Below the pieces are notes generated by a model. That model searched no databases. It worked only from the letters and a program-made list of their open reading frames with translations, and was not told where the DNA came from. 64,000 bases of DNA from Amphiscolops sp. MND2022 (taxonomy: Eukaryota), in NCBI GenBank assembly GCA_964187785.1, contig OZ076409.1, positions 47,804,001-47,868,000 of the forward strand, read 5' to 3'. Positions 1-64,000 of the stretch are shown here, one piece after another; the first letter of the stretch is position 1, and the number at the start of each line of letters is the position of its first letter. The position numbers were made by a program, and so were the translations under genes.

Positions 1-373
1 GTGTTCAAGTTTAATCTGAAAATTTATCGGTTTCGATCTTGTCAGGAAGAACCTTCTTGTCCAGCGTGAATCATGATTACCTGTCAGATAGGTGGTCATG
101 CGTCAGTTGAGAATCTGTTGAGACTTTGCCGGTGTATTCCGCTTATGAGGGCTTCTTGACAAAAGGGAGCATAAAAGACACCACACTGAGTCAAAGGTCA
201 GTTTATGAAAAATGTTTAGTTCATAACAGCTGTCATTAATTTTGCTATAGAGAGATAATTTTCTGGGTCTGAAACAGAATAAAAAACGACCTAGAAACAG
301 AAATACGATACAAACGAAAACAAGACGCCCGCTAAGCACTAAGATATTTTCCGCTATAAATGTAACGCATCAG

Positions 374-437
374 CCCAATTTCGAACCCGGAACCTTGTGT
401 CTGTGAGGCAAACGCACTACCAACAGCGCCATGGAGG
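374..437 (-). repeat. tRNA-derived (SINE head / tRNA pseudogene-like) sequence
   Basis: Minus strand reads cctccaTGGCGCTGTTGGtagtgcgtttgcctCACagacacaaggttccgGGTTCGAAAttggg: A-box-like, B-box-like and an anticodon-loop-like CTCACAG; the acceptor stem does not pair well. Confidence 0.45.
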
Positions 438-737
438 AGATTTGGCCAGTGGAGTTCAAGCAACTTACTTGAACTCCACTAGCCAAATCCACTCAACTAC
501 TTGACTAATATATATAGTTACTTGACTATTTTAGTTGAACTGAAATAGTCAAGTAACTATATGAAATAGTCAAGTAGTGAAGTCTATTAAGGAACTGGGA
601 GATTTGGCAGAATTTGGAAAAAAAACGCAAACACAGATTATGATTTTCTTCCCCCAGTAAATGTGGGCGGAAAATAAAAGGACGAAAAGACAGGCAGGCG
701 GCCACAGACAGAGAGGAAGAGGGTGGGAGAGATAAAG

Positions 738-743
<6 letters not shown>

Positions 744-775
<32 letters not shown>
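744..775. repeat. (GA)n microsatellite in a purine-rich low-complexity tract
   Basis: About 16 perfect GA units. Confidence 0.95.
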
Positions 776-778
<3 letters not shown>

Positions 779-1480
779 GGTGGAGAAACAAGGAGTTAGA
801 GAACCAAACTAGATGCAGCAAGGACAGCGGAGATCTAAAACGATAAGGCACGCTTTTTAGAGAGACGCCTTTTAAAGACACGTTTTTAAGACGCAAGAAA
901 GATGCGGACAAAAAGGTGCAACAAAGATAAAGGGCAAAAGATTACAATTTAAACCAGTAGACAAATCAGTAAACAGCATACAGTGACAAATGAAATCGAA
1001 TGAGGTAACGAGCAAAGGGCATGAAGATAGAATTTTGACATGTGGATGAAATCAACATTTGTGAATCTCGAAGGAGATTGCACAAGAAAACGTTTGGAAG
1101 AGGGAGAGGCGAAACGAAGAAAGTAGAGAGAAGGAGAAGGAGAAGGAAAAAGAGAGTGGAAGAGAAAGCGAGTTCATAGAGAGAAGAAGACAATTGAAAT
1201 CAAGAACAATCAGACAAAAAAGTTATATTGAGACATTTATGACGATGAAACTGGTTTCGAGACATTTATATAGTATGCGTATGCTACTATCTTCTTTGCA
1301 TCGGTTTTTGAGGGTCAGAATCTCCGGTTCCACATTCTGCTTTTGCAGCCGAAATCCTTTCTATTCGAGACGTTTTTCCGAAAACAAACCCTGCTCTTTT
1401 AAGTTGAGTTCGGTAATTTATTAGAGTCATAAATAAAGTCATAAAACCATACACAAAGCGTGAATATCATTCAACGAAAA

Positions 1481-4400
1481 CCCTAGTCGAACGCCCCTAC
1501 ATTTCTTGCAAGAATCTTGCTGAAATGATATGTATCAGACACTAATCTGGAAGAATCTTGCAGGTATCTTACATTTCAGGCAAAGCTGTCAGATTCTGGC
1601 AGATTCGAAATTATTTGCAGATTCGGACGTTTCTCGCAAGATGTTTGCAGGTCAAGTTGATTCTTGCAAGCTACTTGGACGAATCTTGGACGACAATGTC
1701 TGGAAATTGAAAAAAACAATTCTGCAAGAAAATGCCTGGAAAGTTGTTTGTTGCCTCATCCAAATTGTTTTTTCAATTTTGCAATTTTAAACCCCAGAAT
1801 ATGTTCAAATTGAATGTAAACATGTAAATGTCTCGTTATGGAGTCGCGGACTTGAATGTGACCGAAGTTGTTGAAATATGATTTGTATATTTTAGAACTA
1901 CCGGTTTTGGGAGCTGCACGTTTGCGACGATGGTGACCTAGGACAACTGGTTCAGCCGCGTCCTAATTTAATGAAGGAACTACTCAAGTGTACATGTACG
2001 GTGAGATGGAACATACGTCAGTGCATCCAGAAAATGTACAGGTGTAAACAATTTTTGCTGCTGCTTAAAATAGATGCCGTCCAGAAGGTAATTTTGTTCC
2101 CATGAAGACGGAAGCAGCAGACTACGTCCAGAATAATTCTTCAAGGTTTGGGCATTCGGTCCACTTGAAAGCAACAAACTTGAATCGCATATGTCGAACG
2201 AACTCTTAAAAGGTAATCTTTGAATACGTGTACACATTTATGTTTATCTTTATCTACCTTTGTTTTGCTGATTGTCGAACCCACTTTGGGGGCCGCTTTG
2301 AAAGACCTCGGGAACTAGTCGACGGGCTATCTGCGTTCGACTTACTTATGATTGCCATCATTAGGTACTTCAGTTGGCTAAATTCTGAATGTAGGTCATT
2401 TATTTTCTTTTCATAATTCTCCTTCATTTCAGTCAATTGGGATGAAACGTCGGAGTTATCGTTTGTGTCAGAATCAGTTACGTTCGACTCGGCCATCACA
2501 TTACTCGGAGAGGTGTATTTTTTCTGGTGTGGAACTAAGAATTTTGCCGTTTCTGAGCTGAGTTCCTTGCTCTAGACTCATATGAAGAAGCCAAAATGAT
2601 TTGGGAGCGAAGACTGGATTATTGAGATGTTTTGATGATGTATTTTCTGTCTATGCCAATCTTCGGATAGCTCTAATTCACTAATTTGAACCACAGATGT
2701 CTTCTCGATGTACAAGTGAAAAAAAATTAGCGATATTTATCAAGGAGCAAAGTCTGAGGTAAATCAAGAGGAAGTCATCTATATTTCATCGCGATTATAG
2801 ATCTAGGTCAAAATTGATTATTCAGTATAATTGCAGACTAATTCTGAGATGAGTCAAAGATGAGATTTTTGAGAATCAGGTTTACGTGAAATATCAACTG
2901 TACGGTAGCTGGTCGCAATCTCCTACTGAGAAAAAAATATGGTAGTTCAAACTACAGTAGTTCGCGTGTCTTTTCTGGTTGGTAAGACGCAAATCTCTTA
3001 CCAACCCTCTTTTTATTGGCTGTAACTACTTGGTGCTAATTGGTATGTCACGTGACTAGTGTTGCGAACTGCCGCAGGATGGCTATTTACCATGGTAATT
3101 TTGCATATGAGCAATTAGTAGTGAATCATCAGCTGTACAGCGTTTCAAATTGCATGCACAATAACAATGGTTACTATGGAGATGGTAATAGGATGAAACA
3201 CTCACAATTGTATCATTGTTCAAGCCAAATTAGAGCAAAACACTACAAGCCATGAAAAAACGATGTTTCTTGGGTAAAAGTAGCAATATCAGATAATATT
3301 TGTATATAGAGATGGATTAGTGATGAAAATGCGAAATATTCATCAATATCTAGGGTTGAAAGAGCACAGAATGAAAATGCGATGAATTCTCTCTTGTTCC
3401 TGTCCAAAAGTAGCCCTTTTTAATTCAAGGATGAAAAAGAGATGGACCTCCCCTCTTATTAGCCATTTCCAGCACGAAATCAAATGGTCGATGAATTAAC
3501 CATGTATTTTCCACTGAAGCAAGTAAATCCAGCACAGTCGCTCTTTTATGATGAAATAAGGATGTGCTATCTCACTTCCCTGTTTCCTTAGTCATGTGAT
3601 GAATAAACGATGAGTTTTCTGTCTTAAGAAATGAAAGCACATTTGAAATTATTGAAGCACAGTCTAGCGATGAATTCATGATGATTTTTTTGATGAAATT
3701 TAAAGTCCCACGAAATCCTCTGATGGATTAGTGATGAAATAAACTAAATGGTCCCACATTCAGTTCACTCGCAAAGAGAGGATGAGTTTGCGATGAACTT
3801 TGGTAAAACATTATCGACTAGGCTTGTTGACAAATCCGCTGATGGATTAGAGATTTGTTATTGTAAGCACTGGTTTATGCGTGAGCAGTAAGTAAATGAT
3901 TCATTGGATGAGGAAATGATGAAGTTTCCCTCAAGTACGACTGCATAAACAAGTATTGGTAACTCTGGGATTATCAGCTGTTACGACTGTCGCTCTGAGG
4001 CGGGAGCTTATAGAAGTGACGCACTTCATCTCTTTTCTATCCTTCGGTCTAGTTTGACCGGAAAACTTCTCTCCCTTGTCGTGACAGGCCAATATTTAGA
4101 AATCATAGCACTTCATTGCTATGGGCATGATCACTTATGCGGACACCGGAACTAGAGCGCTCAGTATTTAGTAAATATAAATGACTCACACTCAGGGGGA
4201 CGGGAATTTAGGTACAAATAACGTAGGGTTGCTCACAACCATAGCTCTTATTATATGACTCCATATTGCCCATGTCTAAGTACATAAGATATAGTATTTA
4301 CATTACAGTTATTAAGTAGATTACACTGATGCTACAAAAACTTCAATTTTTTCCAGTTTACTTTTAAAATTCAGGCCGTTTCACCCAAGTTACTTCCAAG

Positions 4401-4642
4401 ATCAGGCATTTTCTTCCACGTTACTTCCAAGATCAGACATTTTTTTCCAAGTTTCTTCCAAGATCAGTCAATTTTTTCCTAGTTACTTCCAAGCTTCACA
4501 CATTTCTTCCTGATGTTGCAAGATCGGACATTTCCTTCCAAGATCTTCCAAGATACCTGCAAGAATAATGGATTGTCTTCCAAGATCTTGGAAATGAAAT
4601 CTGACAGATTCTTGCAGAAAATGTATGGAAGTTCGATTGGAG
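1481..4642. mobile_element. Degenerate non-autonomous TIR element (CMC/EnSpm-like, CCC terminus) interrupted by a solo LTR
   Basis: Left end ccctagtcgaacgcccctacatttcttgcaagaatc matches the reverse complement of the right end (ctccaatcgaacttccatacattttctgcaagaatc); subterminal tcttgcaag/ttccaagatc repeats; AA on both flanks. Confidence 0.55.
2273..4325 (-). mobile_element. Solo LTR (~2.05 kb) of a second LTR retrotransposon family
   Basis: TGT...ACA termini flanked by a perfect 5-bp TSD CTGAT (2268-2272 and 4326-4330); a gag-like ORF (2499->2254) reads out of its 3' end. Confidence 0.8.
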
Positions 4643-5630
4643 AACTCTCAAAAAGAGATGTCAGTCATAGCATGACAGTAACTTGTTCGTATTTAGGGAA
4701 AATAGTTTCCTTACATTGTATGAACTAAATTCTAGGTCAACCCGGATTGTTTTATGCCAAAAGTGATTGGACAAATGATTTCCATCAGTTTTCTATTTCT
4801 GATATTTCAATTACCCGCCCTTTGGTCGCCCTCTAGGATGTGTGAAATTTCAATGTTTCACTTTATTTACACTAGAACATTTCTAAAGGAGGCCTTGTTA
4901 TTGATAAGGGTATCATTTTTTTAACAGCAAAAGTTTTTTTTTAGTTTTCGTATATGTGGTTTTCTTTGAGAAGCTGTTATCGAACTGCAGGTTCTCAGTG
5001 TTGGATTTATTGCGCCGTTCCAATCTGTCATCTAATCCGTAACATCAGTGTGAAAAATTGTTCCACTAACTTGAAACCTATTAAAAGCGTTTTTTAAATG
5101 ATCTTTTTATTGGTGAATGTATTGATTTTGCAAGCCAGTTTGGCTACAAATCCTTTTTGACAGTAAATAATGTGTCTTCCAAAGAAGGAAAAAAGAAACA
5201 TCGCAACACTATTGTTCATTTTTGTTTTTCAGTCTCAGTTCAGATTGAGATTTATTTAACCAGTAAGCTCGGGATGAAGCTTACTTTGGGCTATGCTTAA
5301 CGGCGGTTATTAAATTCCTCGGCAATCCCATAAGAAGCTTTACCAGCAAAAGTTCAAAAGCCGCAGCTTTACTGAATCTAAAATATTATCAACCATAAGT
5401 AAATGAGAGATCAGCATAAGAGTCCTGAAACGTTTACAGGTTCAGTCGAAACTACTTTCAGTATAAGAAACTAAGTATCCTAGGTTAACAAAAATACAAG
5501 TCTCCAAAAACTCTTGCGAAAGGCGTCATTCCTTGGATGTCATTCATTGATTCCAATTTGATTTTTTTAAACGTTGTAATTTTTAAGTAACTGAAATCAT
5601 AGATCAGACTGAAGCTAATTTATTTTGTAT

Positions 5631-5945
5631 TTATTGTTGTAGAATTGAATCAGATCTACTGAGTCGAGGCAGTTGCTGCAGCGAAGAAGTTTTTCTACTG
5701 GGTCGAGGACTTTGGATCTCTGACTCAGTTCCCCTTCTAAGCAGTTTCCGTTTCTCTCTCTCGGCCTGCTTGAATCTCATTTCAGTGACCAAGTAAGCAT
5801 CCATCTCCTCGTCCTGTACACTAATCTGTTGACCAGGTAAAGCAGGGGATGATCTTGTCAAGGGGGATCCCCTCTGTGGAGGCACACAATCACCTGCTGC
5901 CAACACTTTAGAGTCGGTTCTGAAGGTGGGCAAGTTGCGATGCGC
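5631..5945 (-). CDS. Probable terminal coding exon of the ankyrin-repeat host gene (AHRNLPT...SDSILQQ*)
   Basis: ttttcag acceptor at 5946-5947; phase 0 matches the donor at 28145; 105 codons to a stop; more GC-rich than its flanks. Confidence 0.6.
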   Translation of the reverse strand, partial: AHRNLPTFRTDSKVLAAGDCVPPQRGSPLTRSSPALPGQQISVQDEEMDAYLVTEMRFKQAEREKRKLLRRGTESEIQSPRPSRKTSSLQQLPRLSRSDSILQQ

Positions 5946-7481
5946 CTGAAAATGGACGACAAACTGCTTGTAAAATTGCTCAATTGATCGTGAAATGAAA
6001 AACAGTGTAAACAAACAACAGTCGAACCCAAAAAAGAGAAAAATTAAAAATTTATTACCCGACATTTCGTCGTAATTTAGCTCACATATCAAAAATAGCA
6101 GTGACCCATTTCATTTTGAATTATTTCAATTTTCACCTTTTGGGCTGACAATGTAATTTCGCTTGTGTTTAATTACTTTGATGCAATCTGTAAAAAAAAC
6201 AACGTCATCTTTTGAGTCACGTAAAATGGTTGATGTAATTCATAGAATTTGAAAAGTTTGGGGGAGAAAACAATCACCAACCCAGCCACGTGTTTTTCAA
6301 TGGAATTCAAAAATTTGAGTCAACTATTTCTCTTGAATTCGGCATGATCAAAATACTTGATTCATAGACATTAGGCATGACTGCATTTGACAGTCAATAT
6401 ACAAACACATAGTCTTCCTGGGTGTCCTGCAAGGGGGCCTGATAGAAGATGGAAATCTGCTTTTAAGATATTACCAAATGTCGCAGGCTGCCGCCTGTGA
6501 CGGCACGAGAATCACTACGACCTCAATTGGACAAGAGTTAATGTCTGGCACTTTGCCAATATTTTGAAAACTAATATCAAAACAAACTACCGTTGCCTAA
6601 ATTATAACAATTAGTATATTTTCTACACAGTTGTTGTTTTTATTATTCTGTTATTGTTTACATTAGAAAATGCGGTTTGAAGTTTTAAAGTTGCAGTAAT
6701 ACAAGATAAGTGTTGTAAGCAATACAGCAGTATAACGTGCGAGTATGTAGCTTAACGGAAACGAGTTCAAGTGAATGAAACTCCTACTCCGGCGACGTCA
6801 CTTGAGCTCATCGTAACAGCCAATCAAAACTCTCCGTTCCACAGTGCGATACCTATTTTCAATTTTAATTGGCCGGATATGGCCACTTGACAGTAATATG
6901 TGCTTTTCTGCTTGGACATGAGGCAAATAGCCGATTCAGGCCATCCAACTAATTGTTACTTACAGTGGCGTAAAGATGGATATTTTGATAATCTGAAGTC
7001 ATGTAGCGCTATATTTATATTAGAAGATGTTAACAAGCCGCTCAGGTTTGAGTGATGCAATTAAAAATGATCAGTAGTAGTCCAAATACCCGTCTCTAGG
7101 CCTATCTTGGCCGCCCCTATTAACCGGATCCCAGTCAAATGGTCGTACCAGACCATAGTGCTGAAGATTACTGATCTCATATTATTCCGTTATTACATGA
7201 AACTGAGCTGTCAATTCATTGAAATTGCTTGTTTACGTTGGCACGTGTCGTAAATGGTTTACATTCCTTCCGCTGTAAAAAACTTTGAAGTGCCACATTC
7301 AATAATCTGTCAAAATACCATTAGTGTATTATTAAGAAATTTCTCCGTCTCCCATTGATGCTAATATTTGTTTTGGAAAGCAATCCTAGTCTGACGCATT
7401 CCATATTTTATGGAATTCCATGATAACGCTGTTCCGTGATTGGTATGTCGCCTGAATTATGTAAGAATGTGAAAAATGTGA

Positions 7482-7681
7482 NNNNNNNNNNNNNNNNNNN
7501 NNNNNNNNNNNNNNNNNNNNNNNNNNNNNNNNNNNNNNNNNNNNNNNNNNNNNNNNNNNNNNNNNNNNNNNNNNNNNNNNNNNNNNNNNNNNNNNNNNNN
7601 NNNNNNNNNNNNNNNNNNNNNNNNNNNNNNNNNNNNNNNNNNNNNNNNNNNNNNNNNNNNNNNNNNNNNNNNNNNNNNNNN
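7482..7681. other. Assembly gap (200 N)
   Basis: Run of n characters. Confidence 1.
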
Positions 7682-7861
7682 CACGTTATTCGTTAATTAA
7701 GCAAAAACAACCGTATATGAATACTAAACTAACAAAATATACAATTTCAAAAAATTCTCCCTGACCAACATTCCTGTCCCTGACCATCTCCCTGACCTCC
7801 CTGACCAGTTTTTGCTCTCCCTGACCGTCCTTGACCTCCCTAACCACGTGGCCACCCTGAA

Positions 7862-9448
7862 GAGTAATACCAATTTTTATAATCAGAGAAAAAAATTAGC
7901 TTCCAATTACAGGCCAATTTCTATTCTGGGTAACCTATCAAAGCTGTCTGAGAAAGTTATACATAAAAGATTGATGATTTTTTCTAGAAAAATTTGAAAT
8001 CCTTTCAGAAAATCAATACGGGTTTAGAAAAAAGAAAGATTCTGTCCGAGCCGCGACATCGCTTTTCAAACAAATAGAAGCAAACTGGAAGTCCTAAATT
8101 AAAACAAACTGTGTTTTCGCTGATTTCATGAAAGCATTTGATGCATTTGATCATGGCGTTTTATTGAAGAAACTGTATCATGTCGGTATCAGAGGTTTTT
8201 CCCAAAACTCTTGACGAGTTACTTAACAAATAGATTTCACTATGTAAAAATTGAAGGTAATTGCTCAACCATGAAATCAATAACACGTGAAGTCCCGCAG
8301 GGATCTATACTAGGCCCTCTTTTATTTCTTTTATATCAATGATCTGGGCGTCCATGAAGATTGGCAGAGTGAAATTATAAAGTATGCTGATGATACAGTT
8401 ATGATCGAGAAACAGAACACTCAGTCCGAGGATAAAACTTTGTTTCAAAGCTGGGAAAATAGGAATCACTTGGATTGTAATTACACTAAACCGAAGAAGT
8501 TCGCTGTTTTCGAGAAAAGATCAGTGAAACATCCGAACATAGTAATTGGGGACCATGAATTTTACTCTTGTGAGAGTTACAAAACATTTCGATAAAAATT
8601 GTACTTCGATAAACATAATAATCATGTTCCTGCCAAACTAGCGCAACATAGCGGAATTCTTTACAAATTAAGGGCAATGTTGAACGAAAAACAATGTATT
8701 CGATCATTTATATCACCTCTTGTTCAGTATGGCGTTCTTCTTTATGGACTGGGCCCAAAAATCAAATTGGACAAAATTTTCGTATTCCAGAAAAAGTTAA
8801 TAAGGATAGTCTTAAGGCTTCCCACCACGACCAGCGTTACAGAAAACTTCATAGATCGAAAAATCGGAACAGTATTTGAGTATCATGTCTACGAGATTCT
8901 GAAGTTTTCACTTAATCAGATACGAAATGGTTTTAAAACTCTTAGCATTGGAACTCAAAACAGACAAACAAGAAATAGAAGTCCAAACATTTGGAAACTC
9001 CCTACAAAAAATTATAGGCTGGATTGTCGTGCAATAATACTTATCAATGCCTTGCGCAAGTGGGGTGTTTTGCCTACTGACGAACTGATTTGTGAAATGG
9101 ACGAAAAATTTTTTCAAAATTTCAACCATCAAATTGCTGATCTTTACATTTTTGGTAATGGTGAATTAATTGATCTCGTTTACACTTAGAATTTTTTGGC
9201 TGGATAGATAGCAACGCTTGAATAAAAGTCAATGTCTACCACGCTTAAAAAATTAAAAAATAAAAAAAAAATTCTAAAGATTTCCCCTCGAAAAGCCTCA
9301 GTGCTTATGGGAAGCCTTTTCAGGGGCTATATTAAATTTTATTTGTACTCATATGTGATATTTTTCTACGATTATATATTCATATAATGTACGCAAAATA
9401 TGAATTATTATCTATAGTGCACCCTGATAAATTTAGTTATTATTATTA
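7862..9448 (+). mobile_element. 5'-truncated, decayed non-LTR retrotransposon (CR1/L2-group-like RT ORF2 remnant)
   Basis: Frameshifted RT motifs NYRPISILGNLSKLSEK, NQYGFRK, VFADFMKAFD, VPQGSILGPLLF, YADDT; C-terminal ORF 8599-9189; short (TTA)n tail near 9437-9448. Confidence 0.85.
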
Positions 9449-9486
9449 AGTTTCTCAACGAAAATGGTATATTCAAATATGAGAAT

Positions 9487-10972
9487 TGTGATAATCCTCT
9501 TGTGTACGATCCTCATTTATGACCACAGAGTCATTTAAATCGATGTTTTGTATGCTCAAAGGTTGCATCGGCGTTCTTAGTTCGTTTGAATTAGATGGCC
9601 TGAAAGGATTATCCTGTATCTCACATTCTTGATTTTCTGGTTCAGATGCGTTTTCTTCACCGTCTTCATTACTTATGTTTTTCGAGGTTCCTGCTTTGGG
9701 AGTGTTTTGTTCTTGATATCTTCTGTTTGGTACAGACTGTGTTCTTCTGTTATTTTTCATCTCTTTCAGTATTTTCTCCAGTTTTTCATCCATTTCTTTT
9801 CTTAAGTTTGTCACTTCTTTGTTCGTTTTATCTGTTATTCTTTGAGTCCAAATTTGCATTTCGTTTTCATTTTGTGTTCCGCTATCTAGAGTTATTTCTT
9901 CGTCCCTAACTGAACTAACATTTTCAAAGTTACTTAAAGTTTCAATAACAGTTTCATTACCTTGTGATGTCTCTATTTCTGATGCACTCAGTTCTCTCTC
10001 AAGCGAAGGTGATTGAATCCGTCTAGAGCTCCTATTCTTTCTGTTTCCCATCATAGTTAGGTGAAAACGATGTTTTGGAGAGAAGAATTTTAATTAGTTT
10101 GTTGGATTCAGTAAGACAAAGTGGAGTTGGTGAATTCGTGTACAGAAATAAATCATTGAAATTAGAATAGAAGTTGAAGGGTGAAAAAGGAGGTCTGATC
10201 AGTGTGAAGGTTTTTCCTTGACTGAGTTAATTTTATGAGTTCTTACTCTCCCTTTTTCAAACAATTTTTAGTAACATTACACCCCATTTTTTGAATGTCA
10301 CGCCGACATCATATTTACGCAATATCTAAAAATAGGGTTCAGTTCAATGTAAAAATAGGTTCTTGCATCATGGTTATAAATAGATTCTTACATGACGTAT
10401 GCTTTCTGCATTTTGATTGGTTAATATGTTAACTGCATTATTCCGTTCCATCGTTAATGGAAAGTCACGGCATCATGTAGTATGACTCATATTTAACGCT
10501 AATGTTAATCCCGACGTAGTACTGCACGTGTGATTAATTCAATGCAATGAGTAATACTCCAAAATGATGTAGTTAGCAAGTTGGAAAAGTGAAATTATGC
10601 TGCAGTATACTGCAAGCTTGGTGTGGTAGACTGGCTCAAACATTACTCTTTACATATCACTGCACTACGCAATTTGCGCATAATTTATGCATTTCATCAT
10701 AAATCACACTAGTCAATCACACACTTCATTTTTATTAACACCTTGCAATGTTTAGTAAGCCGATTGTTAAACAAATGTTATTCCACAGCTGCAATTGATT
10801 AAAATAATGAACAAATTTACACAAGGCTGTTAAGTAAAAGTTACATACAAATCCACGTAGTACAAGTTTAAAGAATGAAAGAGTTTCCTTTAATTTAAGA
10901 AGATGCTAGATGGTCGAGTCATTTGCCTCTATCGCTGCTCCGCGGGTCCAGCACAAGCTCTAGGCTGTGACA
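9487..10972 (-). repeat. Extra (duplicated) copy of the 3' LTR, 1486 bp
   Basis: Same TGT..ACA ends and same AGAAT flank as the LTR at 11609. Confidence 0.93.
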
Positions 10973-11608
10973 GGCCAGCATTTTTGAAGCAAAGGAGTGC
11001 AGCCTCGAACCCATCTAGATAGGCTCGTGACCTGATGTTCCGGTCTCGCACTGTTTCACCTGGGTATTCGGTGGCAATCGTGTAAGCTGCTAAGGCGTCA
11101 AGGGCTACTTCGTCATAGGTTTTTCCACACCAGTGACAGTTTCCCTGAACGTGAGGCATTACAGGCGGGTTAAGCTGCATCCTTCTGTGGACCGGCTGTT
11201 CCTGCGTACTGCTGTATGTTTGGGTAGGGTAAGTCTCGGCTACCCCGGGGTTGTTGTGTACACCTTGAGGGTCTAAATATAGTTGCCCGGCGGAGTTGTA
11301 ATAGTATCCAGAGTTATCTAGGTTACCAGGATGTTGTATGTTGGTTATTCCAGCATGTTGGAAAGGGATTGTTCCACGACCAACCAAAGCAGACATGCGC
11401 TGCTGAGTATTTGGGTTAAAGTTTTGGTCCCTTAGGGGCGTTTGCAGAATATATTAAATTTTATTTGTACTCATATGTGATATTTTTCTACGATTATATA
11501 TTCATATAATGTACGCAAAATATGAATTATTATCTATAGTGCACCCTGATAAATTTAGTTATTATTATTAAGTTTCTCAACGAAAATGATATATTCAAAT
11601 ATGAGAAT

Positions 11609-13094
11609 TGTGATAATCCTCTTGTGTACGATCCTCATTTATGACCACAGAGTCATTTAAATCGATGTTTTGTATGCTCAAAGGTTGCATCGGGGTTCTT
11701 AGTTCGTTTAAATTAGATGGCCTGAAAGGATTATCCTGTATCTCACATTCTTGATTTTCTGGTTCAGATGCGTTTTCTTCACCGTCTTCATTACTTATGT
11801 TTTTCGAGGTTCCTGCTTTGGGAGTGTTTTGTTCTTGATATCTTCTGTTTGGTACAGACTGTGTTCTTCTGTTATTTTTCATCTCTTTCTGTATTTTCTC
11901 CAGTTTTTCATCCATTTCTTTTCTTAAGTTTGTCACTTCTTTGTTCGTTTTATCTGTTATTCTTTGAGTCCAAATTTGCATTTCGTTTTCATTTTGTGTT
12001 CCGCTATCTAGAGTTATTTCTTCGTCCCTAACTGAACTAACATTTTCAAAGTTACTTAAAGTTTCAATAACAGTTTCATTACCTTGTGATGTCTCTATTT
12101 CTGATGCACTCAGTTCTCTCTCAAGCGAAGGTGATTGAATCCGTCTAGATCTCCTATTCTTTCTGTTTCCCATCATAGTTAGGTGAAAACGATGTTTTGG
12201 AGAGAAGAATTTTAATTAGTTTGTTGGATTCAGTAAGACAAAGTGGAGTTGGTAAATTCGTGTACAGAAATAAATCATTGAAATTAGAATAGAAGTTGAA
12301 GGGTGAAAAAGGAGGTCTGATCAGTATGAAGGTTTTTCCTTGACTGAGTTAATTTTATGAGTTCTTACTCTCCCTTTTTCAAACTATTTTTAGTAACATT
12401 ACACCCCATTTTTTGAATGTCACGCTGACATCATATTTACGCAATATCTAAAAATAGGGTTCAGTTCAATGTAAAAATAGGTTCTTGCATCATGGTTATA
12501 ATTAGATTCTTACATGACGTATGCTTTCTGCATTTTGATTGGTTAATATGTTAACTGCATTATTCCGTTCCATCGTTAATGGAAAGTCACGGCATCATGT
12601 AGTATGACTCATATTTAACGCTAATGTTAATCCCGACGTAGTACTGCACGTGTGATTAATTCAATGCAATGAGTCATACTCCAAAATGATGTAGTTAGCA
12701 AGTTGGAAAAGTGAAATTATGCTGCAGTATACTGCAAGCTTGGTGTGGTAGACTGGCTCAAACATTAGTCTTTACATATCACTGCACTACGAAATTTGCG
12801 CATAATTTATGCATTTCATCATAAATCACACTAGTCAATCACACACTTCAATTTTATTAACACCTTGCAATGTTTAGTAAGCCGATTGTTAAACAAATGT
12901 TATTCCACAGCTGCAATTGATTAAAATAATGAACAAATTTACACAAGGCTGTTAAGTAAAAGTTACATACAAATCCACGTAGTACAAGTTTAAAGAATGA
13001 AAGAGTTTCCTTTAATTTAAGAAGATGCTAGATGGTCGAATCATTTGCCTCTATCGCTGCTCCGCGGGTCCAGCACAAGCTCTAGGCTGTGACA
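11609..13094 (-). repeat. 3' LTR (1486 bp) containing an intact ~189-codon Gag N-terminal frame
   Basis: TGTCACAGCC...GATTATCACA on the minus strand; ORF 12176->11595. Confidence 0.95.
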
Positions 13095-14190
13095 GGCCAG
13101 CATTTTTGAAGCAAAGGAGTGCAGCCTCGAACCCATCTAGATAGGCTCGTGACCTGATGTTCCGGTCTCGCACTGTTTCACCTGGGTATTCGGTGGCAAT
13201 CGTGTAAGCTGCTAAGGCGTCAAGGGCTACTTCGTCATAGGTTTTCCCACACCAGTGACAGTTTCCCTGAACGTGAGGCATTACAGGCGGGTTAAGCTGC
13301 ATCCTTCTGTGGACCGGCTGTTCCTGCGTACTGCTGTATGTTTGGGTAGGGTAAGTCTCGGCTACCCCGGGGTTGTTGTGTACACCTTGAGGGTCTAAAT
13401 ATAGTTGCCCGGCGGAGTTGTAATAGTATCCAGAGTTATCTAGGTTACCAGGATGTTGTATGTTGGTTATTCCAGCATGTTGGAAAGGGATTGTTCCACG
13501 ACCAACCAAAGCAGACATGCGCTGCTGAGTATTTGGGTTAAAGTTTTGGTCCCTTAGGGGCGTTTGCAGAATCCTTCTAGTACGGTTATTTTGATGCGGT
13601 TGATTAGCAATTGGGATTTCTTGGGGTATCACAATTGGAGTTATTGGCACTGGTCTTATCGGACCTTTTCTACGGGGATCACTCAGGGAATTGTCAGCAT
13701 TATTTTGTGATAATGGAGGCATCTGTGTTATTACTTCTCCAGCGCGCATTGGGGGAACAGCGACTACTGGTCTACCATAACTGTTTCTTGGTGCGTTCGC
13801 GAAGTCCGCGTTTAACAGTAAATTATCCTCATTGCTCTCGTCTGACTCGACGAATGATGAAAGCGAAAAATCAGGTAGTTCAGTGTTTTCGGTTATTGTG
13901 CTCAATATTTCTCTTTCAATGTCAGTTCCGACAACGTCAATGAAAGAATCTTCTCTCGACACTGTCTCACTAACTGCGAACAGTCTAGACGCATCTTCGT
14001 TGACAAAAGCCAACATCGGATCTTGCAGCGGTCCCCCGGCTCTGAATCTCAAGTCAATTGGGTCAACGTAGGACTGCTCGGTTACAAATTCTTCCCCAGA
14101 GTCACTGGATATATTAATTAATCCAGGGGAATTTGTGGAGATGGATTGCATATCCTCATCGATGGTGAAGAGATTTGAGATTCTTGACAT
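13051..14190 (-). CDS. Accessory 379-aa sense ORF at the env position (acidic/Pro-Asn-Gln-rich, C-terminal CHWC motif), function unknown
   Basis: Intact ORF with aaaATG context; stop lies 44 nt inside the 3' LTR; no obvious signal peptide or transmembrane segment; 3' part duplicated at 10929-11450. Confidence 0.8.
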   Translation of the reverse strand: MSRISNLFTIDEDMQSISTNSPGLINISSDSGEEFVTEQSYVDPIDLRFRAGGPLQDPMLAFVNEDASRLFAVSETVSREDSFIDVVGTDIEREILSTITENTELPDFSLSSFVESDESNEDNLLLNADFANAPRNSYGRPVVAVPPMRAGEVITQMPPLSQNNADNSLSDPRRKGPIRPVPITPIVIPQEIPIANQPHQNNRTRRILQTPLRDQNFNPNTQQRMSALVGRGTIPFQHAGITNIQHPGNLDNSGYYYNSAGQLYLDPQGVHNNPGVAETYPTQTYSSTQEQPVHRRMQLNPPVMPHVQGNCHWCGKTYDEVALDALAAYTIATEYPGETVRDRNIRSRAYLDGFEAALLCFKNAGLSQPRACAGPAEQR

Positions 14191-14879
14191 TTTGCTTTCG
14201 TTTGGATTTTAAGGTTTCAACTGCTTTCCTCAGAAAGTTTTGAGTGAATGAATCCTTTTCGTTTTTCTTCACGCTTTGACTATTCTCCCGGGTTTTCCAA
14301 ATAAGGTATGTAGTTTGTAGAGTCATCTTCCTTTCTTGTTAACCCCTTTCCCGGCAATTTCAGGGTAAGCGTCAGATGATATCTCAATTTTATTTAAATA
14401 GCTTCACAACAAAATGAAGTTTTCTTTACAGCTTCCATACATGGCGGATAAGGGTGTTAATTTTCCATTCGAGCTGACAAAGACATATTAATTGACTGTA
14501 AACAAATATGAATGAGACTTTACATGATGAATTTTGAGAACTCGATTTTTATTTTCTGGAATTTACAAGATTTCCTTTTACGGAAATATAGTATGCGTTT
14601 TAAATCATATCACCAACAAAAGTAAAAATAAAACCGATTTACATGACTTTCAATCAAAACACATGTCAAGTTTCAGAGTTAAAATGATTTAATTCACTTC
14701 CTTAAATCATGTACACACTGCTTCATGATGTCTATTTCAGCATAAATATGTCAGATATTTGATGCATAATGGTCAGTTAGGTAAATGAGGAGAATGAAAC
14801 ATGATTGTATGGTTATTCTGTTTTAGGTCATTCAGTTGGTATTGTACTGCATTTTGCTGTCTGTTTCCACACATGACAC

Positions 14880-15060
14880 CAAACTGTCACTAGAGGGCGG
14901 AGCATCATGTATGCGTAATTTGTTTCAGCAATGCCGTTCAGGACGTCAATCTTTCTGGCAGATTTGATTGGTCCGTAATAAGCTCATCCAATCAGCGCAC
15001 AGTATTTGCGCAAATATGCTAATTTGTCATGCTTAGAATTTGTTCAGCCGGAAGCCACGC
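14880..15060. promoter_or_regulatory. Putative internal bidirectional promoter
   Basis: GC box GGGCGG 14895-14900, opposed CCAAT boxes (GATTGG 14966, CCAAT 14988), palindrome ATTTGCGCAAAT and ETS-like CCGGAAG 15048, lying between two divergent ORFs. Confidence 0.55.
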
Positions 15061-15266
15061 CACAGTTTTGTTTGTCAAATTTCTGTCTTTAAAGTCCGAA
15101 GTTTCCTTTTGCTTCCAACATTCATCTGTCCGTGTTCATTTTGCAATTTTTATAGATTAGTTTGTAATTTTCCATTTGGATTTCACTCGAATTCGTTGCA
15201 CCAACTTTAAAATTCACATCACAAATTCTTTGTACTGGATTATTGTTTCTCTTCTTTTACAAAACG

Positions 15267-18200
15267 ACGGTTTGCACTCGGCAATCATCAGCGAGTGAAA
15301 AGGATCAGGGAGCCAAATCGCCACTAGCAGGGACATCCAACAAACAGAAGAAGAAGAAATCTACATCAAAAAGTGGTAAGCTTGAATTTCAGTATTTTCC
15401 TGATCAGATCAGGCTAAGTGGTTGCTTTTTTGAGATATCTCGAATTTTAATATGAGCTGGCCAGGCTCATATCTTTGTCGACTATCTTCAGATTTGTCAA
15501 CTTTCGTTTTTCAAACTTCGTGCGAAAATATTTACTTCCGGTTGCAGAATGTAGCACCTTTTCAAGTTTTGTGCGGAAATACTGACTTCCGGTTGCAGAA
15601 TATAGCACAATATTTCAATTTTTGTTTCAGATTCTTCCCCAGCTCAATCACAAAGTAGGCTTCCCTTTACTTCTGTGAAATCAGGACGCTTAGCTGCAAA
15701 GCCCAGTGTTACCCTGAGTGTTAAAGCTAATCCAAGATTTTCGATTGATGAAGACGATATTCCTCCGGAGTTTTCTCCACAAATTTTATTGGACGGAGAT
15801 TTCAGTCAGTACGTTGAAACTACTAAGCCCGTTGAGAGTTTAGCAACAGCCGAAAATCCTTCAGACAATACTCCAAAACAGTGCGAATCAGCTTCAAATC
15901 CTTGTAATGCTCCAATTGACGACAAACGACCTTGTTCCTCATCATCTTTTGCGAATGACGGCAACCCTTCATTATTGATTCCAAGTACTTCTAAAGATTC
16001 TCCTTTTACGAGGTTTTTACTTAGCTCGACTCCCCCTAGTAAGAAACAGCAAAGTCCAAAAGCGGGGGCACAAGTGTCAGTCACTAATTCGTCTGTTGCA
16101 CTCCATTCTAGCCCCCAAGACACTGGAGACCAAAGATTAGAACGGCTACTCGCCGAGGCAGCTGAGGAAGCCAGAGATAAGATACTACAACAGTATCACG
16201 AGACAGTGAGAGACGACTCTCCACCAGCTATGGCCAGCCATCAAAGTGAACTGGAGACTAAAGAGGAGGTACCATCCCCCAAAAGGCCTCTAGTCCGGCA
16301 AATAGAAGAGAGTGACGACACTTCATCGGATTCATTAGGCAGCTCAGATCTTTCTTCTGCTGAAGAATTGGATGTGCCCAAGGAAAAGCCAATCAAGAAA
16401 CCAATACACACCCAACGAGAGGAGGGAGCACCGTCAGGGAAAAGAGCGAAGCCACGTCACACTTTAGCGGGGTGGATGTATCACAAGTACCCCATATTAA
16501 AGTATTTTGTAACTGCCCCCACTGACGCAGCACGATACCCTCACAAATATCGATGCCGGGTATGCTTGGTCGAACTCTCCTTGATGACAAAAGGACCTCT
16601 CGAAATTCTGGGGCATTATCGGACTGATGCCCATTTGGTGAAAGAGCACCGTATCAGGATGGAGACTCCTGGGCTCCCCTTGTATGATAAACATTGCAAC
16701 GAGCTCACTGGCGTGGCCCTCAAGTATGCTAAGGATCGGGCCAAAAGAGAATATCCTGTGGCTCCCAGACTTGGTGACTATTATTAACGGGTTGGCCAGT
16801 TAGAGCAACCGGAAGGAGCTTCAGCGAGCCCCCCGAGCAAGGAAGTCTTATCGCAACTCAATCTCCTCAAATTTGGCTTGGTTCATGGAGGACATTTGGA
16901 CACCGTGATAGCATTTTGGCATGATCTCGTTCGTGAAACCAAAACCATCGAGCCAATTTCACAGTACGATTGGAGACCACGTCGAGTATTGGTAAGTAAA
17001 TTTTCCATTGTATCTATGTTCCGAACTTTTCTTCAGTATTCAACTCTTTTCCTTTGTATTTAGGGATTGCTAACTCACATGTTTCGCGAATTGCTGTCAT
17101 ACTGTGTGACTTCAATAGAAGCTTCGGGCAGTTTCTCTCTTCGTCTTGCAGTTCTTTCCAACGAAACCAGACTTTTTATAAACTTTTGGGCTGGAAATTC
17201 TCTTCACAGTTTGTGTATTGCTGTGTTCCCTGGGCGAATGACAAATTCTACCGCACTCATCAATCCTGTGAGCAGTTTATTGGCACTGTTAGACAAAGAT
17301 GTGCAAATCCTGTTTATGTCTGGGTTCACTCGACGTTTCGTGTGGGCAATTTCTCGAGTCTTGCCGCAGCGGAGAAGAATTTGTGCAACTCCTAGATTCG
17401 ATGCCGATGATCTTGAGAGTGTTCTTCTAGTGCCATCGGTGCAACTCCTTGACCGGTTTGACTTCCGCAGCGTACTCGACTTCCTCCTAATGCGGCTTCG
17501 ATCAGCGTGTGGAAGTTCATGGTTGTCTGTTCTCCCAGATTTTCAAAGGGTAATGTTTTGTTTCCTTTCTTTATTTTTTGTCAGAATTAAGAGATGATAA
17601 ATCCATGCGATAAGTTACTCCCTTAATTAATTCGGCTTTAGCATTCGGCAAAATAGCCTGTTGGACTAATTTGTAAGTTCCAAACTTTATAAACAGCGTT
17701 GCGATTCTGTATCAAGTTTTTCGATGCTTTCCTCTTCGGTTCTTTGCTCCCAAGTCATTGTACTTCATTTCTTGCAGTAGACTGCCGCATAACTTGTTTC
17801 AACTTTTCATTCTTCATGCTCAAATTTTCAAAGATACCCATTATGCATCTCATAGTTTGCAGCATAGTACGGCATAATTGACTCTTTCAATTAGTTCTTT
17901 TCTTCACGATTATGCATGATTCATCATTTCGACTATGACCTGACACAAGCCGTTGAGATCTTGGATCAGTTGATCACAAATTGGGACAATGTGGTGGCAC
18001 ATCTCTATAACAGTAGACGTATTTCCACCTACCGCTTCCATATGCACGAGGTTTGTATACTTTAATTCCGTCTTCTTGAAACTCTACTTGCTTTGTTGGA
18101 TTGGGTTCTTCTTCTTCTTGTGTTCGATTTTAAGTATATAATCTCTTCCTTCTTCTTGTGTTCGAATTCAAGTATATAATCTCTTCCTTCTTCTTGTGTT

Positions 18201-19636
18201 CGATTTTAAGTATATAACCTCTTCCTTCTTCCTTTTAGCCCACTGGAATAGATGATCTCATTGTCAAGGACCGGGTCTTCGTCGCGCGGTTATTCATCAC
18301 CCGCAACATACTTAGCCAATGTTAGTATTTGATTTCGGTTTCATGCTTTTGAGTTGTCCCCCTTGTTTTATCACGAGTAACTGTAAATTTTCAAACTTTA
18401 AGATCGCTCACTAAGAGAACCCTTTTGTAAGGAACGACCAGGAAAATCTTGGTAACCTCAATTTGAAATCACAAAGTTTATCATTGTTCCAGACAATTCA
18501 ATCTTCAAGGAAGTTCACACCACTGTTGCTGGGGGTTTCCGTTTATTCAACCAATTCTGTGTCTTTATTTACTCTCAACTTCAAGTTATCCTTCCTGCTA
18601 CTCAACTTGGTGATGTCGCTGATTGGACAGTTACCTCAGTTTGGACATGGATGATGAAAAGCTAGTGTTCAAGACAGTTGATGAATTCTTGCAGGACAAG
18701 GATTTTTCTGATCTAATGCAGAAGAGTAAGATCCCTACCTCAAGACGGTTTGTCAGCCAAGTTGTTTCCTTTTACAAGTGTTTTTTAAAGAAACTTCTTA
18801 CCAGCGAATTAGCAACCTCTTCATTCGCCAGGGGGTTGTCTTCATTTGACGAAGTCGTGGTTAAAGTTGGCAATTCAGCTCACTACACCGATTCCATACA
18901 ATTGCCATGTGGTTACTTCGTCCAACAAAAATGGATCGCACCAAGCGTTAAGCCCGTCATCGTGAGCGAGTACTGTTCTCTGGTGACGAAATTTCGACTG
19001 GACAAAGTCGACAATGGCAGTGAAGAATGGGTGAGCTTCTTCTCTCGGTACTACGAGTTACAAAGTCGGGCTGAGTTATTTCGGCTTTTCCGGATTTGCT
19101 GCGAGACTTTGAGAAGTCCTTGTCAGGCACCCCCTTTATTCACTGTTTCTTTGGTCGGACTCAAGTCAGACGTTTCAGAATTTAATTCTGCAGCGAGAAG
19201 TCTCCAGTGTTCGATTGCATCAATTCAGAAGATTGAAAGCTTATTTTTGGCCTCTGCTTCCTTACCCCGAGCCTTCGCTCTTCTTGACCAAGGGCCTGGG
19301 TTGATGCACAAACGCAAGTTCTCCATGTGGAATTTATTGTCATCAAGCTATTTCCACAAGATTGGGATTCGGGCTTCATTGGAAGCCTGTTATAAGAAGA
19401 GTAGCGTAGATGATGAGACTATTTGGTTGTCAATTGGAGATTCAGTTCCCAGCAGAAGTTCTAGTGCCACTAGTACCCCCAGTAAGACTTCTCCGGAGAA
19501 ACCCTCAACTAGCAAAGCTAGTCCAGTGGTACGACGCTTGTTTGAGGTGCCCGTGTTTCCCGATGTAGATCCACCCAAATCCGGAGAGAAGAAGGAGAAG
19601 AAGAAAGGGGTTTTTACTCCAAACAAGCACAATTAG
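15267..19636 (+). pseudogene. Six-exon antisense cargo gene (~1,110 aa) with a C-x2-C-x16-H-x5-H zinc finger and hAT-transposase-like body; this copy is mutated
   Basis: Exons ~15267-15375, 15631-16991, 17064-17549, 17895-18050, 18239-18320, 18493-19636 joined by GT..AG introns with matching phases (1,0,0,0,1); lesions are ACG at the likely start codon, in-frame TAA at 16785-16787 and a 1-nt frameshift near 18623. Confidence 0.8.
18111..18224. repeat. 3 x 38-bp tandem repeat in intron 4 of the antisense gene
   Basis: Unit cttcttcttgtgttcgattttaagtatataatctcttc at 18111, 18149 and 18187. Confidence 0.9.
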
Positions 19637-19766
19637 TTTGCTGTGCTTTAGACTGTTCTTTATTTTGGAACAAAATACTCTTTCGTTTGTATTACGTTCT
19701 ATTTACATGTTACGGTAGTGATTCAAGTTAAGAAGCAGTGAGTTCAGTCTTGATAGTCTCTTGTTT

Positions 19767-22700
19767 TTAATATCTATATGAATCTGAAAAATTAGGGTTT
19801 GGGTTGGGTCGTAAATTGTATTTTTGTCCACGTGTATTGGTAGGGGTTTTTTCTTTTTGAACCTCATCATTTTCTTGATTTTCATCTGTATTTCCTGGGG
19901 ACTTTTCTGCATCAATAGTAGGGTTAGGTTGTATGTTATGCTGATAATCATTTGTATCAGTTTCGTTTTCTGCATTTTCGATTGGGGTTTCTATATTAGG
20001 AACGGTAGTTTGTTCTGCCGGGGCTCCCCCACTGTTTTTTGAAATTTCGAGGGAGGGTGGGTGGTTTATCGGTACATATTCTTGTACGTCCTCTTGTTCG
20101 TTATCTGGGAGTTCTGTGTCAAATGGATCTGTACCAAAGTTTGTGTCCCATGTATGGGCATACAGATCATCGTGTGTTACTATCATGTTGTCGTCTTTTT
20201 GCCAATCAGTTTCTCTGACAAAATTATCGGCTAGTGGTGCACTAGGTGTAAATTTTCTCAAACGTAGTCGGTGTAGTAATTGTGTTTTGTTTGTCCCAAG
20301 CCTACGTACAATGTAGTTATTGTTAGGTAGGACTTTTTCGACTTTGTAGTGACCGATCCAACGGAATTCCCTGAATGGGATTTTCGTTGCTTGCGTGTCT
20401 GCTTTTGGGTTCAGTATGTAGCAATAGTCTGTTGTTGTAAGCGGTGCCGCTTTTGCCTTGCGGTCATAGTATGCTTTATACTTCAAGTATGACTGCATGA
20501 TGTTCTTTTTGGTTTGGTCATTGAGTATCTCCATTCGTCGTTGTATTTCTTCTGCAATGTCAGTTTGTGGAGTATACCGCGGATTAGGATTGTAGCCTAG
20601 CTTGTAGTCTAGTATGTTATGTGGTATTCTGCCGTGAAACACACGGGTGGGTTCGCATCCTAAGCTGGCATGATACGTTGTGTTGTGGTTTAGGACAGCA
20701 AGTGGTAGAAATTTGTGCCAATTATTACGGAATTCACCAGTTGCTGCTTTCAAATGTGCTTTTACTGTAGCATGAGTGCGTTCTAGCATGCCGATTGTTT
20801 GTGCATGTTTTGTCGAAGCATGTTTTAGCTCAACACCAAGCACTGCTGCTACCTCTCGAGTAATTTGTGAGTTGAATTGAGTGCCCATATCAGTTATTAT
20901 GGTTGTTGGTAAGTATGTGTGTTTGCACAAAATGTCCATAATGACTCTTGCGACTGTAGGGGCTGTGATCCGAGTTGTTGGATAAGCAAATAAGTATCTT
21001 GAAAAGACATCAATTGCTGTTATGATGTTATCAAAACCTCCACTAGGCGGAAGATTTGGTAATATGTCCATTTGAAGTATGTCTTCTGGACCAAGGTCCC
21101 ATTCTGGGCAATTAAGAAGTTCTAATTTTAGTAAATCGTTGTTAATTCTTTTGTTCTGAATGCACATTTGGCAGTTTTGTACCCAATTCTTGATGTGTTT
21201 TGCTAAGCATGGGTAATAGTATTTCTGGCGTGCTTCTTGAATCATTTTTGTTATTCCTGGGTGGTTTGCGTTGTGTCCATGCAACGCCTGTAGGAATTCT
21301 TCGAGAAGCTGTTTTGGTAGAAGTATTTGGTAGTGTGAGATTTGTCCGATATCATTGTAGTACTTTCGGACAAGAATGTCTTGACGTATTTCTATGCGGG
21401 GTATATTTTGTAGATAATGTTGATAACGATTATCTTGTGTGAACGCTGATTCGTCAAAGGGTTCACCTTCTATTTTTGCTCTGAGATTGCGAAGGACAGG
21501 ATCATTGTTTTGTTCGAGTCGAATTTTTGCATTATCTCGAAAATGTCCTTCGCGGTAGTTTGTTGTACCAGCTGTTGGTTTGTGAAAGTTTTGTAATTCG
21601 GTTCTTTCATTTTCTGGTTCATTGTGAGTTTCGGTCTGTGCTTGATTTCTAATATTATTTTTTTGTTCCTAATGTGTTTTTTCATCAATTTCATCCTCGG
21701 GGAGGAGGTAGATGTGTTCTTCTTCTGTTATGCCAGAGGATTGAATATTAACTTCAATGGCTTTTGTTTGTATGTCGTTGCGTATGTTCATCTCGAGTTT
21801 CTCTGTCGGGTTGATTTCTGTTCGCGACAGAAAATCTGCGGCTGTGTTCATCGCTCCTGCAACATGTGCTATAACGAAATTGTACTGTAGGACGTAGTCG
21901 CATGCATTCCATAGTGCAGGAGGAATGAGTTTTGTTTGGAAGAACCTCGTAACTGCACGGTTGTCGGTAAAGACAATTACAGGAAAGGTACTTCCCCACA
22001 TTAGATGCCCAAATTCTGAGAAGGCAAAAAAGATTGCTAAAAACTCTTTTGCATATATTGACATTTTCAATTGCGTGGGGTTGAAAGATTTGGAGCCAAA
22101 AGCTATTGGGGCATATGTTTTGCGTTTTGATTGTAGTTTTTGTTGAGGGTCGTCTTCAATCATAATCGCATATCCTGCAGCTGTGAAGCTTGCGTCGGAC
22201 ATGAGGATTAGCTGTTTGTCTTTGAGTGGTTGTTTGAGTGCCATCTGGCAAGATTGGAGGAGTAGGTTGTTTAACTGTTCAAAATTACTTGTAGGTTCGG
22301 TAGAAATGTAGAATTTGTTGGTTTCTTTCAATAGTTTGAAGAAAGGGGTGAGTCGTTCCGAAAGGCGTGGTATATAATTTCTGTAATAATTCAGAAAACC
22401 AATATACCTTTGAAGGCCTTTTTTGGATTTGGGGAATTTGAGTTTTGCTAAGAAATCTTTGACTTTGTCTACTTGGGGAGAAACTCCTTCAGGTGTGATC
22501 GTTCTTCCCAGGAAATCGACCTGTTTGACTCCAAAGTGGCATTTTGACATTGATAATTTCAGACCTGCGTTCCGTATACATTCGAAGACTGCTCGGATGT
22601 TTATACACAGTTGTAACACCGTGTTTGCTGCAATTCCGATGTCGTCGACGTATTGGGCGCATTGGTCTGCTTTGATGAGGGTGTCTAAGTATTCCCGTAT

Positions 22701-24694
22701 GAAACTGGAGAATGCTGAAAGTGATCGGCTAAGGCCTTGTGCTAAACGCCGATATGCAAAGGTTCGGCTAGCAAAGTTAAACGCCAACATTTGAATAGAT
22801 TGGTAATCTGCCATCTGAAGGCAGTGGTACGCTTGTGAACAGTCAAGTTTACAGAATAATTTCTTTCCTGCCATATGTTGGGCTGCATCGGAAAGTGTAC
22901 TGACTGGGTGATTGTTATTTACGTAGTCTTCAGAGATGAGATTATTTATCTTGCGCAAGTCGACTAAGAGTCGCAAACGACCATTAGTTTTCCGTTGCGC
23001 AAAAATGGGACTTGCGTATTTAGAGAAAGGCAGAGTTGTTATTATACCATACTTATGGAGTAGGGCAAGTTCTACCGTGATGTCGTCTTTTAGGTTGATC
23101 GGAGTTGGAAGACTTTGACTATATGCTGGTCGATCATCATTTGGTGTGAATTTGATCTTGAATTCTCTATTTGTCCCGATGTCAAACCGGTGTCTGGCAA
23201 AAATATCATGAAATTCAACCAGCAGTTCTTCCACCTTTTGTCGTTCAAACAGAGTGAGTGTTGTGTCACTCCAGTCGAAATTGTCAAGAAAAGTTTTGCG
23301 TGATTTTTCGTTGTCTTGTGGGTTAAGTTTTTCTAGTGTTTGAAGTTCCACTAGTTCGTCAAATATTCGTTTCTGAATAGGTGTGTATGTTGTGGGGTCT
23401 CCTGGTTGTTCCGGTGTTGGAAACCAGTATTGTTCCATTTTGTCTTCTTTGTCGTTTACTTTTAAAAGTTCGTTGAGGTATACGTCCGTAACTTCAGTAT
23501 GTTGGTGCATGATAAATGTTAGCAATGAAGGGTTGATTGGTTTGATGTGTTTCAACTGTTCTGGGGTTAAGGATCGAAAGTCGGCTAGATGTGTGTCTGT
23601 TGTGATTGTATATGGTAGTTCTGAAAAATTACAGATCTGGTATCCGACTGCGTTATTGTTGACTGTGCAGAGGGAAGAAACAAGGAAAAGTGTGTCATGA
23701 TCCTCAAGGTGCGTAGATGGCGTTACTATGCCTGTTGCATCGTGATCAATTAAATGCGGCATTCTGCTTGCAATGAGCATCGTTTCACCCGGTTGCAGTG
23801 TGTATGTTGCTTCTGCAAGTAGTGGTGTTGATTGTCGTGTTGGGAGATTGTGTTCTGGTTTCAATTGCATTGATAAATGTGGGAAAGTCAATATCCCTTG
23901 TCGGATGTCGAAAATGGCATTGTTCCTTTTTAGGAAACAAAGTCCAATTAGGGGATTCGGTAAGACTTTCATGACGATGAAATTTTCTTTGAACATAAAA
24001 TCTGCCACTTCGAATGTTAGGCAGACTGGCAGACTGTTCCGATTGGTGTTTCCAATTGTCCGTTTGCTACCATTATTTGAAAATTGGGTGCAGGACCTGT
24101 GTCTGTTATTGCTTCTGGTGCAAGAAGTTTGATTTTATTTAGGTCTTGTTCCGATATTGCGCTCGTGAGAGCTCCGGTATCAATTAGAGCGTCGAGTGTA
24201 AGCTTTTCGATATCCATCGGAACATAATACATATGTCGTTTGCTTTTTAGTGTCAGGTTGGTTGATAGAAGAAGCATTGGTATATCTGTGTCTTTATTAA
24301 TCGTAAGATGATTTTGAATTTCATCATCTATGAGTGGTAGTTTTTGTATTGATGCAGGTTCGGTTGGTACTACAGGTGAGTCTTGTGTTTGGAGAGGTTC
24401 GAAATTGTTTTTCGGAAGAGGTTCTGGTAAATTTTGTGGTGAGGTTTCGGGTTCAGAATCAAACAGATTTTCTGGTGTTTTTTCGTTACTTATGTCAAGA
24501 TTTGTGGTTATGTATCTGTCAGGGGCGTCTCTGTATATTTCGTACAAGTCGTCCTCTGATTCGTTTTGTTGAGTTCCTTGAGTCTGAGAGTCAGTGTGTT
24601 GTGTGAAAGTGTTTGTTTTTATTGAGTGAGGAGTTGGATGCTGCCAGTCATCTTTCTCCTCTGGTTTTGTAGGGCGTGGCTTTATTAGTTTAAA
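19767..24694 (-). pseudogene. pol: Gypsy pol polyprotein (PR-RT-RNaseH-IN, ~1640 codons) with two lesions
   Basis: PR ALIDTGA; RT KLDCSQAY/LAQGL/YVDD; RH MSDAS..KEFLAI..FTDN; IN H-H/CQMC, QMDIL, ITDMGTQF, GMLERTH and GPY/F-like WIGHYKV; an 8-bp duplication (ggcagact x2, 24020-24035) shifts the frame; in-frame TAG at 21669-21671. Confidence 0.95.
24688..24694 (-). promoter_or_regulatory. -1 programmed ribosomal frameshift slippery site U UUA AAC
   Basis: GAT TTA AAC TAA ends gag; the -1 frame is open for 47 codons directly into the protease ORF starting at 24547. Confidence 0.8.
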
Positions 24695-25778
24695 TCCTTC
24701 GATGATGAGGGTTGTTGTCGGGGTGCTTTTGGGTTAATATGTTTGTTGGAGTTTTTGTAATTTTCAATGAGTTTTTTCTGTGCTTCGGTTAGTGTCCACT
24801 TCGGGGGGCGATTTTCCATATTTGCTCCGAAGTAGCATGTTGGTTCCTCATGTCCTGGTGCGTTACAATGCGCACAGCGTATGGCATCAGGGTCTTCTTC
24901 CAACTTACGACGTTTTGCTAATTTAGCACAGTCTGCTGCCTTGTGCCCCGTGTTTTTACAATAACGACATTGATCATCCTGTAATGTATTGTTGGGCACA
25001 GTTTTTGGTGTTTGTTGCTTCTTTTTTGTTGTTGCAGTTTTCTGCTGCGCCGATTTGTCTTCTGCTGTTTTGTTTATCACTGCCATTTGCGTTTTAATGC
25101 CAGTGTCTTCTGATTCAAGTCCATTTAATTCCATCTCTCGTTCGAGATGTCGGACTATTTGCTCATATGTTCCATTCTCAAGATAGGGTTGATTAATAGA
25201 GCGTTTCAAGTGTGGTGGCATTTTTGCATATAATAGACTTTCTATCATTTGTGATGCAATGTCACCGAAAGCTTTTTCGGCGCTTTCTTGTAATTCTTCT
25301 AAGAAATCTGGTAGTTTCTGGCGTTCCGGGTCAAAAACCAAGCGATGAAATCTATGTTTTGCTGACGCACTAGATTCGGGCTTGACATATTTTCTCCTGA
25401 ACACTACCAGTATGTCTTCTAGCGTAGTTGTTGGTGTTCGTTGGATATTTTTGAATGTTTTCAATGCTAGTCCACGCAAATGTGCGTGAAAATGGTTTAT
25501 TTTCATTTCTTCGGTTAATGCGGGTTGCATTCTGAGTGTTGTGTGGAAAAGATCATCGAAGTATTCGAATTTTTCATTCTTTTCCAATTTCCCATTGAAA
25601 GTAAGTGTATTTTTTGGATGAAAGAGTGATGGTTGTGAATTACGACTTGCCAATTTTTCAATAGCCAATGCTATTTGATTAACGGAGTCTTGCTGATTGT
25701 TGAGTGGTTCAGCAATCAGATGTTCATTGTTTGTTGTTTTTGTATTGTTTGAGCTTTGACGATGAAGTGGTTTGGTAG

Positions 25779-25790
25779 CTCCTGTCACCA
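25779..25790 (-). promoter_or_regulatory. Primer binding site (probably tRNA-Leu-like)
   Basis: TGGTGACAGGAG directly follows the LTR end CA; one mismatch to the typical tRNA-Leu(CAG) PBS TGGTGTCAGGAG. Confidence 0.7.
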
Positions 25791-27273
25791 TGTGATAATC
25801 CTCTTGTGTGCGATCCACATTTATGACCACAGAGTCTTTAATCGATGTTTTGTATGCTCAAAGGTTGCATCGGCGTTCTTAGTTTGTTTAAATTAGATGG
25901 CCTGAAAGGATTATCCTGTATCTCACATTCTTGATTTTCTGGTTCAGATGCGTTTTCTTCACCGTCTTCATTACTTATGTATTTCGAGGTTCCTGCTTTG
26001 GGAGTGTTTTGTTCTTGATATCTTCTGTTTGGTACAGACTGTGTTCTTCTGTTATTTTTCATCTCTTTCAGTATTTTCTCCAGTTTTTCATCCATTTCTT
26101 TCTTAAGTTTGTCACTTCTTTGTTCGTTTTATCTGTTATTCTTTGAGTCCAAATTTGCATTTCGTTTTCATTTTGTGTTCCGCTATCTAGAGTTATTTCT
26201 TCGTCCCTAACTGAACTAACATTTTCAAAGTTACTTAAAGTTTCAATAACAGTTTCATTACCTTGTGATGTCTCTATTTCTGATGCACTCAGTTCTCTCT
26301 CAAGCGAAGGTGATTGAATCCGTCTAGAGCTCCTATTCTTTCTGTTTCCCATCATAGTTAGGTGAAAACGATGTTTTGGAGAGAAGAATTTTAATTAGTT
26401 TGTTGGATTCAGTAAGACAAAGTGGAGTTGGTGAATTCGTGTACAGAAATAAATCATTGAAATTAGAATAGAAGTTGAAGGGTGAAAAAGGAGGTCTGAT
26501 CAGTGTGAAGGTTTTTCCTTGACTGAGTTAATTTTATGAGTTCTTACTCTCCCTTTTTCAAACAATTTTTAGTAACATTACACCCCATTTTTTGAATGTC
26601 ACGCCGACATCATATTTACGCAATATCTAAAAATAGGGTTCAGTTCAATGTAAAAATAGGTTCTTGCATCATGGTTATATATAAATTCTTACATGACGAA
26701 TGCTTTCTGCATTTTGATTGGTTAATATGTTAACTGCATTATTCCGTTCCATCGTTAATGGAAAGTCACGGCATCATGTAGTATGACTCATATTTAACGC
26801 TAATGTTAATCCCGACGTAGTACTGCACGTGTGATTAATTCAATGCAATGAGTCATACTCCAAAATGATGTAGTTAGCAAGTTGGAAAAGTGAAATTATG
26901 CTGCAGTATACTGCAAGCTTGGTGTGGTAGACTGGCTCAAACATTAGTCTTTACATATCACTGCACTACGCAATTTGCGCATAATTTATGCATTTCATCA
27001 TAAATCACACTAGTCAATCACACACTTCAATTTTATTAACACCTTGCAATGTTTAGTAAGCCGATTGTTAAACAAATGTTATTCCACAGCTGCAATTGAT
27101 TAAAATAATGAACAAATTTACACAAGGCTGTTAAGTAAAAGTTACATACAAATCCACGTAGTACAAGTTTAAAGAATGAAAGAGTTTCCTTTAATTTAAG
27201 AAGATGCTAGATGGTCGAGTCATTTGCCTCTATCGCTGCTCCGCGGGTCCAGCACAAGCTCTAGGCTGTGACA
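25791..27273 (-). repeat. 5' LTR (1483 bp)
   Basis: Direct repeat of 11609-13094; AGAAT TSD on its outer side. Confidence 0.95.
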
Positions 27274-28145
27274 AGAATGTATTTCACCAACAAACACTTC
27301 AGAGCTCAAAGTTTTCCCCTCTAACGATGAGACACTTTTAGTTCCATGAATATCTATGACAGTCTAATAAAGTCCCACTTGGATAGCATAACATGAAAGT
27401 ATGTGGTTTATCCAACGGAACTGGAAAAAGGAAAAAGTAAAACAATATATATGTCTGTTACAGGAAATCATTGCGACAAAAAAGCCTAACAACACTTTGT
27501 ACGGCTCCTATCAAAAGATCCCCTAGCCCATTGGGGTGTGCCGAGGAATAAGAATTTCCTTGGTTCATTCTTTCGAAATATATTCAACACTTTTGATGTT
27601 TTCTTTTGCTTTTGTTATTGGAACTCGATAATTTTTTAAATGCCTACCAAAATTTGAATTTCTCCTATATAGTTGATTTTCTGGTTATTTCGACGAGTTT
27701 TGACCTGTTATATCTTTCAGGAAAAATAATTACGTTGATCAATGACCATCTAGTATGTGACTTGATTTATTCTTTCACCCGGTTTTCCGTTTTTTTGAAA
27801 GATTTTTTAGACGGATGCTTTAAGCAATAATGCTTTCCTTCCATATGGATATCGATACGGGTTTTCCGATTTTATTAACTCATCTTGCTTCATCTTTTTC
27901 TTCATCATTCTCATCAGTTTTGTACCTTTTACGGTCCTGCGTTTTCTTGCGATCAAGCGTTTGTTTGCATTTTTTACCATCATAGCCCTGCTTTCAAAAT
28001 CTTGGAACCATGGCTGTCTTGACAAGATCTCACAATAGCAATATGCTATATGACTTACCCTAGTATTTTCAACAAAGCACAATTTTCGGAACAAAAATAC
28101 AAATACATTTGAAAAGTGTATGACCATGTCATTATGAAAGCATAC

Positions 28146-28414
28146 CTGCAGGTTAAGTAACAACTCCATGCTTTTGCGAATGTTCTGACCTCTTCTGAAT
28201 GGAATGGAGGGCATTGTCACGTGACTTCCAGACTGGGGTGCAGATGTTACTCCTCGGCGAGGCAAGTTCAGCTGGGACACATGAAGCGCGTGACCATGTT
28301 CGGGTGCCGGAGAAGTTTGGTTGTAAAGGTTGTTAATAAAGATCTGAGGCGGAGGAGCGTTCAATGTGTAGTTGCTAGAAATATTGGATCTGGAAAAACT
28401 TCCTCTTTGCTGTT
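28146..28414 (-). CDS. Ankyrin-repeat host gene exon (KQQRGSF...ELLLNLQ)
   Basis: tttcag acceptor and gtatg donor; phase 1 in, phase 0 out; frame-consistent with the neighbouring exons. Confidence 0.7.
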
Positions 28415-28812
28415 CTGAAAAATGGTGCCAAAGTTAGGGCTGTTTTTGGATTCACTGCGGTACTTTTTGTTTCGAATACTTGATATTAGTCGTAAAACTA
28501 AATACAGTAAAGGCTCGTTCCAGATTAGTATTAGTTGACAAAAAAGCATAAACTTTGGATTTTTAGGGTTCCCTTTCAATATTCTTAATGAAAACTAAAA
28601 ACTTGAAAGCTCTTATACTTCGGATCTAATTTGTTTTTAGCATTTTGAAATCATCAAAGTTTACAAAAGTTTTGATACTTCAACTCTTAACTTTAATTAT
28701 GCTCTCACATTTTACATAACTTTGAAAAACGCTAGTACAATCAAACACAGATTACTACGTAAATATTTTCTTCAAAAATTTCTCGAAAACGTTTCTTTAT
28801 TTCGCCACTGAC

Positions 28813-28986
28813 TTCGGTTTCTATATAAAAGCAGTTTCAGACACTGGTGGTGACCCAGAGAAGCAGCCAGTTGAAGCACGTTACAGCCATATTTGTCTTG
28901 AAGGTGCATTAGAGGCCGCAACTTGCTCCCGTCGGCCCCCTTCATGGAGCACAGGAATCGCACTATGTCCACCCGGTTGTAAGAGA
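28813..28986 (-). CDS. Ankyrin-repeat host gene exon (VSYNRVDIVRFL...DKYGCNVLQLAASLGHHQCLKLLL)
   Basis: Ankyrin consensus D-x-x-G-x-x-x-L-x-x-A-A-x-x-G-H; cttacag acceptor and gtcagt donor; symmetric phase 1. Confidence 0.85.
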
Positions 28987-29452
28987 CTGTAAGGGATGAG
29001 AAGAGTGAGAAGAGTTGAAACAACTTTCTCCTGAGGGAAGTTGTAATCTATTTCTCATTGTTCAGAAACAGTCGTAAAGATATACTTGACATTTTCAGGA
29101 AAGACGTTTGTTTTCCCAAATACATAATTTTAGATGGCGCTTTTTGATGTTTAGATGTCTACATGGATAGACAATTTTAGGCCTATTAAACCCTATATTT
29201 GATCGGCTTGTGCAGTTTCACCTTTTGCAAGGAGGTGAACGTGGTGTTCAAAATTTAACTTCATTGGATTTTTTTTGGAATTCAGAGCGAAAATCAAAGG
29301 ATTTCAGTGGAATTCTTCAAGAAATGACTATTTTTGTTTCGGCGAGATACAATAGGGTATATTATACAAACTGGCTCCATTATATATAAATCGATTGAAT
29401 ATGGGCCTCAAAAAAGATCGAATGAAAGAGCCCTCAGTAAAACTGCTCATCC

Positions 29453-29614
29453 CTGCGTGGAATAGAATGGTTCTTCCTTCTATGTCTTGATGCAGGAGGT
29501 CAAAGTATCCACTGTTCAAGAGTTTGATAGTGACGTCATGTAGGCCGAAGATGACACTATAGAACAAAATGTCTCTTCCAAAAGCATCTTTCCTCTCGAA
29601 GTCTGCCCCGTAAC
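29453..29614 (-). CDS. Ankyrin-repeat host gene exon (GYGADFERKDAFGRDILF...DIEGRTILFHA)
   Basis: Two ankyrin-like repeats; ttttcag acceptor in phase 1; donor position uncertain (see findings). Confidence 0.8.
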
Positions 29615-29754
29615 CTGAAAACAAAGTATGAAGGTATTCAACATCTGATAAATTTAATGTAACCGGAAACTGTAAAAGTCGGCATCGCGCTGAAGGCTCG
29701 AAAATTATATTAAGAAATGAGGCAGAAAAACTCATACCATGCCGTAAAGACATG

Positions 29755-31947
29755 ACAAAACGAGAGCGTCTCAAGTCGGTGCCCACTTAAGACTAAACAA
29801 GACGAGAACGTCAAAAGTCGGCGCCATATCTAAGGCTCAAAAAGCGCAAAACAATTTTTTGGAAAAAAACTTGAAATTTTTGAAAAAATTTTTTTTCTTT
29901 CAAAAAAAGTCGCATAGTGCCAAAAATGTAAAAGGGGGACCCTTCTGGATTTATTAACATACATTCCGTTGCAAAATATCAAAAACCTCGAAGGGGGGAC
30001 CCTTTGGGGACATTAAAAAATTTTCGAAAAAAAGTTGCACAGTGCCGAAAAAAATCCAAAGGGGGGACCCTTTAGGCACGTCCGGTTTTGTGGGTTTTCT
30101 TGAAAAAGTAAATAAAAAGTAAAAAACCATAGGGGGGACCCTTTGGTATAACTTTGATGCGTTTCCGGGGTATTCGTTTAGTTGAAAATACTGAACGTTA
30201 ACGTTCGTCGCTTCGAGTCTGTCTTAAATAAAAAAACGAGTGACTGTAATAGTCGGGCTCTTTTATTAATAAAAGTGCCGACTAAAAAGTGCAAATATTT
30301 TGAGATATGCTCAGGACTCTTTTAGATGAAAAACTCAAAAAAGTGTCAAAACACCCAAAGGGTGCCTTTGATGCTCGGAAAACGCTTCAAAAGGTCGAAT
30401 ATAGCGTGCTGGACCACGTGGGAGCACTTGTTGGGAACATCGGATTCATCTTTAGTAAAGCGCAATTCACTTCGAAAATACCGTTGAAAATTCGGACAGT
30501 TTTGAAAAAAATATACTGGTGGATATTTATTGAGAAAAATTGATATCACACAAAAAATGAGAATTATGAACAGTCCTATAGTGTCGAAAAATTTGAAAGG
30601 GAAGACTGATTGGAGACATTTGAAAATGTTTGAGAAAACGTCTCACATGATCGAAAAAAGCAAAAAAGGACGGTTTTTAGCCTCGTCCGGTTTTTGATGT
30701 TCCGTAAAAGAAGGAAACAAGTTGGTACCGGCCCAAGTCGGTGCCATATCTAAGGCTCACAAATAGCAAAAGGACTTCAAAGTGTCAAAGTTTTCTCATC
30801 TAAAGTAACTGAAAAATCCAAAAAGTTGGACCGAATTGGCGCGCTAAAAGGGGGAACCTTTCGCATTTTTTAATATCAATTGTTGCAAAACATCAAAAAA
30901 TTGAAGGGGGACCCTCTGGTGAAAAACTTTTTTCCACAAAAAGTCTCACAATGCCAAAAAACTGAAAGGGGGACCCTTTGGAATTTTTCAACATCTATTC
31001 TGTCGCAAAACATCAAAAAATAGAAGGGGGACCCTCTGGTGAAAAACTTTTTTCAAAAAAAATCTCACAATGCCAAAAAACTGAAAGGGACCCATAAGTC
31101 TCTCCCTGTATTGTATGTTACGCGGAAAAAGAGGAAAAACCTTTTTGGTTCAGTTCGCTAGGCCAAATGATTCAACTTGGGACTATAAAGTTTCGTAGAA
31201 CTTTCAAGAACTATTTCGGTCAGTTCGTGTGGATTGAAAAAAAGTCACTATGATAGTCGCGTTTCACTTCATGAAGCACCGACTAAAAATGAAAAGGAGA
31301 CCCTTTGCACCAACTTAGACGCGTTTCCGAGGTGTTCGTTTAGTTGAACAAAAATTTCGTCGCTTTCTTGTCTGTCTTCAGAAGAAGAAAAACAAAACAA
31401 GACGGGAACGTCTAAAGTCGGCGCTATATCTAAGGCTCAAAAAGCGCAAAAGACTTTTTTTTGAAAAAAAACTTTAAATTTTTGATTTTTTTTCTTTCAG
31501 AAAATGACGCATAGTGCCGAAAAATGTAAAAGGGGGACCCTTTGGGCTTTATTAACATATATTCTGTTGCAAAATATCAAAAAACTCGAAAGGGGGACTC
31601 TTTTGAGACGTTAAAAAATTTTCGAATAAAAGTCGCACAATGCCGAAAAAAATCGAAAGGGGGGACCCTTTAGTCTCGTCCGGTTTTGTAGATTAAAATA
31701 GTAAAAAAAGAAAGGGGGACCCTTTTGCACTAATTTCCACTGACCGGACTTGGCCTTATGGTAGTAGTTTTAGTAGTTTCGATTGTAAGAAAAGTGGCCC
31801 AATCAGAGTGAGATTGTAGTATGACGAAAAAAAAAGAAAAAAAAACTAGCCACTGAAAGTGTCGGGCACTTTTCTCTAGAAAAGCGCCGACTAAAAACAA
31901 TGATTGTAATAGTCGGGCTGATTTTTTCTAAGATCACCAACTGAAAA
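29755..31947 (-). mobile_element. Nested cluster of Helentron-associated (HINE/DINE-1-like) non-autonomous elements
   Basis: Inner copies ~29795-30288, ~30716-31289 and ~31395-31897 sit inside an older copy; each has subterminal IRs AGTCGGCGC/GCGCCGACT, terminal hairpins, internal AAAGGGGGACCCTTT repeats and A/T-run ends. Confidence 0.7.
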
Positions 31948-33321
31948 CGCACAAAAGTCTATAAACGTTTTCGAATAGCCACTTTACAGAACAGAGAAGG
32001 TAAAACAATGTTGATTGCATGGCATTGAAACCTCTTTTAGAGCTTGGAAAACACAATTTGACTAGAGGCCTTAATTTCCACTGCCTCAGTCTAAACTGCA
32101 GAAACGTTTTCCATGCCGCAGGAACGTTTGCACTGTAACAGCAAGCAGTATTTGGTCACTTAACACATAACTAGAGAGGGTTTGTCTCACGGGACAGGTG
32201 CCCGTCGCCACGAGCAAATTTTGCCCCAGGACAAAATGCCTCCCGCGAAGCTGTAGTCGTGGTTCCGCACCATAAGAGTACTTACCAATCGGCCCTGGTC
32301 TTTCATTGCTAATAGTAACGGGCATCTTGCCGGTTCTCTAAAGACCACCGTTTAACCAGCATATAGAAACAATGCCATTAATAAAGTAAATTTCCTTTTC
32401 CGGGGTAACAGGTATCCTAAAATTTAAAACAGGCAAGAGATTCCTTGAGCTCCCAAAATACAGTTAAAAACAGTGAAAACACACACAATCACACATGTAC
32501 TATGTACCAAAAAGGATATTTAAGCAGAAAGACGCATTTTGCGGTTTCCGCCACCCGTGGTAGCATTATCCTGAAATCAAACCGGGTGTTAGCACCTGTA
32601 AAAGAGTCCTTTCAGAGGTTTCCACAGTCTCTCTTTGCCCTTGGGCTATCTCGTTTTGTCCGTTCTCACTCGGTCTGTTTTCGTCCTAGTTCTGCATACA
32701 AAATGGCGGAAACAGTGATAAGAGCACTCACATTTTAGTTTGTAAAGTTTGTCGGACTACGGTAAAGGTTCCACTTTTACACTCATTTCCCTCTTCATTA
32801 CCGACAGGCTCACATTGTGTTCAGATTTTGGCTTCTCGACTACTCTTCTCTACTGTTATGATGCACAGCATTTTTTCTACTTTTGGTCAAATTTTGCACA
32901 AAATTTTGCCCATTGGCATCCGAAATTTTTCGAAGTCCTGATATTTTGTGTTAAGAAACAATTAGCTTCTTAATATTGCATGTCTCAATATACTGTTTCA
33001 AATTTTCATTCATTTAATTAGGATAGAACAGTGAACCACTGCTCTTATTTTTTGGTCGAGTAGATAATTTGATCAGATTGTATTAGGTCAGCTGAAAAGG
33101 AAAGAGGAAACACGCGCAACTGCACGAACGAACATACTAACCTAGTTGACGCGTAGTCCCATATTACAGTGATCAATAGAAACGTTTGTTGATCTATACA
33201 ATTACATTGTAGCTAAATGGACTAATCGTCCTTTACGCCACAGCCATATTTCTCTTGCAAGCATTCATTCAGAGTATTGTGATTTTGTTATCTAACAAGC
33301 AGTTATATAATCTCACCACTC

Positions 33322-34755
33322 GGGAGTGACAGATTTCGTCCCAAACAGATTTCGTCCCATGTGGAATTTTGACAGATTTCGTGCCACACAGATTTCGTCT
33401 CATTTTGACAGATTTCGACCCAAATAATTATTATAACGTAGTCAGCTATGTTCACATACCCCTTGTGCCCTAAATGCAGGAGCGAAGCGAAGCGGAGCGA
33501 CGTCCCAGGTTTTCGATCTTTGTGAAGATCTGCAGGATTTTTTTGCAGGGTTCTGCAAAGATCGTTGCACTGAATCTTGAAGATCCATACAGATCTGCAA
33601 GATCTTTACAGAAGTGTGCAGACTTTCTTTAAAGAGTTTTGCAGAAATATGTTTTTCTGCAGCTTCTAACGAACCAATGACTGCATTTTTGGACTTCTTT
33701 AACTACTTCATCAACTACTTTAGCTGACCAAGGCTCAGTCAGTTGATACTCTCGATCACTCAGAATTCTCGAGAAGAAAAATTTGTCCCCATCACGGTAG
33801 TTATGATGACTGGAGAATGAGCCGTATTGGTTATACACCGTAATTTATCCATTTCACTTGAACTTTCCAGATGTGCTTGTTGAACTTTGAGAAGCTCGTT
33901 TGCCTCATTGACTTCGTTTTGACGGATGAAATTTGACATGTGGCAACCAATCTAGATGTGTTGATAAAGTGTTGTTGTTGTTGTAATATTTCGGGAACAT
34001 GGTTTGTTGGAATAATTTTAATAGTTTCTGGTAACTCGGAATACGTTCTAGTAATTTACTAGTCATTGTTTGGATCTGTAAAGATCTGCAAATCTCTACA
34101 GATCTGTACAGATTGCTGCAGAAAAATGTTTCATCATTTTGACATAAATGAGACTTCTCTCGAGTTTTAAACATTTTTAATATTCGTTTGACATCGCTGT
34201 TTGGTTTTTAGTGTGTTTCTGATAAGGTCATTTTCTTCGAATCTGCACATATCTGCAAAGATCTGCAAAAATCCTGCAGATCTGCACAAATCTGCAAAGA
34301 TCTGCAAAAATCCTGCAGATCTGCACAGATTCGCAAAGATCGAAAACCTGGGGTGCCATATGGCCATGCCTCAATGTTGCTACTTGGCGAAGGGAGCGAA
34401 GCGACCGAGCCATACAACAAATATGCTAACCTCTTCAAAAAAAATCAAGTTCCATACATATTGGCTGTAACAGCACCGAATGAAGAATCACCGAATTGAT
34501 TATACCGATTAGCGGTTAATTTTGTGTATAGCATAGAAGAATTTCCCGTAATCCGGGACAAAGTCTGTCAAAAATGGGACGAAATCTGTCTAGAATGGGA
34601 CGAAATCTGTTTAAAATGGAACGAAATCTGTGTGGGACGAAATCTGTCAGAAATAGGACGAAATCTGTTAAAAATGGGACGAAATCTGTTTGGGACGAAA
34701 TCTGTGAAAATTCGACGTGGGACGAAATCTGTCTGGGACGAAATCTGCCACTTTC
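33322..34755. mobile_element. MULE/Foldback-like MITE with tandem ~15-bp subterminal repeats
   Basis: TIRs gggagtgacagatttcgtccca / tgggacgaaatctgccactttc; perfect 8-bp TSD CACCACTC. Confidence 0.75.
33504..34352. mobile_element. CMC/EnSpm-like MITE (~850 bp) nested in the MULE-like MITE
   Basis: TIR CCCAGGTTTTCGATCTTTG; 2-bp TSD GT; GATCTGCA-rich subterminal repeats. Confidence 0.8.
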
Positions 34756-34825
34756 CACCACTCATATAAATTTTTACAGTTGTTCCAAATCACTACTTTG
34801 AATACTAATAATAATCTGACGTGAC

Positions 34826-35264
34826 CAGAGTTGGAACTGGGCCATGATTTTCTACCCGAAGCCCGGCCAGAGCTTGTCTCAAAAATTCTAACACGACCCG
34901 ATATTTTTGAACATTTTTAATACCCGACGAATCTGACATAAAACGAATTTGATACCCGAAAATGATTTGTAAATGATAATCAGGTACAAGCATTGACAAT
35001 TCAAAAATCCCATTGTTTTACAAAAGAATTCAAAAATTCAACAGTTTTTGGCAGACATCTGGGCTCTACGAGCTGTGCGAATAAGACCCGCTTGACTGAA
35101 ATCTCGTTCACTTTGAGCACTGGTTGCTTGCGCTGAGAATATTTAGCCGAGGAAATAAAAGGAATCAATTGCGGAAATTATATAGCCAGTTTAATGTATA
35201 AGTTTTCGATTTACAAGCCCGCCCGGCCCGGTAACATTTAATTATGTGCTTGGTTCCAACTCCG
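34826..35264. mobile_element. hAT-like MITE (439 bp)
   Basis: TIR CAGAGTTGGAAC / GTTCCAACTCCG; 8-bp TSD GACGTGAC / GACGTGGC. Confidence 0.65.
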
Positions 35265-36290
35265 GACGTGGCATGACGTCAATGTTCAATTTGGTAAGGA
35301 ACTATAAATAGTCTCATTTGCATCATGACAGGGTGCTACTATTCATAAATTTGAGCCCTGCAAAATCCCACATGTCACGCCCAAGACAGTATAAATAGCT
35401 GACACCCGTAACAAGGAGAATCATTTTGGGTAATTATCAACTCAATGCAATACTCTTCAAATCTGATTATTTCGTTCTCTCCGCATTTGTTGTCATTTCA
35501 TATAGATCACTAATACAATCTTGAAATAGTGCTTACCTTTTGCAATGCCTTCAACTAGAATGCAAAAAGACAAAATTTGGCGTTCCAGACAGTCAGAGAA
35601 ATTATGAATGTTATGCTAGGGAACTTTCATAGAAGTTACTTTGGAAACCAATTCACTCAGAGAGATCTTGAAGTTGACTCAGTGACCGGCGAGCTACACG
35701 AAAATGTGAATACGACAGGAGAGGATTTCAGGTCGCTTTTGACTACAAATATCAGAGTGAATAGTGAGATGACTGTTGAAACTGCTAGAATGATGAATGA
35801 GCCAAATGTAAAGAAAACTACATGAGATAAAATTAGACCTGTTCTGCTAGTTCTACAAGCTCTGCTATTATGGGACTGTTATGGGGGGATTGTTATTATC
35901 GATTGTTATGGGGAGATGATATACAAAAAGGCGCCATCGTGGACAAACAGAACTTTTTAATCCGCAATCGCCCCATTCAACAATTTGGCCAACACTTTTT
36001 TTCCTGAACATTACTATTATTGTCTTGGAGCAGTAGGAACTTTGTATCTGTGGCAACTTCTGCAGATAGCCCAAACATTCAAACACCCTCTCAATTGTCA
36101 TATTATTTTAAAGATTGTTGATGAAGTGATTTCATTTTCCACTCGGTTATCACATGAGATTTTCACAGTAATGCAATCGAAGCAGTTTTATTGTATCATC
36201 GCTGGAACACCAAAAGATTGACGAAATTGAAAATACTCAATTTATGTACAGTCTTTGTATTTTCTTCCGTGTAATTGAAAAGGAACTCAC

Positions 36291-36493
36291 CGATTAGGTA
36301 CTCTATAATTTTTTCAGCGGTTTTTGGTTCTCTGGTTGCTGTGGCAAACATCATAGGCGTCTGTCCGAAGTTGTTGCTGTGGTTTATATCGAAGTTTGAG
36401 CCGGGTCTTCTAATGATGTAGTGGATGGTGGAAGGATGACATTTGTTCACCAGGTCGAATACGCCTGACACGGCACAGGTCATGCTGAGGTCA
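36291..36493 (-). CDS. Ankyrin-repeat host gene exon (DLSMTCAV...NNFGQTPMMFATAT...IIEYLI)
   Basis: Ankyrin G-x-T-P motif; ttctcag acceptor; phase-1 gtgagt donor joins EYLI-G-YGAD; upstream exons not identified. Confidence 0.8.
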
Positions 36494-38757
36494 CTGAGAA
36501 CGAAAGTTTATCAGTATACAAACAGGAAGGCTAGCGGTCCTTTGTATTTCATAGATAAGTATTTATATGTATGTTACATATGTATATACATATAATATAT
36601 GGAGAAACGAAAACATTGGTGTTAGTGCAGTCCAGGATAAATACTCAAATAGGCCCCATAGGCAATTTTGATGCAAACTATTTCCTCGTATTTGCAATCA
36701 ATTCACGTGTTTTAGCGAAAAGTGGCAAATGATTAAAAAACAGTCCTTCAAATGTTTTACTAATAACTTTTCGGACACTTTCTTGTTTCCAAGGCTATTG
36801 CACACAAAACGCTGTGAATCCTCATACATATACGTTTGTTTTCATGCTTCTTGATCCAGACTGCTATTCATAATTACTTTTTGTCATATTTTTTTGCTCA
36901 CTTTCAGAAATTATGTTATCAGCTATCGAAATATATTCCAAAGAGACGTAATTCTAAATCCGAAAAAAAATTGAATTGAAAAAAAAGTAAAATTTATGTA
37001 ATAGTTGCCATGTTATTTGTTTTCGATTTTATAAAAAAATGAAGATAATTTTTTGGTGCGAGAAACAATCATACAAAGAAAAATCGTTCCCTGAACAGAC
37101 GTTTTCTCTCCAAATTCGGCCATGGTTTATTTTCAAACTCAAAAGATGGATATTGGACAAGTTTAAGGGAGTACCAAAAATGTATTTTTCAAGCTTTTAC
37201 TTTGATTTTTGATATTTATATGCAAGTTTTTCACAATATTTTATTGGTTTTGTTGGCATGACTACCCATGTTGATCACTACCAGCGAATCTGTACAGATT
37301 CTGACAAATATTTCAGGATTTATCGAAAATTAACTAGTCATAAATAGAGTTTTGAAATTGAAACTAGTTGAATAAAAAGTGCTCTACAAGATAAACACGC
37401 CTTCTAATTGAAGTTTAAAAAAATTCTGGAGAGAGTTTCAACTGACTGAGCCTTGGTCATCTAAAATGCTTGTTGAAGAATCCCAAAAATGAAATACATT
37501 GTTTCCCTAGAAGGTCAGGGAAAATTTTTCTTGAAAGGTCTGTATAGAAAATCTTTAAACATCTGTAAAGATCCTTGCAGATGTGCAGTTGTCCTTACGT
37601 AGCAGTGGCACGATCTTTACAGATCCTCAAGGAAAGTAGGCTCACAGATCTTCACCACAGATTCTGAAGGAAAGCTCAACATGGGTATTCATAAAATTCA
37701 ACAACAAAAAAAATAGTTCCTCAACAATTCGTTAAGTGAAGAAATCTGAAGTTCAGAGAAAGTTTTGAAGCTTGCCAACGGCATAAGCTTAGCACGTTTT
37801 TACTTGCCTACTCTGAAAGTCTTTGATTGCAATTCGATTCCAGATGAGGTCGTGCTATTTTTAGCTGATTTCAGTGTGGTAGATACTTTTCTTCAAGCGT
37901 TTGTTTCGAAAATGTCAAGAAGACGTCTTAAAGGTGAACATTGATTATACTGGGGTCAGATAAACTTGATTGTTTTGCTTCACATACGATTTCTCACATA
38001 AAAAGTCACTTGCAATAGGAAAAAGAAAGGAAAGCTTACACTTTAGGTCAAACGAAGGGCAGTATCAGAACACTCAGACTATTGGTCAATACTCTGTGGT
38101 TATGATAAGCAAATAATTAAAAGTACTGAACACACAGCGTTCGGTAAGTGATCGTTTTCAATATGACTGTTTGAGAGTCTGCGATTAGAGCTGCTTCAGA
38201 ACAAAATGACAAATAATTTTGAAGCTCTCTGTGTAAACGATAGAAACGACAGCGTATACCAGCGCATAAGAATCTGATTTAGCGTTTCAGCCAAATTAAT
38301 AGCTTAAAATTACCTTCTTGTTCCGAGGTCTCGTTTTCTAATCGGTTTCAAAAATATATAGAAAATTTAGTGTACAAAAACATTTATTGATGATAGTAAA
38401 AAAATCACAAACAATGTGATTCATAATTACTGAACGTTTTTAAACGTATAACTTACTGTCTTTTTACATTTTTGATACCCATATTGAGCACGCCCTGCGA
38501 ATCTGTACAGATATGTACAGATCCTGACAGATATTCCAGGATTTGTCGAAAATTAAAGTCATAAATACAGTTTTGAAATTGAAATTAGTTGATTAAAAAG
38601 TTTTCTACAAGATAAACGAGCCTCTTCATTGAAGTTTTAAAAAAGTTTCTGTGCCAATCTGCAGCGATCCTGGAACATAATCCAGAATTTGTCAAATGGT
38701 AACTATACGAAAATTTAAAGATCCTCAAGGAAGACTAACAGATATATACAGATTCTG

Positions 38758-39590
38758 CCCAGTTTTTCGATCTTTGCGAATCTGTGCAGATCTGCAGGAT
38801 TTTTGCAGATCTTTGCAGATATGTGCAGATCTGCAGAATTTTTGCAGATCTTTGCAGATATGTGCAGATTCGAAAAAAAACTGACACCCTCAGAAACGCA
38901 ATAAAAACCCCACAAGGATGTCAAGCGAATAATGAAAATGTTCAAAACTGGAGAGAAGTCTCATTTATGTCAAAATGATGATAAAATTTTCTGTAGCAAT
39001 CCGTACAGAGCCAAACAATGACCAATAAATTACCATAACGTATTCCAAGTTAACAGCAATTACTAAAAATACTCCAACAAACTATGTGCGGAAATACAAA
39101 AACGACACTTTATCAATACATCGACCAACCCAGAAGGTTGCCACATGTCAAATTTTATCTGCCAAAACAAAGTCAAAATGGCAAACGAGCCTCTCAAAGT
39201 TCAACAACCACTTCTGGAAAGTTCGAGTGAAATGGATAAATTAACGTGTTTCACCAAAAATCGCACTTTCTCCAGTCACCACAATTACCGTGACGGGGAC
39301 AAATTTTCCTCCTCAAGAATTTTGAGTGATGGAGAGTTTCAACTGACTGACCCTAGGTCAGCTAAAATACTCGATAAAGTAGTTGAAGAAGTCCAAAAAT
39401 GCAGTATATTGGTTCCTTAGAAGCTGCAGAAAAACATTTCTGCAAAAATCTTTAAAGAAAATCTGCACATTTCTGTAAAGATCTTGCAGATCTGTATGGA
39501 TCTTCAAGATTCAGTGCAACGATCTTTGCAGAACCCTGCAGAAAAAAATCCTGCAGATCTGCACAGATTCGCAAAGATCGAAAACCTGGG
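38758..39590. mobile_element. Second copy of the CMC/EnSpm-like MITE, inverted relative to 33504-34352
   Basis: Same TIR CCCAG(G/T)TTTTCGATCTTTG; 2-bp TSD TG; inserted in an older relative (38490-39640, similar to 37265-37690). Confidence 0.8.
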
Positions 39591-42500
39591 TGGTTGATTA
39601 CCCCCAGATTCTGAAGGAAAGCTCAATATGGATATCGGATTAAATAGAATAATCCACAAAACACCCTTTTATAAAAAAGTTGCAGTCCAAAACAACTGAT
39701 TGCGCTTTCCAACTAACACAGTTCACGCTCATCAACAAAACCAATGAAACGAATTTCATGAAGACTTTGTTTTCGACCATCGTATCACACACATCAATTG
39801 TCCACACATCGAAAACATGACAGGAAAACCATCCATTCGATGCGAATTTTATTTCAAGCTGAGCACTGCTCAATGCAAATTTCGAGTTGATACATTATTT
39901 TCCTATGGGAGAAGAAAAATTACCAACTCAGCGGCATTTTTTGCAACAAAATTTGCCGTTTCTAGTGTAACGGAAGCCTGTGATACAACGAGTTTTCAGA
40001 AAAATCGACCAAAAATTCGTTCAAATCTGACGTGGCAAATTGAGCATGCTTTGGCCAAAGTACCTGTCAAAAATCAGTTCAGAAGACGAAGCAAGCCGCC
40101 CGCGGAGACGACCGAACGGGAACACGGAGTGTAGAAGCCTATGCGCTGAGAAAACTCATAAATAGACTTTTTTTGAGGTGCTAACTCCGGTTTTTACCGA
40201 ATTTCAGTATTATGCTACCCAAAGTAGCAAGAACCGAAAAAATGCGTCTTTTCGCTTAATTATCTTTTTTTGGTGCTTGGAGTCTCTGCGCCTTGTAGCT
40301 GTGTGGTTGGCCATATTCGTGCCTATTTTAATGTGTTTCTACTGTTTTTAGCTAGCCCATGCGCTAGTTTTCGCAGTTTAGATCTTAGTACCCATTTTAG
40401 ACCTTATTCACATGTCACCCTGGAATTTCAACGTGGAATTGGAAATTTACGCTGTTTATCCTTGGCATTGTTTTTAAAGGCTGTCTAGACGGTGGTTATG
40501 AAGAGAAAAAGCATAATGCCCGTTATTCTCAGCAATTACAGACTGGATCAGGCCGGAGAGCATCCTTTAAGACGGTTCCCCCTCCTCGGGACCGGCTACC
40601 CACAGGAGGACAAAGTGAGCTGGTGCTATGGTGGTTTGTCCCGGACCATATCCATAGTGTCAGTTCCTCCACTCCAATGTTTCGTCCCAAACGCTTAGCG
40701 CTTGCCGTTACATAGTTTATATCCGAATGAAAAACTTTATTACACAGAATTTACCTACCATAATCTTAGTTATTCTTTGTGAAGATATTTGAAGGTTTTT
40801 GGTAATGACCAAAATGACTCCAAAATAGACATATCTTCCAAAATTATGAACTTATTAATGCAATTTTTGTAGAGTTGTTGAAAATTTTTGTACCTGAGCA
40901 TCCAAAAAATTCAGAGAAAAGAATCTAGAGAAAGAACCGGCAATCCAGGACGAAATGAGAAGAGTAGAAATCCTGAAGCTATTGTTTGAAAAATGATTCA
41001 AAATGACAAAAAATAGCCAAAAAAACAAAGTTGAACCTTTTTTCGAACAATTAATTGAATTTTTTGCAGTTTTTGAAATCTTCCAAACGTTAGAATATCT
41101 GAGAGTGCCAAAACAACAAAAAATTCTCATTAAAGTTTACTTTTTGTAGAGAAACCCAAGTTTTGATTCGAAAATACTTAAATAGCAACATATGCTATAA
41201 CTGAACATAGCCGCGGCGAAGACGAAAAAAAGCACCTACTTAGCATACTTTTCAGGACCAAAATAAGGGGTTTACTGAAGAGGAAGCCTCAAAACAAACA
41301 AAAGTACTAAAATGTTTTTTCTAAGGCAACATAATCATCTACTTAGAACACGCTTCACGAGAGAAATCCGAGATTTGGTATATGAAGTATGCTCGGTAAA
41401 AGCTTGAACCTGATGTCAAAGTTGAACTATAACAAGATGCCCGTTGAGCAAAGGATCTTTTCTATCTCAAAATAAAGTAGCTAGAATTTTCTTACCGGTC
41501 GAGCGTATTTGCTACACATTTATTTCATTTCACGCCTTCCGCTGAGAAATATTGAATGAATATTTCGTCAAGTAAATTCTGCTTAGTAGCCAAAATCTTT
41601 TGCCAATGAACTCCATGAAGGTTCGCTCTTACATGCGAAATTATCCATAAAAAGCATGAAAAGTTTTGATTTTCAGCTGGCCATTTCGAAACAAATAAAC
41701 TAACGTCAGCATTTCCATTTTGTTCCCAAAAACACTAAGACCCAATTATTGCGTCCTTGAAGACTGTGATTATTCATGTCCATTAAAAGGTTCAAAAAAG
41801 TGTACGGAAAAATAGCACAATTGAAATCGGAGAAATAGTGTTTTTTGAGTATTTGAGGCTTTCTATGATAAATTGTCAACTTTATACTTTGAAGATGTAT
41901 TGGTTTATTGTTTCAATCGCCATTGAAATAGTTGAACTTTGTAATAGACGAAAAACAGAAACTATGGAATTTTCGAAAAGAGAGTCTTTTACCCTTTTTG
42001 TTTTTGGGCTAGTTTGAAGACTTTATAAATATACGTTTCTATGTTAAAGTGTATGCTACATGGGATCTGAAATATTTCTGAACTCTGTGTGTAGTAATTT
42101 CCAGTAGTCAAACAAAAACTGTATTGAGTTTTTAAAAAACTGGAAAAAATATTCCTTTGCTTTTTTTCTAAATTACGAATCTGTGCCTGTGGTGCGCCAG
42201 CTTGCGAGCTGAATGTGGATATTGCCAAACAAATGTTGTGGACGAGATTACTGTACATTACTAAGATTTTTTGGCTACTTTGGCAATTTAATTTGTTATT
42301 CCGCAAGTCACCCTGAATGACGAAAACTTACATTGTTTCTTCTTGGAACGTTTTTAAAGGTTTTCTAAGCCTTAATTTTGAAGAGAAAAGGCATAATTCA
42401 CGTTACTTACAGCATTGACAGTCGGTAAGGCCTCCTCAGAAGCGGGACCTTCTCCTGACGGGACACGTTTTACCTCAGGAGGCAAAATGGCCTATGACTA

Positions 42501-45500
42501 TGGCGCCAGTCCCAGACAAACATCCATGTCAAGGGTTCCTCCATCTTCATTGACGGACAACTGACGGCGACAGCTTGCCGTTACATGGAGACATCCATTT
42601 TATGGCGACCACAGTGGTTTTAACGCTTTTTAAAGAGCTAACTCCGGGTGATTGACACCAAGAACGACCTGGCTTTGGACGGGGATGTTTACGCAGAATT
42701 TTTCCTACATTTTTTACGGTGTGAGGGTGATGGCAGGTAATCTGTCCATTTTTAAGAGGACTTTTCCGAATACCGATGGATGCGCCACGTTCCACCTGAC
42801 CGATAGATGAGCTGAAACGAGTGTTCCCGACTTTTCCGCATTTCTCGCGCAGACGTCCTAAATGGATGGTTTTCAATGGAACGTTAGAACAAGTGATGAC
42901 GTTGTAGAGGGTCCAAGCTATTTGTCTCCGGCTGGTCTGGATGTTGAGAAAAAAGTCTGCAAAGTGCCACTACTCATGCCCGAAGTCTCAATTTTTTGAA
43001 GTAGGTATGAAGACAGTTTTCGATTGCTTTTTTTGTTAGAAACTGTTTGGTCAGCTAGTTGTTTCTTGTTGCAACTCTTTGTGTGCTTTTGGACCTTTTT
43101 TATTGAAACAGGTGTGTTTTTTTTCTGCAACTGTACCAAGAACGTCAATTCGAAAATTTTTGACATTTTTCTTGGTACGAGGGCAAGCGCTTCTGGTATT
43201 AGCCGCAACAGTTGCAGAAACAATTACAAGTAGCCTAAAATCGCGAAACGTTTGATATATAATGCAATGATAACATTAAAGGCTGTTGGCGCACTTTTTC
43301 AGACGCTTTTTATATGAAACAACCCCTCTTTTTGGGATTTAAACAAAAAACCACTAAAAATTGCCACTGGAAGAGTGCCGTAAAGTAATGTAAATGCCGC
43401 TTCCTTGCTGCTAGTAGCTTGGGGGCACACTCCACGGCACACAAAATATTGTGTAGTCAGATTGTTCACGTCTTCTTAGCGGGAAAGAATCAAGAAACCT
43501 TGAATTTTGGATAGTGTCAGGAGTGTCCGTGTAACTAATAAAACCTCTGAGGTATCACTTGTTTTTGTTAGTTGGGCTTAAGAGCTCTCATTTTCCGTTT
43601 ATACAGTAACCGCAACGTGTGGAGGAAAAAAAAACTCGCGTCGAAATTTTTTTGAGTGCTACGAAAAGTAGAAAAACGCACGAAAAAGCTCTTTTTTTAA
43701 TCAATCCGCACTGTCAAAAAAGTAGAGTCGGGTCATAGATATCGTTATCCTACCTACAAAGTAGTTGCATTTTGGCAATTGACACTACAATAACCAATTG
43801 TTAGGCCTGAAAAGTTGATGAGCTTAGTGCTAACAACAGCTGAGAAAATGCTTTGACGTTTCGACCTCAGAAAGAGCAAAAGAAGCCAAAAAGTTTCAAA
43901 ACCACAGGACCAACAGTGCTTTATACCTAACGGGCACGGCTAATTGAGGGATAAATTCAATGCAACGGCCAGTGGGGCAACGCTTCGGCCCTAGTTTCCT
44001 CGCCGTTCCGTTCCTTGGAGCGAACCTCTTTGCAAATGTTTGAAAAAAGTGATAAAAAATACCGTTTTCGGAGATGATAACTGTACCTGGTTGGAACCTC
44101 AAAGAAGCACACGTGCTTCCATTGATTCACTCCGATAGCATTGTGGGTACTCACCGGCAGTAACTTCTAAAAATTGTGTTGATAGGTCCAACACCCGTTG
44201 AGAAATTGACAAAGACAGACTGCACAAAAAGGCGCCTAAAAAGGATATTTTTAAAAGTTTTTCAATTAGCCTGGACACCTTTGTCAAAAGGTGGCGCAAA
44301 AAACTGACCGCCCTTGCATTTGGTACTAGTTGCCGTATCGTTGCCGAAAACACGAGCTTGCTAGCTTCTCGCAGTAGACCGGGATATTGAATGCACATAA
44401 AAACCAGTGCACCTTGATGCACACTGTACAGAATGTCGGTGCTGTGTTGAACTTTCAATTAGTTGCTTTGGCCCAAGTAGGTATTTAAACCCGTGTACCT
44501 CAGTTTACGTGGGTTTGTTTGGCTAATTGTCAGCCCAATCCCACGTTTCAAGCGTGAGTACAAGCCACTTACATTTTTTACAAGTGAATCTGAAAAAAAG
44601 ACGGAAAAAGCTTCTAGCCTGTGATTGGAGACTAATATTCCAATTTGGAACTCATTTCTCGGGTCAGTGCATCAGTAACGAATTGCACTTTTTTGTCACG
44701 CGTGCCATTTCATCAACTCATTTTAAGGCTTCACCGAGACAAAAAATGAAATCCTTGGTAGACTTGTACACCTGTAAAACTCCTCAAGTGTTAACTCACA
44801 TTAGTGAACCCATTGTTTCACGTGTGAGTTTTAGGTCAGTATAGAGTGGGCCTCGCTAGATCGTAGTATCCTGTTACATAAAGTTGCGACATCCTGTTTT
44901 TTTGTGACGTGTGGGAATATTTTCTTGAACTGTCGGTGTACTCTACCTGAAAAGTGGGTTCAAACTACTGCACATCTTTGTCACCAGTGTCAGTTGTTAC
45001 ACTGTAAGCTCTACGTAGTGGATAAAAAACTAGTATCACAGGTGAATTATCACCAGTACAAAGTCATAGTGATATGGAACGTCTGCATCGTGTCGAAATC
45101 TCACGCAAGTGTCCTAACTGATATCCTCGATTAGTTTCCTGTACCTGTGACCAATTTTGAGACCCACTTTACGTTTACAGCGTGTCTTTGAAGAAAAAAA
45201 TCCATGAAAACGTTTTTAAAGGAACTCCGTAGGCAAATGATTTCTTTGTTCATTTGCCAGCCTGTGGGTTTGAAAGAAAGTACTCAGTTGGTTCAGCCAA
45301 GCTACGGCTGCTAGAACCATATTTGACTGTTTTCAGACACGGGTTTCAAAACAACCAAAAAAAACTATCGAAATACGAACATTGTAAAATCCGGATACTT
45401 CCGCTGTATCGAAAGCAAGGTCAGAAAGCATTAATTTTCCAACAGTAGTGAACCTGGGAAGCCTCCCTGGGTGCGAACGAGGCAAATCCTACAGTTTAAA

Positions 45501-47975
45501 AAAATGCTGACAGGGGTCATAACTTTTCGACTCCCTTGAAGCATTGAATGTTGATCTCTGTAAAGACCAAATCTGAAATTTCAAGAACCTTCTGGGAGTC
45601 AAGATTGAACTTTTGCAACGAGAACACCTCCAGGCGTTATGCTGTGAGCTTGATCAAGGTTTTGATCATCTAAAAAAGAACCCAAACGAACGAAAATTTT
45701 GCCAGACTATCCAAATGTGAAACCTTCTTCGGAAGTTTTAGTGTTTTTTCTTCTTTATCAAGTAGTGCGAGCACCAAACATGTCAGTTGCGCAAAAACCA
45801 CTCTCGAGCGATTATAAAACACCAATTTTTTTAGTGGAGTGGTCAACGAACATTTCGCCTGTGTGTTTTCTATATCTATAATTTCAGACCATGGGAGCAT
45901 TTTGCTCACATTTGATAATTTCCAGCCCATTGAAGCAGTGTGAATAGTGCAGTGCAAGTTTCAGCATTGTTTTGTTCCTGGAACCTACTTTGACGAAACT
46001 TATTTTGCAAAAAAAACGTTTTAAAACATGTCAAAGATACCGTTTTTTAGACGAAAAATCCGGCTTCCATCAAGAAGCTTCGCTTTTTAACAAGCATGAC
46101 AGCGAAGCCGCAGAGCATCAAACTGGTGAAGTGCCTGTGCGCAATGAAATCGAGTTTGAGAAGTCACGCAAACAGCAAAAATTATCCAAGAAGTCGGATT
46201 TCACCCTCAGTCTGAAGGTGTTTGGCCTATGACAACGGAATTATCCACCAAAAAAGATGGGCTTACGAACTCCATTGTCTCAATCAAAGATGGAACCTGA
46301 TTATGAAAAGCAGTTGGCAGTACGTGCGAACAGAGCATCTACCTCTGGTGTTCTAGAACGCTCAATTGGATGGTTGCATCTAGATCGTGAAACATGGCAA
46401 AGCCTGCTACGTTCTTGCAATGTCATATCAACATCACCCACCACTTTCTTTGCAAAGGGGAGAAAGGGGTACCCCAACTCCACGTTCTTGCTTTGCAGCA
46501 GAATGCCGAACGAGAAACGTATCTGCCAAAAATGTGTTGGAAGCTCAGACATCATCAACAGCGAACTATCTCGATGAAAATCCATCGACGATTCCATTGA
46601 CTTTGGCTAGCAACTCTCACTTCCCAGGAACAAAGACCCTTTTATTAACGTCTGAGTTGCTGCCAAATCTATCGAAAGAACTACGAGCCACGTTCTGTCA
46701 AACGTGGTCACACAAACTTTTTCAGAATTACCCGCAGTTGGATTGCCCGTGTTTCAAACAAATTTCGATCCTCTGGTCACAGACGGGGTCGTCCACAACG
46801 CTTAGTCACAGAAAACGTTCTACCAGCGTGATCGAACCGACCGAAGGGACATAGCCGTGTTCTCCCTCCAAATCATTCTCGACAAATCATTCTCAAATCA
46901 ATTTTGAGACAAATCATTCTCAATTTTGTCAACATTCAATAGTAATCATTGACAAAACGGTGTTCAAGGTCCGTGAGTCCCAGTGTAAAACAGGCACGCT
47001 GGTTCTCCATAACCCAGGTTGACTACCCAGTTGTCACCACTCGAAGTAATAAACGCTTGACGTCACATTATTTTCACTCGATTCCGATGGTTTTAACCAA
47101 AACTTGCCACTGAAACCCTTTTGCTCAAACGTCTAATAATTTAACGTTTTCATGACTATCAGTAAAGCCTGATACCGAAAAGAAACTGTCAGAAATGTGG
47201 TCTTTGGCATAACATTTTTGTTGGCGTTCCTCTTCAAAAAGATTTCTGTTTTGTTTACACTATAGTTCGAATCTTCTAAGACTCATTATAACTTCATCCT
47301 TGATTCAGTAATTTTGCTTCAATACCCATCGAGATATTTCGTGTTATGAAGTGCATGAGGTCCACATTACTGAATTGCAAGATTTTGCCTACCTTTGCCT
47401 CAGTGCTCTTTCTCTCAAGCAGTTCGTAGTTCGCCTCTGTTACGCTCCTTAAAAGATGCTACTGAATTTTATACTATAACGAGTATGTACGAGTAGTACG
47501 AGTATGCTGCTGCATGTCAGAGCGGGTTGCACAAACCAAGCCACAGTAAGGACAAATATTTTTAAATGATCGTTTCCTTTTATTGAGTACGTTTTTTGCT
47601 GAAAAGAAGTTTTACCGGAAACAATTTTCATCTGTTCTGCAAACTGAGTCTTACTTGGGTTTTGGAAAGAAACCACGCCGCAGAGACTCAGGGTTTCAAA
47701 AAATTTTTAGTCGCAAGAAAATCATCATTTCGCTAGGACAATTTTTTTCAAACTCAGTGCAGAAAACTTGTGCCATCCGAATGATTATCCTAAAGTGATG
47801 TACGTAATATTTATCTGATTTGTTTGAAGTTCCATTTTTGAGTGCTTGTTAACTAGCCCAGTTTTGGCAGTCAGTGGACGACGCACGCTCAATAGATGCC
47901 AAGAAGCAATTCTTCAAGGTTCCCCAAATAACAATTTTTTTCTTGATTTCAGCAGTATGCTACATTAAGTAGCAC

Positions 47976-48338
47976 TAAGACGGGAACGTCTAAAGTCCGG
48001 GCCATATCTAAGGTTCAAAAAGGGAAAATGTTTTAAGACTGTAGAAAGGGGGACCATACGGGCTTTTTGAAAATCCAGTTTGTTGCAAAAGAGTCGCAGA
48101 GCGCCGAAGAAAATTGAGTTGCACAGTACCGAAAAAAATTTTGGCTGAAGCAAGGACTCGAACCCGTGACCGCTGGGTTCAACGTAAACCGAGTAAAGAC
48201 TGTACTGACGAGTACACGTGAACCGAGTAACGTCTGTACTGAAAAGTGGTACATACACGATGAGGTCTGTGGGCTGACTAAAAAAAACCAACTACTGTAA
48301 AAGTCGGACCCTTTTCAACTGAAAAGGGATGACTAAAA
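47976..48338 (-). mobile_element. HINE-like element copy
   Basis: agacgggaacgtctaaagtc..gccatatctaagg end and gtcggacccttttc..gaaaagggatgactaaaaa end. Confidence 0.6.
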
Positions 48339-51066
48339 ATAACAAAATGAGTTTTTTGTGTAATTCACGACGCCTGTGGTGCGACAGTTTACCAGCTGAA
48401 TGTGGATATTGCCAAATAATTGTTGTGGACGATGTATCTGTACAGTATTGTGATTCAATGGCTACTTCGGTAATTTTAGATGATCTTTCCGCAAGTCACC
48501 CTGAATGACGAAAAATTACAATATTTCATTATAGAAGACTTTCTAAGCCTTAATTTTGAAGAGAAAAGGCATAATTCACGGTGCTGACAGCATTTACAAC
48601 CGGCAAGGCCTCCTTAGAAGCGGGACCTCCTCCTGACGGGACACGTTTTACCTCAGGAGGCAAAATGGTCTATGGCAATGAGCGCCTGTCCCTGGCAAAT
48701 ACCATTGACATAGATTCCTCCATCTGCATTGACGGAGAAGCGAAGGCGACTGCTTGCCGTTACAATGCAAAACCGGACGAGACTAAAGGTTCCCCCATTT
48801 CGATGTTTTTCGGCACTGTGAGACTTTTCATCGAAAATTCGTTCAAGTCTTCAAAGGGTCCCCCTTCAATTTTTCGGGTTTTTAGCAACAAAATGGATGT
48901 TGAAAAATCCTAAAGGGTTTCCCTTTCAAATTTTTCGGCACTGTGAGACTGTTGAAAAATCTCATTTTTTGTCTATTATTAATTGTGTAGATATATCCAA
49001 TAATTTGTTTCAGTACTATTAAAAATTTGACGTAATATCCGAAGTAAAGCGCTATATCCATATTTTTGGCGTTTTTTCCGAAGTATATTGCGCTCACCAA
49101 GGAGGACGTGGAGGTTCAAAAACAAGCTCTCCCATTTGTTCCAGCACGCTATGTCTGAACTTCTGAAGTGCTTTCTGAGCACGAAAGGCACTTTTTTGAT
49201 GCTTCGGAACTTTTTTGTGAGTTTTTCATTACACCCTGAGCATATTTCAGAAACTTTTTGAGCTCTTGAGCCTTATCTGTTTATATTGTATCTCATATAT
49301 TATTCTTATTATCATTCTGGCAGTCTTATTATCTAAGAGATTCATAACGTTATAATTATATAGAACAAAGTTTGGTACGAATTGATAATAATCTTGGCGA
49401 GATTCTTGTCAAAAATTTCAAGAGTTTTCGAAAGAAGTATGACTTTCCAAGATCTTATCAAGAAATTCAAGAGGTAGCAGGATTTTGTAGGAAAATCCAA
49501 GATCTTGGTAAGAAATCCAAGAGTTTTTACACCGGGATGGTTCACATTAGAGGTTCAAAGTTTTGAAGACAGCGAGCATTAGTCCCCCAGCGAGCCACTG
49601 ATAGGGAGTAAAGCCGCTCGATAATAATGAAGAAACAATTTACAGCAGAACCAAATTGAATGAATTCGGAGGTGGATTGGTCTCTCCGTTCGACAGTGAG
49701 CTGATGTAATTTTGAAATGATGTAACTTTTATGTAACTTTGCAAACGATCAGAGTAAAGGAAAGTCAATGCATGCAAATTCTTCGATATTACTATTCGGT
49801 TACATCATCGAGCGGCTAAATCACGGCTACATTAGCGCTGATAGGAGTTCCAGCGATGGCTACCATTTTGAGTGTTCCATCTTTTGATATGACGTAATGA
49901 TCTCCCTAAGAATTTTTTGCTCGGGGGACCAACCGCGAAAATGGTCATAACTTCAAATGCATTATTAATAGTTCCAAACAGTAGTTTGTTTTCTATCTTT
50001 CGGTATTCCCAGCATTTTTTGTGAAATTCCCAATTTGTCTATTGAAAATGAATTTTGATTTACCTTGGTTGCAATTCATGCACCAGTTAGCACAATATTG
50101 CAAAATTGAACCGTTAATATTCAGATTATTCATATCCGACGTAAATAGAATACGAAATAGATTGAGAAATTATATTAATTTTGTTATCCCCACTGTCAGG
50201 TACTATAATATTTATCTTTAATATGTTTGTGCGCAACAAACACAGTGGCAACTCTAGAACATCGGAAGCGCCTAAAAATGTTCTCCAAACTCTTTGGGAT
50301 TTTCGCATGGCTTTTTTTCCGGAATGGGGACTCAGTTTTTTTAGTAGACTAGATTTTGACACTATAACGTCACATGCGTATGCGCATAAAATATGTCTAT
50401 CGATTTTCCACTATATTTTAACTTATAAAATCAGCTCTTGTGTATTGTTTTCAATGAGCGAGACGTTTTCCATTATAATTCCACAAAAAAACGCCAGGGA
50501 TTGAATTCTGTTCGTCTTGAAAATGTTTTTCTTCCCCGAGAAACCCTTTAACTTCAAGATCATTTTGAAGACCTTTCATAGATAACAGATCCTAGTTGAA
50601 ATTGATGTTCTCATCATTTTGCCGTTTTGCCGTTGAAAAATCAACTTGTATTAAAATAACTAATAAACGTACTCAAGTCTTCATTAATTTAGGAAAACCA
50701 CAGCTATCTCTGAAAAATTTTGAAACAAAAACGTACGAGCCTACATTTTCATACTTTAAAGTTACTTTTTGCCTGAATTTTGTTATTTTCTAACCAATAT
50801 TTTCTAAGGGAAACGAAATTTAAAATATTAAAGAAATACGTTCTTCCAAAGAAATCGACCACGAACAAATCAGGTTCGCAGCAAATGCATTTGTAGGGAA
50901 ATCGAACATCCTTGTCATGTGTTTGTCATGTATTTTACTTTTTAAAACGTCTAATGTCTTTCATGAAATTTTTGATTGGGTCAGCAATTGCCAGTGTCAA
51001 ATACAAATATTTATCAGAATATAATATCCCTTCATCTTTTTATTCAGCTTAAATTAGTTCGTTACG

Positions 51067-51183
51067 ATGAGTGTGGCCTCTGGGAGATCCAGTTCGAAGG
51101 GCAAGAAGAAGACAACAGAGCAGCACCAAGATGCAACTAGCGGCAGTGGATCTGCAACTAGAGCTACTCCTACTCATTTACAA
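51067..51183 (+). CDS. GIMAP/AIG1-family GTPase gene, probable exon 1
   Basis: ATG...HLQ then gtcaga donor; phase 0 matches the next exon. Confidence 0.6.
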
Positions 51184-51459
51184 GTCAGAAAACTTTTCTG
51201 GTATCGAATCTTTCAGAAGTTAAATCATGACTATTCTAACGTTTCAAAATAATTGTTATTTTCCGAAAAATATTTAAATCAAACGGTTTTTTTTACAAAA
51301 TTTGCCAAGCACGAAATTTATATTCACCTTAAAGGGTGTTACCCATACAATTCAACTCACGTAAATTTAGCTTCGTGCGATATGCATTTGTAGAGATCTT
51401 TGAACGCTTTTGGGAATGACAAAAATGACCCCAAAATGACCCGGAAAACGACAAAAATT

Positions 51460-52437
51460 CAAAAATTTCCCAATTTTCAAAGTTTTTATGCAATTTTTGT
51501 CATTTTTTCGATTGACATCGTGGATTAGAATGTTGAAAACAATCAACAGGGCACGAATTCGTTGCCCAATAGTCTTCTATGAAGAGATAAATGCGGTTTT
51601 TTAAAAGAAAAATAACCAAAAAAAAAAACAAAAATTCCAAAACTTTTGGATTTTTAACGTTTTTATGCAAGTTTTCGTGAAAGTTTCGATAGATTTCGTG
51701 GATTAGAATGTTGAAAACGTTCAACAAGGCAGGAATTCGTTGTCCATTAGGCTTTCTCGAAGAGATAATTGGTATTTTCTAAATGAAAAATATCTCAAAT
51801 TGAAACCCAAAAAGACAAAAAAACCAAAATTTTCCAATTTACGAAGTTTTTATGCTATTTGTTTTCAAATTTTCGACAGACTTCGTAGATTGCAATGTCG
51901 AAAAGAGTGAACAAGGAACACGTTCGTTGTCCTGTAGTCTTTTATGAAGAGATAATTGCGGTTTTCAAATCGAAAAGTACCTCAAATTGGCACCGAAAAA
52001 GACAAAAAAAACCCAAAATTTTCAAACTTTCAAAGTTTTTATGCAGTTTTTGTCAAATTTATGACAGACATCGTGGATTGAAATGTTGAAAAGGGTCAAC
52101 AAGGAAAGAGTTTGTTGTCCAGTAGGCTTTTCCGAAGAGTTAATTGAGGTTTTCAAGTTAAAAAATCTCAAATTGGCACCGAAATAGACAAAAAACCCAG
52201 AATTTTCAAACTTTCAAAGATTTTATGCAGTTTTTCTCAAATTTTTGACAGACTTCGTAGATTAGATTGTTGAAAACACTCAACATGGCAGGAATCCGTT
52301 GTCCAGTAGGTTTTGTCGAAGAGTTAATTGAGGTTTTCAAGTTGCAAAGTATCTCAAATAGGCACCGAAATAGACAAAAAACCCAAAGTTTCAAACTCTC
52401 AAAGATTTTATACAGTTCTTGTCAAATTTATGACAGA
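51460..52437. repeat. Diverged tandem array, ~185-bp unit, about 5 copies
   Basis: Motif cgt(g/a)gatt(a/g)(g/a)aatgttgaaaa recurs at ~51519, 51697, 51884, 52072 and 52256. Confidence 0.85.
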
Positions 52438-53028
52438 ATGAATGAAAAGAGGCATTTTCCAGAATCATCAAAAAAACTCATCAGTTTCAAAGTGTCAACA
52501 GTAACATAACAAAGAGGTCACCTCCAAGACTCGGAAAACTTATTTCTTCTACAGAAAACCTCAAAAACTAAAAGTTTAGAAGAATGTTTTTCGAAAATTG
52601 TCTTGCAAAAGTTTCTCCTCACGCGGTAAATCGCACAGTGCTGAAAACACAAAAAGTGAGCAGCTATTGCAGAAATAATGAATTAGGTGTTGCCTTTAAC
52701 AATGGACTAAGATGAATCAAAGCTTTTTTTCTTCGAACTTTTTTTCATAGTGCTTTGTCCATTCTTGATCCTCAAACTTATATAGTTGTAGAACAGTTTG
52801 GGGCGGAAAATATCTCGCTGCTCCGGGGGCGTCTTGTTTTAAAGACCAATTACGATCGAACAAATGAAATATTGATCGAATCCCTTGAAATAATTGCTGA
52901 GAAGTTGTCGAGTTTTCAAAAATTCTTATTTTGATCTCATCTGATAGAACTTTCAATTGAAACTTGATGTCCAATGGTACATATTGCCCTATATCCGCAC
53001 TCAAGCAAAATCTTTATCCCTCCTTCAG

Positions 53029-53244
53029 ACTACATCCACTCCAAGAAGCGTTTCTCGCAACTCTGCAGCATCCGGTGTGGGGGCTTGTAGTTCATCATCT
53101 GCCGAGGATCCCAACAACCCCAAAACTCGTATAAACATCGTTTTACTGGGCAAAGCAGGCAACGGAAAGAGTTCCTTTGGCAACTTCATACTCAACTCAC
53201 AGGTGTTTTCTATCTCACCAGGAACCGAATGCGAGCTGAAGGAG
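53029..53244 (+). CDS. GIMAP/AIG1-family GTPase exon 2 (G1 P-loop)
   Basis: INIVLLGKAGNGKSSFGNFIL matches the AIG1 G1 consensus; ccttcag acceptor and gttaga donor, phase 0. Confidence 0.85.
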
Positions 53245-54589
53245 GTTAGAAATTTAATTAAGTAGTCGTCACAAAAACTCCCAGTCGATCATCAGGTTTT
53301 GCTAGTTGGAAGTGGTTGACATCAAATTTGGGGAAGTGGCCCATCATTGATTGGAGCGAAATCTCGCTTTCCCCTGAAAGTTGTTCACAATTGATTAAAC
53401 GTTGATGGAGCGTTCCATCAACACTTAGTCATTTCTCAACAACTTTCGGGGGTACCTTGCCGACCGAGTTTGGACAAGCTAAACTTTAATATAAAAAATG
53501 AAATAAAGGAAATTTAAAACCAAAAATTCTTTGATAATCTGGACAATTGCTAAAACGTTGAATAGTCAAAGCATCAAGAACCACTGAAAAAAGTTTTTAT
53601 TACTACTGGGAAAATCCAGTGATAGAGCCTATTAATTAACATTAAGTATGCCCGATTTATAGCTTCAAGAACCCCGTTTCTTGAGTTCTCTTTCGAGGGT
53701 CAGAGAAAGGTGCAAAGAGAACAATTTCACCTTATATAACGCCCGATTACTATTGCTTAACGATCATGAATTATTTCGAAGCCCCCAGTGTTCCAGTGTT
53801 CGAAGCCATGGTATCCTTGCCAACATCTTGCCATTATCTTGACAAATGTTCCATGTATCATGATTTGCAATGATCTTCACAAGGGTACCATGGTTAAACA
53901 TGACTTAGCAAATTAACCATGATCACGGCAATTGCGGCTATCGTGCGGTAATGGAAAGCTGGAGTTCGTAGGCTCAAAGCAAAAACTGGACTAAACATTT
54001 TTTAAACATTTCCGAAGGCAGTTGAGGTCAAAGAATCCCTTTGTGTGTTTTCAGAAACGTGCGTTTTTTTTTCAAAAGACTCTTCGCTGAAGAACCAATG
54101 TTTTTTGTTTATTTTGCATGTTTTTAGTTACGAATAAGCATTTCGCGGGCCTTGGTGCTCCCTGTTTCGCGTTATGGGCAATGTGCGACGTTTTTGACAT
54201 TTAAAAACACTAACATGTTTTCAACAATAGGAACCGCCATCTGAATTCAAAGTCAGAGAGCTGACAGTCGAAATTTATTTCTAAATTTATTGCAGCAAAT
54301 ATATAAACCAATAATTGCTCTTTCAAGAAAAGTCCATTGAAAAACTGCACATTACTTCCGTACTGTTGGATGAAAAAAGAACATCTTCCTAAAATCTTTC
54401 AACTGTTGCAGAACTTTTAGAACTCAAATTGGTAGGTATTTTGAATTTATACAAAATTTATACAATACAAGTCTGAGCTTCTTTGACAATCAAGAACGGG
54501 CACTCTTTTTACTGTAACTTCAAGAACTTGTAACTGACTAATTATTCAGCCAAATGGTGGTACACTTTTTTAAAATTTCCAAGTGAATC

Positions 54590-55390
54590 AAACAAGGCGG
54601 GAACGTCTCAAGTTGGCACTATACATAAGGCGCAAAAAGCTTTTGAAATATGTTAAGGACGTTATGAAAAACTCACAAGTTCCGAAACACCGAGAAGATG
54701 CATTTCGTGCTCGGAAAACCCTTCAGTAGTTCGGATATAGCGTGCTGGAACAAATAAGAGCGCTTGTTTTGAAACATCCGCCTCCTCCATGCTAAATGCA
54801 ATACAGTTCGCATATAATGTCAAAAATTGGTATATAGCGCTTTACTTCGGATTTTACGTCAAAAATTCTGATAGTATTGAAAAAAAATAGTGGATATATA
54901 TTGACAAAACCTAGAATTAAAAAAATGAGAACTTTGAAAAGTCTCATTGTACCAAAAACCTAAAAGTGGAATCTTTGGGAAACGGCGCTATGTTCAAGGT
55001 TCAAAAAGCCCGCGGATTTTAAAAATGTAAAAAAGGGGACCCTTTGGGATTTTTGAGAACCCAGTTTGTTGGAAAATATCAAAAAAATGAAGGAGGGACC
55101 ATTTGGAGGCATTAAAAAAGTTTCAAAAAATTTGACAAAGCTGAAAAAGGGGCGGGGAAAGTTTCAGTGCCAAAAAAAATTGGAAAGGAGGACCCTTTTG
55201 CTTTGGAATGATTTTGTATTTCATGTTAGAGGCTTTTTGGATGCTTTCAAAATCAAGTACTAAGTACTTTTGGTAAAAAAGCATTATGCACAAAAAGTGG
55301 TACATACAGGGTGATCTCTTTGGTCTGACGAAAAAAAACTAGCCACCGTGATAGTAGGGCACTTTTCACTAGAAAAGCGCCGACTAAAAA
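54590..55390 (-). mobile_element. HINE-like element(s)
   Basis: aacaaggcgggaacgtctcaagttggc end and gggcacttttcactagaaaagcgccgactaaaaa end. Confidence 0.6.
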
Positions 55391-56710
55391 GACATGTCTG
55401 GTGATCTAGAAGGTCAGTCTATACGTTCGCCGACATACCAAGAAGGTCGTACTGAAATTGTTCGCTGGAAGGATCATCTAAATATTGAATGTTTTCACGA
55501 AAAGTGTGCGTGCTCGCACTGTCCTAATGAACAATAATCTGTTCTGGGCGAAATCGTCGACCTATCGAATCTTTCTGAAAAATCGATAGAATAGCTGTAT
55601 AGAACCTGTCAAATAACTTTTAAAAAGGTTGAAAGGATAAGGCCCAAAAACTTTTATGTTACTGAAAGCAACTCATTTTGTTAATTTTGTCCAGTCAAAA
55701 GGAGGATTTAATATATCGTATCTTAATTGTAAAAGGGGCCTCCCTAAAACGAGCTTTTTTCTTTGAAACGTTTCAAAGTCCATCCTCATGAAAATTGAAA
55801 AAGTATTCATCTGAGAAAATTGCGTTTCATGGTGGCAACATATAGTCGCCAAATTTCTCGAAAGGAAAGGACAGGAAAGTTTATTTGACTGGATACTTGA
55901 AAATATACACTTTCATCTCAATTTATGGAAGAAAAACTAAATTGACATCCAGCCAGGAGCGAGGATGAGCTTAAGCATCTCTTCTAGCCTCGGCCCTTGA
56001 AAAGAGAGAGAGTTCTTTTTCACAGTCCAATCACGTAGTATTCTATCAGTCTCTCGCTCGAATGATTATTGTTTGTGAAAATTTGGCCTATTTCTTTCTC
56101 TTTGATTCGAAGATGTTCCCTAAAAACATTTCTTTCAATGCTTGCAAGTTGAATTTGTCAGTTTTCGTTCTCGCTGGGCCCGATTTTCTGAAAGTTGATG
56201 GAATATTGAACCAAAGCAATGAAATTTAATAAAAAATCAGTAAACTTTTGACAACGAAATGGTTTTTAGACAGTTTCGCGAAATTATAAATACGATCGTG
56301 TTTGATGTAGCATTTTTACTGAGAATTTTTAAAACTTTCGAAAACCAAAAAAGATGCCAATTCTGGAAAACGGAACAGCCGAAAAAGTAAACTCTATAGT
56401 GGTTTTGATGTTTTGTTTTTGATTTCCCTTTTTCATTTTCGCGCGATCCCTTTTTTATAATTCTGTTATGTCATCACGAGATATTTCTTGGAATTTAGCT
56501 GTGTTTCAAGGAATCATCCCCAACTACCAAGCGTTGCTGGTATTTTGTACGTATCTCAGCCTGGTTTTCGGATACAGAACTGTCGTTGATACAGAACTGT
56601 TTAGCCACCATGTAGAACACGATCAAATAACAAATAAACTATCAATGAAATATTTCTTTTCAACTTCAATTTTGTCGAACCTGGGTCACCAAAGACATGA
56701 TCACTTTAGA

Positions 56711-58997
56711 TGTTGACATGGAACTCAGTAATACGTTCAGTGAAAACAATACGGAGGATAATTGTAAATTGATGATAAAATAGAATGTTTGAATGCTGTC
56801 TCTTTTTAAAATTAGGCTCAAGACAAATGACGCTCAGCTTAGGCCGAAGCTTAACAATGTTACTGGTACTTATTTACAAACTGCTTGCTCATTTCACCTC
56901 TATCACAATCCCCGTTTTTAATTATGAGGTACATACACACAGACGAATAAGTCATTACTTCAGACGAATACCAGGCCTCCCCTTCATTTTTGTCAAGTTT
57001 CTCAGCGATCATGTCTATTGAATGCTCTAAAATAGGCATTTGGTATTTGTCTTCAGCCATGGCTGATTTAACACTCTCGCGTCTAAGGCATTTTTCACAG
57101 ACTTGTCCTTCTTGACAGTTATTACTGTTGGCTGAATAAATACATCGTTTTGAATTTCACCTACTTTATCAATATGCTTCCATTAACAGCTTTTTAATTT
57201 CTTCATCTACTTGATTTTGTAACTGAATTGGTATTCAGCGTCCCTTTTGCTGGGTAATTTTCGCATTGTTATTTATTCTAATTTGATTTCGTAATTTTTC
57301 ACGCAACCTTTTTTCTTAAACGATTTTGAAAATTTTCGTACTAATTGCTGAACCTCGGGACTTTCCTTTTCTTTTGGACGATGCTCACATAGGGGTTCTT
57401 TACAATTGACACATTGTTTGTTTATTTTACACTCACTTCTTTCTATTGGCTGCGTAATTTTATAGCAGAGAGCAACTAGCCAATCACGGCCACAATTGGT
57501 TTTGCCAGAATTTGGCGCAACTAAGACTCTTGCTTTTGATACAGTTACTCCCGCTACTTCAAATCGTACAAATTGATAGCCCAAAAGCTCCAGTGGCTTG
57601 TTATGGTCGACGTAGCGTTCATCCTCGATTATGTCTCTTATCACTACTTTTCTTTCGCCCACGATTTTTTTGCAAGTCTTGTATTGTGAAACTAGAGACT
57701 GGGGAACCCGTTTCGTTGATTGCTTTGAAATAGTTTCCGCACTAATCGCACTATTTATTCCTTTCCATGTACAACTGTTTGCATCCTTCTCCGTCTACTC
57801 GTAACACTAGTTGCTCTTCGTGTTCTTCGAATTCTTTTTCATCAGGTTCTTCAATGTAATTTACTCTGCGCATATTCTTGGCATTGTCGCAATTTTTAGT
57901 CGCTGCATCATCCCTATATGCCTCTGCGGGAATTTCTTGTTACATCATTTCTCTACGTGACCGATTCGTTCACATAATTTACAACGGTGATTAGTGGCCA
58001 TGCAGAAAATCACATGCTCTATTGTCAAATTAGCTTCCCCACGTCTGTAACTCTCCCTGGGTTTAGTCTTTTCCACGGCAAAGGACGGTTTACTTTTTAT
58101 AGTTGTTTTCACTGATTCAGGAGCTTGCGATCCATTCACTTTTTGTCTCCTCATTCCTTCCTCCAATGCAATTGCGATTTCCAACACCTTATCAGGCTCC
58201 TTATGTTCGGTATATAACTTCTTCTGTACTTTTCTGTTAGCCATATGAAGGATAAAGGGTTAAGGGATGGAAAAGGGAAGGATGACAAGAACTATTGTAG
58301 TTGTTATGTCCCCAAAATCACACATTGCCGCAAGTCCATTTATTGCGTTCCAGAATTGAAAGAGTTTCGTCAGGTTGTTGAAGCCTTGAAAAAAAACGAT
58401 GCCAATCTAGGCTTCGGTTTTTTTATGCGAAAACACTCGTTGCATAAGTTAATTAACACTTGGGCTTTCAAATCACATAACACCGTAGTTTTATATTTGT
58501 ACATGAGCTGTTTCCTCGCTGCCTCGCCCAATGACAAGTACATCTCGCTAATGACTTTCTTTTTCTTTCTTCATCGAGATCCCCCAGCAATGTACGAATC
58601 CTGGGGTTCTGCTGAGTTGTTTCCCGGGTCAGCTCGGTGATTGAAATCAAATATTTAGCCATCATGGTTACCTGTAAAAAACGAGCCACATGTCCCAATC
58701 CATTGGGGGGTTAGAAGCCGCATCATTCCAGAACACACCACAAGATGTGATGAAGATGATGTTTGGGCACTTGAAGAACTTTCGGCTCGCAGCGCCATGT
58801 TGGCATGGAACTCAGTAATTTGAAGTGAAAACAATACGGAGGATAATTGTAAATTGATGATAAAATAGAATGTTTGAATGCTGTCTCTTTTTAAAATTAG
58901 GTTCAAGGCAAATGACGCTCAGCTTAGGCCGAAGCTTAACATTGTTACTGGTACTTATTTACAAACATAACTGCTTGCTCATTTCATCTCTATCACA
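56711..58997 (-). mobile_element. Internally deleted, decayed small Gypsy-like LTR retrotransposon with ~200-bp LTRs
   Basis: LTRs 56711-56907 and 58798-58997 (TGT..ACA); PBS TGGCGCTGCGAGC (tRNA-Ser-like); PPT AAAAACGGGGA; broken gag (CKLCERIGH), protease-region and RT-start (KYQMP..AWYSS) remnants. Confidence 0.85.
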
Positions 58998-59557
58998 GTA
59001 GGGTTGCTTTGGAAAACCAAGTAGTGTTTTTTGGCGTGAATCTTTTGATAGTGCGTATGAAATTATGATGAGCATGAGTGCAAAAAGGAGAAAACGATTC
59101 CACTATTGTATCTCCAAAAATCAGTTAATTGTAAAATTTTATGCATTGTCAACGCATGCGCAAATCTCATTTTGGATTGTTTTTGAAAAGTAACTTTTCT
59201 AAAAGATAGTATCTTCGGCTTTCAGTTATGTCAATTATCAACACTTTTCTTCCCAGAGGGATTTCAAACTTGGAACGAAAATAGTCCACCCAACGCTCAG
59301 GTTTCGAAAACTAAACATTGGGTTGTGAATCAAAATAAAATCTGTTTTTCAGATTTGCTTTTGATTTCGACATTGTTCAGAACTTTTTCTAAAAGCTCAA
59401 GCGGTAGGGTATGAGATGAATCATTTCAGTTTCTATCAAGAAATAAAATGAAACAAGTATCTGCTTATGTTTGATCTCAAGTCATTTGAACTTTTGGGCC
59501 TTACTACATTGCGCATGATTGAAATGAACTCTTTCTTTCTTCTCTGTTGCTTTAAAG

Positions 59558-59821
59558 CTGGAGACGCACTCAGTGATAGTTCGCATCCTTGACACCCCTG
59601 GACTGCTGGGTATGGACACGGACAGTGTCTCTACTCTACGGGCAGTGGGGGTGGAGATCATGAGACACATGGGTACCGTGCACGCATTTGTGTTTGTGCT
59701 CAGGTCAGACACATTCATCTCAAGAGAGGACCTGGACTGTTTCAACGTGTACAAGTCGTTCTTCGGAGACGTCCTAACCAACCACACTCTCATCGCTTTT
59801 TCCAGAGTTGACAACCTCAAG
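59558..59821 (+). CDS. GIMAP/AIG1-family GTPase exon 3 (G3 DTPG)
   Basis: VRILDTPGL...VHAFVFVLRSDTFISREDL...FFGDVLTNHTLIAFSRVD; phase 0 at both ends; downstream exons not found in the window. Confidence 0.85.
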
Positions 59822-60004
59822 GTGAGAGTCACGTGATCACACACATTTTGTAACTAGGGTGAAGTTGACAGGGAAATGAATTGCAACTAGTTGATTCTCA
59901 AGTTGAAGGTTTATACTTCTTCATTTGGACTGATCTTCTATTAATTTTGAATAAATTTTCCTAGTAAATTTTAGACTGATTTCCTATCGATTTACAATTT
60001 AGCT

Positions 60005-62212
60005 GTTTTTATTCGGCGCTTTTCTTAAGAAAAGAGTCGATTATAGTCATGTCTTTTCGTCTTTTCGTCAGTTTTTTCGATACACCTGAACTGTCCAAAA
60101 TAGTTCTACCAAAAGTTCTACCCTTCAATTTTGGCAATGTCCCTTTTGACAATTTACATACTACTTTTGAACAGTAAAGGAGTCCCCTTCGACAATAACA
60201 AAGCCTATACCGGGTTTAACAAGAACCGGATATAACGGGAGATAACATATACCGGATATAACGAAACCGGATATAACGTTTTTTGAGAAATTTTCAGTTA
60301 CAAAAGGGTCCCTTTTTCAATTTTTACGATATTGAAAGTTGGTACAAAATCATTTGAAGCCCAAGGGTCCACCCTTTGGATTTTTTGGGCAAACCGGATT
60401 TATTGCAAACCGGATATAACGAATACAGAAACAAGCCGGGACCGGCCCAAGTCGGCGCCATATCTAAGGCTCAAAAACAGCAAAAGGACTTCCAAGTGTC
60501 AAGTATTCTTTTACAGTACTCGAAATTTTGAAAAAAATTACTAACTAAAAATGGACCGAGTGGCGCGCTAAAGTCTCACAATGCCGAAAAACTGAAAGGG
60601 GGGACCCTTTGAGGTTTTTCAACATCCATTCTGTCGCAAAACATGAAAAAATTGAAGAAATTTTTTTTATCTTCGGGAAAAAATCTCACAGTGCCGAAAA
60701 AAACTGAAAGGGGGAACCCTTTGGGATTTTCCAACATCCATTCTGTCGCAAAACATCGAAAAAATGCAGGGGGGACCCTTTGGGGAAAAAATTCCGAAAA
60801 AAAATTCCGAAAAAAAATGTCTCGCAGTGCCGAAAAAAATTGAAAGGGGGGACTCTTTGGTCTCGCCCGGTATGGTATGTTACGCGGAAAAAGAGGTAAA
60901 ACCATTTTGGTTCAGTTCGCTAGGCCAAATAGTGCAATTTGGTGCAATAATATTTTGTAGAACTTTTAAGAACTATTTTGGTCAGTTTGTGTGGATAGAA
61001 AAAAGTCACTATAATAGTCGCGTTTCACTTCATGAAGCGCCGACTAAAAAACGTACAGTCCTGTGATAAACGAATGGAACCCCTAATTGGTAATAATGTT
61101 TGGAACACTTTATTTTTTCATTTTCTTGACCATATCTCTAAAACTATTGATTTTCAAGAGAAATGTCTTTGATGAAAGTTTCTTGAAAATAATCTAGTTT
61201 AGATTCACGTTTGTTTGAAACTTCTATGACAAATAACCCTCAACACCTTTCTATGTAACATTTCGTTCTCAAGCCATGTTTTTAATTTTTCTTTAATTTA
61301 CGAACAGTTTTCATTAGTTTTTGTTTTTCTGTCGATTCACCACTGTCCACTGATTGCACTGTCAAAATTTGACGCACTTAGTATTTAAAGCTCCGAAGAA
61401 AATTGATAATCTTCACTGAAGTAATTCCGGTCTTTTTAGGGTTGGGTATAGACTTGAGACTTATAGATATGTGATTACACCCTTACATGTACACACAAGG
61501 GTAGTAAAAATATTCGACCGTGATTAGCGAATGATGGGCAGCTTGAACCAAATGAAAAAGCAAAAAATGACTTGCTTCTGCTCCTAATTGTGACTAGGCA
61601 ACTGAAAAATCCAATGTTTTACATGCAAAGAGTAGTATTTCCTAACTTTTCTCAAACTTGTGTTAAGACTTCCAAAAAAAAGGAATGTAAACTAGACAAA
61701 AATCCAAGAAACTTTTGTTTTCATCATATTTTAGAAAATAAGAGAGTTTTTGAAAAATTTGCAAACATTTTGGGCGTTCCAATCCTAATTACGAAACAGG
61801 AGTTCCATTCCTTTATCACGGGACTGTATATCGGATACAACGTTTCGTGTGGAATTTTTCAATGATACAAAAATGTCCCCCCCCCCTGTTTGATTTTTAG
61901 GATATTTAGAGTTGATAAAAATCATTTGAAGCAAAAGGGTCTCTCTTTTGGTTTTTTTTTGTACTGTGAGACGTTATTCTTTGTCTATTTAACCGAATAG
62001 TTGTTTCTTCCTCAATAATTTATCAAACTTTTTAAATGATATTTTGACTCGCTTTTTCGAAACTTTCATTTGGTCAAAGGCTACCCTCCCGCTTTTATGG
62101 CGGAAATTCAGCTTCAGAAAAGGTAGGTTTTTTTTGAAAACTTTTGTTTTAATGACCTTTGCATTATCAAGAAACTTGAGCGGGGCATCGACTTGGGCCG
62201 GCCCCGGCTTGT
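60005..62212. mobile_element. HINE-like element containing an oppositely oriented copy (~60429-61050)
   Basis: Outer ends gtttttattcggcgcttttc..gaaaagagtcga and cgacttgggccggccccggcttgtt; the inner copy has the same ends as 30716-31289. Confidence 0.55.
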
Positions 62213-64000
62213 TATAGACTGCTGTTTTTTATCAAATTATTTTGTTTATCGACAAAATGGAATTACAACAGGAAGTTTCGAACTAAATGTCACAGCCAGC
62301 TCCCGGCTGTTGTTACTTTAAACGCGATTGCTTCGGATAACTATACTGTTGTGAACCAATTGGAATGCTTTTTGTGACGTCATCAAGACAGCTATGCTAG
62401 CGATACGTTATTATTTGGAATGATTTCGTGACGTCACTAGTTAGATAATTGGAGTGATTTTCTAACGCTCGCCGTAACGTCTCCGTCACGCCTTGGTCAG
62501 CTATACCTAATCTCATTACGTACGGAGACGTTACGGAGCGAATTGTAAGATTGTAGCAGCCAGAAATGCATTGTAAGGGCAACGTCACATGAATGGATAT
62601 TTTCTTTTGAATTAAGTTTATTCTAATGTTTTCATAGAGTGTTTTGTATTTATACTATGTCAATCAATGTAATAACGTGTTTATGTCATTAACTGATGTT
62701 CAGAATACTATTTCCAAAGTGTGGATTTTGTTGACCGAAAGGTCTCGATTCTATCAGCATTTATGTAGTTGAATACTTAAGTAGACGTAACTGCATCGTT
62801 TTAAGTTTGTACTTTTATTGAACTTTGTAACTGGAATGTTATTTCGGCATCATTTGGTTCTTTTTATCAGCGTTCAGATATTTCCGTTCTCGAATTTATT
62901 TGCTCTGTTCAACTTGCGTTGCCATTTTCGCGAGTCATACTTTTGTCTTGAATTCATTATTCCTTAGTTGGAAAGTTGACTTAAAGGTTCACATCTGCGT
63001 GCTTTCTTCGTTAGAAAGTTATCTAGACTCTTATTTTGCCGCCATTTTGACGCTCAAACAGGAAATGTACCGGTTTGAACAAGTATAATTTCAACAATCG
63101 TGACGCAGAGTTGACGTAACTTGGATTTTCGATACCTGAATTATAGACGCCGGACTGAAATGATATGAATCAACTGGGTTTTTGTATGAACAAACCCGAT
63201 TTTTATGATACCTAGGAAGTTTTAGGTGAAGAACAGATGATGCTAGGAAGGTATAAATATGTTGGTTTTGTAAATTAAATTAGTTAGTTAATAGTGATCA
63301 TTGTTGCACTGTTTCACACCGTTGTTAAAACTATTTTCTTTTGGAAATTCGAATTCTTTCAAATTCCTTGTCTCAACTCAAATATGAAAACCCGAAGTCA
63401 GAAAAGCCTGAAAATATATTCATTGCACCCACATCTACTTCCATAAGAACCAAAACGACTACCCAAAATAACACTCCGTTAGGTAGTCGTAACACTGAAT
63501 AAACGCCGATAGGCTTTTCTGGTTTCAAAAGTATTTTGAAGAATGGAACCCATATCTATTACACAAAGTTTCATCATATCATCGTTAATTTCAGCGAGAT
63601 TTGGCGAAGTACAGTTTGAGCACTGAAGATTACTTCCGGTTGGCTCCTCAAAGAGTGAGAAACATCTTGGACGAGGTGAATTCTTTTCAATTTTACTGCT
63701 ATCGACTTCAGATGCCAAAAATATGCCCTGGTTTTTAGGCGGTATTCTGATTTTTTTTCGAAGGGGATACAGTTCATGTTTGGAAACTGCTTTCGATTTC
63801 GATTAACAATATGTAGTGTAGTTTAAATAATATGAATCGTGTAAGTCGAATGTGATCTTTGTGTGAATCTATACATTCGGCGTAAGTTGGTCCTCTTAAT
63901 AAGATTTAAAAAAAATCAAAATAATCCGAGTGCTGTAGTACTAAAGTAGTCGTCTTAGACTTTTTCGACTGCAATGCTTGAAAACTTTCAAAACACTAAA

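Follow-up and report, generated by a model that had tools for sequence, protein, structure and literature searches.

In errantiviruses, env is carried as a sense ORF3. More generally, extra open reading frames (ORFs) are often found between pol and the 3' LTR, and their origin and job are described as an open question (PMC7264820). Antisense additional ORFs, termed aORF-3R, are described from plant Tat/Retand, maize Grande (gene23) and rice RIRE2 (PMC7264820, PMC11963269), and gene23 of Grande has its own promoter (PMC7264820). The antisense gene that we describe here differs from aORF-3R in that its host is an animal and its coding region is divided into six exons, whereas the word 'intron' does not occur in the available text of PMC11963269. 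It also differs in its product, which combines a BED-like finger with an RNase-H-like fold and has no match to Pfam Transposase_28 (PF04195), and in having a conserved sense-ORF partner that overlaps the LTR and alleles that were swapped between backbones. This sense ORF occupies the env position just before the 3' LTR, as do the env-like ORF3 of Athila and Bagy2 (PMC7264820) and errantivirus env, but in contrast to env-like ORF3 it has no signal peptide, transmembrane (TM) stretch or conserved splice acceptor, and its product is acidic, partly of low complexity and equipped with a motif resembling a SUMO-interaction motif (SIM).

Three described proteins are comparable in terms of role. CERV of the C. 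elegans element Cer1 (PMC10309623) is, as predicted for the proteins described here, an accessory protein that a Ty3/Gypsy element of an animal directs to the nucleus; it differs in being translated from spliced sense mRNA and in exporting genomic RNA. TnpA of Spm is a transposase-derived regulator (10.64898/2026.08.24.746577), and TnpA and VANC of VANDAL (PMC5735166) resemble the present case in that a mobile element keeps a catalytically dead transposase-type protein or an accessory protein, whose proposed role is to activate the element's own copies or to lift their silencing. The targets of VANC contain tandem repeats (PMC5735166), and such repeats are also found in one of the spacers described below. 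However, TnpA and VANC belong to plant DNA transposons rather than to a retrotransposon, the activity is a predicted one here, and no sequence relationship was positive; moreover, the specificity of VANC proteins diverges (PMC5735166), whereas the finger described here is conserved across alleles. The openly accessible literature outside Repbase, covered mostly at the level of search entries, held no report of this element, of an LTR element with a spliced antisense gene derived from a hAT transposase, or of a SIM-bearing accessory protein of a retrotransposon. Our overall reading, which we put forward tentatively, is that a superclade stably carries two accessory genes, probably with promoters of their own, whose products would be nuclear regulators that keep the element expressed.

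The element and its two accessory genes

The window, i.e. the whole stretch of 64,000 nucleotides that was analysed, contains a Ty3/Gypsy LTR retrotransposon on the minus strand (27274-11612), with TG...CA LTRs, a target-site duplication, a PBS, gag and domains in the order PR-RT-RH-IN. The 3' LTR (11612..13094, minus strand; 1483 bp, TG...CA) was delimited by self-BLAST and sequence. By self-BLAST it is 98.6% identical to the 5' LTR (25792..27274, minus strand), which is followed by the PBS TGGTGACAGG, and a target-site duplication of 5 bp lies on both sides of the element. The gag-pol region (19767..26352, minus strand; protease, RT, RNase H and integrase) is broken at several points in this copy; gag starts inside the 5' LTR and its reading continues across the PBS. 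The expected polypurine-tract site (13095..13113, minus strand) consists of sense-ORF coding sequence with no purine run, and its junction with the LTR is the same in 19/20 elements. No polypurine tract was found directly 5' of the 3' LTR in clades 1-3, where the sequence is mixed, and in clade 4 nothing longer than a short stretch of purines was present, a few bases away from that site. LTR pairs are 99.8-100% identical in several elements of the four-clade set.

As the original prediction had stated, a sense ORF and a spliced antisense gene lie between pol and the 3' LTR, and the stops of pol (19767) and of the antisense gene (19636) are separated by 130 bp. The sense ORF (14190-13051, minus strand; ORF scan) encodes 379 aa with an acidic N-terminus, a low-complexity middle and a conserved C-terminal domain that contains Cys and begins at aa 297 (nt 13302). 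Since the 3' LTR begins at 13094, the ORF overlaps it by 44 bp, with its last 14 codons inside the LTR, which corrects the original placement of the cassette before the LTR. The cassette had also been said to replace env, which holds for its position only, as no env-bearing ancestor came to light. A hydropathy scan gave no signal peptide or transmembrane segment in 10/10 ORFs (maxima 0.36-1.14). The dN/dS values of 0.21 and 0.19 indicate that the sense ORF is under purifying selection. The predicted SUMO-interaction-like motif (aa 24-34; 14089..14121, minus strand), a hydrophobic core followed by a Ser/acidic run, was present in 83/101 loci with a single match per locus, and it is the only clear element common to the sense ORFs of all four clades. 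It fits the definition of SIMs in PMC12751080, by which a four-residue V/I/L core in disordered sequence is flanked by residues that are acidic or can be phosphorylated. SIMs in general are loose motifs. The core contains an Asn in clades 1-2, and we give binding of SUMO by this motif an even chance. Neither accessory protein matched Pfam above cut-off, the ESM Atlas yielded nothing for the sense-ORF C-terminus, and the Baculo_F env family gave one weak match. New here is a sense ORF that lacks a membrane segment, shows the substitution pattern of purifying selection, carries a SIM-like motif and ends inside the LTR.

The antisense gene encodes a protein of ~1,100 aa with two basic ends, and its exon structure had to be corrected to six coding exons. 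On the plus strand these are exon 1 (15267..15375), exon 2 (15631..16991; a disordered region, a C2H2/BED-like finger with its first Cys at 16554 and a helical region), exon 3 (17064..17549; a predicted RNase-H-like fold), a remnant of exon 4 (17918..18050), exon 5 (18239..18320) and exon 6 (18493..19636; a helical domain and a Ser/Lys-rich tail). The window copy is broken at four places: the start codon is missing at 15267, a premature stop lies at 16785, the exon-4 acceptor region is lost near 17916 and the frame shifts near 18626. Among homologous junctions, GT/AG was found at 428/440, leaving out seven sister loci from which intron 5 is precisely absent; intron 3 is absent from 6/7 clade-4 loci examined, with the flanking exons in frame. 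Between clade-1 alleles the exons have dN values of 0.11-0.39 and saturated dS, indicative of purifying selection.

Both genes recur together, as had been expected for related families. Sense ORF, antisense exons and integrase were in the same order in 58/60 and 18/20 loci, and both accessory genes were present in 17/20 loci chosen by integrase alone. The pair spans four clades down to an integrase identity of 44-48%, which is that of clade 4, where the antisense gene was found in 20/20 and a motif-bearing sense ORF in 18/20. The two-gene layout is real and ancient.

Fold and origin of the antisense protein

The model of exon 3 has a mean pLDDT of 60, with a core of 70-85. Four Hermes chains were the top Foldseek rows among 350,542 (E 1.6e-3 to 7.3e-3), and no match of this model reached E 0.001. 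In VIA-align, Hermes scored Z 6.1 (rmsd 3.5, 103 aligned), tied by integrases, Argonaute and actin-like chains. The model places exon 3 in the RNase-H-like fold class, whereas its assignment to hAT in particular is weak. The order of finger, helical part, RNase-H-like core and long helical region is that of hAT transposases (Hermes; PDB 4d1q, 2bw3, 8sjd). The finger, C-x2-C...H-x5-H, is conserved and nearly invariant across antisense alleles, with a weak zf-BED match in one of three members (E 0.78). Unlike in Hermes, the position of the first catalytic Asp is not acidic. With positions placed by topology rather than by a residue-level structural alignment, no Asp ended strand 1 in any of 53 copies, an Asp followed strand 4 in 22/53, and no DDE triad was found; exon 6 has no invariant Glu.

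With regard to the C-terminus, a hAT dimerization-like pattern is visible by eye only, without a Pfam or profile match, and a profile comparison with host hAT C-termini, which used a shallow template, gave nothing. The exon-6 model (mean pLDDT 50) had no Foldseek match at E 0.001, and in VIA-align it matched only generic helical bundles, with no hAT chain among the matches listed. For exons 5-6 the ESM Atlas returned helical matches to tethering complexes (0.87-0.91), which we take as generic helical similarity. Sequence searches against the PDB and a DUF4371 search gave no match, homologue searches gave only unnamed ENA proteins or none, and a metagenome scan yielded 42 pattern matches, none of which was confirmed. 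Some relatives on short contigs are without a close match in this genome. In contrast to hAT transposons, the gene is not surrounded by TIRs (the best inverted match is 9 bp) and has no Pfam hAT match, and all scores are weak. Judging from the models, the antisense protein is probably a dead hAT-like transposase retained for DNA binding.

Intron-1 hairpins and antisense alleles

Intron 1 (15376..15630; minus strand as the better-pairing one) contains an array of five predicted hairpins. The 51-bp duplicated unit with two copies of ACTTCCGG (15534 and 15585) is present as described earlier, but these copies, which had been taken for ETS sites, are hairpin arms, and only one allele group has the duplication. 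The hairpins pair better on the sense (genomic RNA) strand (26 G-U versus 5 A-C cells), on which the folding z was also lower in 7/9; the z-scores themselves are modest (+1.2 to -3.5). Both sides changed in 10/33 pairs, as against 0/500 shuffles, in a structure drawn from the same alignment. A 9-bp stem with a palindromic loop lies at 15450-15472. This stem with its self-complementary loop is conserved on the genomic-RNA strand in clades 1-3, and from clade to clade the palindrome of the loop is exchanged in its entirety (TGGCCA, TGATCA), so that RNA-RNA pairing fits better than a protein site. Clade 4 had this hairpin in 0/18 copies by a strict pattern and, inconsistently, in 6/20 by a relaxed one; an Rfam search gave no match.

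Retroviruses (HIV-1 DIS) and Ty1 have kissing-loop dimerization signals. The likeness consists in a stem-loop of the genomic RNA whose 6-nt loop is self-complementary and differs between clades as one unit, but the known signals lie in the 5' leader, whereas the predicted one lies near the 3' end in an antisense intron. It is conceivable, at somewhat less than even probability, that the palindromic-loop hairpin is a genomic-RNA dimerization signal, which would lead to co-packaging within a clade and to exchange of antisense alleles by template switching.

The antisense alleles themselves have been swapped between backbones independently. Antisense and integrase distances were uncorrelated (rho 0.03), 20 elements carried seven antisense allele groups, antisense third positions were saturated in 11/24 pairs with near-identical integrases, and 4/10 supported integrase splits conflicted with the antisense tree. 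The two genes had originally been seen as one module; as a single moving unit, this view was not borne out. The persistence of old alleles because antisense transcripts silence copies of the same allele best is a doubtful idea.

Transcription and purpose of the two genes

The spacer of the window copy contains a GC box (14895), GATTGG (14966), CCAATC (14988), CCGGAAG (15048) and TATTTAAATA (14391), all within the spacer in which the original prediction had placed them. When the spacer was mononucleotide-shuffled 5000 times, the motifs taken singly turned up 170-252 times and TATTTAAATA 53 times, and the GC box, opposed CCAAT boxes and ETS site never occurred jointly (0/5000). A candidate promoter for the antisense gene is the block at 14895..15061 (plus strand). 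Its members are CTGGCAG (14955), the CCAATC and GCCACGCC (15054), joined in clade 1 only by the GC box, the reverse CCAAT (14966) and the CCGGAAG. Close to the sense ORF, a T-run/CCCGGG/T-run with TTTCCCGG (14283..14354, no strand assigned) forms a second candidate promoter element, found in 32/33, 15/17, 14/14 and 3/18 copies of clades 1, 2, 3 and 4. Between them, in an otherwise diverged spacer, TTTTAGGTCA (14821..14830, plus strand) is invariant in 12/12 aligned copies. The clade 3 spacer contains tandem repeats, and that of clade 4 (~400-650 bp) has CCAAT boxes directed toward the sense ORF in 17/18 and TGACG repeats in 18/18 copies. With regard to splicing, no acceptor passed in the 1 kb upstream of the sense ORF in 19/19 clade-1/2 copies, which favours the LTR-independent expression that had been proposed, whereas 5/7 clade-3 and 4/9 clade-4 copies have passing sense-strand acceptors at unrelated distances.

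These observations bear on whether one promoter serves both genes. A shared bidirectional core of GC box, opposed CCAAT and ETS site, co-expressing the genes as a unit, would account for the joint non-randomness of the motifs and for their retention in 23-30/33 clade-1 copies, and the short clade-4 spacer could be one compact divergent promoter. However, GC box and ETS site are absent from all 17 clade-2 and 14 clade-3 copies. The reverse CCAAT is missing from every clade-2 copy and, in clade 3, from the homologous place, as is TATTTAAATA from the homologous place in clades 2-3. The proposed Sp1/NF-Y/ETS core, i.e. GC box, reverse CCAAT, ETS and TATA-like motif, therefore failed the conservation check, being confined to one clade. 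Moreover, a distance of 700-870 bp separates the block from the sense ATG, and many upstream ATGs lie in this interval (seven within 450 nt of the sense ORF in the window copy), and the two genes reassort independently. We consider the shared promoter improbable, and transcription of the sense ORF from one shared core unlikely. Since conserved blocks lie beside each gene and the 'bidirectional' motifs are limited to one clade, two back-to-back promoters fit better. On sequence evidence, the antisense gene very probably needs a promoter of its own, for which the CTGGCAG-CCAAT-GCCACGCC block is the likeliest candidate, and the sense-ORF transcript probably begins 100-250 nt upstream of its ATG and not via LTR splicing.

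Each accessory gene would thus be transcribed from its own internal promoter, back to back; the antisense gene would be an intron-containing descendant of a hAT-like transposase that has lost its cutting site, and its product and the SUMO-binding sense-ORF protein would act as nuclear regulators that maintain element expression, not infectivity. That their purpose is transactivation or counter-silencing of the element is plausible, though we hold it with some reserve. BED-type fingers and SIMs point to chromatin. This stands against a role in particle or RNA traffic, in which the antisense protein would help the integration complex to enter the nucleus or to choose its target, or one protein would export unspliced genomic RNA via the intron-1 hairpins in the manner of Rev or CERV; so does the wholesale change of the loop palindrome between clades. 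The better pairing of the hairpins on the genomic-RNA strand, the basic termini of the antisense protein and the precedent of Cer1 CERV as an export protein in an animal LTR element (PMC10309623) speak for such a role, which we regard as not very probable. In most copies the antisense gene converges on pol at a distance of 115-292 bp and its strand has no conserved AATAAA, which makes read-through into pol plausible; downstream of pol, a poly(A) signal conserved on the sense strand was also considered and dropped, its occurrences being scattered. Such read-through would suit a self-limiting device, in which gag-pol and copy number would be kept low by the antisense RNA or by the dead, transposase-like protein. 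A SIM together with DNA binding could recruit repressors, and alleles that diverge in nucleotides while the protein is conserved are what RNA-level self-silencing would favour. Yet a protein of ~1,100 aa under strong purifying selection in all four clades exceeds what antisense RNA needs, and a pure repressor is hard to retain in an expanding lineage, which leaves this explanation very unlikely. The transposase-like fold and spliceosomal introns could suggest that the antisense gene is a DNA transposon nested there recently, or a piece of a host gene, and the sense ORF an env remnant; this was rejected as scarcely credible on the conserved position in four clades, the purifying selection, the missing TIRs and the missing env features. 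Returning to the regulatory reading, its most elaborate form is speculative and rather improbable: a kit in which the disarmed DNA transposase would find its own DNA, the disordered SUMO-binding protein would intercept SUMO-dependent silencing, and the kissing loop would allow dimerization and the trading of ancient antisense alleles kept by rare-allele advantage.

The element family is very large: a single genome holds candidate copies in the thousands, and young families among them. In this lineage the likely origin of one extra ORF can be traced to a DNA transposase that a retrotransposon has retained together with its introns, and the partner protein has a testable SUMO-binding motif. The allele swapping provides a natural test of the ways in which RNA dimerization and antisense transcription may shape retroelement recombination. 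If the regulatory reading is true, the pair would give animals one of their rare examples of counter-silencing encoded by an element itself.

Anatomy of the element and its sense ORF

The Ty3/Gypsy retrotransposon (27274-11612, minus strand) resides in an animal genome of 1.07 Gb, is flanked by a 5-bp target-site duplication and, as judged by Pfam, carries the zinc knuckle, protease, RT, RNase H and integrase in Ty3/Gypsy order. Self-comparison placed the 5' LTR at 27274-25792 and the 3' LTR at 13094-11612, both on the minus strand, 1483 bp long and 98.6% identical. Gag starts ~560 bp within the 5' LTR and its frame is open across the primer binding site, PBS (26352-25790), so that each LTR, solo or 3', bears a gag head of ~200 aa. 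Most of 20 elements, drawn from the four clades of related elements in this genome, likewise have long gag frames that begin ahead of the PBS; the window copy belongs to clade 1. No polypurine tract was found ahead of the 3' LTR (13095-13113), and this junction sequence is conserved at synonymous sites in clades 1-3; a plus-strand primer of an unusual kind, within coding sequence, is suggested. A tandem duplication of 2122 bp (99.2%; 9328-13572), either genuine or an assembly artefact, spans the end of the sense ORF, the 3' LTR and 160 bp of flank, and internal tandem duplications also occur in several sister loci (L060, L079 and L140). Elsewhere in the window, terminal inverted repeats of ~900 bp bound an element at 33538-39546, probably a DNA transposon; GGGGGACCCTTT repeats are dispersed at 29.8-31.9, 48, 55 and 60 kb; and a decayed fragment, non-LTR RT-like by sequence appearance, adjoins an assembly gap at 7900-9190.

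The 379-aa sense ORF (14190-13051, minus strand) extends 44 bp into the 3' LTR. The first TG of the LTR falls within one and the same Leu codon of the ORF in 19 of 20 elements, which ties the ORF to the LTR. Its dN/dS was 0.21 in clade 1, with the minimum at the termini, and 0.19 in clade 2. Ten sense ORFs sampled from all clades shared an acidic first third, and none of them had a hydrophobic segment. The predicted protein is not an env: the original prediction of an env replacement holds for the position only, and this ORF is without env features. Close to the N-terminus, 83 of 101 loci each have a single V/L/I-V/I-D/N-I-S-S-acidic motif (34/41, 17/20, 14/20 and 18/20 in clades 1-4; the misses were not inspected individually). 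This putative SUMO-interacting motif (SIM) fits the published definition (PMC12751080).

A spliced antisense gene

The antisense gene (15267-19636, plus strand) comprises six coding exons, amounting to ~1,105 codons in an intact sister copy; the window copy is disrupted at four places. GT or AG was present at 428 of 440 homologous junctions, a count that omits seven loci in which exon 5 runs straight into exon 6 at precisely the predicted junction. Exons 3 and 4 of clade 4 share one frame in 6 of the 7 loci printed. Synonymous sites are saturated among clade-1 alleles, with dN of 0.11-0.39. These signals indicate that the gene is truly spliced and under selection. The seven sister loci that precisely lack intron 5 (L016-L022) belong to one allele group, and clade 4 is without intron 3; both are exact losses or gains of an intron in a gene that runs opposite to the copied RNA. 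Intron 4 holds four copies of a 38-bp tandem repeat (18073-18259). The unnamed database protein P0034, which joins the LTR-borne gag head and the antisense finger region in a single frame, is probably a rearranged copy.

A C2H2 finger with a weak zf-BED match closes exon 2. The exon-3 model has the topology helix-three strands-helix-strand-helix; the top four Foldseek ranks went to Hermes chains, although none of them reached E 0.001, and VIA-align gave Hermes a Z of 6.1, level with integrases and actin-like folds. Exon 6 is helical with a hAT-like C-terminal pattern by eye, and its profile comparison against host hAT pieces was negative. An Asp at the end of strand 1 was absent in 53 copies, an Asp after strand 4 was present in 22 of the 53, and no Glu is invariant in exon 6. 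We read the modelled protein as a non-cutting one of RNase-H fold, probably hAT-derived.

The gene pair across the lineage

Among 60 clade-1 and clade-2 loci, chosen by the last antisense exon, 58 share the order of sense ORF, antisense exons and integrase, at an integrase identity of 76-78% between the two clades. Clade 3 (integrase 74-76%) keeps this order in 18 of 20 loci chosen likewise. In clade 4 (integrase 44-48%) the antisense gene was present in 20/20 loci; the sense-ORF profile matched 0/20, and a sense ORF has the position and direction seen in the other clades, with the common motif in 18/20. First-look candidate counts of up to 5,000-7,000 are not copy numbers. As a control for bias, 20 loci were chosen solely by integrase rank: 17 contained both genes, one the antisense gene alone within the stretch, one sense-ORF pieces alone, and one neither. 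Sequence comparison thus identifies both accessory genes as fixed components of a large lineage. The predicted gene pair is real and co-occurs in related families across four clades, and every motif and distance originally named was found in the window.

The two genes, proposed to be one module, do not travel as a unit. In the 20 clade-1 elements (of 41) with all parts readable, the sense ORF had a mean nucleotide distance of 0.067 and integrase one of 0.078, against 0.311 for the antisense gene, which falls into seven allele groups; antisense and integrase distances were uncorrelated (rho 0.03, p 0.33), and the trees of the three genes disagree at supported splits. Of 24 pairs whose integrases are nearly identical, 11 had saturated antisense third positions. 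Clade 2 has a like excess, with dS of 0.35, 0.13 and 3.5-3.9 in one pair. Similarity falls sharply at ~15075, immediately past the motif block, so that the promoter block is common to different antisense alleles.

Candidate promoters, hairpins and a proposed mechanism

Beside the antisense gene, CTGGCAG, CCAATC and GCCACGCC keep a constant order in clades 1-3 (32, 32 and 31 of 33 copies; 17, 17 and 16 of 17; 14, 14 and 9 of 14). A distinct CCCGGG-type motif is placed near the sense ORF, at 50-250 bp from its ATG, in 32, 15 and 14 copies of clades 1-3. The GC box, ETS motif and TATTTAAATA (30, 23 and 23 of 33) are confined to clade 1, with 0 in clades 2-3, as is the reverse CCAAT at this place (25/33), which speaks against the single bidirectional core first envisaged; the factor names Sp/KLF, NF-Y and ETS serve here as labels for the spacer motifs. 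The motif arrangement fits best with two back-to-back promoters ~700 bp apart. One shared promoter could serve clade 4, where the spacer is short. Independence from the LTR is probably right: a matrix built on 97 antisense-gene acceptors found no passing acceptor in the 1 kb ahead of the sense ATG in any of 12 clade-1 and 7 clade-2 copies; 5/7 clade-3 and 4/9 clade-4 copies had one, at unrelated distances. A candidate below threshold lies near 14496, and upstream ATGs are dense past ~85-200 nt from the sense ATG. Within the diverged spacer TTTTAGGTCA is invariant (14821-14830), resembling a plus-strand splice acceptor or a nuclear-receptor half-site. Tandem 18-30-bp repeats immediately upstream of the CCAAT block (L062, about 2270-2400 as oriented, and other clade-3 loci) are candidate binding sites for the finger.

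Intron 1 is more conserved than its flanking exons and forms five sense-strand hairpins with 92.9% of cells paired. Both sides changed in 10 of 33 pairs, matched by 0/500 shuffles, the structure being derived from the same nine sequences used in this test; G-U cells numbered 26 versus 5 A-C. The supposed ETS sites, ACTTCCGG, are hairpin arms, and the intron-1 duplication is confined to the window's allele group. One stem carries the self-complementary loop TGGCCA in 29/34 clade-1 loci, 28 of which have it at the homologous position, and TGATCA in 12/17 clade-2 loci; 4 of 1,200 shuffles had such a stem. The strict test gave 0/14 in clade 3 and 0/18 in clade 4. A bulged TGGCCA hairpin occupies one site in 16/20 clade-3 loci, and no consistent palindromic-loop hairpin was found in clade 4. 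Our best guess is a kissing-loop dimerization signal, the rival being an export element or protein site.

Beyond the anatomy, conservation, splicing signals, selection and swapping established here, we propose that each accessory gene would be transcribed from its own internal promoter. The putative dead transposase, presumably nuclear and DNA-binding, would sustain element transcription with its predicted SUMO-binding partner, and RNA dimerization may aid the exchange of antisense alleles. The stretch between the antisense and pol stops lacks a conserved poly(A) signal, so antisense read-through into pol would be possible. The nearest precedents for this proposed job are TnpA (10.64898/2026.08.24.746577) and VANC (PMC5735166), and for the position the plant aORF-3R genes, antisense additional ORFs of plant retrotransposons (PMC7264820, PMC11963269). 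The gene pair is a real, old and unusual variation on the accessory-ORF theme.
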